A stretch of DNA of 64,000 nucleotides from Candidatus Moraniibacteriota bacterium (GTDB lineage: Bacteria; Patescibacteriota; Minisyncoccia; Moranbacterales; UBA9337), in the NCBI GenBank assembly GCA_049287345.1, contig JBAQFQ010000010.1, forward strand, positions 7,795 through 71,794, written 5' to 3'. How positions within the stretch are numbered: position 1 is the first letter of the stretch; each line of letters begins with the position of its first letter. Shown here piece after piece: positions 1 to 64,000 of this stretch. Under the pieces are notes generated by a model, which worked only from the letters and a program-made list of their open reading frames with translations, did not search any database and was not told where the DNA came from. The position numbers and the translations under genes were made by a program.

Positions 1-64
1 TCTTGGACTGCCACATTAACCTCATCTGCATCATTAAAATACCTCAATACAAAAATAATACAAG

Positions 65-136
65 TGGGACCAGAGGGATTCGAACCCCCGACCAAGCGAT
101 TATGAGTCGCCTGCTCTACCACTGAGCTATGGTCCC
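65..136 (-). tRNA. tRNA-Met/Ile2 (anticodon CAT)
   Basis: Minus-strand cloverleaf: acceptor GGGACCA/TGGTCCC, D-stem GCTC/GAGC, anticodon loop CTCATAA, T-loop TTCGAAT; CCA not encoded. Confidence 0.9.
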
Positions 137-249
137 GGGACACATAGCACATAACACACAACATTTAACAAATGACAGACATTCACACTCTGCATCGATA
201 TTTCATGTTTTATATTCTATGTTTTATGTTTCGTGTTCTATGTGAATTG

Positions 250-321
250 TGCCTAGGGTGAGAATTGAACTCACGACACAAGGATTTTCAGTCCTTTGCT
301 CTACCACTGAGCTACCCAGGC
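250..321 (-). tRNA. tRNA-Phe (anticodon GAA)
   Basis: Acceptor GCCTGGG/CCTAGGC (one G-U), D-stem GCTC/GAGC, anticodon loop CTGAAAA, T-loop TTCAATT. Confidence 0.9.
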
Positions 322-462
322 ATTTGTAAATAAATTCCAAATAACAAGCACCAATTTCCAAATAAATTTAAAAAAAATTAAATTTAAATTTGGTTATTAG
401 TTATTGATTATTGTTTGTTTCTTGTTTTTTGGAATTTGTTTTTTAAATGTACTCATTTTTCT

Positions 463-536
463 GTGGGCATACCAAGATTCGAACTTGGGACCTCGTCATT
501 ATCAGTGACGCGCTCTAACCAACTGAGCTATACGCC
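463..536 (-). tRNA. tRNA-Ile (anticodon GAT)
   Basis: Acceptor GGGCGTA/TATGCCC, D-arm GCTCAGTTGGTTAGAGC, anticodon stem CGTCA/TGACG with loop CTGATAA, T-arm CCAAGTTCGAATCTTGG. Confidence 0.9.
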
Positions 537-740
537 CTCCTACTAATCAAACCACTTTATAAAATACTTTGTTTACTTGCCGTGACCTTGTCATTACTCG
601 CCGCGGCGAGCGTCCTCTAACCAACTGAGCTATACGCCCTCCTACTAATCAAACCACTTTATAAAATACTTTGTTTACTTGCCGTGACCTTGTCATTACT
701 CGTGACTGGCGAGCGTCCTCAACCAACTGAGCTATACGCC
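537..740 (-). repeat. Two tandem 102-bp units, each carrying the 5' half of tRNA-Ile (acceptor plus D-arm) fused to a degenerate remainder; tRNA-Ile-derived pseudo-tRNA repeats
   Basis: AACCAACTGAGCTATACGCCCTC recurs at 513-536 (true gene), about 615-638 and about 717-740 with a 102-bp period. Units are about 95 percent identical, lack a T-arm and contain the palindrome CTCGCCGCGGCGAG. Confidence 0.8.
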
Positions 741-817
741 CTCCTGGAATAACAAATTTAAAATAATTTAGACAATATTGAAAATTATTAAATTCCTAGA
801 TTCTCAGATTCCTAAAT

Positions 818-894
818 CTGGTGGACGATACTGGACTCGAACCAGTGACCCCTTCTTTGTAAGAGAAGTGCTCTAACCAACTGAGCTAATCGTC
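818..894 (-). tRNA. tRNA-Val (anticodon TAC), CCA encoded
   Basis: Acceptor GGACGAT/ATCGTCC perfect, D-arm GCTCAGTTGGTTAGAGC, anticodon loop CTTACAA, T-arm ACTGGTTCGAGTCCAGT, then A and CCA. Confidence 0.92.
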
Positions 895-943
895 CTCATT
901 TATTACTTCAAAAAAACAATAATCCCCAATTCATGCAAGATAA

Positions 944-1171
944 GATTCTTTGAGTAAACCCTTCTGCGTCCCAGTTCCTATACAACTATCTTGCGAACAG
1001 AAACATTTTTCTCAAAACTTATTACCGCATGATGTGCCGCGAGTGGGACTTCCCTGCGGGCCTGGGTTCTTTGAGCAAACCCTTCTGCGTCCCAGTTCCT
1101 ATACAACTATCTTGCGAACAGAAACATTTTTCTCAAAACTTATTACCGCATGATGTGCCGCGAGTGGGACT
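944..1171. repeat. Tandem duplication (2 units of about 107 bp, period 121 bp). Each unit is the 3'-terminal roughly 20 nt of tRNA-Leu plus about 85 nt of its downstream flank
   Basis: Units at about 944-1050 and 1065-1171 are near-identical (single C/T difference). Both end in GTGCCGCGAGTGGGACTT, the tRNA-Leu 3' acceptor/T-stem strand. Only the second continues into the complete tRNA. Confidence 0.85.
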
Positions 1172-1238
1172 TGAACCCACACACCCTTACGAGCACCAGC
1201 ACCTCAAGCTGGCCTGTATACCAATTTCAGCACCGCGG
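1155..1238 (-). tRNA. tRNA-Leu (anticodon GAG), class II with long variable arm
   Basis: Acceptor GCCGCGG/TCGCGGC, 3-bp D-stem, anticodon stem CCAGC/GCTGG with loop TTGAGGT, variable arm about 15 nt, T-arm GTGGGTTCAAGTCCCAC. Confidence 0.85.
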
Positions 1239-1337
1239 CCCGCCCAGCTACCTTATTTGTTTTTTATAATAACCAATCTATTTTTTAAAATCACCTAAAC
1301 ATTATAACGCAAAAAATAAAAAAACGAAACACCCAAA

Positions 1338-1841
1338 TTATTTTTCTGCATCCTTTGGAGCTTTTTCTACTACTTCAGCCTCTACTGCTTGAACCTCTAC
1401 TACCTCAGCAACCGGCATTTCTTCTGCTACTTTTTCCGCTTCAACGGCTACTTCCTCAGCTTTCACATCTTCGACTGAAGCAAATTTAGCTATATCCTTA
1501 TATTTTAATCTCAAAGATTTAGCAGATTTATCTCTAATATAATATAATTTTGATCTTCTAACTTTAGCACGTTTAACAACCTCGATCTTATCAATTGAAG
1601 GAGAGTAAATAGGTAAAACCAATTCCACACCTACACCGCTAGAAACTTTTCTTACTGTTATCATTGGAGAGCTACTTTGACCTCCTTTTTTAGCAATTAT
1701 CATACCCTCAAAAACCTGCACTCTTTCTTTACCACCTTCCTTAATTCTGCGATAAACTTTAACGATATCGCCAGTTTGAAAATTAGGCATCTCCTTAGTT
1801 GTGCGTTGATTTAAATTGAATTCTACTAATTTATTGTTCAT
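1338..1841 (-). CDS. rplS: 50S ribosomal protein L19, with an Ala/Glu/Val-rich C-terminal tail
   Basis: Conserved L19 core (FQTGDIVKV, KEGGKERVQVFEG, ITVRK). ATG at 1841; the track start at 1862 is TTG. Low-complexity acidic C-terminal extension. Confidence 0.9.
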   Translation of the reverse strand: MNNKLVEFNLNQRTTKEMPNFQTGDIVKVYRRIKEGGKERVQVFEGMIIAKKGGQSSSPMITVRKVSSGVGVELVLPIYSPSIDKIEVVKRAKVRRSKLYYIRDKSAKSLRLKYKDIAKFASVEDVKAEEVAVEAEKVAEEMPVAEVVEVQAVEAEVVEKAPKDAEK

Positions 1842-2292
1842 TTTTTTATAATAACAAACCAAAAACCGAAGATTTACTCCTCGACCCTTAATTTCATAAA
1901 TTATCTGTTAAATAAGTCTAGAGAATATTTAAAATCTCATGTCTGAATAAAATGTTCAGATTACGAGCGAAAAACGTGAGAGTTGAGGAGGGGCTATCAA
2001 CATAACCCAACGATACTTGAACGTTTTGCAGCCGTAATCTGGATATTTTGGCAGACAAGCGAATATTTGTTTTATTTTTGAGCGATGAGATGTTAAATAA
2101 GCTCTTACATGAGAATACACTTTTATTTTATTTTAGTCAAGCCAAGCGAGCTTAAATGCTCAATATTCAATGCTCAATATTCATTTAATACTAGAGCCTA
2201 CAAATTTCCAATGAAATTTATTATATTAAAAAATCCCTATCTGCCAACAGGCAGGTGTTGAATATTAGCTGTTGTTCATTGAATATTGGGAC

Positions 2293-3039
2293 TTATTTCT
2301 TCCCAATTACCACGATATTTCCCTTTATTCTTCGACATGCTCTTACCCCAAATCCACCTTGCGATAAGAGTTTTTTGATTCCACCCCTAGTAAAAGCATG
2401 ATGAAATCGATTAAATTTTTGCCCCTGGTTATCTGTAAAGCTGATAAAACAGTCATTGAATTCCAACGCACTTCTTCCCAATAACTTATCCTTCCAGTTT
2501 TTAAAAATATTTTTCCGATACTTAGGTTGCCATAAATCCCAAACAGTTACTACTAAATAGCCACCCGGCTTCAATAATCGATACAATTCCGAGATAATTT
2601 CTTTGTGCTGCTTAGTTCCAGGTAAATGATGGAAAACAGCAATGCTATAAATAGTATCAAAGAATTCCGAAGGAAAAGGCAATTTTTTGAAATCATTCTC
2701 AATTTTTAAAAATTGAATCCTTCTGGACTCTCTAATTCCTGCTAAGTTTTTTTTACCCAAATTAATTAGATTTTGAGAAACGTCCACCCCCACATAATTA
2801 ATCTTTTTATCAATTAAGATTTCCAACAATCGCCCATTTCCACAGCCAAAATCCAAAACTCTTCCCTCTGGGGGTGCGAATTTCTTAATAAATTCCAACT
2901 CTCCCCAAAATCTATTTCGGGTCTGCGAGAACTTTTCGGCAATCAAATCATAACCATTCTCCGTATCTTGTAATATTTTTTTTACCAATGCTTCTTCCAT
3001 AATTTTATGTTCTAAATGTTCTAGCTGTTCTAATGTCAA
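2293..3039 (-). CDS. Class I SAM-dependent methyltransferase
   Basis: Motif I VLDFGCGNG and a Rossmann MTase fold pattern. The track start is TTG; an in-frame ATG at 3000 (MEEALVKK) is an alternative start. Confidence 0.75.
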   Translation of the reverse strand: MTLEQLEHLEHKIMEEALVKKILQDTENGYDLIAEKFSQTRNRFWGELEFIKKFAPPEGRVLDFGCGNGRLLEILIDKKINYVGVDVSQNLINLGKKNLAGIRESRRIQFLKIENDFKKLPFPSEFFDTIYSIAVFHHLPGTKQHKEIISELYRLLKPGGYLVVTVWDLWQPKYRKNIFKNWKDKLLGRSALEFNDCFISFTDNQGQKFNRFHHAFTRGGIKKLLSQGGFGVRACRRIKGNIVVIGKK

Positions 3040-3196
3040 AAATGTGATAAATGCTTTTCTTTAACTTAAATTAAATAAAAATAATAATTGTTGCAATATA
3101 TACAACAATTCCAACATTTAGAACACTCCTACGCTCTGGACTCTTGTCCATTATCATACTACTATTAGATGAGATAATCAATAAGTTAAACCGTTT

Positions 3197-4870
3197 ATGG
3201 AATATAATCAAAATCATTTAGAATTAATTATTCAAGCTGCCAAATTACCTTTTAAAAATCCAGAAAAATTCCTAGATTTTAAAAAGAAATTTTGCGGTGA
3301 GCACAAAATTCCCCAACCAACTAACGCTGATTTGCGAGAAATTTATAATATATTGGTCTTGAATAAAAAAATTAAAAATAGCCCCATCCTAGAAAAAGCG
3401 ATGCTTTCTAGAGCGATTCGTACTCAGTCAGGTGTAGCAGTGGTAGCTGTCCTCACTAAGCCATCTACTTGTCCAGGAAAGTGCATCTTTTGTCCAACTG
3501 AAAAAGACATGCCCAAAAGCTATCTTTCCAATGAGCCGGCTGTTATGCGAGCCATCATGAATAAATTTGATGCTTACAATCAGGTACAAAGTCGCTTAAA
3601 TGCCCTGGAGCTAAATGGACATTCTACTGAAAAAATTGAGCTCATTGTAATGGGCGGAACCTTTTCCTATTTCCCCAAAGCTTATCAAAAAAAATTCATC
3701 ACTGACTGTTTTCGCGGTGCCAATGATTATCCTAGACATGAAAAAAAGAGCTCTCGGGATGTCATCTCGAGCGTAGCGAATGCGGAGTCGAGAGATCTAA
3801 GGTTATCAACAGAACAAAAGAAAAATGAAACTGCCAAACATCGAATTGTCGGTTTAACTTTGGAAACTCGACCTGACTATATAGATGAAAAAGAAATTAT
3901 AAATTTTAGAAATCTGGGATGTACGCGGGTAGAATTAGGAGTGCAATCCATTTATGACGATGTTTTAATTAAAAATAATCGTGGACATCTCGTAGATAAA
4001 ACCATTATTGCCACTAAATTGCTTAAAGATGCTGGTTTTAAAATTAACTACCATATGATGCCGGGACTCCTTGGCTCAACACTTACCAAGGATTTTAAAA
4101 TGTTTCAAGAACTTTTTACTAACTCAAACTTTCAACCGGATATGCTAAAAATATATCCTACGGTCGTCACTAAAAACTCACAACTCTATACTATCTGGAA
4201 AAATGGCCAGTACAAAGCCCTTACCGATAAAGAATTCGCTAAATTAATCATTAAAATAAAAAATGAAACCATTGTCCCCTACACTCGCATTCAAAGACTC
4301 ATTCGAGATGTACCGATGCCCTCCATTGAGGCTGGACCGACGGTTTCTAATTTAAGGCAGATAATTGAAAAAGAAACTACTTGCCCATGTATTCGCTGTA
4401 GAGAAATTAAAGGTGAATATAAACTTGATGACGAGATAATCCTCGATAGAATTAACTATGACGCTTCAGATGGCAAAGAAATTTTCCTTCAATTCATCTC
4501 CCCTGATAAGAAAAAATTATACTCCCTTTTGCGACTACGCATCCCATCCTCAGTTTGTCATCTCGAGCGCAGCGAATGCGGAGTCGAGAGATCTAAAATA
4601 AAAAAAATAGAAATGATCCCTGCCCTTAAAAACTCCGCCATTATCCGAGAAGTGCACACTTACGGAAAGCTCACCAACATCAATCAAATAGACAAAAGCT
4701 CCGCTCAGCATATCGGCCTTGGCAAAAAACTTATCCTCGAAGCTGAAAAAATTGCTCGCGATGAATTTGGGCTTAAAAAAATTGCCGTTATTTCTGGTGT
4801 AGGAGTGAGAAATTATTATCGAAAAAATGGATATAGACTGAGGGATAGCTATATGGTGAAAAATTTATAA
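3197..4870 (+). CDS. elp3: Elp3-family radical SAM/GNAT protein (tRNA wobble-uridine modification, Elp3-like)
   Basis: Radical SAM cysteine motif CPGKCIFC, GLTLETRPDY, GCTRVELGVQS, and a C-terminal GNAT fold (ISGVGVRNYYRKNGY). Carries two in-frame copies of a 39-nt repeat. Confidence 0.8.
   Translation: MEYNQNHLELIIQAAKLPFKNPEKFLDFKKKFCGEHKIPQPTNADLREIYNILVLNKKIKNSPILEKAMLSRAIRTQSGVAVVAVLTKPSTCPGKCIFCPTEKDMPKSYLSNEPAVMRAIMNKFDAYNQVQSRLNALELNGHSTEKIELIVMGGTFSYFPKAYQKKFITDCFRGANDYPRHEKKSSRDVISSVANAESRDLRLSTEQKKNETAKHRIVGLTLETRPDYIDEKEIINFRNLGCTRVELGVQSIYDDVLIKNNRGHLVDKTIIATKLLKDAGFKINYHMMPGLLGSTLTKDFKMFQELFTNSNFQPDMLKIYPTVVTKNSQLYTIWKNGQYKALTDKEFAKLIIKIKNETIVPYTRIQRLIRDVPMPSIEAGPTVSNLRQIIEKETTCPCIRCREIKGEYKLDDEIILDRINYDASDGKEIFLQFISPDKKKLYSLLRLRIPSSVCHLERSECGVERSKIKKIEMIPALKNSAIIREVHTYGKLTNINQIDKSSAQHIGLGKKLILEAEKIARDEFGLKKIAVISGVGVRNYYRKNGYRLRDSYMVKNL
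3761..3799. repeat. 39-nt GTCAT element, copy A, inside the elp3 CDS
   Basis: gtcatctcgagcgtagcgaatgcggagtcgagagatcta; near-identical copy at 4557-4595. Confidence 0.85.
4557..4595. repeat. 39-nt GTCAT element, copy B, inside the elp3 CDS and read in a different frame from copy A
   Basis: gtcatctcgagcgcagcgaatgcggagtcgagagatcta; one mismatch to copy A. Confidence 0.85.
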
Positions 4871-4897
4871 TCGTAGAAACAGGGCACTGCCCTGCTC
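4871..4897. repeat. Conserved hairpin element tcgtagaaaCAGGGCactGCCCTGctc (GGCACTGCC apex) immediately after the elp3 stop
   Basis: 7-bp stem with 3-nt loop. Near-identical copy at 16873-16900 after the prfA stop. No U-tract. Confidence 0.7.
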
Positions 4898-4974
4898 TCC
4901 AGCTAACAAAAAATGTCAAAATTCCAATTTCAAATACCAAATAAATTTTAAATTTCTAAATGACTAAATAAAAG

Positions 4975-5095
4975 ACTGTCATTGCGAGGAGGTACTCCGA
5001 CGTGGCAATCTCCTTTATTGCACTCAAAGCTCGCGATTTGTCATTTCGACTAAATAAATTTCTGTACTCGGAAATTTACGCATGGAGAAATCTCA
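4975..5095. repeat. Compound intergenic GTCAT-type repeat region (TGTCATTGCGAGG... and TGTCATTTCGACT...)
   Basis: 5037-5095 shares both ends (tgtcatttcgact..ataaatttc.gtactcg.aaat ... gaaatctcaaa) with 55198-55290. Confidence 0.7.
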
Positions 5096-5189
5096 AATAC
5101 TTATAATAAAAAATAACAAATCTACAAAAACCATTATGCCGCATCTCCGCGATAGCAGAAATGCAAAACAATGATAAAGATAAAATTTA

Positions 5190-5231
5190 AAACCACCGAA
5201 AAGCGCTGCTCCGCTCTCGGTGGGTTTTTTA
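5190..5231. terminator. Bidirectional rho-independent terminator
   Basis: Stem ACCACCGA...TCGGTGG with an A-run upstream and a T-run downstream. Sits after the stop of the minus-strand 5242..6276 gene. Confidence 0.7.
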
Positions 5232-5241
5232 GAAACTATTT

Positions 5242-6276
5242 CTATTTTTGTTGAGATACATGGGGACGCATTAACATGCACTGCAATTGAGTATTTATCA
5301 TTGCAGCCACAATTTTCATACGACACTGTTCATTGTGATTCTTGAAGTTGCCATCGATAGAATCAATGGAGGACCATGAAGGTAGCGAATTTCTTACCGA
5401 CAAAACGAGCGCCAAATCCTGAGCATCTTTAAATTTATATTCAAGACCTTGGAAGTTTTGCACATTTCCCGCTCTCCAAATTCTAACATCATTGGAGTAA
5501 TAATCGGCGCTTCTAATGTTGGTCTTATCCAAGTTTTCTCCGTGTGTTATGCGAGCATAAACAGGTATTCCGCAATAATCACCAACACGGAATTCTTTCC
5601 GACCGCTTTCTTTGTAGGCACCAATAATTCCATCAGTCACTTCACCTTTTCCATTAATAGTAATATCTGGCAATGATATTTTTAGCTGATCAATCATGTG
5701 AGAAAAATCAATTATTTGATCATTGCTGTTACTTTCACATCTGCCCGAAAGAGGTATCCAAGATGATATAGATTCCATGAAAAGTTGAGGGAGAAGCATG
5801 CTATCCAGATTAGCTCTCATGGATTCTATGGCAAACATCCCGCTTTTATGTTCACCCTCTAGTTTTATCCCGAGACTATCTCCAATTTTCATAATATTGA
5901 AGACTGATTTATTGGCGGACACTTCAAATGTTGCTCTATCTTTTTTTAAAACAATTATGGAAAAGATATCACTCTTTGAAATATCGCCCGATATCGAGCT
6001 CAACTTCCACAAAAAATCATCCTCATCTTTTACCCCACCCTTCTCTTTCCGCATATATTTAAACCATTCTACTAAATACTTCGCGGTAAATATCGTTAGA
6101 GTAATTTCAAAATCACTCCTTCTTTCTCCCTCACTTTTCCGACTATCGCCTAAGAAAAAATTAGGAATATAGAAAGGGTACCTTCTCTCTGCCGTAGCTT
6201 TAAAACCAACCCTGGCGAACGTTGAATCTAGAGAGAAAAAATTTGGCTCTTTTGATAATAATTCAGATTTGTTCAT
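5242..6276 (-). CDS. Hypothetical protein (344 aa), no recognisable family
   Basis: Long ORF; ATG at 6276 preceded by GGAGG. The track start at 6366 is upstream and is not the ATG. Somewhat higher GC than its neighbours. Confidence 0.6.
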   Translation of the reverse strand: MNKSELLSKEPNFFSLDSTFARVGFKATAERRYPFYIPNFFLGDSRKSEGERRSDFEITLTIFTAKYLVEWFKYMRKEKGGVKDEDDFLWKLSSISGDISKSDIFSIIVLKKDRATFEVSANKSVFNIMKIGDSLGIKLEGEHKSGMFAIESMRANLDSMLLPQLFMESISSWIPLSGRCESNSNDQIIDFSHMIDQLKISLPDITINGKGEVTDGIIGAYKESGRKEFRVGDYCGIPVYARITHGENLDKTNIRSADYYSNDVRIWRAGNVQNFQGLEYKFKDAQDLALVLSVRNSLPSWSSIDSIDGNFKNHNEQCRMKIVAAMINTQLQCMLMRPHVSQQK

Positions 6277-6559
6277 GGTAACCTCCAAATAAAAAGAACT
6301 TGTTTTTGATAGCTCGTAAGCTATTCCGCCAGACGTATCCGGCAGGACAAAGCAGGGATATCCCACCTTACCTCTTGATGTACATTAATATATGCACCAT
6401 AAGCTAGGCATGATATTTGATTATTAAATTTATACCCGAAGACACTAAAAGTCAAATAAAATCTAGCTAAATTAGATTAGTTTATGTTAAAATATAATTA
6501 ATAAGGTAATCTATCATCAGCAATCAAACATTAACTAAATAAAAATTAATCTCAACTCT

Positions 6560-6958
6560 ATGCAAAAAATAATCATTGCCTCCGGGCCGGTTATCATCGA
6601 GGATAACAAAATATTATTAGATATATCAGGAGATGACAATTTCTGGAAATTTTGCGGAGGAAAAATGAAAGATCTAGAAAACCTTCGAGAAACCGCAACT
6701 AGGAGAGCTCAGGAGGAACTAGGAATCAAAATTGAAATTTTAGATGAAAATCCTTTCCTACTCTACACTATCAAAGAAGCTCCCGAGGGCAATATTGATG
6801 TCGTCTTAGTTCATTATTTAGCTAAAAGAATTGGGAAGATAGTTCCTGGTGAAGATATTCAAGAGTGGAAATGGATTGCCATCGAAAATCTAAAAAACGA
6901 AAATCTCGCCCCTAATATAATGCCGACATTGACTCATTTTAATTTTATAAAAAAATAA
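6560..6958 (+). CDS. NUDIX hydrolase
   Basis: Nudix box GGKMKDLENLRETATRRAQEELGI. Confidence 0.8.
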   Translation: MQKIIIASGPVIIEDNKILLDISGDDNFWKFCGGKMKDLENLRETATRRAQEELGIKIEILDENPFLLYTIKEAPEGNIDVVLVHYLAKRIGKIVPGEDIQEWKWIAIENLKNENLAPNIMPTLTHFNFIKK

Positions 6959-6992
6959 TCTTCCAAAAAAATCAACTTCAGAAGACATAAAT

Positions 6993-7028
6993 AAAACACT
7001 TCAATATATCGATATATTGAAGTGTTTT
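6993..7028. terminator. Perfect 36-nt palindrome (16-bp AT-rich stem) downstream of the NUDIX gene; terminator or operator
   Basis: aaaacacttcaatatatcgatatattgaagtgtttt is its own reverse complement. Confidence 0.5.
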
Positions 7029-7334
7029 AAATTTAATTATTAAATATTGAATGAGAATTGAGTATTGGATATTGGAAATTAAAGTATAAATTAAGGATAA
7101 CATCTCCAGAGAAACCCACTCTTTCTATCACTTAACGGATACTGTCGAAAAATAACGCTTATTATTTTTCTTGCCATAAACCCCCTATTCTGCTAAACTA
7201 ATGGTAACTTGTTCGTGCATCTTTTCGTTTAACTAATAAATAAGTTTAGTACGCGGTCGAAACAAGATAGTAAAATACAATCAATTGATTATTCGTAAAT
7301 AATATTTATAAATAATCAAAGAAAATTTAGTATT

Positions 7335-7628
7335 ATGGCAAAGAAATTATATGTAGGAAATCTTCCTTATTCTCTAAAAGATGGGGACCTAAATCAACTT
7401 TTTACTCAAGCTGGAGCTGTTGAGTCTGCTACTATCATCAATGATAAAGCAACTGGAAGAAGCAAAGGTTTTGGTTTTGTTGAAATGTCTGCTGATGATG
7501 AGGCTCAAAAAGCTATCGAAATGTTTGATGGTCAAGAGTTAGAAGGTAGAAAACTTACAGTCAACGAAGCTCGTCCAATGCAACCACGAGAAGACCGCGG
7601 TGGTTTCAGAGGGGGAAATAGATTCTAA
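7335..7628 (+). CDS. RRM-type RNA-binding protein
   Basis: RNP-2 LYVGNL, RNP-1 KGFGFVEM, Gly/Arg tail; long 5' UTR. Confidence 0.85.
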   Translation: MAKKLYVGNLPYSLKDGDLNQLFTQAGAVESATIINDKATGRSKGFGFVEMSADDEAQKAIEMFDGQELEGRKLTVNEARPMQPREDRGGFRGGNRF

Positions 7629-7636
7629 TTTATCAT

Positions 7637-7680
7637 GTCACTCAACCTGTCGTTCGCGAACGACAGGTCTCATGAGTGAC
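7637..7680 (+). terminator. Long hairpin terminator after the RRM gene
   Basis: GTCACTCAACCTGTCGTTCG / CGAACGACAGGTCTCATGAGTGAC followed by a T-rich tract. Confidence 0.7.
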
Positions 7681-7704
7681 TTGATTTATTTTAGAAACTT
7701 TTTA

Positions 7705-7738
7705 AAAAGCATCTCGCAAGAGATGCTTTTTTATTTGA
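7705..7738 (+). terminator. Second rho-independent terminator
   Basis: GCATCTC-gcaa-GAGATGC followed by TTTTTT. Confidence 0.75.
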
Positions 7739-7833
7739 CTAATTTTCAATTTTCATACTATCATAGCGATAGTTCTTGATAACCACACAGGTTGTGTATC
7801 TATCCATTATATTTAAAAAAGGAGAAATTTTCC

Positions 7834-8145
7834 ATGTCCAGAGGCTATAATATTGATCTCTCTAATACCCAGGGAATAATTATCGCCATGGGTGAGATTG
7901 AAGAATTTGTAAGAATTCTAAAGACCAACTTAATTCTAACCATGGTAGATGAGTTGATAGCTAGAGAACGCTTTGGTTTTAGTTTTAAAATAGTGAATAT
8001 TCAAGCACGGACAGCTATCGCTAACTTCAATTTAGAAAATTTTTTAACCCTTCTCAATAAAAGAATTTCTCTAGAGATGGCAATTGAAAGATCTAAAAAA
8101 AATCTCGATCTCCTTTCTTATCAGTTAATTTATTTAAGGAAGTAA
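7834..8145 (+). CDS. Hypothetical protein (103 aa)
   Basis: ATG at 7834 preceded by AGGAG; the upstream M of the track ORF lacks an SD. Confidence 0.5.
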   Translation: MSRGYNIDLSNTQGIIIAMGEIEEFVRILKTNLILTMVDELIARERFGFSFKIVNIQARTAIANFNLENFLTLLNKRISLEMAIERSKKNLDLLSYQLIYLRK

Positions 8146-8158
8146 GTTTGTTTCTCAT

Positions 8159-8192
8159 TCTCGGAGCTGCCAATGCAGACTCCGAGATTTTT
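8159..8192. terminator. Bidirectional terminator between convergent genes
   Basis: TCTCGGAG...CTCCGAGA 8-bp stem followed by TTTTT. Confidence 0.7.
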
Positions 8193-8592
8193 AATAAAAT
8201 ATATTTTCCAGATGTTTAATCTCCAAGATATCCGTCCCGCTAGTATCAAACAAGATACATATCGCATCAAATCGATAATTCTTATCCCAAAAATCATGCT
8301 CCTTAATGTAAATTTGAGCAATTTTTTGTAATTTATGTAGCTTATCCCTGGTAATATTCTCCTCCGGCAAAACAGTCTCCCCTATTTTGGCGACTCTGGA
8401 TTTAACCTCTACGAAAACAATTTCATCTTTAAATCTAGTCACAATGTCAATTTCTCCCAATCTTTTGCCCTTAGTGTTTTGATAGTTAAATTGAAGAATT
8501 TTGAATCCTTTTTTCTTTAGATATTTTCCTGCTATCTTTTCGCCAAGATTGCCTATGCTTTTAGTCTTGTTTTTATTTCTATTCCAGAACAT
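8191..8592 (-). CDS. yraN: YraN-family (UPF0102) endonuclease-like protein
   Basis: GEIDIV...VFVEVKSR pattern typical of the YraN family. Confidence 0.7.
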   Translation of the reverse strand: MFWNRNKNKTKSIGNLGEKIAGKYLKKKGFKILQFNYQNTKGKRLGEIDIVTRFKDEIVFVEVKSRVAKIGETVLPEENITRDKLHKLQKIAQIYIKEHDFWDKNYRFDAICILFDTSGTDILEIKHLENIFY

Positions 8593-8765
8593 AAAAAATA
8601 GATTTAAGATGAAAGATGTAAGATTTATGAATGAATTTTATAAATACCCAAAAAGATTTTTATCAAACACGCATTTATTGAGGCAACAAACCTTTAATTT
8701 AAATTAATTTGCTTAAAAGATTGATACTCTTATATCTTAAATCGTAAATCTTAAATCAAACAAAT

Positions 8766-9854
8766 CTACTTCTCCAATTCTCTTAATTCACTAATCAGCT
8801 CTTTTTCTCGACGGCTTATTTTTTTTGGCACGATTACTCTAATTTTTACTAAATGATGACCTCTATCATTTTCTCTCAAAAATGGCACGCCCAGATGACG
8901 AATTCTAAAAATCTCACCGTTTTGAGTACCGGCTGGGATTTTCATCGTCATTGGACCCTCGACTGTTTCAATCTCTATCTTGTCACCCAATGTAGCCTGA
9001 GCAAAAGAAATCCCCTCCTCTGAGACAATATTATTTTCCTCATCTCGATTAAATTTAGCGTGCTTTTTCACATGAACATTGATAAACAAATCACCGCTGG
9101 GAGCACCCTGTTTACCTGCCTCACCTTCACCTCTAAGAGAAATTGTTTGTCCATCACTTATTCCCGCAGGAATATCAATTGGAATCTTTTTCTCATTTTT
9201 ATAGATACCTTCTCCCTTGCAGTGACGACATTTTTGAGTGTAAATACTTCCCTGACCCTTACATTTATCACAAACTGCTTCTTGGGCAATAGTGCCTAAA
9301 ATTGTTCGAATTGATTTTCTTATTTTACCCGTGCCATGACAATCACTACAGGTTTCTTTTTTTGAGCCTCTCTCGCCCCCCTCTCCGCCGCAATGATCGC
9401 AAACTACATTTTTATACAAACTAATTTCTTTTCTAGTTCCTGTTACCATTTCAAAAAAACTTATTTCAATATCTACCTGAATATCCCTACCCACCTCCTG
9501 ATGATAACCACTTCTCCCACCACCAAAAATATCAGAAAAAACATCTTCCCAACCACTGGCACCAGAAAATCCACCAAATCCACCCTGCCCAAAACCAGAA
9601 AACCCCTCAAACCCACCAGAAAACCCACCCCCTCCAGCTCCTGAGCCGTTAAAAGTTTGACCGAATTGATCATATTGCGATCGCTTAGCTTTATCTGATA
9701 AAACCTGATAAGCCTCGTTAATTTCCTTGAACTTATCTTCATTACCGCCAGCTTTGTCGGGATGATGTTGATGTGCCAGCTTACGATAAGCTTTTTTAAT
9801 CTCGTCTTCAGAGGCACCTTTTTCCACTCCTAATATTTTATAATAATCAGCCAT
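8766..9854 (-). CDS. dnaJ: Molecular chaperone DnaJ
   Basis: J-domain with HPD, G/F-rich region, four CxxCxGxG zinc-finger repeats, C-terminal domains. Confidence 0.95.
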
Positions 9855-9909
9855 ACAATTAAGTTTAAAATCTATTTTTACTTTAATAATTTAGCATAAA
9901 ATAAAAAAA

Positions 9910-9936
9910 TTAGCAATCATCAAGAGTGAGTGCTAA
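9910..9936. promoter_or_regulatory. CIRCE operator (HrcA site) upstream of dnaJ
   Basis: TTAGCAATC-N9-GAGTGCTAA versus consensus TTAGCACTC-N9-GAGTGCTAA. A TTAGCA-17-TATATT promoter-like sequence overlaps on the minus strand (about 9937-9968). Confidence 0.7.
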
Positions 9937-9964
9937 AATATAAATTCACTACTAAATACTGCTA

Positions 9965-10068
9965 AAAGGTATTAGCCCCGGAGCAAGCCCTGGAATCTAC
10001 TTTCAGCAAGCTGCGGAGAATTTACTCAAAACGAGCTCGTCTACCGAAGCCTGGGCGTAAGTAGACTA
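9965..10068. repeat. About 100-nt conserved intergenic element, copy 1 (candidate ncRNA or REP-like element)
   Basis: About 85 percent identical to 12306-12411; contains the perfect palindrome ACGAGCTCGT and GCAAGC..GCAAGCTGC. Partial third copy at 22308-22378. Confidence 0.7.
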
Positions 10069-10692
10069 AATATTTCCTCGATTAATTAACGGCACAAAGG
10101 TAAAACCCGGGTACTCCTCTTCATAAAAATCATTTTCTCCTCTTTTTTCTAAATAATGGAGATAATTATAGACTGGTATAACCATCTTGCCACCTATTCT
10201 TAACTGATCCTTGAGCTCCTGAGGAACCTCTGTCGCTGAAGCGGACACTAAAATTCTATCATAAGGAGCCCTAGCAGCGTAACCCAGACTTCCATCCATA
10301 TTATAAAACTCTGCCACCTCCTTATTAATTTTTTTAATTTTACGTAAATTTTTTCTCCCCAAATCACACAATTCTTTAACTCTCTCAATGGACATAACTT
10401 TACCCTTTTCTCCAACGATATAAGCCAACAGGGCCGTGGTCCATCCAGAGCCACTACCAATATCCAGGATTTTTTGATTTTCCTGCGGATCAAGTAATTC
10501 CAACATGATTGCCACGGTGGTAGGCTGAGAAATTAGCTGCCCATAACCAATTGGCAAAGGAATATCAGCACCGGCACTTAATTCTAAATCTGAAGTAACA
10601 AAATCAACCCTATCAACATTAGCAAAGGATTCTATAATATGACTAGATCTCAAATAGCCATCTCGCATTAAATCATTGGTTAATCTATTCAT
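10066..10692 (-). CDS. pcm: Protein-L-isoaspartate O-methyltransferase
   Basis: DIGSGSGW motif I, LISQP; ATG at 10692 (the track start at 10698 is TTG). Confidence 0.85.
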   Translation of the reverse strand: MNRLTNDLMRDGYLRSSHIIESFANVDRVDFVTSDLELSAGADIPLPIGYGQLISQPTTVAIMLELLDPQENQKILDIGSGSGWTTALLAYIVGEKGKVMSIERVKELCDLGRKNLRKIKKINKEVAEFYNMDGSLGYAARAPYDRILVSASATEVPQELKDQLRIGGKMVIPVYNYLHYLEKRGENDFYEEEYPGFTFVPLINRGNI

Positions 10693-10720
10693 GTCCAAAA
10701 ATAAAAAAACTAAAAATAAA

Positions 10721-11164
10721 TCAAATTCCCATCACCTGCACAATCACATCTCGCTTACGCCCTCCATCAAATTCAATTACAAAAATATTTTGCCTATCAC
10801 CCAACATGATATTTCCCTTAGCTATTGGCACTACTTCGCTAGTCCCCAATAAAATAGACTTTGCATGTGAATGTCCATTACTGCGACCATCTGAGCGAAC
10901 AGCGGTGTTTCTAAGTTCAAATAAATCATGTGAATATTGATCCTCCACTGGCACCAATCGATATAAGACTCGCATAAAATCTTGCATTAGCATAGCCTCA
11001 TTATGATTAATAGCTAATCCCATAGTAGTATGTGGACAAAAAATTGTCACTTGCCCATCGCGAATACCTGAATTAGTTATTATCTCTCGAACCTTATCAG
11101 TAATATCCATAAACTCAATTTGAGTTCTACTTTCTAAGTCTATTTTTACGTTGTGTATTTTCAT
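10721..11164 (-). CDS. YjbQ/UPF0047 family protein (secondary thiamine-phosphate synthase-like)
   Basis: GHSHAKSILLGTS...IEFDGGRKR matches the UPF0047 signature. Confidence 0.75.
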   Translation of the reverse strand: MKIHNVKIDLESRTQIEFMDITDKVREIITNSGIRDGQVTIFCPHTTMGLAINHNEAMLMQDFMRVLYRLVPVEDQYSHDLFELRNTAVRSDGRSNGHSHAKSILLGTSEVVPIAKGNIMLGDRQNIFVIEFDGGRKRDVIVQVMGI

Positions 11165-11168
11165 ATTT

Positions 11169-12263
11169 TTATTTAGTTAAATTAGTTAAACTATCTTGCA
11201 AAGATTTAGCGGCCACTTCTGGTTGAATCATGGAGATTTCAATACCTGTCTCCAATTCAAAACCTGCCCAAGTCGAAGTGTGTGGCAAAATTTCAATATG
11301 CCAATGATAACGACGGTAATCTTTTCCGTCACAAGGTGAAGTGTGAATATAAAAATTATAAGGAGGATTGTTAACGGTGTGCTTGATAGCTAGCATAGCA
11401 TCTTTAAAAACCGCCGCCAATTTGATTTTTTCTTCGTCAGTAATTCTTTCAAAATAAGGATTATGTTTTTTGGGCATTATCCAAATTTCAAAAGCACTCC
11501 GACTAGCAAAAGGACAAAAAGCTATAAAGCTATCATTTTCAGAAATAACTCTTTTTTTGTGCTGACTCTCATATTCGAGCATTTCACAGTAGACACATTT
11601 TCGTAAACTTTTAAAATACAATTCCGCCCCGTCTATTTCCTGCTTAATATAAGGAGAAATCACGGGTATCGCCATCAGCTGTGAATGCGGATGAGAAATA
11701 GATGCTCCGGCTTCCTTACCAAAGTTGTGAAAAATTGTTATATAATTAACACTCTTTTTCCTCATTAATTCTAAATATCTATCTTGAAATGCATCAAAAA
11801 CTTCGGCTATTTCAAAAATATCCAAATCGGGCAGATGTTTAAAATGATCCTTAGTTACAATTACCTCATGATAACCTGTACCAGTCATAGCAAAATATGG
11901 ACCTTCCTCTAAAGAACGAGGAACTTTACCTCGAGAAAAAGCTGGGTATTTATTAGGAAAAACTCTTAACGTCCAATCCCCATTACTCTTAGAATAAATT
12001 AACACGTCTTTCTCCTGATTGGTTTTAGCTGGATCACAAAACAAACACGAGTCGATATCAGCTTCATCGATTAGTTTATGAGTACTATATTCCATCTTGG
12101 AGAAATCCTCTGGTCGCTTAGCTCGACCCACCGCAATAACCACCCAATCACCCGTAACGATATCCTGCCTTAATTCTGATTGAGCTAATTGCTTATTTTC
12201 GTCCAAAACAGCTTTATTTTTTTCGACTTTTTTTTCCCCTTCTTGGGAAATGTTTATTTGCAT
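11169..12263 (-). CDS. Galactose-1-phosphate uridylyltransferase-family (HIT-like) protein
   Basis: HPHSQ histidine triad-like motif, CLFC zinc motif, duplicated half-barrel organisation. Confidence 0.65.
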   Translation of the reverse strand: MQINISQEGEKKVEKNKAVLDENKQLAQSELRQDIVTGDWVVIAVGRAKRPEDFSKMEYSTHKLIDEADIDSCLFCDPAKTNQEKDVLIYSKSNGDWTLRVFPNKYPAFSRGKVPRSLEEGPYFAMTGTGYHEVIVTKDHFKHLPDLDIFEIAEVFDAFQDRYLELMRKKSVNYITIFHNFGKEAGASISHPHSQLMAIPVISPYIKQEIDGAELYFKSLRKCVYCEMLEYESQHKKRVISENDSFIAFCPFASRSAFEIWIMPKKHNPYFERITDEEKIKLAAVFKDAMLAIKHTVNNPPYNFYIHTSPCDGKDYRRYHWHIEILPHTSTWAGFELETGIEISMIQPEVAAKSLQDSLTNLTK

Positions 12264-12305
12264 TTTTATTTTTTTGTTTATCCCCGATTAAATATTTTAA
12301 TTACA

Positions 12306-12411
12306 GGTTATCAACCCCAGGGGCTTGCCCCGAGCCCTACTTTCAACAAGCTGCAGGGAATTTACTCAAAACGAGCTCGTCTGCCGAAGCTTGGGCGTAG
12401 GTAGATTTAAC
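12306..12411. repeat. About 100-nt conserved intergenic element, copy 2
   Basis: See 9965-10068. Confidence 0.7.
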
Positions 12412-12418
12412 TTGGTTT

Positions 12419-13198
12419 TTATTTTTTTTGCAATTCTTCCACTTTTTTATCTAATTGATAAATTCCTCTTAGCATATTAAACTTTACGCTAAATAAATCT
12501 TTAAATGTACTGATGTATCCGCTAATACCCACCGTGCTATCTCCACTATCAATCCACTCTACTGGCACTTCCACTATTTTATATCCCAATTTTTTTCCAA
12601 TCATCAACAATTCAAAATCCAAACCCCAACGATTAACTGTTGTTCGAGGAATTATATCCGCTGTGGCTTCTTTAGTAAAAGCTTTAAATCCACATTGAGT
12701 ATCTTTCATTCCCCAAAGTCCACCTACCATTTGAATTAATAAATTTCCACCATTTCCCAAAAATTCCTTCCAAATTGGTTGATGCACCTTAACCTCGGAT
12801 TCTTGCATATCTCTGGAACCGATAACAATATCATAATTTTCATCTTTAAATTTTGGCAGAAATTTATCCAACATCTTAATTGGAGTAGCTCCATCCATAT
12901 CAGTGAATAATACAATTTCTCCCTTGGCCTCCATCATTGCTTCTCTTAAAGTGAAACCCTTTCCCTTATTTTCTTTTCTATTTAAAACTCTAACACCCTC
13001 CAACTGTGAGGCGTACTCCGACGCTAATTGAGGTGTATCATCAGTTGGTCCATCTAGCGCAATTAGCACTTCGTAGCTTAATGATTTATTTTTAAAATAT
13101 TGGACGATTGATTCCAGGTGAGCTTTCATTTTATCTTTTCGTACTGCTTCATTATAAGTAGGTATCACGATTGATACGTAAGGATTGTTGTTTTCCAT
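12419..13198 (-). CDS. Family 2 glycosyltransferase (dolichyl-phosphate sugar synthase-like)
   Basis: VSIVIPTYNE, DGPTDDT, FTDMDG (DXD) motifs. Confidence 0.8.
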   Translation of the reverse strand: MENNNPYVSIVIPTYNEAVRKDKMKAHLESIVQYFKNKSLSYEVLIALDGPTDDTPQLASEYASQLEGVRVLNRKENKGKGFTLREAMMEAKGEIVLFTDMDGATPIKMLDKFLPKFKDENYDIVIGSRDMQESEVKVHQPIWKEFLGNGGNLLIQMVGGLWGMKDTQCGFKAFTKEATADIIPRTTVNRWGLDFELLMIGKKLGYKIVEVPVEWIDSGDSTVGISGYISTFKDLFSVKFNMLRGIYQLDKKVEELQKK

Positions 13199-13280
13199 TT
13201 CTTTTTTATTAAAAATTAAAACTAAAAAATTATATAATAACTTAATTAAATTATACTACAAACTCATATCACACACAATA

Positions 13281-14364
13281 TTATTTTTTTAATTTCAAGA
13301 ATGCCTGAATAAATTCATCAATTTCTCCATTTAAAACTGCCTCCGGATTAGTACTTTCAAAATCAGTCCGATGATCCTTAACTAGTTTATAGGGATGAAC
13401 CACGTAGGATCGAATTTGACTTCCCCACTGAGCACTTTGATGCTCTCCCTTTAGCTCCTTCTTTAAAGCAAGTTGCTCTTCTAAAAATTTCTTATGCAAC
13501 TTAGCTAGTAAAAGCTTCATTGCCCGCTCCTTATTTTGCAACTGGGAACGCTCTGTTTGACAAGCGGCGACAATGTTAGTTGGTAAGTGAGTTATCCTCA
13601 CTGCACTATCAGTAGTGTTAACACTTTGTCCGCCAGCTCCCGAAGAGCGAAAAGTATCAATTTTTAAATCATCACTTTTTATCACAACTTCCTTTAGATT
13701 TTCAATCACTGGCAAAACCTCCACCAAGGCAAAAGAAGTTTGTCTTAAATTATCCGAATTAAAAGGAGATAATCTTACTAGTCGATGAGTCCCCACCTCT
13801 CCTTGCAAAAGACCATAAGCATAAAGACCATTTACTTCAAAAGTTACACTTTTAATTCCAGCTTCCTGACCCCGAGACTCATCCATTATCTTTGTTTTAA
13901 AATTATTTTTTTCAGCAAAGCGTAGATACATTCTAAAAAGCATCTCTGCCCAATCCTGAGCATCTACCCCGCCCGCCCCAGCATACACAGAAATAATCAC
14001 ATTATTTTTATCATATTCTCCACCCAGAAAAGTTTCCAATTCCAACTGCTGAAATTCTTTCTCTAATAATAAAATCTGTGCTCTCAAATCATTTTGCTCC
14101 GCCTCGTCTTCTGCAATCGCAATAACTTCTAATAAATAATCAATTTGTTCTTTTATTTTTTCTATTTTTATAATAATCTGCTTAAGCTCCTCCAATTCTC
14201 TCATTACCAAACCTGCCGCCTCATGATTATCCCAAAAATTAGCTTGATTTATCAATAATTCCAACTCTCCAATTCTGACCTCTTTATTTTTTAAGTCAAA
14301 GGCATTCCCGCAAAGACGGGAGCTTACTTTTTAAATCTTCTAATTTCTTTCTAGATTCTATCAT
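13281..14364 (-). CDS. prfB: Peptide chain release factor 2, expressed via programmed +1 frameshift
   Basis: ORF0 ATG at 14364 ends in CTT TGA C at 14295-14301. The +1 frame continues into the 13281..14264 ORF with SPF and GGQ motifs. Confidence 0.9.
14293..14301 (-). promoter_or_regulatory. RF2 autoregulatory +1 frameshift site CTT TGA C
   Basis: In-frame UGA after codon 22 with the canonical CUU UGA C context. Confidence 0.85.
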
Positions 14365-14369
14365 TAAAT

Positions 14370-15167
14370 TTATTCACCACCCATAGCAGCTCTTAACTCC
14401 TCCTGAGCTGATTTCATTGTAAGTTTAAAATTATCAATAGCAGTCTCAACGGCTACTTTTCTTGTTTCTCGCAAAGCTTGCAAGGTAGTTTGAACTTTCT
14501 TAACTTCTTGAACTTTAGCCTTGTGAGCTACTTGAATTCCTTTGATATCTGCCTTTAACTTATCTAACATAGTTTTCAATTCTTCGCTAGTGGCAGAATC
14601 ACTACAAGCGTTTTCTGTTTTATTCACAGCAGCCTCAATATTGTTTTTTAATTCATTTCTCAAAGTTTGCATATTTGTTTCTCGCGCATCGATAGCTTGG
14701 TCGATTCCAATGTTCATATTTTTTCGAGCTTGGTCAATTGCTCTTCTGCGAACTTTGATAGCCTCCTCTACGGAAGCCGTAAACTCTTCCACTGCCGCTT
14801 TCTTAGCTGCATCGTCACCAGCCTTAAGTATTAATTCATTGTAAAATTCTTCTCGTGTTTGATCTCGCTCAGTTCTCCTTGATTCTAATTCAGCATCTCT
14901 ATTGATTCTGTTTTCTTCCATTTCCTGAACTCTATTTTGCTCACGCTCCCTTAGCTGACCCTCATCACTACCTAATCGCGCCACCAAACGAGTACCTACC
15001 TTTGCAAATCTATCGCAAAGTTTTTCTGTTTTTTTATCCTCTATGGCTGCCTTACGATCCTCAATTTTATCAGCTCGGTCCTGATTAATCGCCTGGGCGC
15101 CGGTTGAAACCATACCCAAAAATCCAACTGCTAAAAAAAATCCCAATAATTTAATTTCAATTTTCAT
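14370..15167 (-). CDS. Secreted coiled-coil protein (signal peptide), hypothetical
   Basis: N-terminal hydrophobic signal; Glu/Arg/Lys/Ala-rich heptad-like body. Confidence 0.6.
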   Translation of the reverse strand: MKIEIKLLGFFLAVGFLGMVSTGAQAINQDRADKIEDRKAAIEDKKTEKLCDRFAKVGTRLVARLGSDEGQLREREQNRVQEMEENRINRDAELESRRTERDQTREEFYNELILKAGDDAAKKAAVEEFTASVEEAIKVRRRAIDQARKNMNIGIDQAIDARETNMQTLRNELKNNIEAAVNKTENACSDSATSEELKTMLDKLKADIKGIQVAHKAKVQEVKKVQTTLQALRETRKVAVETAIDNFKLTMKSAQEELRAAMGGE

Positions 15168-15242
15168 ATTTATTTTTTCTCTCGTTAAATTATTTTAATT
15201 TAACTTGAGCTTAATTTTAAAAGATTAACTAACAGAATTAAA

Positions 15243-15548
15243 TTAATAAACCTCATTTTCAAATGAATCCACATTAAGCTCCTCATCGAATTGGTTATCA
15301 TCTACTAAACCATCTGATAAATCATCGGCGTCCTCCTCAAAATCAATATTCTCGACAGTCAAATCCTTTGTCGGCTGATTATTCTGAGCAGGCGAATTAT
15401 TGTTTGTTTTTTTAAGCTGACCACTTTCAGAAATATTCCTTTGACCGCTATTTAAATCACCACCCAAATTATTGGCGATTGCCCAAATTAATCCCCCTAA
15501 AACAATAGCTACTCCAATGAATATCCATAAATACAAATTTTTTTTCAT
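15243..15548 (-). CDS. Small membrane-anchored acidic protein, hypothetical
   Basis: One N-terminal TM helix, Asn/Gln-rich linker, acidic C-terminus. Confidence 0.5.
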   Translation of the reverse strand: MKKNLYLWIFIGVAIVLGGLIWAIANNLGGDLNSGQRNISESGQLKKTNNNSPAQNNQPTKDLTVENIDFEEDADDLSDGLVDDNQFDEELNVDSFENEVY

Positions 15549-15742
15549 ACTCCTTTGCTCAGCAGCTCGCGAAAAATCGCAGATACTACTTAAGTTTTAT
15601 TTTAATTATTTTGCTTTTCTATATTATACCATTTTTTCCATCAATTACAAGAACAGTTTGACTTAAGCCGCCAATAGAGATAGAATTTACTTGAGTTTAA
15701 AGCTCATTCAAAGCAGCTAATTTCCGCATTTAAAATCAACTT

Positions 15743-16819
15743 ATGTTTAATCAAATTAAAAATATCCAAAAAGAATATCAAGAATTAACCGAACAGTTAA
15801 ATTCCCCGACTATTACCTCTGACTCTTCTCAGATGGCCAAAGTTGGTAAAAGAAAATCTGAGTTAGAAAAGATAATTATTCTCATCAATCAATTAGAATC
15901 AATCACCAATGAAATCAAGGAAAATGGTGAAATTATTAATTCCCAAGAAGATGAAGAAATGACCACTATGGCCATTGAGGCTAATGCTCAATTAGCTAAA
16001 GAAAAGGAAGAATTAGAAAGGAAGTTAGAATTTGAACTATTACCTAAAGATCCCAATGATGGGAAAAACTCCATTGTTGAAATCCGAGCTGGTGCAGGTG
16101 GCGATGAAGCAGCTCTTTTTGCTGGCACTCTTTTTAAGATGTATTCTCGCTATGCCGAAGCTAATCGTTGGTCAATTTCTGTCCTTAATTCTCATCCAAC
16201 GGGAATCGGCGGCTACAAAGAAATAGTTTTCACGCTTTCCTCTATGGATAATGAAAATTCTGTTTTCAAAAAAATGAAATATGAATCAGGCGTGCATCGT
16301 GTCCAGAGAATTCCTGAAACAGAAAAATCTGGCAGAATTCATACCTCTACTGCTACAGTGGCGGTTTTGCCAGAGGTAGAAGAAATTGATATTAAAATAG
16401 ATGCTAAAGATTTACGCATTGATACTTTTGCCTCCTCTGGCCCGGGTGGTCAAAGTGTTAACACCACCATGAGTGCAGTACGCATCACTCATCTTCCTAC
16501 TGGCATAGTGGCTTCCTGTCAGGACGCCAAATCTCAACATAAAAATAAAGATCAAGCCATGAAAGTTCTCCGTTCTCGAATTGTTCAAATTCAGAGAGAT
16601 GAAGAAGCAAAAAAATTAGGTGATGCGCGACTTAGCCAAATAGGTACTGGTGATCGCAGTGAAAAAATTAGAACTTATAATTTTCCTCAAGATAGAATTA
16701 CTGACCATCGCATCAAAGTTTCTTGGAGTAATATCGAGGGCATCTTAAATGGCAACTTAGCGGAGATTATTAAAACCTTGCAAGAGGAGGATATTAAGAA
16801 AAAACTGAATCAAAAATAA
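15743..16819 (+). CDS. prfA: Peptide chain release factor 1
   Basis: PET (PxT) codon-recognition motif, GGQ motif, RF-1 domain. Confidence 0.93.
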   Translation: MFNQIKNIQKEYQELTEQLNSPTITSDSSQMAKVGKRKSELEKIIILINQLESITNEIKENGEIINSQEDEEMTTMAIEANAQLAKEKEELERKLEFELLPKDPNDGKNSIVEIRAGAGGDEAALFAGTLFKMYSRYAEANRWSISVLNSHPTGIGGYKEIVFTLSSMDNENSVFKKMKYESGVHRVQRIPETEKSGRIHTSTATVAVLPEVEEIDIKIDAKDLRIDTFASSGPGGQSVNTTMSAVRITHLPTGIVASCQDAKSQHKNKDQAMKVLRSRIVQIQRDEEAKKLGDARLSQIGTGDRSEKIRTYNFPQDRITDHRIKVSWSNIEGILNGNLAEIIKTLQEEDIKKKLNQK

Positions 16820-16872
16820 ATATTCAATATTAAAATACTGAACAAATTGCAAACCCGCTCCCACATAGCATT

Positions 16873-16900
16873 ACTCGTAGGAACAGGGCACTGCCCTGTT
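16873..16900. repeat. Conserved hairpin element ctcgtaggaaCAGGGCactGCCCTGttc, second copy of the 4871-4897 element
   Basis: 27-nt identity with the copy after elp3. Confidence 0.7.
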
Positions 16901-16940
16901 CGATAAAAAACATTACCCTGTTCTCTATTTTTCCAATTTT

Positions 16941-16978
16941 AAAACCCCAAGCAGATTGTTCCCTGCCTGGGGTTTTAT
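16941..16978. terminator. Bidirectional terminator (serves the minus-strand 16989..17822 gene)
   Basis: CCCCAAGCAG...CTGCCTGGGG stem followed by TTTTATT. Confidence 0.7.
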
Positions 16979-16988
16979 TCTTCCTCAC

Positions 16989-17822
16989 TTAGACAGAATC
17001 ATTCAAGCTCTTATCAGGAAATAATTCCAGAGCCTTCTTAATTCTTGTCTTTCTCCTTTCAAACACAAATCCTTCGCCCGTTCTACTGCAACCATACCTT
17101 TTCTCGATAAATGGCGAATTCACAGCATCTCGAAGTTGAGTTGCGGCTTCTTTCCAGTCGGTAATATATTTCCTCAAAGCTTTGAGCTCAGCTTCATGAT
17201 CTTCAATGAGCCTGCATTTTTCTTCTTTCCATCCATATTCATTGATTGTAGACAATTCAATTTCCTCATAAAGAACTGCCTTGTTTGCCTCTAACTGGCT
17301 ATTCACTTCTTGCAAATATTTAGCTTCCTGCTCCAGATGTGCACATCTTCCCTGGATATCAATTTGCTTCTGAGTTTCCTGGGCAGCTAACATCAATTCC
17401 TCAAGGTCAATGTGCCCGACAAGAAATTTACAGCAAGCATTCGCATCGCCGACGAAAAATACTCCGTCGCTAGCATTAGGATCAGTTGAAAAAAGTTTTC
17501 CTTGAGTTTTCATCTCGATATATCCATCGGGATTAATGATTCCCAATCGATCTCCAGAAGGAATCCAATTTCTCTGTGCGTCAAAAGAAATCTTATCTTC
17601 TTTCCATTGAAGATAAATAAATGTGTAGGAGCCGGCAATTTTTACCGCCAACAATTCATCTCTTTCGTTGGAAAAATTAACCACAAATGAACTTGATCCC
17701 TCTTCTCCGCCAAGCACATCTTCAACTGAACATCCCAAGAGCCTAATAACATAGTTGAATTTCCCGTCAATAAGAACAGTTTTTCCATTTATTGTAACTG
17801 CAATATTCTGACTCCATAACAT
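16989..17822 (-). CDS. Hypothetical protein (277 aa) with a coiled-coil C-terminal half, inserted between prfA and prmC
   Basis: ATG at 17822 with GGAGGTG 5 nt upstream; no recognisable family. Confidence 0.65.
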   Translation of the reverse strand: MLWSQNIAVTINGKTVLIDGKFNYVIRLLGCSVEDVLGGEEGSSSFVVNFSNERDELLAVKIAGSYTFIYLQWKEDKISFDAQRNWIPSGDRLGIINPDGYIEMKTQGKLFSTDPNASDGVFFVGDANACCKFLVGHIDLEELMLAAQETQKQIDIQGRCAHLEQEAKYLQEVNSQLEANKAVLYEEIELSTINEYGWKEEKCRLIEDHEAELKALRKYITDWKEAATQLRDAVNSPFIEKRYGCSRTGEGFVFERRKTRIKKALELFPDKSLNDSV

Positions 17823-18000
17823 AATTACACCTCCATGATGTTTAAATTTTCCGACCCATCGGCCGCGAAGAACAATCGACCCCAGGCAGACCTGGCGATC
17901 TAGAGCGTTTTTTTATTAATCCTCGCCCCTACTAGGATTTTCTGCTTAAGTGTGGTATAAAAATAGCACACTGTTCAGACTGATAATTTAAACATATTTT

Positions 18001-18897
18001 ATGAAAAATGTCAAGAATACAATTGAGGATATAAAATTAAAATATCTCGGAAAGTTAGATTCTCTTGATCTAGATCTTTTAATTTCTTTTGTATTAAAGA
18101 AAGAGCGGGAATTCATCCTCGCTCATCCAGAATACCTATTAACCAGTAAGCAGCAGTCAACAATCGATAAGGTGATGGCCAGACGCCTTAAAAATGAACC
18201 CCTTTCCTACATCCTGGGAGAGAAAGAGTTTTATGGCTTAAATTTCAAAGTTAATCAACACACCCTTATTCCCCGTCCAGAGACAGAATTGATGGTAGAA
18301 TTAGCATTGGAGGAAATACTCAAGGCTCAATATCCAATACTCAATACTATTGATATCGGTACTGGTAGTGGAAATATCATCATTTCACTTGCTCATCAAT
18401 TAAAAAATACTAGCTACCAGTTACCAGTTACTAATTACCTTGCTATCGATATTTCCAAAGAAGCTATCAAAATTGCCAAGCAAAACGCCAAATTTCATAA
18501 TCTGAATAAACAGATAAAATTCCTCCATGGAAACCTCTTGGAGCCCATCGTTAAATCTAAAATCATAAATCATAAATCTTCCCTGTTGATTCTGGCAAAT
18601 CTTCCCTATCTCTCCAAAGACATCTACAACGCTTGTGCTGAGAACGTTAAAAAATACGAACCCCGAACTGCGCTCTACTCAGCTACCTATGGTCTTGCTC
18701 ATTATGAAGAACTTTTGGGTCAAATAAAATTGCTAATCGATACTCACCAACAAGCTATTGTCCTGCTAATAGAAATAAGCCCTGAGCAAAAAAAATTATT
18801 GCCCCCGCTAATCAAAAAATACTTTCCCCAAGCACAATTAACATTCATAAAAGATTTGACTCAGCGCTGGAGATTTTGCAAAATAATTTTAAAATAA
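18001..18897 (+). CDS. prmC: Release factor glutamine N5-methyltransferase PrmC (HemK)
   Basis: IPRPETE, DIGTGSGNI, and NLPY variant of the NPPY motif; its position after prfA is conserved. Confidence 0.85.
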   Translation: MKNVKNTIEDIKLKYLGKLDSLDLDLLISFVLKKEREFILAHPEYLLTSKQQSTIDKVMARRLKNEPLSYILGEKEFYGLNFKVNQHTLIPRPETELMVELALEEILKAQYPILNTIDIGTGSGNIIISLAHQLKNTSYQLPVTNYLAIDISKEAIKIAKQNAKFHNLNKQIKFLHGNLLEPIVKSKIINHKSSLLILANLPYLSKDIYNACAENVKKYEPRTALYSATYGLAHYEELLGQIKLLIDTHQQAIVLLIEISPEQKKLLPPLIKKYFPQAQLTFIKDLTQRWRFCKIILK

Positions 18898-18929
18898 AAA
18901 AGTATATACCTAGGTATATACTTTTTTTA
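18898..18929. terminator. Bidirectional terminator
   Basis: AGTATATACC/GGTATATACT stem followed by TTTTTTT. Confidence 0.8.
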
Positions 18930-18954
18930 TTGAAACTTTTTTAAATACTAGGAA

Positions 18955-20070
18955 TTATTCCTCAACTACCTCAGTAGTTTCCGTTGAAGAAACAGGCTTT
19001 CCAGTTAAAATAGCATCGATTGAATCTCGCAATTCTTTTCCATCTACAGCTCCATTTTTAAATTGATCATTGATAAAAATAGCAGGGGTACCAGAAATTC
19101 CAAATTCATTAGCCTCAGCCAAATCACTCTCTATCTTGCTCTTGTATTTTTCATCATTAAGACATTGAGTAAATTGAGCCGTGTTTAACTTTAAGTTGGC
19201 AGCATAGTTAATGAAAGATTTATTATCTTTTTCAGCTCCCCAAATTTTTTGATTTACAAACAATTTATCTGAATATTCCAAAAATTTCCCTTGCTCATGA
19301 GCACATTCACCAGCCATTGCCGCTGTCATTGCTCGAGGATGAATAGACTCCAATGGTAGGTTTTTGAAAACAAATTGAACCTTGTCTCCATACTCCTTCA
19401 CTATTGAATCCATAGTTTTTTGGAATTGTTGACAATAAGGACATTGAAAATCAGAAAACTCTATCAATTTAACCTTAGCATCGTCTGGTCCAAATTTTAT
19501 GGCGTTTTCACCAACTTTAGGAGTTTCTAGATATTTCCCTACTGGTAATCCAGCTTTGGTTGAATCCATTAAATATTTACCATTCTTTTCAACAAAAATT
19601 GCTTTGGCTTGTCCAAAAATTTCAGTATCCTCAATCTCTTTTCCAAAAATAAAGGCAGGTAAAGTTTTGATCTTGAAATCCTCAAGCATTTTTTGACCCT
19701 CAGGAGAATTAAAAGATACTTTATTAGAAAGCATAGTTGGCATCACCTTTCTTAAAGAAAGTACTACTTCATCAGTATTACAAGCCTCACAAGTCTCATC
19801 ATTTATCACAGTTACATCAATAATTGGATCACTATACGCTACCCAAGTTTTTCCATCTAATTGGAAAAGGTCCTTATTGTTTAAAACTTTTTGAGAAATT
19901 CCACCACCTTTAATCAATTGGGAAAAATCCACAAAAAGACTTCCCACAAAAAGACCAGCTAATAAAATAACCAAAGAAGTTAAATTTTTGATTTTTTTAT
20001 TACTCTCTTCCACTACTCCACCAATAACCTCATTATCCTCATCTATTTCTGTTTTATTTTCTTCGTTCAT
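18955..20070 (-). CDS. Membrane-anchored DsbA-family thiol-disulfide oxidoreductase
   Basis: N-terminal TM helix, thioredoxin fold with a CPYC active site. Confidence 0.8.
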   Translation of the reverse strand: MNEENKTEIDEDNEVIGGVVEESNKKIKNLTSLVILLAGLFVGSLFVDFSQLIKGGGISQKVLNNKDLFQLDGKTWVAYSDPIIDVTVINDETCEACNTDEVVLSLRKVMPTMLSNKVSFNSPEGQKMLEDFKIKTLPAFIFGKEIEDTEIFGQAKAIFVEKNGKYLMDSTKAGLPVGKYLETPKVGENAIKFGPDDAKVKLIEFSDFQCPYCQQFQKTMDSIVKEYGDKVQFVFKNLPLESIHPRAMTAAMAGECAHEQGKFLEYSDKLFVNQKIWGAEKDNKSFINYAANLKLNTAQFTQCLNDEKYKSKIESDLAEANEFGISGTPAIFINDQFKNGAVDGKELRDSIDAILTGKPVSSTETTEVVEE

Positions 20071-20150
20071 AGATTTTTACTTTTACCCAAGCGCCTTATT
20101 TTGATACTCGCCTAGGCAATATTAATTTAATTATATATTTATATTTCTAT

Positions 20151-20459
20151 TTATTCATTTTCACCAGCCGCTGGATTAGCTGCTTGATTGGCTTCCTCTT
20201 TAGCCTTTTTGCTTTCCTCAAGTAACCGCTTTTCAATCTCCGCCAAATCATAACCTTGGGTGCCGCCACTTACTTTATAATCACTGAAGCCGATGCTTAA
20301 TTTCTTTAGAGATTCAGCTTTAATCATCACCCCTAGCAACAGACCAATAATCAAAATCAAAATAACTTCTGTTCGATAATTTTTCCTTAACGCATCCCTC
20401 TCCTCAATCACCTCTTCGATTTGAGCATCTTGCACATCATTTTTTTCTTGATCTTCCAT
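20151..20459 (-). CDS. Small membrane protein, hypothetical
   Basis: One TM helix and a charged coiled segment. Confidence 0.5.
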   Translation of the reverse strand: MEDQEKNDVQDAQIEEVIEERDALRKNYRTEVILILIIGLLLGVMIKAESLKKLSIGFSDYKVSGGTQGYDLAEIEKRLLEESKKAKEEANQAANPAAGENE

Positions 20460-20888
20460 ATTTTTTATATTAACAATTTACTCCTTTAAAAATATATTTG
20501 AAATAAAAATATTTTTTAACAAATACACAGCCCCGATGTTTAAATTACTGCAGTCTCAGTTTATGAAAAATAATATTCAGATACGTAAGCCCTAAAATAT
20601 TCCAATAACAAAATTTAATCGGATGTAAGTCTTTTAAGTATAACAACTATCAAAAATCTAGCAATATTGACAAATTTAAACTTTATTGCGTTGACCGTTA
20701 ATCATCATCAATTTACAATCTTCATCCAGGCAACTTTTTTTATTTTTTTATTTTTCATTGACAAAAAGCTTTAAATATGCAACTATTAGATTAATCAGAT
20801 CAGAACTGTAAGAGAAGCAAAGTCGACTTTTATCAAACAGTATTCTGTATTTGAATATTAATCAACAAGCTTATCTTACAAAAAAACG

Positions 20889-21089
20889 ATGAACAAAGGA
20901 AAAATTGCTCGTCTTACTGATAGAGGATTTGGCTTTATATCTCAAGATGGTGAAGAGAAAGATCTTTTCTTCCATGCATCTGAATTACAAGGTATGGAGT
21001 TCAATGAACTTAAAGAAGGAGACGCTGTAACATTTGAAGTGAAAGATGGTCCTAAGGGTCCTAACGCTGTGAATGTTAACAGAGCTTAA
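20889..21089 (+). CDS. cspA: Cold-shock protein (CspA family)
   Basis: GFGFI RNP-1 motif, FFH RNP-2; long 5' UTR with a candidate TTGACA promoter near 20757. Confidence 0.93.
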   Translation: MNKGKIARLTDRGFGFISQDGEEKDLFFHASELQGMEFNELKEGDAVTFEVKDGPKGPNAVNVNRA

Positions 21090-21096
21090 ATACAAC

Positions 21097-21128
21097 AAAA
21101 AACACCTCTATTATGGAGGTGTTTTTTA
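21097..21128. terminator. Bidirectional terminator after csp
   Basis: ACACCTC-tattatg-GAGGTGT followed by TTTTTT. Confidence 0.85.
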
Positions 21129-22283
21129 TTTGGCTATTTCTGACAAAATACCGATAAATCGTTTGGCTGACCTAGTCCAGGAAAATTTCTGCAGCTGCTT
21201 AATTCTTTTTACAACTAACTGGGCTTGCAATTCTTTGTCCAATAATAGATTTCTCAAAGCTAGGGCAATTTCATCTGGGCGATCAGCATCTACCAAGAGC
21301 CCCGCCTCGCCCACTGTCTCAATTAAGGACGAGTTGTTGGAAGCTACCACTGGTAGTCCACATTTCAAGGCTTCCAAGGGTGGGATACCAAAGCCCTCAA
21401 AAAAGGAGGGATAGACAAAGGCACTCGCTAAATTATAGACAAAGACTTTGTCTTCATTTTCAATAAAATTAACAACCTGAATAGATTTTCTATATTTTGA
21501 TTTTCTAATACTTTTTCTAATTTCCATAGATTTCCAACCCTCTGAACCAGCGATTACTAAACTATACTTATTTAAATCTCTATGCTGTTCATCTCTCAAT
21601 AATTCATAAGCCCTTACGATTCCGACAATATTTTTTCTAGGCTCAAAAGTGCCCAGAAATAAAATAAAATTAAAAGGTAGCTTATATTTATCTTTTACAA
21701 CTAAAAGCTGTGGGTTATTTCTATCCACTCGCATAAATTCATCCGACACACCATTATAAACAACATCAATTTTAGCCGGATTAATTTTATAAAAATTTAC
21801 CAAATCCTCCTTAGTAGATTGAGAAACCGCCATAATTCTATCCGCTTGCTGACTTAATTTTCTCGGATTAACAAAGGTATGCCAAAGCCGACGCTTAAAG
21901 GAAAAGGTCTCTGGATAGTATTCAAAAGAAAGATCATGCATTGTTAAAATTAAACGACTATCCCCAGAAAGCGCCACAAAATTTAAATTGGGCATAAAAA
22001 AAATGTCTACCCCACCTAAAAGTTTATCTAGCTTTGGCCAATTAAGATACCACAAAGATAGGTTAAGCAATTTATTAGGAAAATGAAAAAACTTTATTTT
22101 GACATTTTTATACTGCTTTAACCATTGGATATCTATGGATGATTTTCTCCAAGAATTCAAAAAAAGAATATACTCATTTTTTGCATCCTCCCTAAAAACC
22201 TTATCTAAAAAATTAACCACATATTCCTCCACTCCAGTTCTGCGACCCTCAGATAAACATCGTATGTCTATTCCTATTCTCAT
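21126..22283 (-). CDS. GT4-family glycosyltransferase
   Basis: EGFGIPPLEA motif and a GT-B fold. ATG at 22283 (MRIGIDIR); the track start at 22328 is TTG and would overlap repeat copy 3. Confidence 0.8.
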   Translation of the reverse strand: MRIGIDIRCLSEGRRTGVEEYVVNFLDKVFREDAKNEYILFLNSWRKSSIDIQWLKQYKNVKIKFFHFPNKLLNLSLWYLNWPKLDKLLGGVDIFFMPNLNFVALSGDSRLILTMHDLSFEYYPETFSFKRRLWHTFVNPRKLSQQADRIMAVSQSTKEDLVNFYKINPAKIDVVYNGVSDEFMRVDRNNPQLLVVKDKYKLPFNFILFLGTFEPRKNIVGIVRAYELLRDEQHRDLNKYSLVIAGSEGWKSMEIRKSIRKSKYRKSIQVVNFIENEDKVFVYNLASAFVYPSFFEGFGIPPLEALKCGLPVVASNNSSLIETVGEAGLLVDADRPDEIALALRNLLLDKELQAQLVVKRIKQLQKFSWTRSAKRFIGILSEIAK

Positions 22284-22307
22284 ATTCGTAAAATTACTCC
22301 CAATTAA

Positions 22308-22378
22308 AAGGTATTGACCACTGGGCAAGCCCTAGGCTCTACATGCGGCAAGCTGCAAAGAATTTACCCAAGGGGAAA
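22308..22378. repeat. Divergent partial copy 3 of the roughly 100-nt intergenic element
   Basis: AAAAGGTATTGACC...GCAAGCCCT.GGCTCTAC...GCAAGCTGCAAAGAATTTACCCAA aligns with copies 1 and 2. Confidence 0.55.
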
Positions 22379-22499
22379 TAATTATTCCATCCAAGACCGG
22401 TCATTAAATAGGTTATACTACAAACCCAAATGAACATATTGCCACCTCTTCAATATCCAACAGTTTAAGGCCTTTTGAAATTTTTAGCAAAGAATAAAT

Positions 22500-23087
22500 T
22501 TAATCCTTCAAATAGTGCCGAATAAGCACCGCCCAGACTCCCAAAAAAATCCCCCCACTCAACCAAGCCAATATTAAGTTAGTTAGACCTATTCCAGCTT
22601 GACTTGCAATTGGATAACTCACTAACACTCTAAACCATTGTGGGTTTTTTTGTTCCAAATTTAATTCCGAAATCTTGGTATTAATCACTGTATCAATTGC
22701 GCTAGCTACTGACTGCGACCATTCTTTATTTGCTACGACAAAAGAAACTCTTATCATCTGGGAGGATAATCTCTCCGCCTTAAGTTTTTCAAACTGAGCC
22801 GTTCCTATTTTTTTGTTAATTTCATTTTTAATTACCTCCGAACCCAACCAACGCACTACTGTATCGGCAAACCTTTCATCCGCCTGAAGACGATAAAATT
22901 CATCATAACGATATTCATTAGTTTCCTTTTGATAGCCAGTCCTGGTTACATTGAGATCTAACTCTACTTTATATTTATTTACTCGCAATAGTTGCCCAAC
23001 ACTCCCCACCAAACAAACCAAACCCAAAGTAATTAAAAATACTTTATAATTTTCCTTAAATATTTTTATATACTCTCTCAATTCCAT
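22500..23087 (-). CDS. Membrane protein with N- and C-terminal TM helices (Wzz-like topology), hypothetical
   Basis: Topology only. Confidence 0.5.
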   Translation of the reverse strand: MELREYIKIFKENYKVFLITLGLVCLVGSVGQLLRVNKYKVELDLNVTRTGYQKETNEYRYDEFYRLQADERFADTVVRWLGSEVIKNEINKKIGTAQFEKLKAERLSSQMIRVSFVVANKEWSQSVASAIDTVINTKISELNLEQKNPQWFRVLVSYPIASQAGIGLTNLILAWLSGGIFLGVWAVLIRHYLKD

Positions 23088-23259
23088 ACTTTAAATTAAT
23101 TTTTAATTATTGATTTTAAATTTTTAGTCAATTTTATAAATAATAAATTTTTAATGTTTTCATACAATATATTTCTAAACATCCCATAAGATTTTAGCCA
23201 TTAAATCATTTGATATTGATTTGAAATTTAAAATTTGAAATTTAAAATTTTTCAATATA

Positions 23260-24939
23260 CTACTTATCTTTCGGGGTTACCCAAAACTCAGTAAAATATT
23301 TTTTAATCAAAATTCTAGTCTGAGAATCAATCGCTGGCATCGCTCCCAATGTCGGAGCGATTATCGGTATTAGTAACCACTGAAAAAACATATTAAGATA
23401 CTTCCAGCGAGAATATTTAGCTGGTCGCTCCGGCATCAAAATAAAACTCAGTGACATAGAAATAATCAAACCAAACATCGCCAAGCTCATTAATCCTCTA
23501 GTAATAAAAGGCAAGTTATGAGCTAAAACACTTTCATTAAACTCACTCCCCCCAAAAATAAGAGGCATCCAACCCAAAAAGGCTAGAATAAAAGGAGCAG
23601 TCGCCCAAGAATGGTGACCTTCTAGCATCTCAAAAGCAATGTGCAATTTTCTACTTAACTTTATTGATTTATTTTTCCAAATAGCCCTCATAATAATTGG
23701 AAAATTTTCTATCCCATATGCCCAACGCCTTTTCTGAAAATATTGATTTTTTATAGTTTGCCAATATGTTTTAGCCAACACCGCATCCAATGAAATTGGT
23801 AAATATATAGGAGTCACCTGATAATCTCCATTATAAAAAGCAAAACACTTCCAATAAATAATTGAATCTTCACTGATCATATTTACTGGCCAGAAATCTA
23901 CATTTACCAACGTTGCAAACGGCTCACTATGCGAAGAAAAGGTAACCATCTCCTTTCTAGTGCTTTGAAACATATGCCAAAAAGAAGAACTCGTAACAAT
24001 CACCCGCACGAAAGCATTCGTATCCCATAAGTTGTTATGATACATCGGGATTGGCTGATATGAGCGCTGTAGGCGCTTGGGATCAATAATATAGTTATAA
24101 GTGAGGGCAGCGAAGTATTCTCGATGACAGACACTATCACAATCAAAATTAGAAAATAAGACTTTTTCAAAATCGACATCTCGCTCTTTCAGATATTTCA
24201 TCAGCTCCTTAGCAGCAAAAGTAGCATTAGAAGCCTTACATTTCATCTCACCATCCGCCACAATATGCGTAGTCACTAAAAAATCCCGAAAGACACCACT
24301 GAATTTATCTTTCAGGTAATTAACTTTTTTTAACCGCTGCTCGGCGTTTTCACGTTCCTCTGTGGCTAAAAGAATTATTATTTGTTTATTAGGAAAATTA
24401 CTTTGGGCAATTGCTTCGATAGTGGGCTCAATTACCTCCGCTGGCTCACCAGCGGTAGGGAGCATCACCACATGAACAATTTTTCGCCAATCCCAAATCT
24501 CTGCTTCTTTGCCCTTAAATTTAGAAACTTCTCGGCATTCTGTCTTTAAAAAACTAATTTCTTTTCTTATTTTTCTCTTTTGACTAAAGGAAAGTCTTTC
24601 CTTTAATACATTTTTCAAATCACCAATTCTCGTTGTCAGCATATCCACATAAGCTTCAGGATTTCCAATATTTTGACATCTCTCCCACCAATTGGTATTT
24701 TTTCCGCGGACCAATCGCCGATAAGCAGTCACCGAGTAAGTAGAGATAAAAATAGTTCGATGAATCCAATAAATATCAAACATTATAATAAATACTGAAA
24801 CCCACACTGGTAGCAAAAATGACAACAGCGGCATCCCAATAAGCGTTGACCAGGTCAAAATTCCTGGAATTACTTCCAGAGCTCTTTGCACTTTTTTATC
24901 AGTTGGATCTTGAGGATAAGGACTTGGAAAGTTAAACAT
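23260..24939 (-). CDS. Processive family 2 glycosyltransferase (cellulose-synthase-like), integral membrane
   Basis: QKRRWAYG (QxxRW) motif, multiple TM helices. ATG at 24939; the track start at 24945 is TTG. Confidence 0.75.
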   Translation of the reverse strand: MFNFPSPYPQDPTDKKVQRALEVIPGILTWSTLIGMPLLSFLLPVWVSVFIIMFDIYWIHRTIFISTYSVTAYRRLVRGKNTNWWERCQNIGNPEAYVDMLTTRIGDLKNVLKERLSFSQKRKIRKEISFLKTECREVSKFKGKEAEIWDWRKIVHVVMLPTAGEPAEVIEPTIEAIAQSNFPNKQIIILLATEERENAEQRLKKVNYLKDKFSGVFRDFLVTTHIVADGEMKCKASNATFAAKELMKYLKERDVDFEKVLFSNFDCDSVCHREYFAALTYNYIIDPKRLQRSYQPIPMYHNNLWDTNAFVRVIVTSSSFWHMFQSTRKEMVTFSSHSEPFATLVNVDFWPVNMISEDSIIYWKCFAFYNGDYQVTPIYLPISLDAVLAKTYWQTIKNQYFQKRRWAYGIENFPIIMRAIWKNKSIKLSRKLHIAFEMLEGHHSWATAPFILAFLGWMPLIFGGSEFNESVLAHNLPFITRGLMSLAMFGLIISMSLSFILMPERPAKYSRWKYLNMFFQWLLIPIIAPTLGAMPAIDSQTRILIKKYFTEFWVTPKDK

Positions 24940-24993
24940 ATACAATATTTTTGATTATTCTTTTTTTAAATTAATTTATCACCACCCATTTGC

Positions 24994-25353
24994 TTAAAAA
25001 TAATTCACTAAAATTAAAGCCCCACTTGCTACACTTATTCCCAGCTGAATAATTAAAGTAGTTAAAGATAAGATGTGAGAAAGCATTCGTTCTTTTTTCG
25101 AAAAAAAATAAATAGCTAAAATTAAGTTAATCACCGCAAAAAAAGCACCAATGGCTGGCACTAGAAATAATTGTGTACTTTTACCCATCAGATCCACCCC
25201 CAAATAAACGTTGTAATGTAAAATAATTAAATTATTTAGCTCTCTGACAAAATAAAATAAAAAAACAAAGTTTAAAATATTAATCAAAAAAGATATCCCA
25301 AATATGGTTATCAGTAGATTATTTTTAAAAAATTCTTTAATATCCGCTATCAT
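24994..25353 (-). CDS. Small polytopic membrane protein, hypothetical
   Basis: Three to four hydrophobic helices. Confidence 0.5.
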   Translation of the reverse strand: MIADIKEFFKNNLLITIFGISFLINILNFVFLFYFVRELNNLIILHYNVYLGVDLMGKSTQLFLVPAIGAFFAVINLILAIYFFSKKERMLSHILSLTTLIIQLGISVASGALILVNYF

Positions 25354-25359
25354 ATAGAC

Positions 25360-25968
25360 TTATTTCTTTAAAACTGAAACTATCTGCTTTATCTTTGGAA
25401 CCTTACTAAAAACTATTTCATGAGGCTCTTTAAAAGTATTGATCAAAAATCTATCCAGCATATTGAGACGATAATTCAACTCTTCACCAGTTAAAACCAT
25501 ATATCGAATCTCTTTGCCCACCTCCGCCTCTAAATGATTAATCAATGTCTTTAATTTAACACGGCTAATATTATCCACCACCAAAAGCAAATCCAATTTG
25601 CCCTTAGCATAATTCATAAAAACACCCGTAGTCAAAACCAACTTTACATCCCCCACCTTTTTGATATTTGCCAAACTACTACATTGAGGAAAAATATCTG
25701 ATTTAATTACCAATCTCTCCAATTCTTGATAAAAAGGGAAATTAGTATTTGTTTGATAAAATTTCTTTCCCTTTCTGGTTTTTTCCCTGATAAAATCAGC
25801 CTTTCTGAAAGACTTCAATTCTTTACGCGCCTCAGCTGAATTTAAGATATTTTTACTAATAATATCTGAAAAGGAATAATCCTGACTATTATTCAAAATA
25901 AAAAAACGCATCATTCGAGCCCTCGATTTTGAACCAAATAATATTTCTAAAACTTGAACTGCAGACAT
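25360..25968 (-). CDS. Hypothetical protein (202 aa)
   Basis: ORF with ATG; no recognisable motifs. Confidence 0.5.
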   Translation of the reverse strand: MSAVQVLEILFGSKSRARMMRFFILNNSQDYSFSDIISKNILNSAEARKELKSFRKADFIREKTRKGKKFYQTNTNFPFYQELERLVIKSDIFPQCSSLANIKKVGDVKLVLTTGVFMNYAKGKLDLLLVVDNISRVKLKTLINHLEAEVGKEIRYMVLTGEELNYRLNMLDRFLINTFKEPHEIVFSKVPKIKQIVSVLKK

Positions 25969-26224
25969 ACTTTATATAGAGTTAATTAATAATTAAAATT
26001 CCTCAAAAGAAACTATGCATTCTTTGATGTTTTCGGTAATTATTTTGAACTCAAATTTTACCGTTATTCTTAAAGGTATTTGGCAAGACCTATTTCAAGG
26101 GCATTTCCAAACCAGTTCTTTCTAAGACTTAGTTTAATACCAAAAAAACAAAAAGTAAATATTTACCATTCTGGGAAAAATGGGATAATATAAGCCAAGC
26201 AACTCCTAAATTTATCCGACTCGC

Positions 26225-26782
26225 TTAAACAGTCATGATATCCTGCTCTTTCTTTTCTCTCAATTCATCTACTTTTTTATTATAATCATTGATCACTTCT
26301 TGCAATCTCTCCTTACCTCTAAACTTATCATCCTCAGCAATTTCTCCTGATTTTTGTGCCTCCTGAATTTCCTGCCAAGTTTCCTCTCGCACATTTCTAA
26401 TAGAAATTCTCGCTTCTTCCGCTTTTTTATTTAAAACTTTTACCAATTCCATTCTGCGTTCTTCATTTAAGGCTGGAATATTGATGCGAATAACTTCCCC
26501 ATCATTGTTAGGAGTTAAATTTAAATCAGACGTTTTAATCGCCGCCTCAATGCTTGCCAAACTATCCCTGCTCCAAGGTTGGATAAGCAAAGTTCTTGGC
26601 TCAGGCACATTAATGTTGGCCATTTGTCGAATAGGGGTACGTACTCCGTAATAATCCACCATCAAATCTTCCAAAATAGTAGGATTGGCTCGACCAGTTC
26701 TTATTTTTGTCATCTCATTTTTAAAATGTTCCATCGCCCCATCCAAATCACTTTTTTTATCCTCTATAATTTTCTTGTACAT
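26225..26782 (-). CDS. frr: Ribosome recycling factor
   Basis: Full-length RRF signature (MYKKIIED...VDYYG...NIPALNEERRMELVK). Confidence 0.93.
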   Translation of the reverse strand: MYKKIIEDKKSDLDGAMEHFKNEMTKIRTGRANPTILEDLMVDYYGVRTPIRQMANINVPEPRTLLIQPWSRDSLASIEAAIKTSDLNLTPNNDGEVIRINIPALNEERRMELVKVLNKKAEEARISIRNVREETWQEIQEAQKSGEIAEDDKFRGKERLQEVINDYNKKVDELREKKEQDIMTV

Positions 26783-26818
26783 ATTTTTATAAAATAAAAA
26801 ATTACTTAATTGGTTTTA

Positions 26819-27868
26819 TTATTGAAAACTTCTCAAACTAGCGTAGATTGTATTAACATCACTCGGGTTAAAAATAATTTTTGAAATTAATTTTCCAGTG
26901 TTTAGTTGAAAGGTGGACCAATTTTTCCCACCATCTACTGATCGATAAATAGCTTGTGCCGCACTATAAACTATCTCTTCTGAATTTTGTGGATTAATTG
27001 CCAACGAACGAATCGGAAAACTCTTGGCTGTAGCTAAAACATTTATCTCCGCAAAAGTTTCTCCTGCATTGCTACTTTTAAAAATTCCATTATTAGTTCC
27101 CACATAAATCCAACCACTATCATTATCGCTTACCGCCAAAGAATACGGTTTGCCCAACTCGCTACTCGCTGCTCCCAAGTTATTGCCCACTATTTTAAAA
27201 TTATCCCCAGCCGCTCCGGAAACTAAAACCTGACTTTCATAAACTAAATAATAAATATGACTATCAGCACCTCCACCTATGATTATTTTGCTAATTGGAC
27301 CAGCGGCCGTATAGATACTGCGCCAAGTTTCGCCGCCATCCACTGTTTTTAATATAATCCCATTTGAAGTTCCCACATACAAAACAGCTGGGTCATTTTT
27401 ATCCATGGCCATAGAAATAATCATTGTTCCGTCAGCCGGCTCAGTATAAACCTCTTGCCATTCTTCTCCATAATCGCTAGTTTTATAAATTTTTCCCCGC
27501 TCGCCTAGCACACCACTAGCGTAAATCTCGCTCGGTTTAGAATAATTAACCGCCAAAGTATAAACTTTATTAGCGGGAAATTTTATTTTTTTCCAAGTTT
27601 CCGCTCCGTCCTCAGAAAAAACTATACCTTTATCTTTGGTACCCAAATAAATTCTATCATTATCAAGCGGATCAATTACCATCTCCAGGGCATCTACCTT
27701 TGCTAAAGTTTGTTTTTCATCTACTTTCCTTTTAAGCTCCCAACTGACTCCAGAATCTGAAGTTTTCAAGACACCCCCAGTTTCCCCACTTGAGCTACCA
27801 CTCAAAGAGCAACCCGTTATCAAAAAAATAATACTAGAAAAACAAATACCCAAAAATAACTTATTCAT
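26819..27868 (-). CDS. Lipoprotein with BNR/Ycf48-like repeats (beta-propeller)
   Basis: Lipobox LITGCS; six S/T-x-D-G-G-x-T-W repeats. Confidence 0.75.
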   Translation of the reverse strand: MNKLFLGICFSSIIFLITGCSLSGSSSGETGGVLKTSDSGVSWELKRKVDEKQTLAKVDALEMVIDPLDNDRIYLGTKDKGIVFSEDGAETWKKIKFPANKVYTLAVNYSKPSEIYASGVLGERGKIYKTSDYGEEWQEVYTEPADGTMIISMAMDKNDPAVLYVGTSNGIILKTVDGGETWRSIYTAAGPISKIIIGGGADSHIYYLVYESQVLVSGAAGDNFKIVGNNLGAASSELGKPYSLAVSDNDSGWIYVGTNNGIFKSSNAGETFAEINVLATAKSFPIRSLAINPQNSEEIVYSAAQAIYRSVDGGKNWSTFQLNTGKLISKIIFNPSDVNTIYASLRSFQ

Positions 27869-27983
27869 AATTTGTTAAAAATAAAGTTTAATTCTATCCT
27901 ACTGGCTATTATATAGGGAAAATCAAAAAAAATCCAACAACAAAAAATACCCTGGATAAAATATTAATCCCCACGCTTGCGAA

Positions 27984-29177
27984 CTATTTCACCTCTCGAA
28001 TTTCAGCGCTTACTGGGCAAGCTGGCATTTGGCAAGTTGTTATAGTCTCCTGATTTGTACAATTTGTTCTGATTAAACCATCAGTTTTATGCCCCCGTCC
28101 ACATTGAACATCACAAACACCCACCTTGGTATAAGCGTTGCAATTTACATAAGTAGTTGCCACCGCACTACCCGTACTATTTGTAGTATCTTTTTTTGTA
28201 CAACTAGCCTTAAAAGAATTAATTCCATTAGTGCCATATGTCGCTATCGTAACAGAGGCCTGATGGCTAGTTACATCACCCGAATTAAACATTTTTGGCG
28301 ATGAAGTGATACCAGGGCCAGTAAGTATACATTCGCAACCCTTGCTATCACTGCCACAACTTCCTGATGCTAAATTAGTTATATTCCAGTTCAGAGTTAT
28401 ATTTTGTGGATTATTTAATGTTATACTATCGGGCGTATTTAATTTAAGTCTTGCTCCTGAAGTAGATGGAGGGGTAGCTGTTAGGGTTACTGTTGGCACC
28501 GGCACGTAAGGTGCACTACAGCTATCATTTGTCGCCGCACCTCGACAAGTCCAAACCCACTTATTTCCACTCTTTACTGGGGTTGTACTGCTAGTACTAA
28601 AATAGCAACGCTTATCTGCCGCAGGTGCAGCTCCGGTGGCGATGGCCTCAGTCTCGGCATTGCAAACTCCACAAACCCTCGGGTTAGGAACATCCGAACA
28701 AACTGGTCCTTCAATTTTTTCTGAACCAAATTCTTTACCAGTGGAAATATCGCACGTAGTCCATTTTTTGTAACCAGTAATTCCTGTGCAGGTGCACTTA
28801 TCTGGTTGAGCCACACAAGTAGTAACATCTCTGCCGCATGTCCCAATAGTATGACAACCACCAATGTCATCACAATTAATTGAACCAGGTCCGCAATTAT
28901 CACAATAAGCATCAACATGCTTAGCGGGGAGGCAATGTTGATCCCATGGGGGACCAAAACAAAGTTCAGGAAGATCTACGGCACCATGGCAACTATCATA
29001 ATTTGTGTTACTTGGATTGCAAAGATCCGGATTCCAGCAAACAAAACTTGTCGTACATTTATCTGGTTGAGGCGTACAAGTCACACTATAAGCTACCGCG
29101 AGATCAATATGCCCAAAAAACAAAAAACCTCCGCCAACCAAAAAACTCAGCATTAAGGTAAGAAAATTATGTTTCAT
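27984..29177 (-). CDS. Secreted, extremely cysteine-rich protein (397 aa, about 45 Cys), hypothetical
   Basis: Signal peptide; Cys/Gly/Thr/Pro-rich body; markedly higher GC than the flanks. Confidence 0.65.
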   Translation of the reverse strand: MKHNFLTLMLSFLVGGGFLFFGHIDLAVAYSVTCTPQPDKCTTSFVCWNPDLCNPSNTNYDSCHGAVDLPELCFGPPWDQHCLPAKHVDAYCDNCGPGSINCDDIGGCHTIGTCGRDVTTCVAQPDKCTCTGITGYKKWTTCDISTGKEFGSEKIEGPVCSDVPNPRVCGVCNAETEAIATGAAPAADKRCYFSTSSTTPVKSGNKWVWTCRGAATNDSCSAPYVPVPTVTLTATPPSTSGARLKLNTPDSITLNNPQNITLNWNITNLASGSCGSDSKGCECILTGPGITSSPKMFNSGDVTSHQASVTIATYGTNGINSFKASCTKKDTTNSTGSAVATTYVNCNAYTKVGVCDVQCGRGHKTDGLIRTNCTNQETITTCQMPACPVSAEIREVK

Positions 29178-29201
29178 ATTTTAAATTTAATTAATTATCT
29201 T

Positions 29202-30161
29202 TTATTTTAATAATTCTAATATCTTATTAGCTTGCTGGCGAATCTCCTCGTTTTCACTACTGGCTGCTCTTTCACAATTTTTCTTAGCCTGGGAATTATT
29301 TTCTTTTTTAAAATATAAATCACATAAGTAAGAAGCTGTCGCAATCTCGTTGGTGCTATTTTTATTAGCCTTTTCTAAATCATTGATAGCTTCATCATAT
29401 TTATTTAATTTAGTATAAGTTATGGCTCGATTAATGTACCCACCCTCATTATCTCCCAGTTCAATACTCCTAGTGTAATATTTTAACGCTGCCTCATCCT
29501 CATTTTTTAACCTAGCTAAATCACCCAGCACCAGTTGAACCCTGGCATTATTTGGATTGAATTTTTCCAGCTCCTGAGCTAAAGTTACTAAATTATCAAT
29601 GTCACCCAGACTTTTACTTCGCAAGTCCGCATCACTCCGGTAGAGAATAATATTTTTCATAATCAAATCCAAATTACTTTGGACATAATTAGCATCCACA
29701 TTTCTTTTCTCCACCTCCGCCTGAGTCAAAACCTTAGCATCAGGATTTTCTTTTCTTAGTTTATCCATCTGCGCCAAACTATCCCTGACTACCAACAAGC
29801 ACTCCTCCTTCACAACAGTTGATTTTATCTGCTCACAATTTTCCGCGTTATAGTCCTTGAGAGCTTGTTGATAAAATTTGATATCATTAGCATAATTACT
29901 GCAATGCTCCAATTTATCAACACCCTTGTCTTTTAAACATTGGCAATAATTCTTACCACCATTTTCATAAATTTTTGTATAAATTTCATTGTCTGCAGTA
30001 AATTCACATTTTATCTCTTCAACCTCAACCTTTTCTTCCTTATTTCCAGCTAGCCATGAATCATTATTAAATATTTTTTTCACCTGAAAAAAATAAAAAA
30101 CAACGAAAAAAACAACTGCAATAAAAATCGCACCCAAAATTAAATTTTTTTTGTTTTGCAT
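29202..30161 (-). CDS. Membrane-anchored TPR-repeat protein
   Basis: N-terminal TM helix; TPR-like helical repeats in the C-terminal half. Confidence 0.6.
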   Translation of the reverse strand: MQNKKNLILGAIFIAVVFFVVFYFFQVKKIFNNDSWLAGNKEEKVEVEEIKCEFTADNEIYTKIYENGGKNYCQCLKDKGVDKLEHCSNYANDIKFYQQALKDYNAENCEQIKSTVVKEECLLVVRDSLAQMDKLRKENPDAKVLTQAEVEKRNVDANYVQSNLDLIMKNIILYRSDADLRSKSLGDIDNLVTLAQELEKFNPNNARVQLVLGDLARLKNEDEAALKYYTRSIELGDNEGGYINRAITYTKLNKYDEAINDLEKANKNSTNEIATASYLCDLYFKKENNSQAKKNCERAASSENEEIRQQANKILELLK

Positions 30162-30238
30162 ATTTATTTTTAAAAATTTACTTGTAAATATTATACCACT
30201 TTTTTGTCAATTACAAAATTTAGTATAAATATTTTTAA

Positions 30239-31399
30239 CTAAAATAAATTTTTTATTTTATCCACTAATTCAAATTGGATAAAATCATGAAAAGTAACCA
30301 AGACCATTAAAAATAATAGCAACATAAAGCCTATGGAGTTAGCCATATTTTCAAATTTTTGATTTATCGGAGAGCCTTTAATTTTTTCGATTAAAATAAA
30401 AAATATTCTCCCACCGTCCAGTGCTGGGAAAGGTAAAATATTTATAATCGCCAAGTTGATACTAAGCATGGCGGCAAATTGCAAAACATAAGTTATCCCC
30501 AAGGCGGTTACTTGCTTGGTCATAATAGCGATACCAATTGGACCAGCTACATCCATCGTCGGTTTTGTGCCAGAAAAAAGTTTCAACAAAAGCACTCCCA
30601 AGGTTGAAATAATTAACCAGGTAATCTCTGCTACCGCCTTCAAACCCTTGCCAATCGCCTCATACCAAGGATATTGCATCAAGGCGGTGCGAGCCAAACT
30701 AACCCCCAATGCCCCCTGTCCCTCTGGAGGGTTTAAACGTGGCACCCCTTTTAATTCGAGAGTTTCCTCACCTCGTACAATTGTTAAAGTTACTTCTCTA
30801 CCTTTATATTTATCAATATTATTTTTTAATTCCTCCACTTTGTCCACCGCCTGACAGCTATTTTTATCTCCACAAATTTTCAATACCTGATCACCAACTG
30901 CCAATCCCATTTCCTTGGCTGGAGTACCATCCATTATTTGAGAAATTTGCACCTTAGCATTTTTAACTTTTTGCTGATCATCAATTGCCTCAGGGGCGCC
31001 CAAGAAAAATACAATAGCCAGCAAAAACCAAGCTAAAATAAAATTCATTGTTACTCCCGCCGCCAAAACTTTAATTCTTACCCAGGCGGATTTTGTCACA
31101 AAACTATCTGCATCATTTTTTCCACTACCATTTTCCCCCTTAATGTTCACAAAGCCACCCAGGGGAATCCAATTCAAAGAAAAAACAGTATTTTTTGATT
31201 TGATTTCTTTGTTTCCCCAAATGATTTCGTACTTTTTAGTTTTATCGTTTTTTACAGCCCCCACAATTCTTGGAGGAAAACCGAAACCGAACTCATCAGC
31301 CTTAATTCCATTTCTTATCGCCAACAAAAAATGGCCCAATTCATGCACAAAAATTAAAACTCCTAAAATCAAACCAAAGACTATTATTGTCATCCACAT
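30239..31399 (-). CDS. rseP: RIP metalloprotease RseP (site-2 protease, M50) with PDZ domain
   Basis: HELGHF zinc motif, PDZ domain, LDGG motif. Confidence 0.88.
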   Translation of the reverse strand: MWMTIIVFGLILGVLIFVHELGHFLLAIRNGIKADEFGFGFPPRIVGAVKNDKTKKYEIIWGNKEIKSKNTVFSLNWIPLGGFVNIKGENGSGKNDADSFVTKSAWVRIKVLAAGVTMNFILAWFLLAIVFFLGAPEAIDDQQKVKNAKVQISQIMDGTPAKEMGLAVGDQVLKICGDKNSCQAVDKVEELKNNIDKYKGREVTLTIVRGEETLELKGVPRLNPPEGQGALGVSLARTALMQYPWYEAIGKGLKAVAEITWLIISTLGVLLLKLFSGTKPTMDVAGPIGIAIMTKQVTALGITYVLQFAAMLSINLAIINILPFPALDGGRIFFILIEKIKGSPINQKFENMANSIGFMLLLFLMVLVTFHDFIQFELVDKIKNLF

Positions 31400-31470
31400 A
31401 AATTTTTAAAAAATATAAAATCTTAAACCTGCCTTTTGATTATAAAGCAAATCAATCAATAAGCCAACTA

Positions 31471-31499
31471 TTGACTTTTTTGCCATTTTGGTGTATAAT
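31471..31499 (+). promoter_or_regulatory. Consensus sigma70-type promoter TTGACT-N17-TATAAT on the plus strand
   Basis: ttgact(31471-31476), 17-nt spacer, tataat(31494-31499). A divergent TTGGCT-17-TATAAT for rseP lies on the minus strand around 31439-31470. Confidence 0.6.
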
Positions 31500-31504
31500 T
31501 AAAA

Positions 31505-31550
31505 ATCGTAGCCAAAAACACCCAAAACAAGGTCTTTTCTTGTTTTTTTT
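31505..31550 (+). ncRNA. Candidate small RNA (about 45 nt) between a consensus promoter and an intrinsic terminator
   Basis: The promoter at 31471-31499 is followed by the hairpin ACAAG-gtctttt-CTTGT plus TTTTTTTT (31527-31550). There is no plus-strand ORF; it lies antisense to the uppP 3' end. Confidence 0.35.
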
Positions 31551-31554
31551 GATT

Positions 31555-32364
31555 TTAGCGCAAATTAATCACTATGATTATTATAATTGCCAAAGCTAAC
31601 CGATACCAAAAGAATACTTTATAGCTATAATTTTCCACAAACTTAATCAGATATTTTATCGCTAGATAACCACTGATGGCAGAAAAAATCACCCCCCAAA
31701 TTAATCCACTATTTATCCCCTCATTTATTAAATCAGGCATTTGGCTCAGCGTTGCACCCAAAATTATCGGAGTGGAAAGTAAAAATGAAAACCTAGCCGC
31801 ACTCACGCGAGTAAGTCCCAACGCCAATCCGGCTGAGATGGTGGCGCCTGAACGTGAAACACCTGGAATAATTGCCACTGCTTGAGCTAGTCCGATAATT
31901 AAAACATCTTTTAAATTAATTTTTTCCAAATCTCTTTTTTGCTGAGCATACTTATCCAATAAATATAAAATCAAACCAAATACAGACAAAGTAAGCGCAA
32001 TTAAATAAGGACTACGAAAAGCGCTATCGACAAATTTTTCTAAAGAAAGTCCAATTACAACACCCGGTATTGTACCGATAATCAAAAGCCACAAAATATT
32101 TTTATTATACCTATGAGAACCGAGCGACGCCCCGCCCCTACCCTCACGCCACAAGGCAATTTTAAAAATCTCCAACCAATCTCGCCAAAAATAAATTATT
32201 ACCGCAAACAATGTGCCCGCGTGCATTGCCACATCAAAAGCCAAACCAGGATCTTGCCAACCAGTAAAATATGGCACCAATATAAGATGGGCGGTAGATG
32301 AAATTGGCAAAAATTCTCCCAACCCCTGCACGATTCCTAATGTAATTGATTGTAATATGTCCAT
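31555..32364 (-). CDS. uppP: Undecaprenyl-diphosphatase
   Basis: BacA/UppP signature (GLGEFLPISSTAHL, PGVSRSG). Confidence 0.9.
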   Translation of the reverse strand: MDILQSITLGIVQGLGEFLPISSTAHLILVPYFTGWQDPGLAFDVAMHAGTLFAVIIYFWRDWLEIFKIALWREGRGGASLGSHRYNKNILWLLIIGTIPGVVIGLSLEKFVDSAFRSPYLIALTLSVFGLILYLLDKYAQQKRDLEKINLKDVLIIGLAQAVAIIPGVSRSGATISAGLALGLTRVSAARFSFLLSTPIILGATLSQMPDLINEGINSGLIWGVIFSAISGYLAIKYLIKFVENYSYKVFFWYRLALAIIIIIVINLR

Positions 32365-32622
32365 GATATTAGTTCTTTGTTACTAGTTACTAGTTATTAG
32401 ACTCTTAAAAAAAATATTTAAAATTATAAAATTCTTAAATTCAATTCAAATTCTAATTTCTTAATTTTTCAAACATTTAAAATTTATTTTCTGAATTATT
32501 TTTTAACATTATAATTTTAATCATTAAAAATTCATTTGAAATTCAAAATTTGAAATTTGAAATTCAGATATAAATTTTTACTTTACAAACCTTATAACTT
32601 TATAAACCTTAAAAACTATCCC

Positions 32623-33750
32623 CTAATACACCACCACCTTTGTTCCAATCTCCGCCCAATTATACACAGTTTCCGCGGAATTGACACCTAGGCGCATGCA
32701 GCCATGAGAAACAGGGATACCCAGATGATTCTGCCCTTCTTTATATCCACTGGGCCATTCAGGAAGTTCGTGAATTCCATACTTACCATCAGCGGTAATC
32801 GCCATCCAAAAAGGCATATATAAACCATATTGTTTTGACCAAGGTCGTGGATTTTTATTATAAATTTGATGATCCCCCTTGGGCGTATCCATGCCCCTTT
32901 TCCCCGAAGAAATCAGAAATGAGTTTAATGCCAATCCATTTTCAAAAATTGTCATCACTTGCGTAGACAAATTGACATCGATATACTTACCCACTTCAAT
33001 CCTAGGTACAGTAAATCTCTTAGCCTCCACAATCCGCTGAGCTAGATCTTGCGACCAAGTTTTGGGTTTAGGTGGCAAAGTAGTAAAAGAAGTTTCATAA
33101 ATTTGCTGATAAGTTTCATCCTTGGCTTGTTTTGCTTTGATAAAAATCTTTAAATTATATTGCTTTCCTGGCTGTAATAAATCCTTACTCAAAATACTAA
33201 ATTGCTTTTTTTCTTGATCATTTTGATATTGAGGATTTGCCTCTGGCGTTAAACGAAAATCTACAAAAAAACCTTCTGTTGATTTATCAAATTGCACCAC
33301 AATTGGCTCTTCGATATCCAGACTTACATCAACCGCTCCGTTTTCTGGCTTTACCGCCAAAACCTTTGGATAGTCGGTTGTTTTGAACTTAAAGGAACTT
33401 GCTTTTATTTGTAAATAATTTTTTGTCCGACCTTCTGGTAAAAAAATTTCGTATTGAGTACTTACTCTCCAAGCCGTTTTAGGTTTAATAATAATTTCAT
33501 CTAAGTTTTCATTAATCACCGCCTGCATGGAGGCCTCTGGGCTTATTTTAATTTTATCTTTGTAATAATTTACATCGATTGATTTATCAAATACTATTTT
33601 TAGTTCACCGCTAGGCAAAAGCTCCTCAGTAAAACCAACGGCCTGTGGCGACAATACAAAATAAGGTGAAAAAGCGTAAACATAAACACCCCCAGAAGTA
33701 ATACCTAAAATAAACAATAAAAAAATTATTAATTTATATATTTTTTTCAT
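32623..33750 (-). CDS. L,D-transpeptidase family protein
   Basis: YkuD catalytic motif HGIHE...SHGCMRL; N-terminal signal anchor. Confidence 0.8.
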   Translation of the reverse strand: MKKIYKLIIFLLFILGITSGGVYVYAFSPYFVLSPQAVGFTEELLPSGELKIVFDKSIDVNYYKDKIKISPEASMQAVINENLDEIIIKPKTAWRVSTQYEIFLPEGRTKNYLQIKASSFKFKTTDYPKVLAVKPENGAVDVSLDIEEPIVVQFDKSTEGFFVDFRLTPEANPQYQNDQEKKQFSILSKDLLQPGKQYNLKIFIKAKQAKDETYQQIYETSFTTLPPKPKTWSQDLAQRIVEAKRFTVPRIEVGKYIDVNLSTQVMTIFENGLALNSFLISSGKRGMDTPKGDHQIYNKNPRPWSKQYGLYMPFWMAITADGKYGIHELPEWPSGYKEGQNHLGIPVSHGCMRLGVNSAETVYNWAEIGTKVVVY

Positions 33751-33982
33751 AAAAATAAAAAGACGACCAGCTCTCCCATTATATTATCTAAAATAAAAAG
33801 AAGCAAAAAATTTAAAATTATCATCAAAAGATAGATTTATGATTTAAGATTTACGAATTACGAATTTTTTCAATATCTCATTTTCTTAAATCTTAAATCA
33901 TAAATCTTAAATCCAATCATTCAAAATTTATTAATCCGTTAACTCATTAACTACACAATAATCAATGCCAAAAAGCTACCCG

Positions 33983-34216
33983 CTATTTCAAAGGATCATA
34001 TCCGCCATCATTCCAGGGATTGCAACGGACTATTCGTTTTAATCCTAACCAAGTCCCTTTAAAAATTCCGTATTTATCAATAGCTTCATAGGTATATTGG
34101 GAGCAGCTTGGATGAAAACGACAAAATCTCTCCGAAAAAAAATAGCTTAAAAATCCCTGATCGGGAGAAAGAAAGCGCTGATAAAATCTAATTAACATTA
34201 GGGCTATTTTTTTCAT
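33983..34216 (-). CDS. yidD: Membrane protein insertion efficiency factor YidD
   Basis: YQRFLSP...[10 protein letters not shown] signature. Confidence 0.88.
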
Positions 34217-34377
34217 TTTAATTTAACTTTTAATTTTGCCAATAATTGAAATAAGTTATATAATGATGATATATGTTTTTCTAAAAAATAACAATTATAA
34301 AAACATATTTTTCAATGAAGGTGCCCTATCTCCATGATAGCTAACTGCGTTGAATTATTCAAATTTAAAAAACAAAA

Positions 34378-35286
34378 ATGAAAAAAATTTCCTTTAAAAA
34401 TACTACTTGGATAGATTTCGAAAATCCGGATAGCTCCACTACTCGCTATTTACAAGAAAACTTTAATATCCATCCATTGGCTATTGAAGAATTTATCACC
34501 CCCACTATCCGACCCAAAGCTACGATTTATCACAATTGTATTTTTCTCACGCTGCATATTCCCCTATTTGATAATATCGAACGCACCACCTATCCAGGAG
34601 AACTCGATATTGTAATTACCAAAAATCACCTAATCACCGGACACAATCATAAGATTTTTCAACTTACTGATTTTTTTGAAAAATTAGAAAGCAGTGAGGG
34701 TCGCAAAAGACTTTATATGAACGCTACCCCAGCTCACTTGCTATATCACCTAATTGAAACATTGATTGAATCCTGTTTTCCACGGTTAGACCATATCCAC
34801 AAAAATATAGACATCATTGAAAATCACGTTTTTAATGGCGATGAAAAGGAAATGGTGCGTGAAATATCTATTGCCAAAAGAGATGTCTTGAATTTCAGAA
34901 GAGCTCTAAAACCACAACGCTCCATCCTTGAATCCCTCTCTCAAATGGAAACCTCCCTGATTAGCAGTGAATTAAAAATTTATTATCAAGGCTTGGTGGG
35001 CACCAATATTAGACTTTGGAGCTCATTAGAAAGCGCCAAGGAAACTATCGAATCTCTGGAGGAAACTAATAATTCACTCCTCTCCAATAAACTAAACTTA
35101 ACCATGAAAGTTTTGACAATTTTTTCCGCTGTGATGCTACCAATGACTGTTTACTCAAATATCTTAGCCATGAGTGCTGGTATTCCCTTTGGTAATCATC
35201 CTTACGGATTTTGGATTCATATGGGGATAATGATCATGCTTTCATTTTTCACTATCTTAGCCTTTAAATTCAAAAAATGGCTTTAA
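34378..35286 (+). CDS. CorA-like divalent cation transporter family protein with a degenerate GMN motif (AMS)
   Basis: Large cytoplasmic N-domain plus two C-terminal TM helices. LPMTVYSNILAMSAGIPF aligns to the CorA LPxTxIAGIYGMNF. Confidence 0.55.
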   Translation: MKKISFKNTTWIDFENPDSSTTRYLQENFNIHPLAIEEFITPTIRPKATIYHNCIFLTLHIPLFDNIERTTYPGELDIVITKNHLITGHNHKIFQLTDFFEKLESSEGRKRLYMNATPAHLLYHLIETLIESCFPRLDHIHKNIDIIENHVFNGDEKEMVREISIAKRDVLNFRRALKPQRSILESLSQMETSLISSELKIYYQGLVGTNIRLWSSLESAKETIESLEETNNSLLSNKLNLTMKVLTIFSAVMLPMTVYSNILAMSAGIPFGNHPYGFWIHMGIMIMLSFFTILAFKFKKWL

Positions 35287-35312
35287 TTTATTAACTCCGG
35301 CATTTACTACAC

Positions 35313-36725
35313 ATGAAATTATATACTCAAAAAATAAAATTCATCCCTTTACTATTAATTCTTTCTTTATTCTTTAGCTGCCTACCATTAGCTTCGATCG
35401 CTGATGAAGCTGCTTATAGTAGCAGTGAGGAACTTGAGCGGGATTTAGATCTCTACGAAAAATATGAAAACTACGAGAAATACGAGAAATATCAAGATTA
35501 CAAAGATTACAAGGAGGCTAAGGACAAATATGGATTTAAAAGCTCTGCCGATAGACTAGCCGCTAAAAAGGCTTACGAGCTATACAAGGAAACTAAAAAC
35601 GAAAAATATTATAAAGATTATAAAAAATACAAAGGTTACAAAAACAAATATAAACCACTAGCCAAATATGCTAAGTATGGAAAATATTCCAAATATAATG
35701 AAAAGGAATATAAAAATTATGGCTCCGGTGAATATAAGGATGGGTACAATCGTTATAAAAATTATTTAGCTAGTACCAATACAGTTAGCGGTGACTTGGG
35801 TGAAGCTAATCTTGGCGGTGGCGCTCTAGGGCCAGAAATTACCATTGGACTTTGGAACTATACTCGAGACAACCTAAGAGATTCTCCATTTAAATTAGAA
35901 GCTAATAGAAATTACAATATAAAAAATGGGGATGGAACAATTATTGGCCAAGTAGCTGCAGGAACCACCACTCGCGTAACTTATGACACTGATGGGAATT
36001 TAAAAGTCTACGGCTCAATTACTGACACCCTTTCTGCTAGAGAAGTATTTTTTGAAGACACTGCCGGAGATAACTCTGCGATTATTTTTGATATTCATCG
36101 TCCAGATTCTGATTTTGACCAATATCGTGGCAAGGTAAAATTACGCTACAATTCATCCAGCAAATTAACTTGGGTAATTAATGCCCTACCAATGGAACAT
36201 TATGTCTGGGGCATGGGAGAAATTACCGGCACAGGAGAAACTGAATATAACCGAGTGATGACCACTTCTTTTAGAACTTATGGTTATTGGAAATTAAAAT
36301 TCAGCACAAAATATGCAGCCGATGGATTTAAGGTCAATGCCACCCCTGGTAATCAACTTTATTACGGTTATGATTGGGAAACTGGACACACCCGCATTCA
36401 TGATGCAGCGATAGATACTCAAGGAAAAATTGTGATGTATAAAAAACAAATTGCCATTACACCTTATAGTTCTTGGACTGACGGACGTACCCGAAGCTTT
36501 GAAGATCGCTGGGGTTCAGATGATTATCCATGGTGTCAATCAGTTAGTGATCCTTATGGTAAACATCCGACCAAAAGTACCGCTACGCTAGAAGCGGAAG
36601 GAAATCACATGGTAGGACTATCTGCGCATGGAGCTTTAAACCTTGCTGGAGATGATTACGATTGGGGTTGGGAAAAAATCCTCAAATATTACTATGATGA
36701 TATTGATATTAAAAAAGTTTATTAA
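35313..36725 (+). CDS. SpoIID/LytB-domain protein with an N-terminal Tyr/Lys-rich repetitive region
   Basis: Signal peptide, a YK-rich low-complexity segment encoded by 9-nt tandem codon repeats, C-terminal SpoIID-like region (NALPMEHYVWGMGEI). Confidence 0.6.
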   Translation: MKLYTQKIKFIPLLLILSLFFSCLPLASIADEAAYSSSEELERDLDLYEKYENYEKYEKYQDYKDYKEAKDKYGFKSSADRLAAKKAYELYKETKNEKYYKDYKKYKGYKNKYKPLAKYAKYGKYSKYNEKEYKNYGSGEYKDGYNRYKNYLASTNTVSGDLGEANLGGGALGPEITIGLWNYTRDNLRDSPFKLEANRNYNIKNGDGTIIGQVAAGTTTRVTYDTDGNLKVYGSITDTLSAREVFFEDTAGDNSAIIFDIHRPDSDFDQYRGKVKLRYNSSSKLTWVINALPMEHYVWGMGEITGTGETEYNRVMTTSFRTYGYWKLKFSTKYAADGFKVNATPGNQLYYGYDWETGHTRIHDAAIDTQGKIVMYKKQIAITPYSSWTDGRTRSFEDRWGSDDYPWCQSVSDPYGKHPTKSTATLEAEGNHMVGLSAHGALNLAGDDYDWGWEKILKYYYDDIDIKKVY

Positions 36726-36733
36726 AAATATCT

Positions 36734-37246
36734 ATGAAAATTAAGATAATCTCAATATTTTTCCTGGCTCTTTTGGGTGGAGTTTCCTATTTTGCTTATC
36801 CACTAATAAGAAGTCGCTATTTCCAATCAACTGATGACTTGGCTATTCCTGGCAATGAGAAGGGTTCCAAGCTAGTTAATCCCACAGATAAAGATAGTAA
36901 CTATGCAAAAGATGAATTGGATGATATACCTGATGAGTCCACAGTTGCCGATGATGTTTTTATAGAAATAGATACGGAGGATTGTGAAAATAATTGTGAG
37001 CAATTTGAGGACGAAGAAGATAAAAAATACTGCCAAGAATACTGTGGACTAACGCCCAGCACTTCAACTACTGATGATTGTGAAAAATTAGCTGACTTAG
37101 AAAAGGATTATTGCTTTAAAAATAAAGCCCTTAAAGAAAAAAGCTTTACTTTGTGCAAAAAAATAACTGACAAAAAATTACTTGAATCTTGTAAAAATCA
37201 ACTCACTGAAAATCTAATGAACAACTCCAACTCTCTGGATAACTAA
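36734..37246 (+). CDS. Secreted or membrane-anchored acidic Cys-containing protein, hypothetical
   Basis: N-terminal TM/signal; 12 Cys in CxxxC-type spacing. Confidence 0.5.
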   Translation: MKIKIISIFFLALLGGVSYFAYPLIRSRYFQSTDDLAIPGNEKGSKLVNPTDKDSNYAKDELDDIPDESTVADDVFIEIDTEDCENNCEQFEDEEDKKYCQEYCGLTPSTSTTDDCEKLADLEKDYCFKNKALKEKSFTLCKKITDKKLLESCKNQLTENLMNNSNSLDN

Positions 37247-37252
37247 AAAATA

Positions 37253-37292
37253 CAAAAAAAACAATCATCCCAAAGATGATTGTTTTTATTTT
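37253..37292. terminator. Bidirectional terminator
   Basis: ACAATCATC-ccaaa-GATGATTGT with an A-run before and TTTTT after. Confidence 0.85.
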
Positions 37293-37318
37293 ATTGACTT
37301 TATATATTTTAAAAAAAC

Positions 37319-37714
37319 CTACAAACCCTTTTTCTCTTTCAGCAAGTCTCGAATCTCTATTAATAATTGAACCTCCTTGGTAGGTTTTTTTATTCGAGCC
37401 TCTTCTTTTTTCTTAAATCTCTCCAATTGCTTAATCGCCAAAAAGATAGAAAAAGATATAATTAAAAAGTCGGTTACTGCATTAAAAAACATCCCATAAT
37501 TCATAGTCACCGCTGCCGATGTCTCACTTGCAGCTTTAAGGGTAAGCGATAAGTCAGAAAAATCAACTCCACCGGTCAATACACCGATAGGCGGCATAAT
37601 GATGTCACTCACGAAAGAACTCACAATCTTTCCAAAAGCCGTTCCAATTACCACACCCACAGCTAGATCCACCACATTGCCACGCATGGCAAATTTTTTA
37701 AATTCTTTAAACAT
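37319..37714 (-). CDS. mscL: Large-conductance mechanosensitive channel
   Basis: MscL signature ([23 protein letters not shown]). Confidence 0.9.
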
Positions 37715-37737
37715 AACTATTTTTCATAAATTAAACA

Positions 37738-38229
37738 TTATTCTTTAGCCTCAGTTACACATGTCTCATAAAACATTGAACCTTTGATTCCCTCGCATAA
37801 TTCTGGCTTCTTGTGTTTTTTAGCCACAGAAGAGTAGCAGCTATCCACCATCATATCATTTTCATTATCCGAGATATTCTCACAATATTTAGTCTCTCCT
37901 GTTTCTTCGGCTATATTTAAATAACAAGCCATTCTGGGTAGTCCATTATCCTTGGCGATTTTTTCCTCACAAATTTTAGCATCTTTCTTTTCCTTGGCCT
38001 CAGCTGCCCAACAGCTCCCCTGACAAGTTTCCTTAGTTACAATTGCCCCATTTAACATATCACATCCTTTAAGGCACTCATCCACTGGGGTATAATCGCT
38101 ATTGCCACTATCCATACTAAAAACCTCATTCTTTTCTTTTGAATTTTCTCCCCCGGAAGTTAATTTATTTTCCCCGCCACAACCGCCTAATACAAATACA
38201 ATACTCAAAAATACAACTAGTTTTTTCAT
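37738..38229 (-). CDS. Cys-rich lipoprotein, hypothetical
   Basis: Lipobox LGGCGG; 12 Cys. Confidence 0.55.
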   Translation of the reverse strand: MKKLVVFLSIVFVLGGCGGENKLTSGGENSKEKNEVFSMDSGNSDYTPVDECLKGCDMLNGAIVTKETCQGSCWAAEAKEKKDAKICEEKIAKDNGLPRMACYLNIAEETGETKYCENISDNENDMMVDSCYSSVAKKHKKPELCEGIKGSMFYETCVTEAKE

Positions 38230-38385
38230 TTTGTTATTTTATTAATAAATTAAATTAGCAATTAATCTTAAAATACAAATAAATATTCCGCCTATTCAAT
38301 AATTCATTGTGCTATAATTTTAACATAAAAAAATAGAAAACAAAAATACTAGCTTTATTACAAATAATTAACTTGCTTAAAATAA

Positions 38386-38757
38386 CTAAAAAAAGCGATC
38401 TTCTTGAAATCGCTTTTTTCTATATCTAAAACTCTGCCGTCTTTTTAATCGGCTGCGTTTAACTGGCTCTTCTTTTATTTTTCGATAAATTGCCACAATT
38501 AGCGCTTGGCTAAAAAACATAAATACTAATACTGCTAGCAAAAAGGTGATCGATTCATCCAGATAGCTACTGCTCGCCAACCAAGTGCCGCCAGTACCAA
38601 CTGCACTTAAAGATTCGCCAATAACACCCAATAATCCATTTTCCGAAACTACATCCGCTTGAAAAACTTTTATCGCCAAGGCGATACTCACCACTAGCTC
38701 CACAATGGCTAAAGAAAAACTTAAGGTTGAGCGGATGGATTTAATCATCTTTGTCAT
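38386..38757 (-). CDS. Small membrane protein with a basic C-terminus, hypothetical
   Basis: Two to three TM helices and an R/K-rich tail. Confidence 0.5.
   Translation of the reverse strand: MTKMIKSIRSTLSFSLAIVELVVSIALAIKVFQADVVSENGLLGVIGESLSAVGTGGTWLASSSYLDESITFLLAVLVFMFFSQALIVAIYRKIKEEPVKRSRLKRRQSFRYRKKRFQEDRFF
38388..38421. terminator. Bidirectional terminator
   Basis: AGCGAT-cttcttgaa-ATCGCT flanked by an A-run and a T-run. Confidence 0.75.
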
Positions 38758-38884
38758 AGATTTTATTTAATAGTTAGAATTTGATTTCTTTTCTATTTTT
38801 ATCTATCTACGCCTTTTTGTTTTTGTACCTTAAAATACCACTGTTTAACTACCGTGTCAAGCAATTAATTCTACAAATAAAAAA

Positions 38885-38905
38885 TCCCCAACGTGGGGAC
38901 TTCTT
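38885..38905 (-). terminator. Terminator closing the ribosomal protein cluster after rplO
   Basis: Minus-sense TCCCCACGTTGGGGA followed by TTTTTTATTT. Confidence 0.8.
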
Positions 38906-38926
38906 ATTATCTAAAAACTTTGAATA

Positions 38927-39406
38927 TTATTTAACTTTTTTCTTAGTTTCCTTTTTAACTACCTCATCAGCAGTTTCTATCTTTCCACCCATTTTTCCAA
39001 TCGCCTCAACTGCAGCCCCAGAAACTAAAATGTCTTTAGCAATCACAACTTTATTCTTAAACTCTCCACTAGCTAAAATCTTTACTCCATTTTTAATTTC
39101 ACTTTTTCTGAAAATTCCCTTTTCCACCAAAGTTTTTTGACTAATCACTTCGTCATTAGCAAAAAATTTATCAATTTGACCCAATTTAAAAATGTTTTTC
39201 TTTGGAGTAATAGCTTTAAAACCACGCACCTTCTTTAATCTTTCCAATAAAGAAGTGCTTCCTCCTTGAAACAATGGATCAACATTACCGCCAGATCTGG
39301 CTTTTTGTCCCTTGTTACCTTTACCAGAATAAGTACCGCGCTTACCACCTCGCCCAATTCGTTTGCGATTCTTTTTCGGTTTTACTTTTAATTCATGTAT
39401 TTGCAT
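38927..39406 (-). CDS. rplO: 50S ribosomal protein L15
   Basis: ATG at 39406 (MQIHELK...GRGGKRGTYSGKGNKGQKARSG); the track start at 39448 is TTG and would overlap rpsE. Confidence 0.9.
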   Translation of the reverse strand: MQIHELKVKPKKNRKRIGRGGKRGTYSGKGNKGQKARSGGNVDPLFQGGSTSLLERLKKVRGFKAITPKKNIFKLGQIDKFFANDEVISQKTLVEKGIFRKSEIKNGVKILASGEFKNKVVIAKDILVSGAAVEAIGKMGGKIETADEVVKKETKKKVK

Positions 39407-39425
39407 ACCTTTAAATTTATAGTTA

Positions 39426-39917
39426 TTAGGCTTGAGCTTTAATCTCAAATTCTTTCAAAGCCTTAATTGTAGCCCTAGCTACATTTAATTTATTAGATGT
39501 TCCCAATGATTTAGAAACAATATCCTTAATTCCAGCTAAATCTACTACTGCTCGCACAGCTCCACCAGCAACAATTCCTCTTCCTTCTTTTGCTGGCTTT
39601 ACCATGATCTTAGCACTTCCCATTTTTACACTCATATCATAAGCGATTGTTCCTTTGCTAATATCAATAGTAATCATGGATTTCTTAGCATCATTAACTG
39701 CCTTACCGATAGCATTAGAAACATCCGGTCCCTTTCCTACTCCTACACCCACACGACCTTTTCTATCACCGATAACCATTGTTGCTCTAAAGCTAAAACG
39801 ACGACCACCTTTAACCACACGAGTTACTCGAGCTAAGTCCAAAAGCTTCTGCTCAAATTCAGGTTTTTCTCGCTTCTTTTTATCTGATCTAAATTTTTTT
39901 GATTTGTCATCATTCAT
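39426..39917 (-). CDS. rpsE: 30S ribosomal protein S5
   Basis: S5 dsRBD and C-terminal domain signature. The following gene is rplO directly; no rpmD (L30). Confidence 0.93.
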   Translation of the reverse strand: MNDDKSKKFRSDKKKREKPEFEQKLLDLARVTRVVKGGRRFSFRATMVIGDRKGRVGVGVGKGPDVSNAIGKAVNDAKKSMITIDISKGTIAYDMSVKMGSAKIMVKPAKEGRGIVAGGAVRAVVDLAGIKDIVSKSLGTSNKLNVARATIKALKEFEIKAQA

Positions 39918-39957
39918 AATTTTTTGTAGTCTCCAAATATTTTAACAAAAATGTAAA

Positions 39958-40302
39958 TTAAAATTTAAGACCCTCTTCTCTCATTGCATCCGCTAGAGCC
40001 TTTACCTTACCATGATATCTATATCCACTTCTATCGAAAACAATTTGTCCAATTTTTAATTCCTTACACTTATCAGCCATTGCTTTTCCAACCTTCTTAG
40101 CGCCCTCAACAGTTGCGCCTGCTTTTAAAGATTTAGCACTAGCGGCAGCCAAGGTCATCCCTCGCTCATCATCAATTAACTGAGCATAGACATCACTTAA
40201 ACTTCTAAAAATCGCTAAACGAGGACAGGTAGCTGTACCTGAAACTTTAGCTCTTATTCGTCTCTTTCTGTGCAATCGTTTGTTGTTTCTACTAATAATC
40301 AT
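39958..40302 (-). CDS. rplR: 50S ribosomal protein L18
   Basis: L18 signature. Confidence 0.9.
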   Translation of the reverse strand: MIISRNNKRLHRKRRIRAKVSGTATCPRLAIFRSLSDVYAQLIDDERGMTLAAASAKSLKAGATVEGAKKVGKAMADKCKELKIGQIVFDRSGYRYHGKVKALADAMREEGLKF

Positions 40303-40366
40303 ATAATAATTTTATCTAAATAATTTCTTTATTGAAAATATCTTTGATTCATTTTAATTTTCCTCC

Positions 40367-40903
40367 TTAGGAAGAAGCTTTCTTACCTTCTTTTCTTCTA
40401 ACAATTTCTCCAGCATATCTAAATCCTTTACCCTTATAAGGTTCTACTGGTTTTAGAGCACGAATTTCTGAAGCAAACTGACCAACTACCTGCTTATCAA
40501 TACCTGAAATAGTAAGTGTATTATTTTCCACTTTCGCCTCTAAGCCTTCTATTATCTCCACTTCTACTGGATGAGAAAAACCTAATGCTAGTTTGATCTT
40601 TTTTCCAACAACTTCCATTCTAAATCCCACACCATTCAATTCTAGAATCTTTGAAAAACCATTGGAAACACCCTCCACCATATTACCAATCAGACGATTA
40701 GTAGTTCCCCACATAGCACTAGCTTTCTTACTACTGTTATTTCTATCCACAGCAATAAGATTATCCTTTATCTCCACTTTTACATCATGAAGAATCACTA
40801 GTTCTAATTTTCCCTTAGGACCAGAAACAACAATTTTGTTGTCCACCATTTCTACGGTTACGCCCTGAGGTATTTCAACTGGTTTTTTACCTATTCTACT
40901 CAT
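40367..40903 (-). CDS. rplF: 50S ribosomal protein L6
   Basis: Two L6 alpha/beta domains. Confidence 0.93.
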   Translation of the reverse strand: MSRIGKKPVEIPQGVTVEMVDNKIVVSGPKGKLELVILHDVKVEIKDNLIAVDRNNSSKKASAMWGTTNRLIGNMVEGVSNGFSKILELNGVGFRMEVVGKKIKLALGFSHPVEVEIIEGLEAKVENNTLTISGIDKQVVGQFASEIRALKPVEPYKGKGFRYAGEIVRRKEGKKASS

Positions 40904-41066
40904 TTAATCATGAAACATACGCCATGGAACACAAAACATTTCTGTCGATATTCCACATACCTATGTGTGTATTATATAATTTTTATCAACTCCTTATTCT
41001 AAACTATTTTTCCATACTTAGCAACCCCACCCGCATTAATCTATCCGTGTCATTTGCATCGTATGT

Positions 41067-41474
41067 TTACCAAACTTCACAAATCAATTCTCCACCCACT
41101 CCATTTTTTCGAGCTTCTTCTCCAGTAACAACACCCTTAGAAGTCGATAAAATTGCGATACCCATGCCATTCTTTACTCTGCGAATATCTTCCTTACTTA
41201 CATAGATTCTCTGACCTTCCTTGCTAACTCGCTTAATTGATCGAATAGCTGGAACTACATCTTTGGTTCCCTCTTTACTGTAATATTTCAAATCAACCTT
41301 GATTACATCAAATTTTCCATCCTTTAACTCAGTCACTTGCTTAACGAATTCACTTTTCAATAACACACTCGCAATAGCTTTTTTAAGTTTTGAACTAGAA
41401 AAAACAACCTCGCTGTGTCCAGCCATCTGTGCATTTCTTATTCTAGTTAACATTTCACTAATTGGATCTAACAT
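41067..41474 (-). CDS. rpsH: 30S ribosomal protein S8
   Basis: MLDPISEMLTRIRNA N-terminus. Confidence 0.93.
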   Translation of the reverse strand: MLDPISEMLTRIRNAQMAGHSEVVFSSSKLKKAIASVLLKSEFVKQVTELKDGKFDVIKVDLKYYSKEGTKDVVPAIRSIKRVSKEGQRIYVSKEDIRRVKNGMGIAILSTSKGVVTGEEARKNGVGGELICEVW

Positions 41475-41541
41475 ATACTTCGTTTAATTAAAGTTAATTC
41501 AATAATTATATTTATACTTATTTATCTCTCAAATTTTATTC

Positions 41542-41727
41542 CTACCAACTACTCTTTCTTACACCCGGGATTTCTCCATTACTCGCTAATTCACGAAAAC
41601 AAATTCGGCAAATATCAAATTTACGCATATAGCCTCTTTTTCTTCCACACTTCCAACAACGTCGCACTTCTCGAGTGGAAAATTTTGGAGTCTTTTTGGA
41701 TTTAGCAATTACTGATTTTTTTGCCAT
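41542..41727 (-). CDS. rpsZ: 30S ribosomal protein S14, zinc-binding Z-type
   Basis: 61 aa with [10 protein letters not shown]...CRICFRE zinc ribbon. Confidence 0.93.
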
Positions 41728-41784
41728 ATTATTATTTATCTAAATTATCTTATAATAAAAAATTAATTAATATCTATATTTAAA

Positions 41785-42336
41785 TTATTTCTTCTCCTGC
41801 AAAGGAAATCCCAACAATCTAAATAACATATCTCCCTCTGCTTGAGTCTTTGCATTAGTCGCCACATTAACCTGTAGACCAAAAATGAATTTTGCATCTT
41901 CAGCGGAAATTTCCGGAAAAACGATGTGCTCTTTGATTCCCAAATTCAAATCCCCCTCTTTGCTAACACTACTAGCCTTAACACCTTGGAAATCTCGAGT
42001 TCGAGGATAAACAACATTATTTAATCTATCAATAAAATCCCACATTCTTGGACCTCTTAGAGTTACCTTTATACCAACCTCTGCACCTTCCCTAACCTTA
42101 AAACCAGAAATAGATTTCTTAGCCTTGGTCATAAGTGGGTTTTGTCCGGTAATCACGCGCATTGTTTCCACCATATCATTGATTTTTTCCTTTTCTTTTC
42201 CTAGCTTACCGATACCAATATTAACTACCACTTTCTTAATCACTGGGATTGATAGCTTATTTTTATAGCCAAAAGCCTCCTTAAGTTTTGGTGCAACAAT
42301 TTCTTGATATTTAGTTTTAGAACTAATAATTTTCAT
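41785..42336 (-). CDS. rplE: 50S ribosomal protein L5
   Basis: L5 signature. Confidence 0.93.
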   Translation of the reverse strand: MKIISSKTKYQEIVAPKLKEAFGYKNKLSIPVIKKVVVNIGIGKLGKEKEKINDMVETMRVITGQNPLMTKAKKSISGFKVREGAEVGIKVTLRGPRMWDFIDRLNNVVYPRTRDFQGVKASSVSKEGDLNLGIKEHIVFPEISAEDAKFIFGLQVNVATNAKTQAEGDMLFRLLGFPLQEKK

Positions 42337-42407
42337 AATGATATGGACCCTCTAATCTAAACTAATCTTCTTAACTAATTAGCTTTAAATTTGATTTATA
42401 ACTTAAC

Positions 42408-42716
42408 TTATATATTTTTCTTACATTTTTTACAAACTCTGCTTTTTTCACCGCTCTCATCAATCGCATAACCCACTCGAGTCTCTTTACCACATTTAGG
42501 ACAAATCAACATCGCATTAGAGACATCAATCGGCACAGCAATCTCCACTCTTTGTCCCTTTTCTCCATCTTTCTTAGGGCGCACATGCTTTTTGATTATA
42601 TTAATACCCTCTACCACAATCTTGCCATCTGATTTAATAATATTCAAAACTTTGCCATTCTTTCCAGCATCTTTTCCGGCAATAATTTTTACTTTGTCAT
42701 TTTTTTTAATTCTCAT
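42408..42716 (-). CDS. rplX: 50S ribosomal protein L24 with a C-terminal C4 zinc-ribbon extension
   Basis: KOW domain N-terminus; CPKC...CKKC at the C-terminus. Confidence 0.88.
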   Translation of the reverse strand: MRIKKNDKVKIIAGKDAGKNGKVLNIIKSDGKIVVEGINIIKKHVRPKKDGEKGQRVEIAVPIDVSNAMLICPKCGKETRVGYAIDESGEKSRVCKKCKKNI

Positions 42717-42824
42717 GTTATTCTGTACTAATTACTAATTTTTTACTAATATACTAATCATCATCCATTTTTTTCCTACCACATTCGTATATTCGTATTT
42801 TATTCGTAATTCGTAAATATTAAT

Positions 42825-43190
42825 TTACAATACCTCTGGTGCTAATGAAGCAATTTTATTAAATCCTCGCTCCTTAACTTCTCTAGCAATTGGGCCAAAA
42901 ATTCTACTTCCTTTAGGCTCAGTTCCATCTACTATCACAGCAGCATTTTCATCAAAGCGGATATATGAACCATCTTTTCGCTTCAAACTCTTTACCTGAC
43001 GCACAATTACAGCCTTTACCTTATCACCCTTCTTAACTGAACCTCTTGGCTCAGAAGATTTAACAGAGGCTACAATAATATCGCCCACGTAGGCATATCT
43101 CTTTCGAGAACCGCCCAATACCTTGAAACATTCGATTATTTTAGCGCCGGTATTGTCAGCTACTCTTAATTTTGATTCTGATTGTATCAT
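42825..43190 (-). CDS. rplN: 50S ribosomal protein L14
   Basis: [17 protein letters not shown] signature. Confidence 0.95.
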
Positions 43191-43283
43191 AATTATATAA
43201 AACTCTAGTCTACACTAATTATCTTGAATTTATTCGTGATTATTAGTGGGTAAATTCGAGCCTGCTTTGTGATTTAAATCATT

Positions 43284-43529
43284 TTATAAGACTTGGAATG
43301 TCTTATTCTTACTTATCGGCTTAGTACTAAAAAATTCTACCTTATCTCCAATCTTATACTTATTCGTCTCATCATGCACGTGATATTTTTTAGTTGATCT
43401 ATATTTTTTCAGATATTTTGGGTCTGTCTTGAAGGTCTCTACAGCCACAACAATGGTTTTATCCATTTTGTCACTCACTACCACCCCAACAATAGTCTTT
43501 TTCAATTTTTCTACTTTTTTCTCTGTCAT
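43284..43529 (-). CDS. rpsQ: 30S ribosomal protein S17
   Basis: S17 OB fold. Confidence 0.9.
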   Translation of the reverse strand: MTEKKVEKLKKTIVGVVVSDKMDKTIVVAVETFKTDPKYLKKYRSTKKYHVHDETNKYKIGDKVEFFSTKPISKNKTFQVL

Positions 43530-43540
43530 AATTGCTTTAA

Positions 43541-43732
43541 TTATATATTATTTTTCTCTCTTATCACTGTTAAAATTCTAGCTACTTCCCGTTTGGCATT
43601 TCTTAATTCTCGATGATTCTTTGCCTGCTTTACAGAGACATCAAACATTAAGCTTTGAGTTAAGGATCTCTTTTCACTAAGATCTTTCCCCAATTCATTA
43701 ATATTTTTTTCTCTTAATTCTTTAGTCTTCAT
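43541..43732 (-). CDS. rpmC: 50S ribosomal protein L29
   Basis: 63-aa helical protein in the conserved position. Confidence 0.85.
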   Translation of the reverse strand: MKTKELREKNINELGKDLSEKRSLTQSLMFDVSVKQAKNHRELRNAKREVARILTVIREKNNI

Positions 43733-43794
43733 AATTATATAAATTTATCTTTTTTTCTAAATAAGTTTTTTACCTGGAAATCTAGCTATTTCAA

Positions 43795-44208
43795 TTAATT
43801 CTTTTCAATAAACTTGGTTTTAATGCCTAGCTTATGAGCAGCTAACTGCATCGCCTTTTTTGCCAACTCCTTATCCACACCATCCATCTCAAACATTACT
43901 TTCCCGGGTCTAATTTTGGCAACATAATGGTCAACTGATCCTTTACCTTTACCCATCGGCACTTCATCTCCTTTTTTAGTCATCGGTTTATCAGAAAAAA
44001 TTCTAATCCAAATTTTACCACCTCTTTGAATATGTCGAGTCATCGCCCGTCTAGCTGATTCAATTTGTCTAGCGGAGATCAATCCACCCTCCATAGCTTT
44101 TAGTCCATAAGTACCAAAACTAACTTTACTACCTCTAGTAGTTTCACCTTTAATTGGACCACCACGGTGGATTTTTCTATGCTTAACTTTTCTCGGCATT
44201 AATAACAT
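43795..44208 (-). CDS. rplP: 50S ribosomal protein L16
   Basis: [12 protein letters not shown] signature. Confidence 0.93.
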
Positions 44209-44250
44209 ATATTTACAAAAATTTTAAATTTTAAATTTCAAATTTTAAAC

Positions 44251-44892
44251 TTACTCAAATACTTCTCCCTTATAAATCCAGACCTTTACACCAATAGCTC
44301 CATAGGTAGTTCGAGCTGTTGCTCGAGAAAAATCTATATCAGCTCTCAATGTTTGAAGAGGGATTGTTCCTTTGGATAACCATTCTTTTCTAGACATTTC
44401 TGCTCCACCCAATCTACCGGAAACTTCAACCTTTATACCTTTTACAATCTTATTTTTTTCAGATTGTTCCAAAGTTGTTTTCAAAATTCTTCGAAAGGGA
44501 ACTCTTTTTTCTAATTGCTCAGCTACTTGTTGAGCAACGATTGAGGCATTTGCATCAAAATCTTTAACCTCGCGAATATCAATCTTAATCACCAATCGAC
44601 TACCTGAAAAAAATTCTTTCTTAACTGCTCGACTGATATCTTCAATACCACTACCGCCTCTACCAATTAAAACCCCAGGGCGAGAAGTTAATATTATTAT
44701 TTTCATGTCATTCTCAGATCTTTCAATCTCAACATCTGAAATAGAAGCTTGCTTCCATTTCTTCATAATAAAACCTCTAACACTCACATCCTCTCTTAAA
44801 TTTCTAGCAGAATTCTTTCCACCAAACCATCTAGAGCGCCATGTTGTTGTGATTCCGATTCTGAAACCCCTTGGATTAACTTTTTGTCCCAT
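44251..44892 (-). CDS. rpsC: 30S ribosomal protein S3
   Basis: MGQKVNPRGFR start, KH domain. ATG at 44892; the track start at 44910 is TTG. Confidence 0.93.
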   Translation of the reverse strand: MGQKVNPRGFRIGITTTWRSRWFGGKNSARNLREDVSVRGFIMKKWKQASISDVEIERSENDMKIIILTSRPGVLIGRGGSGIEDISRAVKKEFFSGSRLVIKIDIREVKDFDANASIVAQQVAEQLEKRVPFRRILKTTLEQSEKNKIVKGIKVEVSGRLGGAEMSRKEWLSKGTIPLQTLRADIDFSRATARTTYGAIGVKVWIYKGEVFE

Positions 44893-44995
44893 AAATATAT
44901 AATTCTCCAATCTCCACTAATTTTTCTCTAATTATCTCTAATGACTTCGTGATTATTAGTGAATAGATTCGAGGTTTGATTTGCGACTTAAATCA

Positions 44996-45826
44996 TTATT
45001 TCTTAATTCTTCTTTTTACAATAAATTTATTACTATATTTCTTCTTCTTTCTGGTCTTTTTCCCTAAGGCAATCTTTCCCCAAGGAGTCTTTGGATATTT
45101 CAATCCAACCCCTTGTTTTCCTTCTCCACCTCCATGTGGATGATCAACTGGATTCATAGCACTACCTCTAACAGCTGGGCGTTTACCTAACCAGCGTCCT
45201 CTTCCAGCTTTACCAATTTTTTCTACACCATGCTCGAAATTACTTACCTGACCAATCGTAGCATAACATTCACTATTAACTAATCTAATTTCGCCAGAAG
45301 ACATTTTCAATTGAGCTTTCTTACCATCTAGACCCATCAACAATACTCTCGCACCAGCACTTCTAGCCATTTGCCCACCTTTTCCAATAGTCAATTCTAT
45401 ATTACATAATGTTGTGCCTACTGGAATATTTTTCATCTGCATTCGGTTTCCATTATCAAAGCTAGCTATCGTATCAGCGACAATGGTTTTTCCAACCATC
45501 ATTCCCTCGGAAGCTATAATATATCTTTTTTCTCCGTCAGCATAAGATATCAAAGCTAGTAAAGCTGAACGATTAGGATCTTTTTCAATTGCAACAATTT
45601 TTCCCAATACACCCAATTTATCCTGCTTAAAATCAACGATTCGGTATTTTCTTTTATGTCCGCCTCCTTTATGACGTACAGATATTTTACCAGCTGATCT
45701 TCCTGATTTCTTACTCAAACCAACCAGCAAAGATTTCTCTGGTTTTTTCTTGGTAACGCCCTCAGGTTTTATCACGGACATATTTCTTCGTCCGGCTGCG
45801 TTTCTTTTGTAAACTTTGATTGCCAT
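44996..45826 (-). CDS. rplB: 50S ribosomal protein L2, in a non-canonical position between rplV and rpsC
   Basis: L2 signature including GGGEGKQG. Confidence 0.95.
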
Positions 45827-45914
45827 AATGATATAAATCTCTAATCTACACTAATTACTTTACTAATATTCTCTAATGTTATTCCATTTGCGACTACTTG
45901 CGCCCTATGTCAGA

Positions 45915-46463
45915 TTATACTGATTTTCTTTTAAACATTTTCTTACCCCAGCCCTTCTCACGACTTTCCTTTTTCTTGGCTTCTACTTTATAGTGAGCTC
46001 GCTTATTAGCTCCACCTATTGTCTTTTTAGTTTCTTTAACTTTTTCCACAGTCTCCTCACTGCCCTCAGTTTTGTCCACAGCTTCTACTTTCTTAACTGA
46101 TTTACTTTTCTTTGCAACTTTTCCAGTAACTGCTTCCCCTTCTAAGGTTATATAAACATGTGAACTTCTTTTTAATATCTCCGCCGCCCGTCCGTAAGCT
46201 CTTGGCATCCATCTCTTCATAGTGATTCCTTCTCCTACCTGAATATCAGAAATTACCAATGAATTCTTATCTAGATTGAAGTTATTTTGAGCATTATTAA
46301 CAGCACTCAATAACATTTTCTTTATAGGCTCATTAGATTTCTTTACAGTATTATCCAATCTAAAAATTGCTTCTTCAATTTTACAACCTCTAATAATATC
46401 AGCTGAAATTCTGACCTTTCTTGGTGATATTCTTAAATTCTTTAATTTTGCTTTAACCTTCAT
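45915..46463 (-). CDS. rplV: 50S ribosomal protein L22 with a Lys/Glu-rich C-terminal extension
   Basis: SPRKVR..ADIIRG, MKRWMPRAYGRA signature. Confidence 0.93.
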   Translation of the reverse strand: MKVKAKLKNLRISPRKVRISADIIRGCKIEEAIFRLDNTVKKSNEPIKKMLLSAVNNAQNNFNLDKNSLVISDIQVGEGITMKRWMPRAYGRAAEILKRSSHVYITLEGEAVTGKVAKKSKSVKKVEAVDKTEGSEETVEKVKETKKTIGGANKRAHYKVEAKKKESREKGWGKKMFKRKSV

Positions 46464-46501
46464 ATGCTATAAAATCTAATAAACTTTTATTATAAACCTC
46501 C

Positions 46502-46828
46502 TTAAGCTTTTTTAGCGGCCTTAGCTGCATCCATTTCCTTTTGTTTAGCAGCCTGCTCCAAATCTTTTTGAATCTTTCCTCCATGTCGGAAAAATGTCCG
46601 CGTAAAGGAAAATTCCCCTAGTTTATGACCTACCATTTCTTCCACTACATAAACATTTATAAATTTTCTCCCATTATAAACTCCAAAAGTATAGCCAACC
46701 ATCTCAGGAACAATAGTTGAAGATCTTGACCAGGTTTTGATCACATCCTTATCTCCAGCTTTCTTGTTCTTTATCTTATTTAATAGCTTTTCATCTATAT
46801 ATGGACCTTTTTTTAAACTTCTTGACAT
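46502..46828 (-). CDS. rpsS: 30S ribosomal protein S19
   Basis: SLKKGPYID...GHKLGEF signature. Confidence 0.95.
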
Positions 46829-46923
46829 ATTTTCTGGTAACTAGCAACTGGTGATCAGTAACTAGTAAATTTCCTATTTATACTATTAAAATTATTGAAT
46901 ATTTATTCGTAAATTCTCATAAA

Positions 46924-47361
46924 TTACTCGAAAACCTCAATCTTATCTCCTTTTTTCAATGTTACGATAGCTTTCCGAATAGCAGACTTTTTTCCAGTGT
47001 ATCTACCAAACTTTCTCACCTTTTGAGGAATATTAATGATATTTACTCCAGCTACTCTAACATTATATAATTTTTCCACCGCAACCTTTGCTTCTCGCTT
47101 GGTGGTCTTGGCTCTCAATCTAAAAATATATTTACTACTATTCATCAATTCCTGAGCTTTCTCGGTTATCCATGGTCGAACAATAAATTTATAGGCCATT
47201 TGTCCATCTCCAGCTGGTTGACTCTTCTCTTCTTTTAAATCAACCTTCTTGGTTGTTTTCTTGGAAACATTTTTTTTCTTAGTCACCAAAGCATCAGTCA
47301 TCTCAGCGACTGGCTTTTCCTCAATGTTTTCTTCTTCTTTTTTCTTATTAAATAAACCCAT
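46924..47361 (-). CDS. rplW: 50S ribosomal protein L23 with an N-terminal extension of about 55 aa
   Basis: Conserved L23 core in the C-terminal 90 aa. Confidence 0.88.
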   Translation of the reverse strand: MGLFNKKKEEENIEEKPVAEMTDALVTKKKNVSKKTTKKVDLKEEKSQPAGDGQMAYKFIVRPWITEKAQELMNSSKYIFRLRAKTTKREAKVAVEKLYNVRVAGVNIINIPQKVRKFGRYTGKKSAIRKAIVTLKKGDKIEVFE

Positions 47362-47372
47362 AAAAATAAATT

Positions 47373-47996
47373 CTAATTATACTTTTTTTCTAAATATGCG
47401 ATTGACTCTTCACTTATAACCAAACTCTTATAATTTAAAATATCCAAAACATTCAAATTATCAATTGGGGTACATTTTAAATTAGCAATATTCTTTGTGT
47501 ATAGGTAAGTCTCCTTTTCTCCTTGAGCTAAATTAATCAAAATAGATCCCTTTAATTTCAAAGCTTCCAATCCTTTAACAATATCCTTAGTTTTTTTGTT
47601 GGCTGCTTCAATTTTTTCCACCACAATCAATTTTTCACTGCGGATCTTTTCACTTAAAGCCATTAGGATTGCCTTGGCGTTAGCTTTTTTATTGATCTTC
47701 TTTTTGAAATTTCTATCCTTAGTTGGTCCAAAAACGATTCCGCCACCTCTCCAAATTGGACTTCTTACTGATCCCGCTCGCGCTCTACCAGTTCCTTTTT
47801 GTTTCCAAGGCTTTTTTCCACTACCGGCTACTTCACCTCTACCCTTAGTATGAGCAATGGCGACTCTTTGGTTAGCATCCATAGAAACATAAACCTCATG
47901 TAATAGCTCCTTATTCAAAGGAACATTAAAAACATTTTCAGATAATTCAATATCCTTAACTTTTTTGCCCTCAAAATTGTATACGTTAGTTTTCAT
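47373..47996 (-). CDS. rplD: 50S ribosomal protein L4
   Basis: L4 signature. ATG at 47996 (MKTNVYNF); the track start at 48014 is TTG. Confidence 0.9.
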   Translation of the reverse strand: MKTNVYNFEGKKVKDIELSENVFNVPLNKELLHEVYVSMDANQRVAIAHTKGRGEVAGSGKKPWKQKGTGRARAGSVRSPIWRGGGIVFGPTKDRNFKKKINKKANAKAILMALSEKIRSEKLIVVEKIEAANKKTKDIVKGLEALKLKGSILINLAQGEKETYLYTKNIANLKCTPIDNLNVLDILNYKSLVISEESIAYLEKKYN

Positions 47997-48044
47997 CTTT
48001 TTAATAATTCCCAATAATAAAACTTAGCAATTCACTTTTTTTAA

Positions 48045-48617
48045 TTAAACTAGGCAAATCTGAACCATTCTTCCTACTACTCCAGGCACAGCCCCCTTAA
48101 GTCCAATTAAATTCTTATCTTTATCAATATATACTACTTTCAAATTTTTAACACTAAAATTATTTCCACCCATTCTTCCAGCCATCTTCTTTCCCTTTAA
48201 TACATGTTCAGGAAAAGCGGAACCGATAGAACCTGGGGCCCGATGATCATGTCTGTGACCATGACTAGCTGGAGAACCAGCAAATCCATGTCTTTTTACC
48301 ACACCTTGATATCCCTTACCCTTGGTTGTCCCCCTAACTATAACTTTCTCATCTATCGCAAAAGTATCCACCAAAACTTCTTTTCCTACTTCAAAGCTAG
48401 CTTTATCAGATTCTTTAATTCTAAATTCTCGAGAGACACTCTTGTCTTTCTTATTCTTAAAGCTAAGACAAACAGCATTATAGCCATCTTTTTCCTCATT
48501 TTTCAAAGACTCTATCTTGTTGGGAGTACATTCAACTAAAGTAATGTTTAAAGCACCCTTCTCATTATCATAAATGGTTGTCATTCCCACTTTTTTTCCT
48601 AATATAAACTTTGCCAT
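48045..48617 (-). CDS. rplC: 50S ribosomal protein L3
   Basis: ATG at 48617 (MAKFILGKKVGMT). Confidence 0.93.
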   Translation of the reverse strand: MAKFILGKKVGMTTIYDNEKGALNITLVECTPNKIESLKNEEKDGYNAVCLSFKNKKDKSVSREFRIKESDKASFEVGKEVLVDTFAIDEKVIVRGTTKGKGYQGVVKRHGFAGSPASHGHRHDHRAPGSIGSAFPEHVLKGKKMAGRMGGNNFSVKNLKVVYIDKDKNLIGLKGAVPGVVGRMVQICLV

Positions 48618-48772
48618 CTTAATTTTCTTAAAATTCTTAAAATATTTTACCAAACAAAAAAACTGGTCTTCACGAGCCAGTAAAAACTAAATTTTTATTA
48701 GTTTTTAAATTTTCTGGCTAGTTGAGTATCTCACGTTTTATTAAATAACGCAAGACTTTAACTAGTTGTCTA

Positions 48773-49096
48773 TTACATTTTTACTTCAATATCTACTCCT
48801 GCAGGTAAATCCAAATTAGTCAAATCATCAATTGTCTTAGTCTTAGGATTCAAAATGTCAATCAATCGCTTGTGTACTCGCATCTCATATTGATCACGTG
48901 CATCTTTATGGACAAAAGTAGACTTATTTACAGTTACCTTATGAATCTCGGTAGGTAGTGGTACTGGACCAGCTATCTGAGCACCGGATCTTAGGGCTGT
49001 TTCTATAATCTTCTTAGCTGATTGATCTATGACCTTATTGTCATAAGCTTTAATCTTGATTCTAATTCTAGATTGTACTTCTTCTTTTTTATTCAT
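48773..49096 (-). CDS. rpsJ: 30S ribosomal protein S10
   Basis: ATG at 49096 ([15 protein letters not shown]). Confidence 0.93.
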
Positions 49097-49151
49097 TATA
49101 GTAATAAACTCTAACACTATTAATTTATTCCCTTTTTAAGAGAACTATTCC

Positions 49152-49178
49152 CCGTCCGTCCGCCGAGGCGGACGAGAC
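49152..49178 (-). promoter_or_regulatory. GC-rich hairpin in the tuf-rpsJ spacer (tuf terminator and/or S10-operon leader structure)
   Basis: TCCGTCCGCC-gag-GGCGGACGA stem, exceptionally GC-rich for this genome, without a clear U-tract. Confidence 0.45.
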
Positions 49179-49206
49179 AGGGTGAAGTTCACTCAAATAT
49201 ATGTAA

Positions 49207-50397
49207 TTATTTGATAATTTTTGTTGCAATACCAGCACCTACAGTTCTTCCACCTTCTCGAATTGCAAATCTCATTCCCTCTTCCATCGCTACATTAGAT
49301 GAAAGTTTGATTTTTAGATTTACAGTATCTCCAGGCATAACCATTTCAGTTCCTTCTGGAAGCTCTACTTCTCCAGTTACATCAGTAGTTCGAATATAGA
49401 ACTGAGGTTTGTAACCCTTGAAGAAAGGAGTATGTCTTCCACCTTCTTCTTTAGTAAGAACGTAGATTTCTCCTTCAAATTCGCTATGAGGAGTAATAGA
49501 TCCAGGAGCTGCCAAAACTTGACCTCTCTCTACATCTTCTTTCTTAGTTCCTCGAATAAGAATTCCAGCATTGTCTCCAGCTTGACCCTTATCTAATTGC
49601 TTATTAAACATCTCAATTCCAGTAACTGTTGTTTTTTGAGTGTCTCTTAAACCAATAATCTCTACTTCATCACCAATTTTTACTGTTCCTCTTTCGATTC
49701 TTCCAGTAATAACGGTTCCTCTACCTTCGATAGAGAAGATATCTTCGATTGGCATCAATAAAGGTTTTTCAGTATCTCTAACTGGTTCTGGAATTTTCTC
49801 ATCCAATGCAGCTAGTAAATCCCAAATTGGCTTAGCTTTTTCATCATCAGGATCAGTTACATTCAAAGCTTGAACAGCTGAACCACGAATAATTGCAGCA
49901 TTTTCACCATCGAATTGATATTTTGAAAGAAGCTCTCTAATTTCTTCCTCAACTAAGTCGATTAATTCAGGATCATCCACCATATCAATCTTGTTAACGA
50001 AAACAACGATATTGGAAACACCTACTTGATTAGCCAAAAGAATGTGCTCTCTAGTTTGTGGCATAGGACCGTCAGTAGCACTTACTACGATAATCGCTCC
50101 GTCCATTTGAGCAGCACCAGTAATCATGTTTTTGATATAGTCAGCATGACCAGGACAGTCAACATGAGCATAATGTCTTTTTTCTGATTCATATTCACAA
50201 TGAGCAGTAGCGATAGTAATACCTCGCTCTCTTTCCTCAGGAGCCTTATCGATTTCTGAGATATTTTTTGCTTTTGCCATTCCTTTTAGGCTTAGCACAT
50301 GTAAAATAGCCGCTGTTAAAGTGGTTTTACCATGGTCAACATGACCGATTGTTCCCACATTAACATGGGGTTTGGTTCTTTCAAATTTTTCTGCCAT
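49207..50397 (-). CDS. tuf: Elongation factor Tu
   Basis: [18 protein letters not shown]-motifs; 396 aa. Confidence 0.97.
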
Positions 50398-50537
50398 AAA
50401 ACTTTACGCTGCGAAAGAAAATCCACCTTCGCATTTTTTATATTTTATTAATTATTATTTTTTAAAAATAAATTCTTTTTCTTTGTAAAAAATAACGCAA
50501 CACAAAAATAACATTCCGCTTTTCTTTGTGATACCCA

Positions 50538-50568
50538 ATAATAATAGCACTCTTATTTTTTTTGTCAA
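50538..50568 (-). promoter_or_regulatory. Candidate tuf promoter TTGACA-N16/17-TATTAT (minus sense)
   Basis: The reverse complement of 50536-50568 reads ttgacaaaaaaaataagagtgctattat. A hairpin enclosing the AGGTGG Shine-Dalgarno sits just upstream of the ATG. Confidence 0.5.
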
Positions 50569-50774
50569 TAGGAAAGTCTCTACTAATTACGAATCTGTAC
50601 GAATATACAAAAAAAGTCACAAATTTCTTTATCTATAGGGCAAATGACCATTTTTTAATTCTCAATTTTCAATCAATCTTCAATGATTTAATATCCAGAA
50701 AATTCAATCCTCCACTTCTTAAAATAAATTAAATTTATCATTTCAAAAATACACCCAATTTTACATGGTCTTCC

Positions 50775-50803
50775 GTACAGACGAGGCACTGCCTCGTCTC
50801 TAC
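50775..50803. repeat. Hairpin element GTACAGACGAGGCactGCCTCGTCTCTAC, left boundary of the ORF6N insertion
   Basis: Inverted copy at 51513-51538; shares the GGCACTGCC apex with the 4871 and 16873 hairpins. Confidence 0.75.
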
Positions 50804-50806
50804 AAT

Positions 50807-51427
50807 CTATTTTTTCGCCTCCCTAAAACCTATTACTTTCAACTCTTTATCTTTGGGGTCAGTCATCATTAGTCTGTTGATAATTTTAAATATAATCTTG
50901 AAATTAGATTCATTTTTCTTTTCCATTTTTTCTATTTTATCACGTAGTTCTTTGTGAGTTGAAAGTATTTTTCTCATCCCAATAAACGCTCGCATTATTT
51001 GAATATTCACTTGGATAGCTCGATCGCTTTTAAGAACGCTCGAAAGCATAGCAATGCCTGGTTCGGTAAAAACGTATGGCAGATATTTTATATTTTGACC
51101 CCTGTTCAAGGTCACAATTTGTGACCTTGAAAATTTATCATTTCTTGAAGTCACAATTTGTGACCTTGAGTTTTCATCACTTGAGGTGCCAAATTGGAAC
51201 CCTGAGAAGATATCTGCTTCTTTTTTATTAAGCTGAAACATAAAATCTTCCGGAAATCTTTTTATGTTTCTTTTAACTGCTTGATTGAGAACTTTTGTTT
51301 CTACGCCATAAAGCAACGCAAGATCTTTATCAAATATTACCTTCTCACCTCTGATATAGTAAATCTTTCCGATAATTCTTTCATCAGGAATAATAACTAT
51401 TGATTTTTTGTTTTTAGCTTCGGACAT
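50807..51427 (-). CDS. ORF6N-domain (KilA-N-related) phage-associated DNA-binding protein, inserted between fusA and tuf
   Basis: LALLYGVETKVLNQAVKRNIKRFPEDFMFQL and RSQIVTS...LPYVFTEPGIAMLSSVLKSDRAIQVNIQIMRAF match the ORF6N family. Contains an in-frame 39-nt tandem duplication. Confidence 0.65.
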   Translation of the reverse strand: MSEAKNKKSIVIIPDERIIGKIYYIRGEKVIFDKDLALLYGVETKVLNQAVKRNIKRFPEDFMFQLNKKEADIFSGFQFGTSSDENSRSQIVTSRNDKFSRSQIVTLNRGQNIKYLPYVFTEPGIAMLSSVLKSDRAIQVNIQIMRAFIGMRKILSTHKELRDKIEKMEKKNESNFKIIFKIINRLMMTDPKDKELKVIGFREAKK

Positions 51428-51512
51428 TTTGTTTTATGAAGATTTTACTATGCCTTAATTTTATCACGAAATCACCCCATCATACAAACAAAAATTAAAA
51501 AATACCAATATC

Positions 51513-51538
51513 GAGACGAGGCAGTGCCTAGTCTGTAC
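51513..51538. repeat. Hairpin element, right boundary of the ORF6N insertion (inverted copy of 50775-50803)
   Basis: GAGACGAGGCagtGCCTAGTCTGTAC. Confidence 0.75.
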
Positions 51539-51540
51539 AC

Positions 51541-51577
51541 AAAACAAAAACCTCGACATAGTGTCGAGGTTTTTTTA
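51541..51577. terminator. fusA terminator (bidirectional)
   Basis: CCTCGACA-tag-TGTCGAGG with an A-run before and TTTTTTT after. Confidence 0.85.
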
Positions 51578-51601
51578 TCTATCTATAAAAGATTCTAATC
51601 T

Positions 51602-53734
51602 CTATTTTTTGTCTCCACTGATTATCTCTTGCGCAATATTGGATGGAACTTCAGCATATCTGGCAAATTCCATTACTGATGATGCTCGACCCTGAGTCAT
51701 GCTGCGAAGCTGAGTAGTGTAACCAAACATCGCGGAAAGCGGAACTTCTGTTTCAATTTCTTTAATAATCGCTGTTCCCTCACCCTTGTCGTTAATTTCC
51801 TTAATTATTCCCCGACGAGAATTGATATCACCTACTACGTCTCCCATATATTGCTCTGGAGCACTTATTACAACTTTCATGATTGGTTCAAGTATAATTG
51901 GTTTAGCCATCTTGGCGGCTGATTTGAAAGCCATTGAACCAGCTACCTTAAAGGCGGCTTCGGAGGAATCCACATCATGATATGTTCCATCATAAAGAGT
52001 TGCTTTAACATCCACCATTGGAAATCCAGCTAAAATACCATTTCCCATCGCCTCTTTTATACCCTTTTCTACATGAGGAATAAATTCTTGTGGAATAGCA
52101 CCTCCCTTAATTTCATTAGCAAATTCGAAAATAGAGTCTTCTTTCTTCTTGCCTGATTTTCTTTCCGCCTCTTTTTCCTCCTCAGTCTTCTCCACTTTAA
52201 CCAAAGGTTCAAGACGAATCCAACAATGACCATATTGACCACGACCTCCTGATTGTTTAATATATTTACCTTCAGCCTCAGCATTACCCTTGATAGTTTC
52301 TCGATAAGCCACCTGAGGTTTACCAATATTAGCTTCTACTTTAAATTCTCGCTTCATTCTATCTACCAAAACATCTAGATGAAGCTCACCCATTCCAGAA
52401 ATAATTGTTTGTCCACTCTCTTCATCAGTTCGCACTCTAAAAGTTGGATCCTCTTCAGAAAGTTTTCGTAAAGCAATCGCCATTTTTTCTTGATCAGCTT
52501 TAGTCTTAGGTTCAATAGCGATATCAATCACTGGTTCTGGGAAAGTCATTTTTTCCAAGATTACATGTTTATCCATATCACAAAGAGTGTCTCCAGTAGT
52601 AGTATTTTTGAGTCCTACCAAAGCACCAATTTCACCTACTCCCAAAAATTCGATTTCTTCACGGTGATTAGCGTGCATTCTTAAAATTCGACTAATTCTT
52701 TCTTTTTCCCCCTTAGTTGAATTGTAAACATAAGAACCAGATTTAAGTGAACCAGAATAAATTCTAAAAAAAGTAACTTGTCCCACGAAAGGGTCAGTCG
52801 CCACTTTAAAAGCTAGGGCAGCGAAAGGCTCCTCTTCAGTTGGATGAATATCCAATTCTGCTCCGGTTTTTTCATCCTCAGCTTTTACTGGAGGAAGATC
52901 AAGTGGGGATGGCAAATAATCCAAAACTGCATCCAAAACTAATTGCACACCTTTATTTCGCAAAGCTGTTCCAGTTAAAACTGGGATTAATTTCACATCA
53001 ATCACCGCTTTTCGCAAAGCATCTTTTAATTCCTCTTGAGAAATTTCCTCTCCTTCTAAAAATTTCATTGTTAATTCATCATTTGTTTCAGAAATCTTTT
53101 CTACCAAAATATCTCGACGAGCTTTAGCCTTTTCCATCATCTCCGCTGGGATTTCTTTTTCTACTACTGTCTCACCCATCGCTCCCTCAAATTCATAAGC
53201 TTTCATTTTTACCAAATCAATCACACCAGAAAAATCACCTCTTTCTCCAATTGGAATTTGAATCGCTACCGCCTTAGGGCTAAGTCGATCATGAATTGAT
53301 TTTAAGGCTTTATCAAAATCAGCTCCTTCTTTATCAATTTTATTTATAAAACACATGCGTGGCACACCATATCTATCTGCTTGACGCCAAACAGTTTCAC
53401 TTTGTGGCTCTACACCCTCTTTACCGTCAAAAATAACCACTGCACCATCAAGTACACGTAGTGATCGCTCTACCTCCACAGTAAAATCCACATGGCCAGG
53501 AGTATCGATAATGTTAATTTGGTGTTCTTTCCAAGTACAAGTTGTGGCCGCACTAGTTATAGTGATACCTCGCTCTCGCTCTTGTTCCATCCAGTCCATT
53601 GTTGCTTCTCCCTCATGCACCTCACCAATCTTATGAGTGATTCCAGTATAATACAAAATACGCTCAGTGGTGGTAGTTTTACCTCCATCAATATGAGCAA
53701 TGATTCCAATATTTCTTAGTTTTTTGATATCCAT
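51602..53734 (-). CDS. fusA: Elongation factor G
   Basis: [22 protein letters not shown]-motifs; domains II-V; a lineage-specific Lys/Glu-rich insertion. Confidence 0.96.
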
Positions 53735-53933
53735 ATTTTAATAAAAATTTTTAATTTTAAATTTTTAATTTTAAATAAATTTTAAATGCTCTAATTTATA
53801 ACAAAAAAATAAAACCACTTCTAAAAAAGAATTAGTAATTTTACTTATGATTCAACATCGTTAACGATCTTTAGTCTTTTGGCTTCTTAAGATCTTAAAT
53901 TCCCAACTTCGCAAATTCCTAGCTTTGTAGTGA

Positions 53934-54401
53934 CTAAGCGAAATGCGCAAAAGCTCGGTTAGATTCAGCCATTTTGTGAACATCTTCTTTTTTCTTCATA
54001 GCTGCTCCAGTCTTTTCAGAAGCCTCCAATAATTCGTCCGCTAATTTAGCTGGCATACTCTTACCCTTTCTTTTTTGACAAACATCCTTAATCCAAGCCA
54101 TAGCTAAAGCCTGTCTCTTGTTTCCGGAAACTTGTACTGGCACCTGATAATTTGTGCCTCCTACTCTTTTTGATTTTACTACTAGTAAAGGAGAAACATT
54201 TTTAATGGCTTGTTCAAAAACATTTAATCCACCTTTTTGAGTTTTTTCATGAATAATATCAAAAGCATCGTAAACCACTTTTTCAGCTACGCTTCTTTTT
54301 CCATCTTGCATAATACATCCGATAAATCTACCCAACAAAGAATTACCGTATTTAGAATCGGCTTTCCAATGACTAGGGAATGTTCTTTTTCTTCTTGGCA
54401 T
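53934..54401 (-). CDS. rpsG: 30S ribosomal protein S7
   Basis: S7 signature. Confidence 0.93.
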   Translation of the reverse strand: MPRRKRTFPSHWKADSKYGNSLLGRFIGCIMQDGKRSVAEKVVYDAFDIIHEKTQKGGLNVFEQAIKNVSPLLVVKSKRVGGTNYQVPVQVSGNKRQALAMAWIKDVCQKRKGKSMPAKLADELLEASEKTGAAMKKKEDVHKMAESNRAFAHFA

Positions 54402-54535
54402 AATTGTTATAAATTTTTAATTTAGAATTTTTAATTTTTAATCAATTTCGAATTATTAATTTCTAATTTTTAAAAAATGTGCAACTTTTCTAAATTAATT
54501 TTTAATCTTTAAAATATAGTTATAAAAAATAAATA

Positions 54536-54955
54536 TTATTCAGCTTTCTTTGGTCTCTTAGCTCCATATTTACTGCGCCCTCTGTTTCGACCATCCACTC
54601 CAGCAGTATCCAATACTCCACGCACGATATGATATCGTACACCAGGAAGATCTTTTACTCTTCCTCCGCGAATCATTACGATGGAGTGCTCTTGTAGGTT
54701 ATGTCCGATTCCAGGGATATAAGCAGTTACTTCCATTCCGTTAGTTAGACGTACTCGAGCAATTTTTCTCAACGCTGAGTTCGGTTTTTTAGGAGTAGTA
54801 GTTTTAACACTCAAACAAACTCCACGCTTAAAAGGACCTTGAGATTTTATCGGTCTATTTTGGATAGTATTAAAAACAAAAGCCATTGCTGGTGATTTTG
54901 TCTTCTTCTTAGTTAATGTTCGAGGTTTCTTTTTAAGTTGGTTTATTGTTGGCAT
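54536..54955 (-). CDS. rpsL: 30S ribosomal protein S12 (with an N-terminal insertion)
   Basis: PTINQL start, [19 protein letters not shown]. Confidence 0.93.
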
Positions 54956-55197
54956 TACTTGAGATTTATAGTATAACTGTCACCTTCACGATAGGTACAC
55001 TACAATAAAAAATTAATTTCACTATTAAAAAAACTGCTACTAAGTAGCACGAGATAATGATATCTAAAAGTTTTAATTTTGTCAAATAAAAAAGTAGTCA
55101 CTAGTAATCAGTCATCAGTAATCAGTAATAAGGATATCTACTCGCAATTTCCACAAACACTTACAGTGGACGAATAAATATAAGCATAATTAACGAT

Positions 55198-55290
55198 GTG
55201 TCATTTCGACTGGATAAATTTCCGTACTCGAAAATTCAGAAATGGACCGCGTGTCGCCTTAGCTTTAGCGGTGGCACAGAAATCTCAAAC
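55198..55290. repeat. GTCAT-type repeat element (TGTCATTTCGACTGGATAAATTTCCGTACTCGAAAATT...GAAATCTCAAAC), long variant
   Basis: Shares both ends with 5037-5095 but carries an extra internal segment of about 35 nt. Confidence 0.7.
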
Positions 55291-55442
55291 ATTAAATATA
55301 TCTTACATAGAATAAGATTTTCATTCTTAAATCTTGAATCATACATCTTAAATCTATTATGCCCAATAAATAAAAAGAACCCAGAATGTAAAAGTTCTAC
55401 ATTCTGAGTTCAGTACCTCTATGCGCCGTCAGCGTTATTCGT

Positions 55443-55874
55443 CTATACAGCGATAACTGAGGTGGCCGTCAAATCAACATTGGAGGAGGCCAGCATTTTT
55501 CCGGCGTGGAAAAAGTTACCTCCGGAACTGGCGGTGATGTCGGTATTACCGAGGTTTAGCTTATTCCATTGTGCACAACTGTATCTCATGTCAGAGGAAG
55601 GGGCAGTTTGTGCGGAGTTGATGAGCTGAAAATTGCCTTGGATGATACCGCGGGTAGCATTGATTGTAACCGGGTGAATCATCTGACCAAACAGTTCAGT
55701 GGAGCCGCCGACAATATCCGTGGGCGGGGTACCTCCTGTATTTGTCGACATCATCACACAATCATTTATCATGGCCGGGCCGCCGACGCAGTTTGCTGCG
55801 AATCCGCTCGATAACGTCATCAAGGCGAGCATCATCACCAATCCTGCCAGAGAAAAACAGAATTTTTTTTTCAT
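55443..55874 (-). CDS. Secreted protein (143 aa, signal peptide) in a GC-rich compositional island; possible pilin/SCPU-like surface protein
   Basis: Signal peptide MKKKFCFSLAGLVMMLALMTLSSGFAA; GC near 50 percent versus about 33 percent background. The family call is only a guess. Confidence 0.55.
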   Translation of the reverse strand: MKKKFCFSLAGLVMMLALMTLSSGFAANCVGGPAMINDCVMMSTNTGGTPPTDIVGGSTELFGQMIHPVTINATRGIIQGNFQLINSAQTAPSSDMRYSCAQWNKLNLGNTDITASSGGNFFHAGKMLASSNVDLTATSVIAV

Positions 55875-56147
55875 TGAAACCTCTTTAGTTGAGTTTCAAC
55901 AACTTGAAAAAAGTTTCCACCTCTTTTGATAGTCAAGAACCGCCTCCTGTCGGTTTCTTATTAACTACCTTGATTTATCTTCATACAACGAACTATCACT
56001 CTAATCATTTCCAAGATTTTCCAACACGATAATAAATTATCATATTTATTTTATTCCCGCAATAGAAAGCACATTTCAAGCTAATAACTTTTTTTAAAAA
56101 TTAAATTATTGAATATTGAATGAACATTGAAAATTGATCATTGAACA

Positions 56148-57959
56148 TTATTCAATCACCGCTTTAATTCTCCTTACGCCAGAGGAAGAACTTTCTTCTT
56201 TTTGAATTTTAAAAGCTCCCTTAATATCACCAGTATTAGCCACATGTGGACCACCACAAATTTCATTAGAAAATCCCTCGATTTTATAAACCTTGACAAC
56301 ATCTCCATATTTATTTTCAAAAGCACCTTCTGCGCCGCCATCTTTGGCATCATCTAGACTCATCTCTTTCATCTCCACTGGCACCTTAGCGGTTATGGCT
56401 TCGTTTACAAATTCCTCCACGGCTTTCTTTTCTTCATCAGTCATCTTTTGAGGATGCGAAAAATCAAAACGCAAACGTTCACCATTAATATTGGAACCCT
56501 TTTGATGCACATGCTCGCCCAAAACTTTGCGCAGTCCAGCCAGCATCAAATGAGCTGCGGTGTGCAATTGAGTGGTTTCTTCTTTATTGTCAGCTAATCC
56601 TCCCTTAAACATCCCCGCACTAGCAGTTCGGGAAAGGTCTTGATGTTTTTTTAATTCTTCATTGAACTCCTCTTCATTTACATTAATATTTTTTTCTTTA
56701 GCTAATTCTCTTGTTAACTCAATAGGAAAGCCATAGGTTTGATAAAGATCAAAGGCAATTTTTCCATTTAATTCCTGATGCTTCTCAAATTCTCTCAAGC
56801 CCACCTCTAAGGTTTTCCTGAATTTATCTTCTTCTTTTTGTAACTCAATCAAAACTTTTTCTTGTAAAATTTCTGGATAAACCTCGCCATACATTCCCTG
56901 TATAACTTTGGCGATTTCAATGGTGAAGTTATCATTAATTCCCAAAAGATGTCCTTGGCGAATCGCTCGACGAATCAAACGACGAAGTACGTAACCTCTC
57001 TCAGTGTTAGATGGTTCAATGCCGTCAGCAATAATAAAAACACTCGCTTTGATATGATCAGCAATAATTCGCATCGATTTTTTTATCTCATCGCTTCCAT
57101 CTAAATATTTTTTATTTGAAAGTTCCTCAATCTTGGCGATTATTGGCAAAAATAAATCCGTATCAAAAACATTCTCCTTGCCAGTTAATACAGTAATTGT
57201 TCTCTCTAGCCCCATTCCCGTATCCACATTTTGCTGAGCCATTTTTTCAAAACTTCCTGGTGCCAATTTATTAAACTCCATAAATACGTCATTCCAGATT
57301 TCCATAATTCTAAACTCATCCACCCATTGTTCATGAGTCTTTCCAGTTAACGCACCCTCTTCTGGTCGCACATCATAAAACATCTCGCTACATGGACCGC
57401 ATGGTCCAGTTTCGCCAGCTGGTCCCCACCAATTATCTTTAGCACCCAAAAGAAAAATCCTAGAATCAGCGAGAGCTTTTTCATCTTCCCCACAAACCCC
57501 AGCTTCAATTCCAACTTTTTTATATTGTTCTTTCCAAGCCTCAATAGATTCATTATCCACTGGAGAATTTTCATCGCCCGCAAAAACTGTCACATAAATT
57601 CTCTTTGGATCAAGTCCTAGCCACTTTTCATTCGTCATAAACTCCCAACTCCAAGCAATGGCCTCTTTTTTAAAATAATCTCCCAGTGACCAATTGCCCA
57701 ACATTTCAAAAAAAGTACAATGACGATTATCACCCACATCATCAATATCCCCTGTTCGGATACACTTTTGACTATCCACCAATCTTTTTCCTTGTGGATG
57801 AACCTCACCCATTAAATATGGTACCAATGGATGCATCCCGGCAGTCGTAAAAAGCACAGTCGGATCATTTTCCGGCACCACTGAGGCACTAGGAATAATC
57901 GCGTGCTCTTTGGATTTAAAAAATTCTAAATATTTTTTTCTGATTTCTGATGCATTCAT
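56148..57959 (-). CDS. alaS: Alanine--tRNA ligase, short form (catalytic plus editing domains, no C-Ala/DHHA1 domain)
   Basis: Class II AlaRS N-terminus (FTTAGMHPLVPYL, GDIDDVGDNRHCTFFEMLGNWS) and editing-domain HxxxH...CGGPHV; 603 aa versus about 870 typical. Confidence 0.9.
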   Translation of the reverse strand: MNASEIRKKYLEFFKSKEHAIIPSASVVPENDPTVLFTTAGMHPLVPYLMGEVHPQGKRLVDSQKCIRTGDIDDVGDNRHCTFFEMLGNWSLGDYFKKEAIAWSWEFMTNEKWLGLDPKRIYVTVFAGDENSPVDNESIEAWKEQYKKVGIEAGVCGEDEKALADSRIFLLGAKDNWWGPAGETGPCGPCSEMFYDVRPEEGALTGKTHEQWVDEFRIMEIWNDVFMEFNKLAPGSFEKMAQQNVDTGMGLERTITVLTGKENVFDTDLFLPIIAKIEELSNKKYLDGSDEIKKSMRIIADHIKASVFIIADGIEPSNTERGYVLRRLIRRAIRQGHLLGINDNFTIEIAKVIQGMYGEVYPEILQEKVLIELQKEEDKFRKTLEVGLREFEKHQELNGKIAFDLYQTYGFPIELTRELAKEKNINVNEEEFNEELKKHQDLSRTASAGMFKGGLADNKEETTQLHTAAHLMLAGLRKVLGEHVHQKGSNINGERLRFDFSHPQKMTDEEKKAVEEFVNEAITAKVPVEMKEMSLDDAKDGGAEGAFENKYGDVVKVYKIEGFSNEICGGPHVANTGDIKGAFKIQKEESSSSGVRRIKAVIE

Positions 57960-58038
57960 TTGGTTTATGAAAATTATCTATTATAATTATATTTACTTTA
58001 TCTCCCTTGAAAATTCCTACATTGCACTACAATTAGAG

Positions 58039-58153
58039 CTGTCATCCCAGAAAATAGAATTTCTTAGCGAAGTCATGAGCGATAGAAATTCATTTATGTG
58101 GGATCTCATTCCGAAGTCTGAGATCCTGAATCAAGTTCAGGATGACAATATTA
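58039..58153. repeat. Inverted-repeat-bounded multi-hairpin element (TGTCATCC...GGATGACA) in the alaS upstream region
   Basis: Outer inverted repeat of 8 nt; inner hairpins GGATCTCA-ttccgaagtc-TGAGATCC and CCTGAA-tcaag-TTCAGG. Confidence 0.65.
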
Positions 58154-58221
58154 GTTCAATCAACAATATGCCATTATAACAATTTCAACATCTATAACAT
58201 CTTCAACAATTACAACACTTT

Positions 58222-58437
58222 CTACTTAATTTTTCCCTTTAATTCACTCTGCTCACTCGAACTTAAAAATTTACCCTCTTTTTTAAATTCATCACTTATT
58301 CGGCTCAAGGCTTTATCTGCTTCAATTCTCTTATTTTCAAAATCTCTCTCAATATCTCTCAAATTAGATTTTTGATAATCCCTAAGTGCGATTCCTTTGG
58401 CTGCGGCAAACTTTTCTACTTCATTTTTTATACCCAT
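58222..58437 (-). CDS. Small hypothetical protein (71 aa)
   Basis: ORF with ATG; charged helical. Confidence 0.45.
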   Translation of the reverse strand: MGIKNEVEKFAAAKGIALRDYQKSNLRDIERDFENKRIEADKALSRISDEFKKEGKFLSSSEQSELKGKIK

Positions 58438-58565
58438 ATTATTAATTTCTAATTATTAATTTTTAATTTTAAATCAAATCTTAATTTTTTAATTTATTAA
58501 ACATTAAATCATTTAATTATTGAAAATTCATTCGAAATTCAAAACTCAAAATTAAAAATTTTTTC

Positions 58566-58994
58566 TCACATTTCCCTTATCTGAATTTCCAACTTCTTTA
58601 TCTCCCGATCCATATCTCGCATATCATCTTGAATTTTCTCCTTCTCATGGCTTTTTTTCCTCACCAGTGAATCCGCCTCGATCGATTTTTCCTGCATTCT
58701 AAGCAAATCTTGCTCCAGCATCTTCTTATTCTTTTTACTGTCTTCAATATTTTGAGTAAGTCTATTGATTTCGTTTTCCAGCGCTCGCAATCTCCCCTTT
58801 TTGCTTTCAATATCATCATTTAACTGATCTCGCTCACGAATAGAATATTGGTTTTCTAAATTAATCTTTTCTATCTTGGCACTTTCCCGATGATATTCTT
58901 CTTTCTTGGCAGTTAAATCTCTACGCAAAGAGGCTCTCGCCATCCTCAACTCATCTGGGTTCATATTATCCTTTGATTGAGTATTGTAATTCAT
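58566..58994 (-). CDS. Coiled-coil protein (142 aa), hypothetical
   Basis: Continuous heptad-like Glu/Lys/Arg/Leu-rich sequence. Confidence 0.5.
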   Translation of the reverse strand: MNYNTQSKDNMNPDELRMARASLRRDLTAKKEEYHRESAKIEKINLENQYSIRERDQLNDDIESKKGRLRALENEINRLTQNIEDSKKNKKMLEQDLLRMQEKSIEADSLVRKKSHEKEKIQDDMRDMDREIKKLEIQIREM

Positions 58995-59102
58995 AATTTT
59001 CTAATTTACATTTTTTTTATTTATATCTCAAACTAAATCCCACACTCTTATATTCCCAACTTCCCACATTCCTAAATTCTTAAATTCCTAATTTTCCAAT
59101 AT

Positions 59103-60305
59103 TCAAACAATTATCCCGCCACCCAAAACTTCTCCCTGCTCTGTATAAAAAACTGCCGACTGTCCAGGAGTAATCGCTCGTTGATTATTTTTTAATTTTA
59201 CCCGATAACTATCCATCCCATCCTCCTCTATTGTAGCATATTCTGCCTGTCCATGATAACGCACAACTGTTTTTGCTAGCAAGGGAAACTTCAAAGCTGA
59301 ATTTATCCAACTCGCCTTAATGATACCAAACTCATCACAAGCTAAGTCTCCAATGTCGTTAGAAACTACCAATTGATTATTTGCCAATCTTTTTTCAATA
59401 ACAAAATATGGACCATCACCACCCAAATTAATCCCCTTCCGCTGACCAATAGTATAAAAATGTAGCCCCTGATGTTTACCCAAGGTTTTACCCGCTTTAT
59501 CCACAATTTCACCAGGCTTGTTGATAACTTTTTCGCCGATAAACTTACCGAAATCATTATTAGCGATGAAACAAATATCTTGAGATTCTTCCTCGTTTTT
59601 TATCTCAAAACCATTCTCTTTGGCGATTTCTCGCACCTCACTTTTTAAATAATCTCCTAAAGGAAAAATGATTCTCGCTAACTGCTCTTGGGTTAAGCGA
59701 TAAAGAAAATATGATTGATCTTTGCTGTGGTCCCTAGCAACCGATAAGGAGTAGTTCACAGTTTCTAGTTTATAGTTCACGGATAATGATTGAGATTTTT
59801 TTTCAAATATATCGCCTATTCTCTTCGCTAAATTTGAAATTTGAAATTTATTTGATATTTGGTATTTGATATTTGGTATTTCTTCATGTTCCATGCTCGA
59901 TGATTCATATTCCACGATTCTCGCGTAGTGACCAGTTGAAACATACTGTATCTTTCTTTTATCTGCCTCCTCTATTAAAATCTTAAACTTCATTTCTGGA
60001 TTACAAAAAACACAAGGGTTGGGAGTAATTCCCTTTTCATAATCAGCTACAAACTTATCAATAATTTCTTTTTTAAAAATTTCTCGTGCATCAATTTTAT
60101 CAATTGAGATGTTTAATTTTTTTGCCACTGCTTGGGCTTTTTGGAAATCCTTCCCACTCTTATCCCCACCAATAAAATCCAAAAATACTCCGCTCACCTC
60201 ATAACCCTCTTTTTGCAAAAGCAAAGCCGTCACGCTGGAGTCCACCCCACCGCTCATACCTACTAGCACCTGGCATTTTTTTAATTTCAACTCTTCATTT
60301 GACAT
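59103..60305 (-). CDS. mnmA: tRNA 2-thiouridine(34) synthase MnmA, with an in-frame low-complexity insertion
   Basis: PP-loop SGGVDSS, CVFCN, a C-terminal barrel. Insertion of about 60 aa encoded partly by AT-rich tandem repeats at 59831-59881. Confidence 0.88.
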   Translation of the reverse strand: MSNEELKLKKCQVLVGMSGGVDSSVTALLLQKEGYEVSGVFLDFIGGDKSGKDFQKAQAVAKKLNISIDKIDAREIFKKEIIDKFVADYEKGITPNPCVFCNPEMKFKILIEEADKRKIQYVSTGHYARIVEYESSSMEHEEIPNIKYQISNKFQISNLAKRIGDIFEKKSQSLSVNYKLETVNYSLSVARDHSKDQSYFLYRLTQEQLARIIFPLGDYLKSEVREIAKENGFEIKNEEESQDICFIANNDFGKFIGEKVINKPGEIVDKAGKTLGKHQGLHFYTIGQRKGINLGGDGPYFVIEKRLANNQLVVSNDIGDLACDEFGIIKASWINSALKFPLLAKTVVRYHGQAEYATIEEDGMDSYRVKLKNNQRAITPGQSAVFYTEQGEVLGGGIIV

Positions 60306-60536
60306 ACTTCTTAACGTTACATTTATTTAACCCCGTGATTCCAAGGTACTCATTGGAATTTTACGGGGCATACCCACTAATACCTTTTGCTTTTTTAATT
60401 ATGAATTTTTATCTAACATAATTCAACCCCATATTTACTTGTTTTTTAGTCGTTATTGACTATAATTAGTGTATACAATGTATCCAAAAATAACAATATT
60501 ATATATTCTATACAAAAACACTTCGTATATAAACAA

Positions 60537-61475
60537 GTTATCGGAAATAAAGAAAAAACCTTTTTACTTATTTTTATATAATTTCGGCAATTTATTTTTT
60601 TAAATAATTCAAAAAATATGAACAAAGAAAAACCAGAAGTGCAAAAAATTGTTATTGATATGGGTCACACATGGACTCCCGAGGAGAGGCAACAGAAAGA
60701 ACAACGCGAGAGAAATGAAAAAGAAACGGATAATTCCCAAGAGCAAAAAGAATATCCGAAAAAGTTTAGTTCAGCTCGAGAATATATAAAAAATCTCATA
60801 AGCTTATTTGATAATCCTAGCGGTGATGCTGATGAAGAAATAATGCAGGAATGGCAAGAGGCAGAGGCTGATTTGGATTGTGGCAATGAAAGAGCGGTTA
60901 TGGAGAAATTAGAGTATATGGCTGGAGCGCAACGTTCAACTTCCAAGACAAAAAAGGACTCTAAGTTATGGAGAAAGGCTATTTTTGAAATAACAAAAGA
61001 GACTAGTGGAACTTCTCGGCTCATGAATTCGGAAGCAATCAGTGGAGCTCTTTATGATGAATATATGAAATTGGATGAAGAAATGATCAAAGTTTTGGAT
61101 GAAAATCCAGGAGATTTTAATGATAAAGATAGGCAAGAATATAAGAAAGAGGTTTCACGATGGCACAATGCTTTTAACGAAGTGGCGAATAATGGACGTT
61201 TGGAAAATGCAATGATTTTATTAGAAGAAGAAATTAACGATAAGGTTAGAGATGATCATGATTTACGCAGAGAAATTGAACAAGTTACTAAAGGCAAATC
61301 TCCAAATATTGACTATATCAACAGAACTAAAGAAAAAATAAAAGCTAATTCTAACAAGTTAGCTACCTATAGAAGAATGCGAGATTCCTTATATGCTATT
61401 GAATTTAATGATAAAAAATAAATTGCCGAAATTATTTCACTAAGGAATAAAGGTTTTTTCATTACATCCGATAAC
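60537..61475. mobile_element. Single-gene cassette bounded by roughly 53-nt imperfect inverted repeats
   Basis: Left 60537-60590 gttatcggaaataaagaaaaaacctttttacttatttttatataatttcggcaa. The reverse complement of the right end 61423-61475 reads gttatcggatgtaatgaaaaaacctttattccttagtgaaataatttcggcaa. Confidence 0.55.
60618..61421 (+). CDS. Hypothetical acidic protein (267 aa) carried inside the IR-bounded cassette
   Basis: ORF with ATG; Glu/Lys/Asp-rich; no transposase motifs recognisable. Confidence 0.55.
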   Translation: MNKEKPEVQKIVIDMGHTWTPEERQQKEQRERNEKETDNSQEQKEYPKKFSSAREYIKNLISLFDNPSGDADEEIMQEWQEAEADLDCGNERAVMEKLEYMAGAQRSTSKTKKDSKLWRKAIFEITKETSGTSRLMNSEAISGALYDEYMKLDEEMIKVLDENPGDFNDKDRQEYKKEVSRWHNAFNEVANNGRLENAMILLEEEINDKVRDDHDLRREIEQVTKGKSPNIDYINRTKEKIKANSNKLATYRRMRDSLYAIEFNDKK

Positions 61476-61696
61476 AAAGAATGTCTGGTTCAAAAAATTT
61501 GCCGCAGTTAAAACTAAAAGGAGGGCAAATTTTTCCCTCCCGAATCCCGAACTTTTCCGTTTTGCTGCAATTCAGAGTATAATGAAATTAGTAAAGTAAG
61601 TAAGAATATTAAGGTTTTGTGCATAGAAACCAAAGTGCAGGACTTCAGATATTCTTAACGTTAGGCGAAACTTTCTTTCAAATTATTTTTTACTTA

Positions 61697-61728
61697 TAAA
61701 AAAGGCGTTGACTGTATAGTCAACGCCC
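61697..61728. terminator. Bidirectional terminator
   Basis: GGCGTTGAC-tgtata-GTCAACGCC with an A-run upstream; a T-run follows in minus sense. Confidence 0.8.
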
Positions 61729-61755
61729 TAGGCTTGAACAAATCTGTTCTAGAAA

Positions 61756-61962
61756 TTACTTCCTCTCATACACAACAAAGAGCTCAGCAATATATCCATA
61801 GCAAGTTGTGATAACCATGGGCTTGTGGTATAGAATTAAGAGTGGCACAATTTGCCAACTGGTTACGAGAATATCTTCCCGTGTTAACCACTTACGGAGA
61901 GTTTTTTCCGCATCTCCAATCGCGTCTTCCGTTTCAAAACTCACTCTTTCTAAGGTTGCCAT
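61756..61962 (-). CDS. Small hypothetical protein (68 aa)
   Basis: ATG with GGAGG 4 nt upstream. Confidence 0.55.
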   Translation of the reverse strand: MATLERVSFETEDAIGDAEKTLRKWLTREDILVTSWQIVPLLILYHKPMVITTCYGYIAELFVVYERK

Positions 61963-62429
61963 GTTACCTCCTTTAATGTTTTCGTAAGAGAGTAAATTAT
62001 CCTAATAACGAGAATCCTCTCTTTGGGTTAAAAGATGAATTCTCACCTGAGCTATTGATAAACCATCTTAACAGAAGCAATTAATTTGTAAAGGCCCACA
62101 GGCAATGGATTAAAAAGTAATTTATATTTTTATACCAAACTAACAAAAATATCTTCTTTGGCTTTGATGAGACAGGCATTCTTTCTGAATTTATTTATTT
62201 GGGAAAAGAATTAACGGAGGAATTATTAGGAGAAAAAATAATAACTTTTCTAGAAATGTATCACAATAATAAAATCAAGAAAAAGATGGAGGCCTTATTT
62301 AAATAACAGTGCTGATTAGCTCCCATCCGATACGCTGTGGCGCTAATTTAACAAAATTAATACCGCAATAAAAAAATCGCGTAGGATATCTCCTGCGCGA
62401 TTTGGCTTAATCCAATAAGCACAATGTGC

Positions 62430-62645
62430 TTATTCACCTTTTTTCGAAAAAAATATTTTAACAATTGCTAGGCTCACCAGAAAACAAACTACGGCAGAGA
62501 CAACTCCCCATATCTCCGGCTTAATCTTAAACCAATACCCAATGTAAATTGTGGGAATAATCAAGAGACAAAACACCATCAAAATCTTATTTATTTCTGC
62601 TAATATGCTTTTTATATCTCCCTTTTCTTCCATAACCCCTCCCAT
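62430..62645 (-). CDS. Small membrane protein (71 aa, 2 TM), hypothetical
   Basis: Two hydrophobic helices. Confidence 0.5.
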   Translation of the reverse strand: MGGVMEEKGDIKSILAEINKILMVFCLLIIPTIYIGYWFKIKPEIWGVVSAVVCFLVSLAIVKIFFSKKGE

Positions 62646-62701
62646 TTAAAATAAATAGCTGCTACTTATCAAATTAACACGCAGCTTAATTTGTCGAAAA
62701 G

Positions 62702-63178
62702 CTACAATTTATTGGCCCCATTCATTGCTTCATTAATGTCACAAATATTATTAACGTAAATAATGCCATCTCCCCCATTTTGCAGGTCTAGTAGACACAT
62801 TTCAATTGGGCTTAAAACGCGCTTAACCTCACCTGGTGGATACCAGAAACCCATTCTATCGGCCATCTCACCACAATGCACACAGCCGACATATGAATTA
62901 CTCTCTTTATCATAAAGCACAGCATATTCTGGCATTTTTTGATCTTTATCCTCGAGAGAATAGAGTGTGATTGGCTGACCAATAAAAATAGCCTCGCCAC
63001 ACCAAGCGCACCTGATGGTCATTTTCTCCAAACAACGATGACAATAGGGAGCTTTTCCATCAATGATAGCGATTTCAAGCTCGCCAGTTTCACCAAAGGC
63101 GGATACCTCATCTGTTTTGAAGGTTTTGTGCCCACAATCAGCCATAATTTTTTTCCTGAAAATATTAAAGAACTTCAT
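62702..63178 (-). CDS. Cys/His-rich putative zinc-ribbon protein (158 aa), hypothetical
   Basis: CGH, CHRC, CAWCG, CVHCG motifs suggest two zinc-binding sites. Confidence 0.55.
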   Translation of the reverse strand: MKFFNIFRKKIMADCGHKTFKTDEVSAFGETGELEIAIIDGKAPYCHRCLEKMTIRCAWCGEAIFIGQPITLYSLEDKDQKMPEYAVLYDKESNSYVGCVHCGEMADRMGFWYPPGEVKRVLSPIEMCLLDLQNGGDGIIYVNNICDINEAMNGANKL

Positions 63179-63354
63179 TTGCTTTCCTCCTTTTTTAAAT
63201 TTTCTAAATTTATGGATTCTGCACTATTTTGACCCTAAATTAAAAAAATAATAATGTCAATAAAAAAGAGCGATATATTTCAATCGCTCCCGGCCAAATT
63301 ATTGACCACTATCCATCAGATTGACTGATAAAAAAACTACCAAGACTACAAGTC

Positions 63355-63555
63355 CTACTTGTTGGAAGATTTAATGCGCTCCCAGATACTGGCGCCCTCA
63401 GCCCAAAAACTCTCGCGCGTTAGGCTGGATATCTTATATAAGAAATAAATATCTGACCCCTTAATGCAGATACCAATAAACTTAGCATCTTTACTAAGCC
63501 CCAATTTGTTGAAAGCTTCTTTGGCTGCCGCTTGAAATTCTGTCCAGTCATTCAT
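63355..63555 (-). CDS. Small hypothetical protein (66 aa)
   Basis: ORF with ATG. Confidence 0.45.
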   Translation of the reverse strand: MNDWTEFQAAAKEAFNKLGLSKDAKFIGICIKGSDIYFLYKISSLTRESFWAEGASIWERIKSSNK

Positions 63556-63756
63556 GGCAATCTCCTCATTTTTTAAATGAACATACTTAACCTTCCTCTA
63601 ACTGCTCACCTAAACTATCAAAAAAAATGACTACTTGCAAGAGTGCAGCATACTTAGTAAGACAATCATAATCTTTCCCCTTCGCATATCCTAAGTTTGA
63701 TTTGCCTCAATTTTTCTGCTAAAATTAGGACGTAATTCCCTTAAATTAAATTGATA

Positions 63757-63987
63757 ATGATACATATTTTAAAAAATATAATCTGGATAGTTGGTTTCAT
63801 AGTAGTGACTGGGTTTGTTTTAAATTATTTTGGCTACGAAATAAATAAAAATTATTTTCAGGAAAGAAAATCTGATTGCCAAGAAAAACTCAAGTTCTGT
63901 CAAAATGAACTATTACACCAAGGTTTAGACAACGCTAAGTGTGATTTTAATTGTCTAGATCCCAAACTCATAATTCGCAAAAAATAA
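63757..63987 (+). CDS. Small membrane protein with a Cys-rich tail, hypothetical
   Basis: ATG at 63757; one TM helix; CxxxC...CxxxC. Confidence 0.45.
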   Translation: MIHILKNIIWIVGFIVVTGFVLNYFGYEINKNYFQERKSDCQEKLKFCQNELLHQGLDNAKCDFNCLDPKLIIRKK

Positions 63988-64000
63988 TATCCCGATATAA

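What the first reader, a model, noticed from the sequence alone, without database searches (positions are those of the whole stretch)
50775..51538. Phage-type ORF6N DNA-binding gene inserted between fusA and tuf, flanked by inverted hairpins, splitting the str operon
fusA and tuf are normally adjacent and co-transcribed. Here a 764-bp segment with a 206-aa ORF6N-family gene (with its own AT-rich upstream region) lies between them. It is bounded by inverted near-identical 26-nt hairpin elements; fusA gets its own terminator (51541-51577) and tuf a consensus-like promoter (about 50538-50568). Inside the ORF, a 17-nt palindrome GGTCACAatTTGTGACC is tandemly duplicated with a 39-nt period (51108-51170), giving SRSQIVTS...SRSQIVTL. 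That is the same 39-nt in-frame periodicity as the Elp3 elements.
Basis: partly seen in the sequence, partly recalled or inferred. Interest (0 to 1): 0.66.

Follow-up and report, generated by a model that had tools for sequence, protein, structure and literature searches.

The report
ORF6N gene carrying conserved coding palindromes
A small DNA-binding gene of the ORF6N family (a candidate anti-phage family) sits in a naturally variable gap between two translation-factor genes of a Moranbacteria genome; the insertion story is ordinary, but the gene's odd internal repeats are a 27-base DNA palindrome that this gene family keeps, by codon choice, across bacterial phyla.

Summary
In detail: a 206-aa ORF6N gene (50807-51427, minus strand), two near-identical palindromic hairpins, a fusA terminator, a tuf promoter and two internal palindromes 39 nt apart.

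- In nine related Moranbacteria contigs, fusA and tuf are already separated, each with its own terminator and promoter. Eight hold an unrelated small ORF ("X") in the gap and one holds nothing.
- The window and one other relative hold ORF6N instead. This is gene replacement in a variable slot, not the splitting of an intact operon.
- The hairpins are not cassette ends. The other ORF6N-bearing relative lacks them, and the fusA-side copy is a separate 47-nt insertion between 9-nt direct repeats. They belong to a lineage-specific palindromic repeat family (stem GTAGAGACG) that is enriched next to ORF6N genes.

The unexpected result is the internal "RSQIVT" repeats. They encode a 13+1+13-nt palindrome, TTGAGGTCACAA-W-TTGTGACCTCAA.
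- It is kept across ORF6N genes of 29-64% GC by fixed synonymous codons and compensatory changes.
- Cognate copies lie just outside the gene in several phyla.
- The central base flips A/T among near-identical contigs.

I found no description of this element. Its function is inferred; the protein's own DNA site is my leading guess.

The parts
51602..53734 (-). fusA (EF-G), 710 aa
   Evidence: ORF. Homologues at 74-94% identity carry EF-G Pfam domains.
51546..51574 (-). fusA intrinsic terminator (13-bp stem, T-run), conserved in relatives
   Evidence: Pattern scan; fold -20.5 kcal/mol, z=-5.95. Aligns with L013 and L173.
51495..51541 (-). 47-nt segment absent from relative L173, bracketed by 9-nt direct repeats TTTTTGTTT (51486-51494 and 51542-51550). 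It contains the fusA-side hairpin.
   Evidence: Window/L173 alignment; coordinates checked.
51513..51538 (.). fusA-side copy of the GTAGAGACG-type palindromic repeat (degenerate)
51451..51473 (-). ORF6N promoter/5'-UTR motif GATTTCGTGATAAAATTAAGGCA (extended -10-like TGATAAAAT). It is shared with ORF6N homologues in other contexts.
   Evidence: Single copy in the window. Also found in L173 (twice) and L175. Homology with L175 starts at 51475. Promoter function is inferred.
50807..51427 (-). ORF6N-domain protein, 206 aa (PADLOC candidate defence family PDC-S05)
   Evidence: Pfam; PADLOC E=4.9e-54; PHROG anti-repressor. The family has 31,721 cluster representatives at E<=1e-3.
51144..51170 (.). 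ORF6N-box copy 1 (encodes SRSQIVTS; 10/13 arm pairs)
51105..51131 (.). ORF6N-box copy 2 (encodes SRSQIVTL; perfect 13+1+13 palindrome)
   Evidence: (I10).
50775..50803 (.). tuf-side copy of the palindromic repeat (14+1+14, one mismatch), starting 3 nt after the ORF6N stop codon. It occupies the same position as in homologue L175.
50612..50774 (-). 163-bp spacer with no counterpart in L013. It ends at a half ORF6N-box (AATTTGTGACTTT, 50613-50625).
   Evidence: Homology breakpoints; half-site (D5, I12, I13).
50541..50568 (-). tuf promoter TTGACA-16-TATTAT, conserved in relatives
   Evidence: aligned with L013, L176 and L177.
49207..50397 (-). tuf (EF-Tu), 396 aa
   Evidence: Pfam annotation of homologous genes in relatives.

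Best explanation
Each claim below is marked as shown or inferred.

1. The gene (shown). The window comes from a Candidatus Moraniibacteriota (CPR) genome. Between fusA and tuf lies a stand-alone ORF6N (KilA-N superfamily) DNA-binding gene. It belongs to the PADLOC candidate defence family PDC-S05.

2. The transcription unit (inferred). The gene is transcribed from its own promoter, and a hairpin follows the stop codon.

3. The slot (shown). In this clade, fusA ends with its own terminator and tuf starts from its own promoter. The gap normally holds a fast-evolving small ORF 'X'.

4. How ORF6N got there (inferred). In the window lineage and in relative L173, ORF6N occupies the slot instead of X. 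This reads as gene replacement in a variable slot by a promoter-plus-ORF unit that is also found in unrelated contexts.

5. The hairpins (shown as repeats; mode of spread inferred). The two flanking hairpins are copies of a lineage-specific family of 21-29-nt GC-rich perfect palindromes with stem GTAGAGACG...CGTCTCTAC. They occur singly or nested in intergenic DNA and are enriched within about 120 nt of ORF6N genes. They behave as separate small insertions of a REP-like kind, not as cassette termini.

6. The ORF6N-box (shown). The internal repeats are a family-wide nucleic-acid element, a 13+1+13 palindrome with consensus TTGAGGTCACAA-W-TTGTGACCTCAA. It lies in the linker between the two protein modules. 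It is maintained by synonymous-codon constraint and compensatory changes. Cognate copies often lie just outside the gene. It is found essentially only in or next to ORF6N genes.

7. What the box does (inferred, about 0.35-0.4). The box is the cis site on which the ORF6N protein itself acts, as a dyad-symmetric operator or an extruded hairpin. This would give autoregulation or local nucleoprotein assembly, so each gene would travel with its own site. The A/T flip of the central base, which gives the Ile/Phe dimorphism, would then reflect hairpin-mediated template switching or recombination within the palindrome.
For: Gene identity:
- Pfam, PHROG and PADLOC hits.
- The source names the identical protein 'ORF6N domain-containing protein [Candidatus Moraniibacteriota bacterium]'.

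The slot:
- L013 (EF-G 97% identical), L176 (94%) and L178-L183 (91%) all carry homologous 108-136-aa ORFs between the conserved terminator and promoter. L177 has a 545-bp gap with no gene.
- L173 has fusA, terminator, then ORF6N (80% aa identity) without hairpins.
- Homology breakpoints are given, and no remnant of X is detectable.

The hairpins:
- The same sequence, AGACGAGGCAGTGCCTCGTCTCTAC, lies 3 nt after the stop codon in L175. Related copies lie upstream of ORF6N in L093 and L008, and in a nested cluster at L093 7063-7230.
- None occurs in the rest of the window or in L176-L192.
- By my count, 5 of 6 hairpin sites lie within 120 nt of an ORF6N gene in about 156 kb of Moranbacteria-like DNA (my own estimate of the DNA surveyed, not a tool output).

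The box:
- Codons at the box: Ser is TCA in 67/74 cases against 17% elsewhere in the same genes. Val is GTG in 67/68 against 27%. Arg is AGG in 34/47 against 12%.
- Relative synonymous-codon entropy is mostly about 0.8-1.0 along the gene. It falls to 0.00-0.57 at the box codons; elsewhere only two Ser columns fall as low (S130 0.56, S134 0.46).
- 11.7 of 13 pairs are complementary. Only 5.1 (sd 0.17) are expected when the same amino acids are re-encoded with each gene's own codon usage.
- Covariation: 94.3% of cells are paired against 81% in shuffles and 27-44% in slid controls. There are 118 double-change cells against 30 expected, and 9 of 13 pairs show compensatory changes.
- Pairing stops at positions 14-15.
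- Extragenic cognate boxes occur in metagenome loci, in a Legionella pneumophila plasmid and in viral contigs.
- In 1.06 Mb of viral contigs only 3 weak boxes lie more than 700 nt from the ORF6N match. The core motif occurs 0 times in 664 kb of control loci.
- A 31-nt box query retrieves sites in or beside ORF6N genes on plasmids of four phyla: annotated ORF6N in Bacteroides, Sulfuricurvum and Treponema, and a site 18 nt after an ORF6N stop in Legionella.
- The central base is A or T among contigs 98.3-99.7% identical.
- AlphaFold gives pLDDT 25-34 for residues 77-113, the segment encoded by the boxes.
Against: - No experiment or structure links the ORF6N protein to the box.
- A 27-bp perfect dyad is longer than a typical operator, and outer-arm covariation would also fit a hairpin that merely needs to pair.
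- Arm-to-arm template switching could keep a palindrome perfect without any binding function.
- Only 35 of 80 viral homologues and 73 of 86 metagenome homologues have a strict in-gene box.
- The window has no extragenic box, only a half-site.
- The slot phylogeny rests on 294 nt of fusA. There L013 (which has X) and L173 (which has ORF6N) are closer to each other (91%) than either is to the window (85-86%). So either two acquisitions or recombination must be assumed.
- The enrichment of hairpins near ORF6N was noticed post hoc, in loci chosen because they contain ORF6N.
- The 9-nt direct repeat is T-rich and could be a coincidence.
Confidence: 0.6

Rival explanations
1. First reader's reading. 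A 764-bp mobile cassette bounded by 26-nt terminal inverted hairpins carried ORF6N into an intact fusA-tuf junction and split the str operon.
For: - The two hairpins are in inverted orientation (25/26) and are the only copies in 64 kb.
- Both share the derived outer end GTACAGAC, whereas other loci have GTAGAGAC.
- Homology with L013 ends exactly at the outer edge of the fusA-side hairpin.
- The hairpin family is enriched beside ORF6N genes.
Against: - L173 has the gene at the same junction without hairpins.
- The fusA-side hairpin is a separate 47-nt indel.
- The tuf-side homology break lies 163 bp outside the hairpin.
- The 764-bp unit has no target-site duplication, no second copy of the whole unit was found, and no transposase is present.
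- The unit shared with L175 excludes the 5' hairpin.
- All relatives already have a split fusA/tuf with terminator and promoter.
Confidence: 0.12
2. ORF6N downstream of fusA is the ancestral state of this sub-clade. ORF X replaced it in the other lineages, and the hairpins are incidental.
For: - Two lineages (the window and L173) share the same left junction, with terminator T-tract followed by the ORF6N promoter.
- ORF6N nucleotide divergence (76%) is compatible with the fusA 3' divergence (83-86%).
Against: - X occupies the slot in L013, L176 and L178-L183, which span 91-97% EF-G identity and bracket the window.
- L013, which has X, is the closest to L173 in fusA 3' sequence (91%).
- ORF6N homologues with the same promoter occur in other contexts.
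Confidence: 0.1
3. The ORF6N-box acts at the RNA level. It would be an mRNA hairpin, or with two copies a long duplex, used for RNase III processing, translational pausing or mRNA stability.
For: - Compensatory changes preserve pairing.
- In the window, the two boxes fold into a -35.4 kcal/mol structure with z=-6.2.
- The boxes lie inside the transcript.
Against: - G.T (23) is not favoured over A.C (32) among single mismatches on the sense strand.
- The near-central synonymous T (pair 2) is conserved in 70/73 sites, and a 1-nt loop is impossible for a hairpin.
- Extragenic copies lie upstream of the start codon or after the stop codon in variable positions.
- Non-coding copies keep the arm sequence, not just the pairing.
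Confidence: 0.2
4. The box is a self-perpetuating or recombinogenic palindrome with no protein partner. Arm-to-arm template switching would keep it perfect, and it would serve as a breakpoint for duplication and module exchange between ORF6N genes.
For: - The central base flips among near-identical contigs.
- L141 has a tandem duplicate of the C-terminal half that starts exactly at a box, and arrays of boxes follow the gene in L141 and L144.
- The box sits at the boundary between the N and C modules.
Against: - Persistence across phyla in genes of 29-64% GC, with a conserved consensus even in non-coding copies, argues for selection on the sequence.
- Palindromes are normally unstable and are lost when they have no function (established knowledge, not tested here).
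Confidence: 0.18

Closest known systems
Stand-alone ORF6N / KilA-N-type DNA-binding proteins (Pfam PF10543; PHROG 'anti-repressor' families)
   Same: Full-length Pfam match. Same size and two-module layout as thousands of bacterial and phage homologues.
   Different: The window copy is not in a prophage. It sits between housekeeping genes. Its linker carries two box copies, whereas the Pfam model has one (the match covers 111 residues for an 86-position model).
PADLOC candidate defence system PDC-S05 (single gene)
   Same: Hits three PDC-S05 models, best E=4.9e-54. A PDC-S05 representative reduced plating of T7 and T5 about 1000-fold in E. coli (10.1101/2024.09.26.614923).
   Different: The tested representative had a Virulence_RhuM domain, and the window protein shows no such Pfam hit at E<=0.1. 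The context is ribosomal and translation genes, not a defence island. No phenotype is known for this protein.
REP / REPIN elements mobilised by RAYT transposases (my own knowledge: short GC-rich palindromes with a conserved 5' GTAG, scattered in intergenic DNA)
   Same: The flanking hairpins are short GC-rich intergenic palindromes. The canonical copies begin with GTAG and occur singly, as inverted pairs or nested.
   Different: Copy number is very low here (2 in 64 kb). No RAYT gene was identified. GTAG is part of the stem. They are associated with ORF6N genes rather than spread genome-wide.
parS inside the spo0J/parB gene (my own knowledge: a conserved 16-bp palindrome bound by ParB lies within its own coding sequence)
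   Same: A conserved palindrome embedded in the coding sequence of a DNA-binding protein. It could be that protein's own site.
   Different: No sequence or fold relation. The ORF6N-box is 27 nt, is often duplicated, and is confined to the gene and its flanks. Binding is untested.
In-frame palindromic elements in coding genes (Rickettsia palindromic elements) and quasipalindrome template-switch mutagenesis (my own knowledge)
   Same: A palindrome is read through in frame. It encodes almost the same peptide in either orientation (RSQIVT / RSQFVT). The centre flips.
   Different: The box is not a dispersed repeat inserted into many different genes. It is specific to one protein family and is part of that family's Pfam model.

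Membership tests
ORF6N domain family (PF10543) | Match to the Pfam HMM above the gathering score | tested here: met
   109.7 bits against a cut-off of 27.8; model positions 2-86 of 86.
KilA-N superfamily fold | Structural similarity to KilA-N/APSES-type DNA-binding domains | tested here: inconclusive
   AlphaFold model has mean pLDDT 63.8. Foldseek against PDB gives nothing below E=4. The PDB sequence search gives nothing.
PADLOC PDC-S05 candidate defence gene | Match to PDC-S05 profile HMMs | tested here: met
   PDLC04869 E=4.9e-54, PDLC04856 E=1.1e-52, PDLC04849 E=5.6e-34.
PADLOC PDC-S05 candidate defence gene | Domain content of the experimentally tested representative (Virulence_RhuM) | tested here: not met
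   No RhuM hit in the Pfam scan at E<=0.1. The match to the 306-position model covers only positions 4-155.
PADLOC PDC-S05 candidate defence gene | Protection against phage | not testable with these tools
   Only a literature report for another family member is available.
Transposable cassette with terminal inverted repeats | Terminal inverted repeats | tested here: met
   25/26 in inverted orientation. However, each arm is itself a palindrome.
Transposable cassette with terminal inverted repeats | Target-site duplication flanking the whole unit, and an empty site in relatives | tested here: not met
   No direct repeat flanks 50775-51538. Relatives have ORF X or ORF6N without hairpins, and none has an empty junction at these ends.
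Transposable cassette with terminal inverted repeats | Further copies of the same bounded unit, or a transposase | tested here: not met
   There is one ORF6N gene in the window. No locus has hairpin-ORF6N-hairpin. No transposase domain is present.
REP/REPIN-like palindromic repeats | Short GC-rich palindrome with conserved GTAG end, intergenic, repeated across the genome | tested here: inconclusive
   The sequence type fits. Only 2 copies occur in 64 kb, and complete genomes were not available.
REP/REPIN-like palindromic repeats | Cognate RAYT (Y1 transposase) gene in the genome | not tested
   Only a 64-kb window and short loci were available.
Intrinsic terminator | GC-rich stem followed by a T-run | tested here: not met
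   This feature is met for the fusA terminator. Neither flanking hairpin in the window was called by the scan, and neither has a T-run. Related hairpins in L008 and L175 do have T-runs.
Prophage or phage-derived island | Neighbouring phage genes | tested here: not met
   The neighbours are rpsL, rpsG, fusA, tuf, rpsJ and rplC/D/W.

The most novel reading that the evidence does not exclude
Every ORF6N gene is a self-contained protein-plus-site module. The 27-nt ORF6N-box would be a DNA hairpin or cruciform site that the ORF6N protein binds or processes. The box lies inside the coding sequence and is often repeated just outside it. The A/T flip at its centre would be the footprint of that processing. 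In Moranbacteria, the GTAGAGACG palindromes next to the gene would play the role of the extragenic copies. This would be a previously unrecognised cis element shared by a family with about 15,000-30,000 sequence clusters, including a candidate anti-phage system.
Probability: 0.3. Interest if true: 0.8.

Novelty: new member of a known kind. Interest (0 to 1): 0.55.

Why it matters
The locus as flagged is ordinary. A common accessory gene occupies a variable gap that already existed between fusA and tuf in this lineage.

The value lies in what the internal repeats reveal.
- ORF6N proteins are very widespread: 31,721 clusters at 50% identity.
- They are annotated only as 'DNA-binding' or 'anti-repressor'. 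They have recently been listed as a candidate defence family, and one member was reported to protect E. coli from phage.
- A 27-nt palindrome kept inside the coding sequence by codon choice across phyla gives a concrete, testable handle on what these proteins act on.
- It also explains the family's best-conserved 'protein motif' (RSQ[I/F]VT) as largely a nucleic-acid constraint.
- Cultivable carriers exist for experiments, on plasmids of Legionella pneumophila and Bacteroides ovatus.

Tried and rejected
- Rfam scans of the window region and of L093 gave nothing near gathering scores.
- An exact scan for the hairpin in viral contigs gave no match.
- NCBIfam gave no hit for ORF6N or for ORF X. 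ORF X also had no PHROG or PADLOC hit; it was not scanned against Pfam, but the precomputed records list no Pfam family for the X genes in L176 and L178-L183.
- The PDB sequence search and Foldseek on the model found no significant relative.
- E. coli genomes essentially lack the box, with one plasmid hit.
- A search for remnants of ORF X in the window slot found none.
- A search for other 39-nt-period repeats ('Elp3 elements') found none at 24/30 or more.
- A survey of 80 more distant ORF6N loci for flanking GC-rich hairpins showed no general pattern. The hairpin association is therefore limited to Moranbacteria-like homologues.
- Base composition shows no clear foreign signature: ORF6N is about 0.34 GC against 0.37-0.40 for fusA and tuf.
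- Literature searches for ORF6N, for KilA-N plus palindrome, and for the box sequence found no description of the element.
- I considered and dropped resemblances of the box core to CRP, lac-operator and IHF sites. The half-site order and spacing differ. These were recalled from memory and not tested.
Full report
**1. What is there**

The region lies on the minus strand of a str/S10-type cluster: rpsL, rpsG, fusA (53734-51602), a 206-aa ORF (51427-50807), tuf (50397-49207), rpsJ, rplC, rplD, rplW.
- The ORF matches Pfam ORF6N with E=8.6e-32. It also matches PHROG 'anti-repressor' families and three models of the PADLOC candidate defence family PDC-S05, best E=4.9e-54.
- The identical protein is on record as 'ORF6N domain-containing protein [Candidatus Moraniibacteriota bacterium]'. 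The window is therefore from a CPR/Patescibacteria genome.
- The family is very large: 31,721 representatives of 50%-identity clusters at E<=1e-3 and 14,916 at E<=1e-10.
- The described hairpins, terminator, promoter and internal palindromes are all present.
- Three corrections apply. Each hairpin is itself a palindrome. The fusA-side hairpin is degenerate. The tuf-proximal internal palindrome is a perfect 27-mer.

**2. Is it an insertion that split the operon?**

Typical bacteria have 30-200 bp between fusA and tuf. In the CPR loci I recovered, the two genes are often far apart or unlinked.

Within the window's own clade I obtained ten related contigs.
- L013 (EF-G 97% identical), L176 (94%) and L178-L183 (91%) all have the same fusA terminator and tuf promoter. 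Between them lies a small ORF of 108-136 aa. These ORFs are mutually homologous (motif AAGxxGGKxIDIY) and match no NCBIfam, PHROG or PADLOC family; the precomputed records list no Pfam family for them.
- L177 (91%) has a 545-bp gap with no gene.
- Only L173 shares ORF6N (80% aa, 76% nt) directly after the fusA terminator.

The separation of fusA and tuf into their own transcription units, with a gene in between, therefore predates ORF6N. ORF6N replaced the usual occupant.

On 294 nt of fusA, L013 and L173 are 91% identical to each other and 85-86% identical to the window. So either two acquisitions or recombination between lineages is needed. That part remains unresolved.

**3. The flanking hairpins**
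- L173 lacks both hairpins.
- Against L173, the window has an extra 47 nt (51495-51541) that contains the fusA-side hairpin. It lies between 9-nt direct repeats TTTTTGTTT.
- Against L013, homology ends at the outer edge of that hairpin. On the tuf side it resumes 163 bp beyond the other hairpin.
- The unit shared with L175, an ORF6N homologue in a different context, runs from the promoter motif (51475) through the ORF into the 3' hairpin. The promoter/5'-UTR motif GATTTCGTGATAAAATTAAGGCA is specific to these ORF6N genes.
- The hairpin sequence itself recurs in other genomes. AGACGAGGCAGTGCCTCGTCTCTAC lies 3 nt after the ORF6N stop codon in L175. A variant lies 75 nt upstream of ORF6N in L008. 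A composite lies upstream of ORF6N in L093. A nested cluster lies at L093 7063-7230, away from any ORF6N.
- None occurs in 80 more distant ORF6N loci, in the rest of the window, in L176-L192 or in viral contigs.

They are thus a lineage-specific palindromic repeat family. By my count, 5 of 6 sites lie within 120 nt of an ORF6N gene in about 156 kb, so they are enriched there. They are not the ends of a cassette. Both window copies share the derived outer end GTACAGAC, so they are sister copies. How the inverted pair arose is not explained.

**4. The internal palindromes**

The protein alignment shows 0-3 copies of an xRSQ[I/F]VTx motif in a variable-length linker.

At the DNA level the motif is encoded almost invariantly as AGG TCA CAA ATT GTG ACC, in genes ranging from 29 to 64% GC.
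- Ser is TCA in 67/74 cases against 17% elsewhere in the same genes.
- Val is GTG in 67/68 against 27%.
- Arg is AGG in 34/47 against 12%.
- Phe is TTT in 16/16 against 56%.

Further evidence for a nucleic-acid constraint:
- Dyad symmetry extends 13 nt on each side of a single central base and stops at position 14.
- When one arm changes, the other follows, even across amino-acid changes. Examples are AAG...ACT with AGG...ACC, TTG...TCA with TCA...TTG, and TCA/GTG with AGC/GGC.
- On 70 sites chosen only by the protein motif, 94.3% of cells pair, against 81% in shuffles and 27-44% in slid controls. There are 118 double-change cells against 30 expected, and 9 of 13 pairs have compensatory changes. 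Three clearly non-homologous regex hits were left out of that alignment. Including them (75 sites) still gives 11.7 of 13 pairs.
- Re-encoding the same peptides with each gene's own codon usage gives 5.1 pairs (sd 0.17).
- A codon-entropy profile over 80 genes stays mostly around 0.8-1.0. It drops to 0.00-0.57 at the box codons; elsewhere only Ser130 (0.56) and Ser134 (0.46) fall as low.
- AlphaFold places the encoded peptide in a low-confidence linker with pLDDT 25-34. That is consistent with weak protein-level constraint, although the alignment was shallow.

**5. Where else the box occurs**
- Cognate copies lie 9-60 nt outside the gene, upstream or downstream, in at least nine metagenome loci. 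Sometimes they form arrays. In L141 the box marks the start of a tandem duplicate of the C-terminal half.
- A Legionella pneumophila plasmid has one copy in the gene and a matching one 18 nt after the stop codon.
- A 31-nt box query finds sites in or beside ORF6N genes on plasmids. Hits in Bacteroides, Sulfuricurvum and Treponema lie in annotated ORF6N genes, and the Legionella hit lies just after one.
- In 1.06 Mb of viral contigs nearly all boxes lie within 700 nt of the ORF6N match. The core motif is absent from 664 kb of control loci.
- In one gut-virus group the only box lies 57 nt upstream of the start codon. Its central base is A or T among contigs that differ at 3-19 of 1100 positions. 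In gene copies the same flip converts Ile (ATT) to Phe (TTT), the two common residues at that position.
- Single mismatches show no preference for sense-strand G.T (23) over A.C (32). Non-coding copies keep the arm consensus. Both points lean towards a DNA-level element rather than an mRNA hairpin.

**6. Mechanism**

Shown:
- a stand-alone ORF6N gene unit sits in a variable slot;
- independent palindromic repeats lie beside it;
- a conserved intragenic palindrome is under nucleic-acid-level constraint and is confined to the gene unit.

Inferred:
- The box is the protein's own site, either a dyad operator or an extruded hairpin, giving autoregulation or local assembly.
- Centre flipping reflects hairpin-mediated template switching or recombination.

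The rivals are an RNA-level structure and a self-maintaining recombinogenic palindrome. Neither is excluded.

The defence role rests only on PADLOC membership and on a published test of a RhuM-domain PDC-S05 gene. The window protein lacks that domain.

**7. Verdict**

The finding as written is a real but ordinary locus with an over-read insertion story. The internal repeats lead to a family-wide element for which I found no description in the searchable literature.

Noticed in passing
L013 5620-6030; L176 4443-4769; L178 2320-2688; L181 3149-3547: A fast-evolving small ORF family (108-136 aa, shared motif AAGxxGGKxIDIY, no NCBIfam/PHROG/PADLOC hit for the L013 member and no Pfam family on record for the others) is the usual occupant of the fusA-tuf gap in this Moranbacteria clade. 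Contigs with identical EF-G carry 122-aa and 132-aa variants.
   Followed up: partly
window 7645-7668 and 16881-16901; L093 7063-7230: Other small GC-rich palindromes sit in 3' regions just before canonical terminators (ACCTGTCGTTCGCGAACGACAGGT and GAACAGGGCACTGCCCTGTTC). The first type recurs nested inside the L093 palindrome cluster, which suggests a set of related palindromic modules in these genomes.
   Followed up: partly
L173 364-378 and 1073-1087; L186 about 2960-3000 and about 3640-3680: In two loci the ORF6N promoter/5'-UTR is directly repeated on both sides of the ORF6N gene. The downstream copy precedes a large secreted protein (N-terminus ...FFIFGLGFGKDASAATY...). It looks as if ORF6N was inserted between that gene and its promoter.
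   Followed up: no
window 50613-50625: A half ORF6N-box (AATTTGTGACTTT on the minus strand) lies exactly where homology with relative L013 resumes, about 190 nt after the ORF6N stop codon. It may be chance or a relic of recombination at a box.
   Followed up: partly
window 50398-50440: A stem-loop that includes the tuf ribosome-binding site (GCGAAGGTGGATTTTCTTTCGC) is conserved identically in L013 and L176. It is possibly a translational control element of tuf.
   Followed up: no
window 50575-50603; L013 5451-5475 and 6232-6258; L008 about 4840-4895: Short ATTCGTA/ACGAAT repeats lie next to GTAGAGAC motifs upstream of the tuf promoter. In L013 they form an inverted pair flanking the slot gene. 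In L008 four ACGAAT repeats precede the hairpin.
   Followed up: no
window 8728-8757, 33884-33913, 55325-55355 and many others: Many intergenic 7-nt-period tandem repeats (TCTTAAA, ATTTGAA, AAATTTT and others) are scattered through the window.
   Followed up: no
window 513-745 and 946-1172: Two near-perfect tandem duplications have periods of 102 and 121 nt (96-99% identity). The first contains tRNA-like sequence.
   Followed up: no
L174 5593-5859; L177 2246-2533: Small GIY-YIG genes lie next to ORF6N (overlapping its 3' end in L174) and next to the str cluster in a relative.
   Followed up: no
L122 3800-4080: Downstream of an ORF6N homologue lies an array of about 40-nt repeats (GAAAACACAAACACTTTGAACGTCCCTAC...).
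   Followed up: no

Follow-up and report, generated by a model that had tools for sequence, protein, structure and literature searches.

A probable remnant of an integron-like gene-cassette array beside mnmA in a Candidatus Moraniibacteriota genome

The small genes that follow mnmA in the analysed window (a stretch of 64,000 nucleotides from a Candidatus Moraniibacteriota bacterium) probably represent what is left of an integron-like gene-cassette array, partly decayed and without a recombinase. The remnant lies at the mnmA end of a slot that varies between strains and is closed on its other side by the conserved block of o78, Lnb_N and lepA. The decisive feature is non-coding, namely an attC-like site together with a split inverted repeat flanking o267 (Table 1). 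The analysis, which is computational throughout, demonstrates the anatomy of this arrangement, covariation within the site, a rule for cassette junctions, a strain polymorphism and a position held in common with relatives.

Table 1 Features of the slot between mnmA and o78, in window coordinates
Feature	Position	Strand	Description
3' end fragment of preceding attC-like site	60520..60547	+	ACTTCGTATATAAACAAG|TTATCGGAAA; crossover between 60537 and 60538
Left arm of 64-nt inverted repeat	60537..60600	+	3' half of P0, the outer helix of the site belonging to cassette 1
Cassette 1	60538..61660	+	Intact, 1123 nt; o267 and its own recombination site; bounded by two G|TT crossover motifs
o267	60618-61421	+	267 aa
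Right arm of 64-nt inverted repeat	61413..61475	+	5' half of P0; overlaps o267 stop codon and R'' box TACATC-CGAT-AAC
attC-like structured recombination site	61463..61671	+	R'' box; P1, a long-range helix; P2, a hairpin; P3, a helix enclosing two hairpins; R' ACG|TTAGGCGAAAC
Cassette 2	61661..~62340	+	Decayed; antisense o68, start-less sense ORF tail, truncated R''-like box
Terminator of o68	61702..61729	-	Intrinsic; 12-bp stem, then T-run
o68	61756-61962	-	68 aa
Start-less ORF tail	62157..62306	+	...FGFDETGILSEF...ALFK; stops in all frames upstream
R''-like remnant	62324-62333		CATCCGATAC
Terminator of o158-o71tm transcript	62370..62405	-	Directly 3' of o158 in L070
o71tm	62430-62645	-	71 aa; likeliest start M5 (62633), giving 67 aa as in the source record annotation
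o158	62702-63178	-	158 aa
Promoter-like site for o158	63232..63260	-	TTGACA-17-TAGGGT; predicted from sequence
Terminator of o66	63266..63291	-	Intrinsic
Remnant of 133-aa gene	63309..63336	-	Its last 27 nt; present in L070, deleted here
o66	63355-63555	-	66 aa
o78	63751/63757-63987	+	78/76 aa

Composition and strain variation of the slot

An earlier note on this DNA had described the region as a terminal accessory island of six short ORFs, and all six are indeed present, as is the start-less ORF tail that it pointed out. The term "terminal" proved to be an artefact of the window edge, since the source contig runs to 75.6 kb, and membership of the island had to be narrowed: the other ORFs lie in a variable stretch, but o78 is a conserved backbone gene. 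The latter encodes a membrane-anchored mini-protein with four cysteines (dN/dS 0.05), which is 96% identical in L070, a strain with approximately 94% identity, and 84% identical in L065, where it adjoins Lnb_N and lepA. The intergenic gaps are larger than usual, as had been claimed (312, 334, 467, 68, 176 and 201 nt, compared to a backbone median of 117 nt), and the coding fraction is 0.58, compared to at least 0.82. A higher GC content was seen for o68, o158 and o66 only (GC 0.40–0.42, GC3 0.38–0.49, compared to a backbone GC3 of 0.30 ± 0.05); with 0.339 against 0.350 for the window (sd 0.012 in windows of the same size), the region taken together shows no GC enrichment. The strong Shine-Dalgarno (SD) sequences are unusual, as had also been proposed: an SD core of 5 nt or longer was found for 2 of the 67 window ORFs of at least 90 aa, and four of the six island ORFs carry AGGAGG, GGAGGGG or GAGGAG. 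In Parcubacteria, the 16S rRNA often has no detectable anti-SD motif (48% detection; PMC9297842), and the difference between SD-less housekeeping and SD-led accessory genes bears on how translation starts in this group.

The accessory character of the region was borne out by homology and synteny. No ORF matched a housekeeping family, with no significant Pfam, NCBIfam, PADLOC or PHROGs match for any ORF of the island, and the island is not syntenic in relatives. L070 lacks positions 60440–62357, the segment containing both cassettes, as well as 62420–62674, and carries a 133-aa gene that has been lost from the window; in more distant relatives, the slot between mnmA and o78 is occupied by other genes. 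The strain-specific segment of 1.9 kb is delimited by site fragments and holds an intact cassette, and the indels outside the cassettes (the o71tm insertion and the 133-aa deletion) show microhomology only. A phage origin was looked for in IMG/VR and rejected, since neither relatives of o158 or o267 nor copies of the structured element were found there.

The attC-like site and its proposed cassettes

The window site matched the site model CM R1 with 218 bits (E 8e-48). The covariance of the site covers 48 pairs with 93.6% of cells paired, and double (compensatory) changes occur in 19 pairs, compared to 10.6 ± 2.1 after shuffling (0/500) and 0–4 in slid controls. The ends of the repeat resemble integron attC boxes (…ATC-NNNN-AAC … ACG|TT-NNNN-GAAAT), with AAC and GTT invariant across sites and GTTAGGC in the window copy. 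The sites are 87–211 nt long, with extra helices, an outer P0 helix of up to ~60 bp and conserved ACATC and GAAAT flanks. The terminator hairpins of the island were also considered as attC sites but discarded: they consist of plain GC stems followed by T-runs and have no boxes.

Covariation of this kind fits RNA folding equally well, with the plus strand performing better than the minus strand, and both the occurrence of the element in 3'UTR positions of co-oriented genes and a conserved -10-like box within it would suit a structured RNA. Copies of such an RNA, serving as a 3'UTR/terminator module or as a small RNA, would then stand behind many genes, and the island would be a patch of orphan genes. 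Such an RNA is nevertheless an unlikely explanation. It would leave unexplained that the 4-mer following one element complements the 5' box of the next, that cassette starts are complementary, over up to ~60 nt, to the sequence upstream of their own element, and that the elements are linked to a divergent recombinase. Moreover, no Rfam match was obtained: the gathering search returned only five tRNAs at 64–1239, and the E-value mode applied to 60300–64000 gave a single chance-level match, located on a terminator. A minus-strand small RNA was rejected separately (fold z-score -0.7, covariation term 0).

The composite 3'-end motif has only two matches in the 64-kb window, on either side of o267, and the start of cassette 1, GTT-ATCG-GAAAT at 60537, exactly complements the CGAT of the R'' box at 61465–61475 (4/4). 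The two arms of the inverted repeat are 84.6% identical over 65 nt by BLAST and perfect over the inner 23 nt. When the ends of the cassette were rejoined, the predicted folding energy reached -97.0 kcal/mol (z -10), compared to -63.7 kcal/mol (z -2.2) in the chromosomal context, and among 15 cassettes of relatives at least 8 showed significant complementarity between cassette start and end. The inverted repeat can be explained as a split P0 helix, the left arm of which would have come to lie at the cassette start upon integration. The cargo, o267, is an acidic, all-helical protein encoded in the same orientation as the site and without an SD; AF2 predicted 10 helices (pLDDT 79.9). It has 10 homologs with 38–63% identity in scattered CPR contexts, and gave no fold match in the PDB and no Pfam, PADLOC or PHROG family.

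Bracketing of o267 by a 64-nt inverted repeat, combined with the multi-copy, intergenic nature of the element, could alternatively indicate non-autonomous transposons, MITE-like or derived from an IS, whose terminal inverted repeats are seen here, o267 being trapped between two of them. We find this very unlikely, as the array copies share one orientation and a regular, gene-sized spacing, neither target-site duplications nor a transposase were seen, and a variable sequence with conserved pairing and element-to-element complementarity are not properties of MITEs.

Related Moranbacteria provide the comparison for the cassette reading. The site model identifies 1 copy in the window, 6–7 in L007, 2 in L063 and 9–10 in L067. 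Every array keeps a single orientation and runs divergently from a tyrosine recombinase of the Xer/IntI-like type, the layout of a co-oriented array beside the recombinase being seen in L007 and L067. In L063, L064, L066 and L067 the recombinase gene abuts mnmA, which is the position of the island here. At the junctions, the 4-mer following one element (k) is complementary to the R'' 4-mer of its successor (k+1) at 41 of 48 positions, compared to 2.07/4 for the site's own flank, and none of 100,000 random pairings reached 41/48; such complementarity is the signature of discrete cassettes. Beside the recombinase of L007, the first cassette start (GTT-GTGC-GAAAT) complements the first R'' box (GCAC) at 4/4 positions. 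A putative attI site is proposed for L007 only. The recombinases of the relatives match NF040815 ("tyrosine recombinase/integron integrase") above its cut-off and score higher with the integron-integrase model than with XerC/D. Several observations speak against the array reading. Convincing copies of the site model occur in only three related lineages among 68 sources, the window holds a single complete site besides two fragments, the L067 junction adjoining the recombinase fits poorly (2/4), no recombinase lies within the 64-kb window, and the TIGR02249 scores of the recombinases (206 and 230 bits) fall below the cut-off of 265; this match splits in two and skips the middle of the model, and the IntI-specific insert is therefore missing.

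Cassette 2 is absent from L070 as well. For its start (TTAGGCGAAAC...), L007 offers a homologous cassette start, with 83% identity between 61642–61727 and positions 3231–3320 of that locus and compensatory hairpin changes. The start-less tail is followed 17 nt on by the R''-like remnant and is probably the truncated cargo of this cassette. Against the array reading, the remnant reads CGAT where cassette 2 would call for GCCT. The o68 gene, which is unannotated in the source record, runs antisense to the cassette direction behind an AGGAGG SD, and antisense cassette ORFs of the relatives are SD-led too. No o68 homologs were found among the related loci compared; a 67-aa ORF behind the o267 homolog of L074 was considered and discarded, as it showed no similarity.

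In the proposed mechanism, a Xer/IntI-like tyrosine recombinase of related Moranbacteria would face a row of co-oriented cassettes, each terminating in a folded attC-like site of roughly 90–210 nt, and recombination would take place at G|TT within ...ACG|TT-NNNN-GAAAT. With the crossover at this point, an excised cassette would hold the complete hairpin site, and after integration the 3' part of the hairpin would sit at the cassette start. We infer that the recombinase acts on the attC-like sites, and that the folded form of the site is single-stranded DNA. The o71tm, o158 and o66 genes would share this slot, itself prone to gene flux, as small SD-led genes with transcription of their own, gained, lost and swapped through ordinary indels and allele replacement.

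o158 and the neighbouring small genes

The earlier description of o158 as a Cys/His-rich protein was confirmed. Seven conserved cysteines and one histidine form four knuckles (C15xH17, C46xxC49, C57xxC60 and C99xxC102) inside a beta-rich domain of 150 aa, and H17, C46, C49, C57, C60, C99 and C102 are invariant in the family, which also conserves the motifs RCAWCGxPIFIGDPITLY and GFWYPPG. A zinc-ribbon protein has two CxxC-type knuckles for each zinc site, carried on a ribbon fold. The CxxC knuckles of o158, with zinc-ribbon spacing, recall DZR (PF12773), to which residues 39–63 show a weak match below the cut-off (E 0.013), whereas their embedding in a large beta-rich domain sets o158 apart. 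Structure prediction, which the note had suggested, gave an AF2 model with a pLDDT of 88.6; no PDB or BFVD fold matched it with E<0.3, and no significant PDB sequence match was found. With 37 homologs and 789 clusters at E≤1e-3, o158 belongs to a large, uncharacterised, Patescibacteria-specific family of probable zinc proteins; dN/dS is 0.10 for o158. The o158 gene has an AGGAGG SD, and a strong SD is retained even though the genomes are poor in SDs.

The o71tm product, a 67-aa mini-protein with two transmembrane (TM) helices and a GGAGGGG SD, forms a singleton cluster and is encoded on a 255-nt indel (62420–62674) between o158 and the terminator; the o71tm gene is absent in L070 and L071. The note had proposed a toxin-antitoxin or defence-like system around these two genes, and some observations fit a pairing of o158 with the 2-TM protein, or of o66 with a partner: o158 and o71tm are co-transcribed here, 56–68 nt apart and without an intervening terminator, approximately 16% of the o158 family carry N-terminal TM helices of their own, and L070 has a toxin-antitoxin-like bicistron of 66 and 133 aa. 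Such a system is highly improbable all the same. The 2-TM gene is absent at the locus of the 96%-identical ortholog and at 56 further family loci, where no o71tm homolog was found 3' of the o158 relatives, the most recurrent neighbour families appear in no more than 3 of 53 loci, and the 133-aa partner is deleted in the window. With respect to type II toxin-antitoxin and defence systems, no member of a known toxin, antitoxin or defence family (PADLOC, Pfam, NCBIfam or PHROGs) was found among the island ORFs, and the pair is not conserved. The o158 product is probably a stand-alone protein that binds two zinc ions, and not a partner of the 2-TM protein.

The o66 gene has a GAGGAG SD and is lineage-restricted, with one other homolog among 5.8 billion proteins. 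Its dN/dS is 0.19 and its dS of 0.95 compares to ~0.22 in the flanking genes; by this measure o66 is a divergent, replaced allele. This replacement, the microhomology at the non-cassette indels and the lack of a recombinase in the window would agree with an ordinary hypervariable intergenic slot, in which orphan genes arrive through illegitimate recombination and the attC-like site is a passenger without a present role. This explanation appears quite unlikely, given that site fragments delimit the 1.9-kb segment around an intact cassette and that its position matches the arrays of relatives. The integron-like reading in turn is weakened by the finding that no site flanks o158, o71tm or o66. 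In L007, the only lineage with a tyrosine recombinase near an o158-family gene, the o158 ortholog lies within a cassette and antisense to the array, and o158 is antisense here too. Both o158 and o66 may formerly have been cassettes.

Comparison with known recombination systems

The genomes of CPR/Patescibacteria are tiny and their routes of gene acquisition are poorly understood. Integrons have been reported in many phyla and in Archaea, and our literature search found nothing on CPR/Patescibacteria lineages. Tentatively, and with a fair measure of doubt, Moranbacteria and perhaps other Patescibacteria may run an unrecognised integron-type gene capture, with a short Xer/IntI-like enzyme lacking the IntI domain and a folded site of more than 200 nt that is cut mid-structure. 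Such a system would be a possible evolutionary intermediate between Xer/dif recombination and classical integrons, and its arrays would serve as a reservoir of SD-led small orphan proteins including the o158 family. If so, standard integron finders would miss it on account of the long atypical sites and the integrase without the IntI domain, the clustering of small orphan genes at local hotspots would be accounted for, and gene flux between strains of CPR bacteria would have a concrete route open to testing.

The arrays of L007 and L067 recall sedentary chromosomal integrons and CALINs in their layout: small cassettes of unknown function, mostly lacking promoters, are co-oriented, and the tyrosine recombinase gene points the other way; antisense cassettes have expression signals of their own. 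The attC sites of integrons are imperfect palindromes that fold, with R'' (RYYYAAC) and R' (GTTRRRY) boxes, and are conserved in structure rather than in sequence. The Moranbacteria cassettes would likewise end in a folding palindrome bearing AAC...GTT boxes, and GTTAGGC of the window fits GTTRRRY. As in integrons, the crossover lies at G|TT (junction rule; window cassette 4/4), so that the 3' box of each site belongs to the next cassette. A complete integron has an attI site, a Pc promoter and an integrase with the IntI-specific additional domain around patch III. The window lacks an integrase; the Moranbacteria enzymes are ~275–285 aa long and without that domain. The window itself is most like a CALIN or decayed array; a CALIN has at least two attC sites without an integrase, and the window holds one complete site and two fragments (60520–60547 and 62324–62333). 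In contrast to canonical attC sites of 57–141 nt, the Moranbacteria sites measure 87–211 nt, to which an outer helix reaching ~60 bp is added, and carry conserved flanks (ACATC..., ...GAAAT) that are not attC features. The crossover is central in the folded structure and not near its 3' end, which leaves cassettes bracketed by long inverted repeats, and the host is a CPR bacterium. A second likeness is to Xer-dependent integrative elements (IMEX) and the pdif modules of Acinetobacter plasmids, in the Xer-family recombinase, the modular small gene units between recombination sites and the building of arrays at one chromosomal site. The dif and pdif sites, however, are 28-bp duplexes with conserved arms, which alternate in orientation in pdif modules, whereas the sites described here are long, folded and covarying, and all in direct orientation.

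A structured repeat with attC-like ends

The stretch 61429-61703 shared 85% identity with L007, a Moranbacteria genome in which protein identity is only ~64%, and nhmmer searches found it in multiple copies in L007 and in two further relatives, L067 and L063. A multi-helix fold derived from five copies comprised 48 pairs (93.6% of cells paired), 19 of which showed double compensatory changes, compared to 10.6 +/- 2.1 after shuffling (0/500) and 0-4 in slid controls. When full-length copies were counted with a covariance model of the element (R1), the window contained one, L007 6-7 in 20 kb, L067 9-10 in 21 kb and L063 two. Within a locus, the copies share a single orientation and are spaced by 0.1-1.6 kb, with one gap of 4.5 kb, and the spaces between them are occupied by ORFs. 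The element ends read [T]ACATC-NNNN-AAC... and ...ACTTC...ACG|TT-NNNN-GAAAT. Integron attC sites carry the boxes R'' (RYYYAAC) and R' (G|TTRRRY), which the element ends resemble, and the window copy contains GTTAGGC. In the window, a 64-nt inverted repeat, perfect over its inner 23 nt, surrounds the 267-aa ORF o267 (table).

Features of the island after mnmA and of its surroundings, in window coordinates
Feature	Position	Strand	Remarks
71-aa gene (o71b)	58222-58437	-	between alaS and mnmA
142-aa gene (o142)	58566-58994	-	coiled-coil protein, between alaS and mnmA
mnmA 5' leader	60325-60395	-	long hairpin
Inverted repeat, left arm	60537-60600		
Cassette 1	60538-61660	+	intact; o267 co-oriented, without Shine-Dalgarno (SD) sequence like the array ORFs of relatives
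o267	60618-61421	+	
Inverted repeat, right arm	61413-61475		
attC-like element	61463-61671	+	
Cassette 2	61661-~62340	+	decayed; first ~70 nt homologous to the start of an L007 cassette
o68	61756-61962	-	
o71tm	62430-62633	-	2-TM ORF
o158	62702-63178	-	Cys-rich 158-aa ORF
o66	63355-63555		

The upstream region of mnmA held two further observations. The motif CTTAACGTTA occurs twice in the window, in the crossover region of the attC-like site (61654-61663) and, identically, at 60310-60319, immediately before the mnmA start codon; it was found in the strain ~94% identical to the window (L070) too, and could reflect chance or a secondary integration site. The mnmA leader is conserved, contains a long hairpin (CCCCGTAAAATTCCAATGAGTACCTTGGAATCACGGGG), is also present at L070 2100-2170 and L065 9925-10000, and is ~78% identical in a relative in which mnmA itself is 60% identical. 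No Rfam match to this leader was obtained, and it may be a cis-regulatory element.

Recombinases and probable cassette junctions

The four nucleotides (NNNN) following element k were reverse-complementary to the R'' NNNN of the next element, k+1, and not to those of element k's own R''. This rule scored 41/48 positions, with 8/12 junctions perfect, compared to 2.07/4 for a site's own flank, and none of 100,000 random pairings reached the score. Cassettes that are separate units, with recombination at G|TT, would produce exactly this k to k+1 pattern. In at least 8/15 cassettes the start was moreover complementary, over an extended length, to the stretch upstream of the cassette's own site, forming an outer helix. 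The window fits the same scheme: GTT-ATCG-GAAAT at 60537 matches the R'' CGAT at 61469-61472, and rejoining 61413-61660 to 60538-60602 gave a single uninterrupted stem with -97.0 kcal/mol (z -10), as against -63.7 (z -2.2) in the chromosomal context. Across the 64 kb, the composite 3'-end motif was seen at 60520-60547 and 61642-61670 and nowhere else.

Every array runs divergently from a tyrosine recombinase gene. In L063, L064, L066 and L067 this gene directly adjoins mnmA, the place the island takes in the window, with matching orientation. The start of the first L007 cassette, beside the recombinase, matched the R'' box of the first site perfectly. The recombinases of the relatives lay above the cut-off for NF040815 ("site-specific tyrosine recombinase/integron integrase") and scored higher with the integron-integrase model than with those for XerC/D, while being devoid of the IntI-specific insert; no recombinase was found in the 64-kb window. 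One unusually long 'cassette' of the L007 array (4.5 kb) encodes an 806-aa protein at 5539-7959(-), which by eye looks like an N6-adenine DNA methylase or restriction-type enzyme in sequence.

Cassette 2 contains the antisense, SD-led o68, the tail of a start-less ORF and a truncated R''-like box. With its textbook SD and intrinsic terminator, o68 is nevertheless absent from the GenBank annotation, where the locus tags skip from WAV16_01580 to WAV16_01585. No sites flanking o71tm, o158 or o66 were found in the window, and these are most readily taken as genes of the same variable slot with their own transcription. In L007, a cassette encloses the o158 ortholog, which runs antisense to the array as in the window; this makes a cassette past plausible, if unproven, for o158. 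This cassette reading of the island is computational and draws on three related lineages, the window holding a remnant only.

Variability of the slot between mnmA and o78

The six ORFs listed in the earlier note were all found in place, and exact protein matches put the window on a 75.6-kb contig of a Candidatus Moraniibacteriota MAG (locus tags WAV16_01565 to WAV16_01595). The 'terminal' position it ascribed to them, however, is an artefact of the window, and the ORF closing the set, o78, belongs to the conserved backbone. In L070 and L071, contigs of the ~94%-identical strain, the gene order is mnmA, ~200 nt, o158, a 133-aa gene, o66' and o78. The window has an additional 1.9 kb at 60440-62357, and both cassettes lie inside the segment missing from L070. 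It also has an additional 255 nt (62420-62674), by which the 2-TM ORF is inserted between o158 and its terminator. Of the 133-aa gene, which forms an SD-linked bicistron with o66 in L070 and is deleted in the window, just the final 27 nt are kept. A 'T-run + TTGACA-17-TAGGGT' module follows the o66 terminator (63230-63267). A second copy, with 74% identity, follows the o158-o71tm terminator (62338-62375) and contains the right breakpoint of the 1.9-kb segment (62358).

Compared to the ~94%-identical strain, o158, o78 and mnmA showed dS ~0.22 and dN/dS 0.05-0.10, whereas o66 (L070 518-718) reached dS 0.95, four-fold that of the flanking genes, with dN/dS 0.19. The combination points to an allele replaced by recombination and under purifying selection. 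In more distant relatives alaS, o71b, o142 and mnmA are retained, while the slot up to o78 holds other genes. Both o71b and o142 keep their synteny in L065-L067 at 47-65% identity and, although hypothetical, belong to the core and not to the accessory genes.

A higher GC content had been proposed for the island. This did not hold for the region (0.339 vs 0.350 for the window, a low-GC genome at 35%; sd 0.012 for equal-sized windows) but did for o68, o158 and o66, with GC3 of 0.38-0.49 vs 0.30 +/- 0.05. The larger intergenic gaps were confirmed (68-467 nt vs a median of 117 nt), with a coding density of 0.58 vs at least 0.82. Elsewhere, the 143-aa ORF at 55443-55874(-) is a composition outlier (GC 0.49, GC3 0.56 vs 0.30 for the backbone) with GAGG upstream.

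The strong SD sequences, described as unlike those of most window genes, stood out clearly. The genome in the window is almost SD-free: of the 67 ORFs with 90 aa or more, 59 have A/T-rich leaders and no SD-like core, and only 2 carry a core of at least 5 nt, while AGGAGG, GGAGGGG or GAGGAG stands at a proper distance from the start in four island ORFs. The few SD-led starts (5242-6276(-), 7834-8145(+), 16989-17822(-) and 61756-63555) all belong to hypothetical proteins without Pfam domain, 4 of ~7 lying in the island. At the o158 homolog starts of loci L007-L062, a core of at least 5 nt of a strong AGGAGG-type SD was present at 39/55 loci across Patescibacteria, vs 12.4% of neighbouring ORFs when these were scored just as generously (Fisher p about 1e-20). 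Most ORFs led by AGGAGG in these loci encoded small hypothetical proteins, and such ORFs were modestly clustered around the o158 family gene (2.5-fold, p 0.005). In the relatives' arrays, antisense cassette ORFs were SD-led and sense ORFs were not. Only 48% of the Parcubacteria 16S rRNAs in a published survey had a detectable anti-SD motif (PMC9297842).

Island proteins and known systems

Scans of all island ORFs against Pfam, NCBIfam, PADLOC and PHROGs gave no match, which together with the divergent slot content of distant relatives agrees with a non-housekeeping, non-syntenic stretch and with the accessory nature suggested earlier; the toxin-antitoxin or defence reading found no support. 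Nor did the proposed pairing of o158 with the 2-TM ORF, whose counterpart was absent at every other locus compared. For o158, 37 close homologs and 56 family loci across Patescibacteria genomes were found, and a profile search returned 789 clusters (50% identity), whose proteins all stand alone and measure about 105-235 aa, with N-terminal TM helices in about 16% of family members. No conserved neighbour emerged among the family loci. Residues H17, C46, C49, C57, C60, C99 and C102 are invariant and C15 nearly so, and the four Cys/His knuckles are likely enough for two predicted zinc sites. The AF2 model was confident (pLDDT 88.6), with no fold match in PDB or BFVD. The all-helical model of o267 (pLDDT 79.9) likewise had no fold match, and its 10 homologs occur in scattered contexts. 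In one, a Bro-N domain gene (L073 6795-7247; Pfam E 1.5e-13) follows the homolog, and in another (L074) a DDE transposase fragment and a PemK toxin gene lie nearby; both surroundings are mobile-element-flavoured. A single other homolog of o66 was found among 5.8 billion proteins.

In open-access text, no publication was found that connects CPR lineages with integrons or attC sites. Among known systems, sedentary integrons and CALINs are the closest. Compared to these, the recombinase of the Moranbacteria arrays is domain-less, and the sites are long and multi-helix, with a central crossover that would leave long inverted repeats around each cassette.

Follow-up and report, generated by a model that had tools for sequence, protein, structure and literature searches.

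A putative Xer-type gene cassette between dif-like sites in a Candidatus Moraniibacteriota genome

A single gene framed by a long inverted repeat

The window analyzed in this study, a contiguous stretch of 64,000 nucleotides (64 kb), derives from the chromosome of a Candidatus Moraniibacteriota bacterium, and the locus of interest is situated near mnmA, alaS and the str operon. The following features were delineated, with positions counted from the first nucleotide of the window:

60520 to 60548, forward strand: proximal type A site, composed of the C-type arm ACTTCGTATAT, the spacer AAACAAG and the D-type arm TTATCGGAAAT
60537 to 60600, forward strand: 5′ arm of the inverted repeat (left repeat of the original prediction), consisting of a D-type half-site and a cassette-specific extension, with weak pairing up to 60612
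60618 to 61421, forward strand: cargo ORF of 267 aa with a pI of 5.17 and the ATG at 60618
61413 to 61475, reverse strand: 3′ arm of the inverted repeat (right repeat of the original prediction), overlapping the last codons and the stop of the ORF and ending in a D-type half-site
61464 to 61491, reverse strand (inverted): type B site of 28 bp with 11-6-11 architecture, GAACCAGACAT / TCTTTG / TTATCGGATGT
61476 to 61660, forward strand: ORF-less structured spacer of 184 nt (C module, attC-like body)
61642 to 61671, forward strand: distal type A site, ACTTCAGATAT / TCTTAACG / TTAGGCGAAAC, repeating the proximal site type in direct orientation

A repeat search of the window recovered two pairs of inverted blocks around the gene. 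The first pair (60537-60563 and 61449-61475) spans 27 nt with 89% identity and the second (60578-60600 and 61413-61435) 23 nt with 100% identity. Both belong to a single pair of 64-nt arms with ~55 matches over 65 alignment columns, beyond which weaker complementarity extends to 60612 and 61399. The inverted repeat is thus present where the original prediction had placed it and, with its 64-nt arms, is somewhat longer than proposed. Local alignment of the 5′ flank with the reverse-complemented 3′ flank scored 81, compared to 21.2 ± 3.2 for shuffled sequences, and two matches to the arm blocks did not occur in any of 100 shuffles. An origin of the repeat by chance is excluded. In the 64-kb window the arm blocks had no further match at ≤3 mismatches, and exact and degenerate scans retrieved no other copy of the arm sequences from the window, IMG/VR, the JGI metagenomes or the GTDB species genomes. 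The additional copies with the same or other cargo, for which the original prediction had suggested to search, were not found, and the repeat is unique to this cassette. Nineteen metagenome matches to a 20-mer of the arm were rejected as true copies, as they represented a coding motif (HNFGNLF) or chance. One of these 20-mer matches adjoined a CRISPR array (L022), with the agreement covering 22 nt only. An Rfam search of the region from 58 to 64 kb yielded no match.

In the cargo protein, D and E (58 residues) outnumber K and R (48 residues). The predicted fold is all-alpha with ten helices. No significant Pfam match was obtained, which agrees with the earlier description of one acidic ORF lacking recognisable transposase features. 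Relatives of the cargo gene form a small family in metagenome contigs, including contigs annotated as CPR. No significant flanking inverted repeats were detected at the homologues in L001, L002, L005, L009, L030 and L031, and the homologue in L033 has a weak one (score 35, shuffles 19.6 ± 2.5). Several homologues (L001, L002, L005 and L033) reside in other contexts without dif-like sites, which counts against the reading that we prefer below. The homologue in L032 shares its 3′ flank with the inner 38 nt of the 3′ arm in the window. This 3′ flank and the inner 5′ UTR are common to both loci, whereas the outer 5′ arm is not. The L032 copy looks like a decayed one that has also lost the type B site.

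Three dif-like sites and a structured spacer

The proximal type A site shows dyad symmetry and resembles the dif sites of Escherichia coli and Bacillus subtilis, the sequences of which were verified for this comparison in PMC3025954. It is a putative attI/dif-like insertion point, with the cassette boundary at G|TT (60537|60538). Strong dyad symmetry and resemblance to dif are features of the type A sites in general. In a comparison of the half-sites with chromosomal dif, D arms of the form TTAnnnGAAAT agreed with TTATGTTAAAT in 8 of 11 positions, and C arms, for example ACTTCGCATAA, shared 7 of 11 with GGTGCGCATAA. The spacers of type A sites measure 7–10 nt instead of 6 nt, and these sites therefore possibly are not ordinary double-strand Xer substrates. 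Since GC skew showed no switch at the locus or elsewhere within the window, the proximal site is not demonstrably the terminus dif of the chromosome.

The eight type B sites identified in the window, L032, L036 and L037 all have the 11-6-11 architecture, all end with TTnnnnnGATGT, and are each located 3′ of a cassette ORF. A position weight matrix (PWM) built from these eight sites found the site at 61464-61491 in the window, and its other match (51727-51754, 15.0 bits) was within the range of shuffled sequences. Based on scans with this matrix and with the covariance model R1 described below, no dif-like sites besides the three listed above were found in the 64 kb.

The distal type A site is the candidate downstream end of a putative excisable unit of 1123 bp (60538-61660). 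When this unit was removed in silico, the resulting junction ACTTCGTATATAAACAAG|TTAGGCGAAAC matched the uninterrupted site ACTTCGCATATAAATGAGTTAAATGAAAT in L035. There, a type A site of the same kind is located upstream of mnmA, and the synteny mnmA-cc142-o71-alaS is retained.

The ends of the spacer are complementary to each other (AAGAATGTCTG at 61478-61488 and CAGATATTCTT at 61646-61656), and such complementarity was observed in nine spacers with at least five different sequences. An internal hairpin (61492-61503 with 61524-61534) is followed by a conserved motif, which reads CTCGACCCAAATT in the relatives and CTCCCGAATCCCGAAC in the window. Alignment and consensus folding predicted 12 base pairs in total, with compensatory changes in six of the ten main-stem pairs. 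The covariance model R1 scored 88 bits on the spacer in the window and also had matches in L036, L037, L040 and L041. Over 259 nt, the spacer in the window is 85% identical to positions 9202-9456 of L040, where it lies beside a different gene.

In the terms used for Acinetobacter, the ORF between two opposed dif-like sites, with their D-type half-sites turned towards it, is by its sequence a D module. The ORF-less spacer with its C-type half-sites directed inward likewise has the layout of a C module, and it is followed by a site oriented like the first one.

Cassette arrays in related Moraniibacteria

Five genomes of related Moraniibacteria, which are ultra-small CPR bacteria, contain tandem arrays of unrelated genes, each of them framed like the gene in the window, where the array amounts to one cassette. 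The arrays start at a fixed site 112–115 nt upstream of a conserved gene for a XerA-like recombinase. At this distance from xer, L036, L037, L039, L040 and L041 each have a type A site in which arm and spacer are conserved and the D arm is specific to the cassette. The cassettes in L036 encode a DUF218 and a 143-aa protein, those in L037 an APH-like protein, an HD protein, a small membrane protein and a GNAT protein, and further cassettes are present in L040 and L041. The array in L037 also contains an IS. Restriction-modification, CBASS-like and toxin-antitoxin genes also occur upstream of xer in the relatives and are counted here as neighbours, not as cassettes.

The modules follow a uniform layout, with D arms directed inward in ORF modules and C arms directed inward in spacers. 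AAC/GTT triplets are kept at every junction, one of which reads GTTAGGC. In at least nine modules the xer-proximal arm always ends with GAAAT and the distal arm always with GATGT. This polarity is unchanged in modules that carry an ORF with its own promoter and terminator on the opposite strand (the small ORF in L037, and L040). Across mnmA, xer and the site, the backbones of L036 and L037 share 91% identity, but their first cassettes differ, and the similarity ends within ~17 nt of the G|TT. As far as can be read from these assemblies, near-identical backbones carry different sets of cassettes, and one and the same spacer can stand beside different genes.

We consider it probable that the flagged gene belongs, within a cassette made up of a D module and a C module, to a Xer-type gene-cassette array that was presumably shaped by recombination. 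The original prediction of a single-gene, non-autonomous cassette that is moved in trans and is not an IS gains support from the unrelated genes framed alike near a tyrosine recombinase gene, and from the different cassettes at the same junction of closely related backbones. It fell short in extent, because the likely mobile unit (60538-61660) also includes the 184-nt spacer and ends at a third site, beyond the flagged interval. Apart from the window, L029 is the only assembly of the locus, and the two are identical. A MnmA search found no variants of the locus (inversion or strain differences). As a point against our reading, no recombination products (circle junction, same-strain empty site or inverted form) were seen with L029 as the only other assembly.

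Covariation of the arms

The arms are cassette-specific in sequence and differ in every related cassette. Across seven modules, 16 of 24 arm pairs had changed on both sides. Pairing was observed for 90.5% of the arm cells, compared to 60.3 ± 2.7% in shuffles and 31–48% when the partners were slid against each other, although the high paired percentage is partly built in because modules were recognised partly via their inverted arms. Positions 10-11 of the arms were unpaired in all seven modules and thus form an invariant 2-nt mismatch. The reconstituted circle junction had a predicted folding energy of −59.9 kcal/mol, compared to −23.7 ± 3.8 kcal/mol for shuffles.

Such covariation indicates selection for pairing and does not distinguish between DNA and RNA. 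The arms might thus work mainly in RNA, where base pairing between the 5′ UTR and the 3′ end of one mRNA would affect stability or translation, or they might serve as repressor sites, with the recombination sites being incidental. The inner end of the 5′ arm lies 6–17 nt upstream of the ATG, the 3′ arm extends over the stop codon, and a short complementary stretch (AATTTATTTTTT / AAAAAATAAATT) is kept around the homologous genes in L032 and L002, all of which would suit a role of this kind. However, no single arm folded locally better than shuffled sequences, and the opposite-strand ORFs with unchanged arm polarity in L037 and L040 clash with a function in 5′ and 3′ UTRs. The sequence of an operator would be conserved, whereas the arms vary freely between cassettes and keep only their complementarity, which also speaks against the paired operator sites considered in the original prediction. 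As the conserved dif-like half-sites and the cassette turnover between backbones would in addition be left unexplained, we regard this interpretation as unlikely.

The inverted sites on both sides of the gene could also constitute an invertible switch, in which Xer flips the gene relative to an outside promoter. A conserved promoter-like region lies upstream of the gene, positions 60468-60548 of the window are conserved in L035, and the Acinetobacter dif modules provide a precedent, since single modules invert there between inversely oriented pdif sites (PMC13141974). In our dataset, however, the GAAAT/GATGT order is constant in all of the at least nine modules, so that no assembly is in the flipped state, and both assemblies of the locus share the same orientation. 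The spacers of the two sites are also unlike in length (7 and 6 nt) and sequence. Thus, we consider a switch very unlikely.

A XerA-like recombinase at the arrays

No tyrosine recombinase gene was found in the 64-kb window, which, with one cassette, consequently has a CALIN-like layout; both observations weigh against our preferred reading. In L036, L037, L039, L040 and L041, a recombinase gene (~273 aa, XerA-like) is adjacent and divergent to the array, and it is the only Xer gene at these loci. Its product has more than 4800 homologues at E < 1e-60. Given this strong conservation and wide distribution, the gene could stand beside the arrays as part of a housekeeping gene order and not for a functional reason.

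The locus could be a fragment of a canonical integron (CALIN), with the spacer as attC site, the G|TT as R′ core and an IntI that mobilises the cassette. AAC and GTT triplets at every junction, among them one GTTAGGC, which is the textbook integron core, would fit this explanation, as would the hairpin-forming site with covariation and the divergent orientation of array and tyrosine recombinase gene in the relatives. The L036 recombinase also scored 205.4 bits on the IntI model TIGR02249. This score is, however, below the cut-off of 265 bits and stems from two stretches between which the middle of the profile is skipped, whereas the XerA model NF040815 was matched with 226.7 bits, above its cut-off of 220. 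Over its full length, the protein could be aligned with 4a8e and 5hxy, two structures of archaeal XerA. In the comparison with VchIntIA (2a3v), its residues 173-196 (24 residues) lie opposite residues 175-241 of IntI (67 residues), and the IntI-specific domain is thus missing. As this additional domain around patch III defines the integron integrase (PMC9668308), the cassette system is not a canonical integron. Furthermore, the junctions are 28-bp dif-like sites with 11-bp arms instead of 7-bp R and L boxes and, unlike in attC sites, complementarity runs 15–55 bp beyond the crossover into the cassette. Taken together, this explanation appears highly improbable.

Even less credible is a MITE-like non-autonomous transposon with a passenger gene and a transposase encoded elsewhere. 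Such an element would account for inverted repeats that tightly surround one gene without transposase features, and the original prediction had viewed the arms as the borders of a candidate mobile cassette. The arms are, however, not transposon ends and begin with the inner halves of dif-like tyrosine-recombinase sites. The flanks GTATATAAACAA and AAAGAATGTCTG of the inverted repeat lack a target-site duplication, because the suspected duplication AAA(C/G)AA corresponds to the central spacers of two oppositely oriented sites (AAACAA on the left, AAAGAA on the right). Members of a family with terminal inverted repeats share their ends, whereas these arms differ in every related cassette, and no second copy of them was found in the databases scanned above. 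The shared terminal repeats and target-site duplications of IS and MITEs are thus not seen here. A functionless, lineage-specific accident, in which template switching at the 12-nt microhomology AATTTATTTTTT / AAAAAATAAATT copied the 3′ flank in inverted form to the 5′ side, could explain the lack of the outer 5′ arm in L032, where 3′ flank and inner 5′ UTR are both present. It was rejected as scarcely conceivable on the recurrent layout in L036 and L037: the two arms with their AAAT/ATGT asymmetry recur in no fewer than seven further modules whose genes are unrelated, and L032 looks like a decayed copy.

Comparison with known recombination systems

The Xer-type cassette array, our preferred reading, has its closest terminology in the plasmid-borne dif modules of Acinetobacter, which are characterized by pdif sites, XerC/XerD, alternating modules and changing neighbours (PMC13141974). 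Shared with these are discrete gene modules between inversely oriented dif-like sites, the alternation of D-inside and C-inside modules, a C plus D pair between directly oriented sites that would be excisable, and the reuse of one module beside different neighbours in other contexts. The arrangement of 11-bp arm, 6-bp spacer and 11-bp arm is found in type B sites, while type A sites depart from it (7–10 nt). The Acinetobacter modules are associated with Rep_3/OrfX plasmids and XerC plus XerD, in contrast to the CPR chromosome with one XerA-like gene at the loci described here. Moreover, the C modules of our arrays are short, ORF-less and structured, the two site types are asymmetric (6-nt versus 7–10-nt spacers, GAAAT versus GATGT arms), and the half-sites of one module are complementary, with covariation, far past the 11-bp arm.

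Resemblance to integrons, especially sedentary chromosomal ones with lineage-specific attC repeats, comprises tandem, mostly single-gene, mostly promoterless and functionally unrelated cassettes and a fixed insertion point beside a divergent tyrosine recombinase gene. An array beside a recombinase gene and an attI-like site, with the cassettes read away from the recombinase, occurs in L036, L037, L040 and L041. In integrons, attC sites are imperfect palindromes that fold as single strands and keep AAC/GTT at their R boxes. The inter-cassette element of our arrays retains its structure and the AAC/GTT triplets while varying in sequence, the presumed crossover is at G|TT, and the 5′ end of a cassette matches its own 3′ site. 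In addition to the missing IntI-specific domain, the 11-bp dif-like arms set our sites apart from those of integrons, and the crossover would lie inside the stem and not at its base. This position places a long arm upstream of each ORF, which is the arm that had been noticed in the original prediction.

Single-stranded CTX phage DNA is said to fold two inverted dif-like sites into a substrate for XerCD, as reported by Val and colleagues in 2005. The arrays resemble CTX phage and IMEX in having inverted dif-like sequences 60–180 nt apart, between which a duplex site with mismatches or a bulge at its centre could form, in their presumed use of the housekeeping Xer of the host, and in the tandem arrangement at the target. 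A hairpin substrate as in CTX phage would be consistent with the predicted fold of the circle junction and its conserved mismatches. In contrast, the units described here are 0.1–1.2 kb long, contain one gene without replication or phage functions, and occur as many different units per array. IMEX integrate at dif, the dimer-resolution site in the terminus region of the chromosome. The putative target of the arrays is dif-like and, in the relatives, lies beside xer; within the window, GC skew did not switch.

Features of single-recombinase Xer systems are also evident, as one Xer-family gene is accompanied by a cognate dyad-symmetric site close by and the best structural and HMM matches of the recombinase are to archaeal XerA. 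In the single-recombinase system XerS/difSL, dif likewise lies beside the xer gene. A further example of such a system is XerH/difH (PMC3325230). In contrast to the cassette arrays, these systems have been described as chromosome dimer resolvers.

A possible route of gene capture in CPR bacteria

In the mechanism that we propose, a host Xer encoded outside the 64-kb window would recombine the two directly oriented type A sites, and gene and spacer would leave as a 1.1-kb circle. The same enzyme would insert such circles again at the proximal site, where strands would be exchanged at the conserved G|TT, as happens in integrons. A more speculative possibility is that recombination acts on a single strand in its folded form. 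Once the unit has been excised, 3′ arm, spacer and 5′ arm are predicted to make up one long imperfect hairpin. This hairpin would have the invariant AA × CA mismatch at a distance of 9 bp from the junction, and a loop of 1 × 3 nt where the site spacers lie. By analogy, such a substrate may correspond to the attC site of integrons and, in CTX phage, to the pair of inverted dif-like sites. The long inverted repeat reported originally could then be the base of this hairpin stem, and covariation of the arms in place of sequence conservation would be accounted for.

A literature search retrieved no paper on integrons in CPR/Patescibacteria or on Xer/dif combined with them, and we could not find a description of a cassette array together with Xer in CPR. 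We also know of no described cassette arrays at single-recombinase Xer/dif sites in general. The dif-like sites are small and clearly delimited, so that they lend themselves directly to assays of binding and strand exchange.

The genomes of CPR/Patescibacteria are tiny, and little is understood of the ways in which these bacteria acquire and swap accessory genes. If our interpretation is correct, the arrays would represent a defined gene-shuffling platform for these bacteria that operates via a housekeeping-type Xer, the concept of dif modules would reach beyond the plasmids of Acinetobacter, and a testable intermediate between Xer/dif and integron attC recombination would become available. 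As a tentative and considerably less certain extension, CPR may run an integron-like gene capture with an ordinary Xer, in which a folded ‘double-dif’ hairpin takes the place of attC and insertion occurs beside xer at G|TT. Such a system might resemble the ancestor of integrons and be a main route of gene gain. If this were true, CPR bacteria would harbor a living example of the type of Xer/dif system that is regarded as the evolutionary source of integrons (IntI/attC).

Inverted repeat and cargo gene

A repeat search of the window, a low-GC (~35%) part of a Candidatus Moraniibacteriota MAG, resolved the repeat around the flagged ORF into two blocks, which join into one 64-nt arm pair with weaker pairing on to 60612 / 61399.

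ORF and inverted repeat of the flagged cassette
60618-61421, plus strand: cargo ORF, 267 aa, pI 5.17
60537-60563 / 61449-61475: inverted-repeat block 1, 27 nt, 89%
60578-60600 / 61413-61435: inverted-repeat block 2, 23 nt, 100%

The two matches occurred in no shuffled sequence, and the 5' flank aligned to the reverse-complemented 3' flank with a score of 81 compared to 21.2 ± 3.2 in shuffles, confirming the predicted inverted repeat that brackets one ORF. The right arm covers the last codons and the stop codon of this ORF. The original prediction had suggested a search for other copies of the arms. Neither block recurred within the 64 kb at ≤3 mismatches, and exact or degenerate searches of IMG/VR, JGI metagenomes and GTDB species genomes yielded no true copy. 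A 22-nt arm match in locus L022, an unrelated metagenome contig, is best explained by chance. It lies beside a CRISPR array (L022 3112-3936; also in L027 and L028) with 11 copies of the 36-nt repeat GTTGCAACGATGACCCGATTTAAGGGGATTGCGAC, whose first spacers differ among the three contigs.

The cargo protein is identical to NCBI protein WAV16_01580 and had no Pfam, PADLOC or PHROG matches. Its family is small (11 clusters at 90% identity, 16 representatives at 50% clustering), with two members named for CPR lineages and the others from unnamed metagenome contigs. The proposed structural and remote-homology check gave an AlphaFold model (pLDDT 79.9, ten helices), but structural matches were limited to generic helical hairpins. 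No significant flanking complementarity was found at the cargo homologs in L001, L002, L005 and L033, whose contexts differ. The homolog locus L032 has near-identical gene ends; of the window's repeat it shares 38 nt at the inner end of the 3' arm but not the outer 5' arm. This suggested a lineage-specific accidental inverted duplication, which was ruled out because the layout recurs in other genomes. The homologous genes are mosaic: their ends and adjacent flanks (window 60589-60704 and 61332-61459) share 81–88% DNA identity with L032 and L002, whereas the middle is too diverged for blastn (45–52% protein identity), a pattern suggesting recombination or strong constraint at cassette ends.

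Outside arrays, a second gene follows the cargo homologs in L001 (5795-6247) and L002 (2583-3413). The L002 gene encodes a Bro-N domain (Pfam record) and the L001 ORF, which has no Pfam record, looks similar to it by eye; these neighbors may link the cargo family to mobile or phage-like DNA. A ~63-nt hairpin element (TTTTGGGCATTCACCCCTnACCCCTCTnCCCAAAA; L037 3004-3066, L005 1363-1424, L030 900-964) recurs in Moranbacteria and Campbellbacteria contigs at 80–92% identity. Two cargo homologs have it on their downstream side, and the HD-domain cassette of L037 contains it.

Cassette arrays in related genomes

Three related Moraniibacteria loci (L035, L036, L037) were reached via the neighboring gene mnmA. 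All of them keep the gene order mnmA-cc142-o71-alaS, while the region upstream of mnmA varies. The 64-kb window contains no tyrosine recombinase gene; in L036 and L037 such a gene (xer; Phage_integrase, 1e-41) lies upstream of mnmA, and a row of unrelated genes stands divergent from it.

Genes of the two arrays
L036: DUF218 protein; 143-aa ORF
L037: APH-like kinase; HD-domain protein; small membrane protein; GNAT (IS200-type transposase inserted)

All these genes are framed like the window's ORF. The arm proximal to xer begins with GTTnnnnGAAAT; the distal arm repeats it in inverted orientation but has GTTnnnnGATGT instead. Four variable bases and the next 12–50 nt differ by cassette but are identical between the two arms of one cassette. 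Three further relatives (L039, L040, L041), reached via the recombinase (72–91% protein identity), have the same layout, with the first junction 112–115 nt upstream of the recombinase start codon. In L037, an IS200-type Y1 transposase gene (1006-1467, plus strand) splits the GNAT acetyltransferase cassette (1464-1892 / 782-913, minus strand), and xer has an N-terminal deletion relative to L036.

A reading of the repeats as terminal inverted repeats of a transposon is excluded, as the target-site duplication initially suggested for the flanks is not a duplication, the ends had no other copies in the window or the databases searched, and they are cassette-specific. What the comparison supports of the original prediction is a non-autonomous single-gene cassette moved in trans.

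In the more distant relatives L040 (5311-9006) and L041 (7027-8961), defense and addiction genes lie upstream of xer (ApaLI-type restriction enzyme and methylase, a SMODS/AGS_C (CBASS-like) gene, a HicA toxin pair and a SET-domain gene), a composition suggestive of a general island of accessory genes next to xer. In the window, the 2 kb between the cassette and a conserved ORF (63751-63987) contain four small minus-strand ORFs (61756-63555; 68, 71, 158 and 66 aa, one with zinc-ribbon motifs) without homologs in L035, L036, L037, L039, L040 or L041, and the equivalent region of L035 carries different genes (HD, amidohydrolase). This variable region has no recognizable sites and possibly consists of decayed modules. 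A second framed gene in the window (ORF 50807-51427, minus strand; ORF6N-domain protein, Pfam 8.6e-32) lies within a 48-nt inverted repeat (77%; 50768-50815 / 51498-51545), each arm of which contains a GC-rich hairpin (GACGAGGCAnnGCCTCGTC). Its neighbors on either side, tuf and fusA, are contiguous in L039; the gene seems to have entered the str operon as a separate insertion.

dif-like sites at cassette junctions

By sequence, the cassette junctions are dif-like sites of two types.

Site types at the cassette junctions
Type A, proximal side of each gene: ACTTCRSATAT-N7-10-TTAnnnGAAAT, strong dyad symmetry; window 60520-60548 and 61642-61671
Type B, distal side of each gene: GARCCRSATAT-N6-TTAnnnGATGT, 28 bp, 11-6-11 in 8/8; window 61464-61491, minus strand

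Their arms are similar to those of the dif sites of E. coli (GGTGCGCATAA TGTATA TTATGTTAAAT) and B. subtilis (ACTTCCTAGAA TATATA TTATGTAAACT) (PMC3025954). Written out in this way, each gene lies between two inverted sites with D-type half-sites facing inward, and 110–185 nt with inward C-type half-sites separate its type B site from the next type A site. Two D-type half-sites, which face inward from two opposed dif-like sites, make up the flagged repeat together with a complementary extension specific to the cassette. Inversion as a switch is unlikely, since the proximal arm is of the GAAAT type in all modules and the flipped state was found in no assembly.

In the window and L035, the proximal site is directly upstream of mnmA. 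An exact 12-nt direct repeat (TTCTTAACGTTA) has one copy abutting the mnmA start codon (60308-60319), which may be a relic junction, and a second (61652-61663) that coincides with the spacer of the distal type A site and the beginning of its D arm.

Structured spacers and covarying arms

The inter-site spacer (C module) contains no ORF, yet it has structure. Nine spacers, which together represent at least five different end sequences, have ends complementary to each other; in three of them a one-base bulge occupies an identical position. An internal 10-bp hairpin, in which six pairs change on both sides (six sequences), is followed by the conserved motif CTCGACCCAAATT. A covariance model built from this element scored 88 bits on the window spacer and also matched in L036, L037, L040 and L041, with no further match within the window.

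Across seven modules, compensatory changes affected 16 of 24 arm positions, and 90.5% of cells were paired (60.3% in shuffles, 31–48% with partners slid). As modules were recognized partly by their inverted arms, this percentage is partly built in, but the per-cassette sequence differences and a constant bubble are not. The latter is an invariant AA × CA mismatch at arm positions 10–11 in 7/7 modules, 9 bp from the junction. Sequence-variable stems with conserved mismatches are likewise known from integron attC sites and the CTX-phage attP hairpin, and binding sites that act only as double strands do not readily account for such mismatches. The arms may additionally act in RNA through 5'-3' pairing, but this role misfits modules whose ORF lies on the other strand under its own promoter and leaves cassette turnover unexplained.

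Evidence for module movement

Across mnmA, the recombinase gene and the proximal site, L036 shares 91% identity with L037. The similarity between the two stops within ~17 nt of the putative crossover G|TT (60537|60538 in the window), beyond which the first cassettes differ. Half-sites left of G|TT belong with the upstream spacer, half-sites right of it with the downstream gene, which places the crossover at this point, as in integrons. The window's spacer and junction (61435-61691) share 85% identity over 259 nt with L040 9202-9456, where the spacer follows a different small gene next to xer. The L035 proximal site is uninterrupted and reads ACTTCGCATATAAATGAGTTAAATGAAAT; the window with 60538-61660 deleted in silico reads ACTTCGTATATAAACAAG|TTAGGCGAAAC. 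The only other assembly of this locus, L029, does not differ from the window, and no excision product was observed; the evidence for movement is all comparative. These sequence comparisons identify the flagged gene as one unit of a recurrent, variable array.

Recombinase and proposed mechanism

The ~273-aa recombinase passes the NCBIfam XerA model NF040815 (226.7 bits, cut-off 220), fails the integron-integrase model TIGR02249 (205.4 bits, cut-off 265), and can be aligned over its full length with archaeal XerA (structures 4a8e and 5hxy). Its alignment to Vibrio IntI4 (2a3v) falls into two pieces, with 24 residues in place of IntI's 67; the recombinase thus lacks the IntI-specific domain, the defining feature of integron integrases (PMC9668308). 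This absence and the 11-bp site arms exclude membership among true integrons. The protein is highly conserved and occurs very widely across Moranbacteria/Parcubacteria, with >4800 matching proteins at E<1e-60, many of them 70–75% identical, which fits a housekeeping Xer.

We propose that Xer recombines the directly oriented type A sites 60520-60548 and 61642-61671, which would free a 1123-bp circle of gene plus spacer, and that insertion of such circles at the proximal site would build the arrays. In Acinetobacter, where dif modules are known as a plasmid system, pdif sites in direct orientation allow the joint excision of a C module plus a D module lying between them (PMC13141974), and the mechanism proposed here follows the same logic. 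More speculatively, the recombinase may act on DNA in folded form. Once excised, the 3' arm, spacer and 5' arm would make one long hairpin (circle-junction fold −59.9 kcal/mol with DNA parameters versus −23.7 ± 3.8 in shuffles), in which the site spacers of 6 nt and 7–10 nt would leave a small asymmetric loop.

Integrons have been described in Bacteria, Archaea and phages. A literature search of incomplete coverage found no description of integrons in CPR/Patescibacteria and nothing combining Xer or dif with these organisms, which is absence of evidence only. By analogy, the system would work like an integron with the sites and module grammar of Xer/dif modules, from which it differs in its host, its chromosomal setting, a single XerA-like recombinase, structured ORF-less C modules and long covarying arms.
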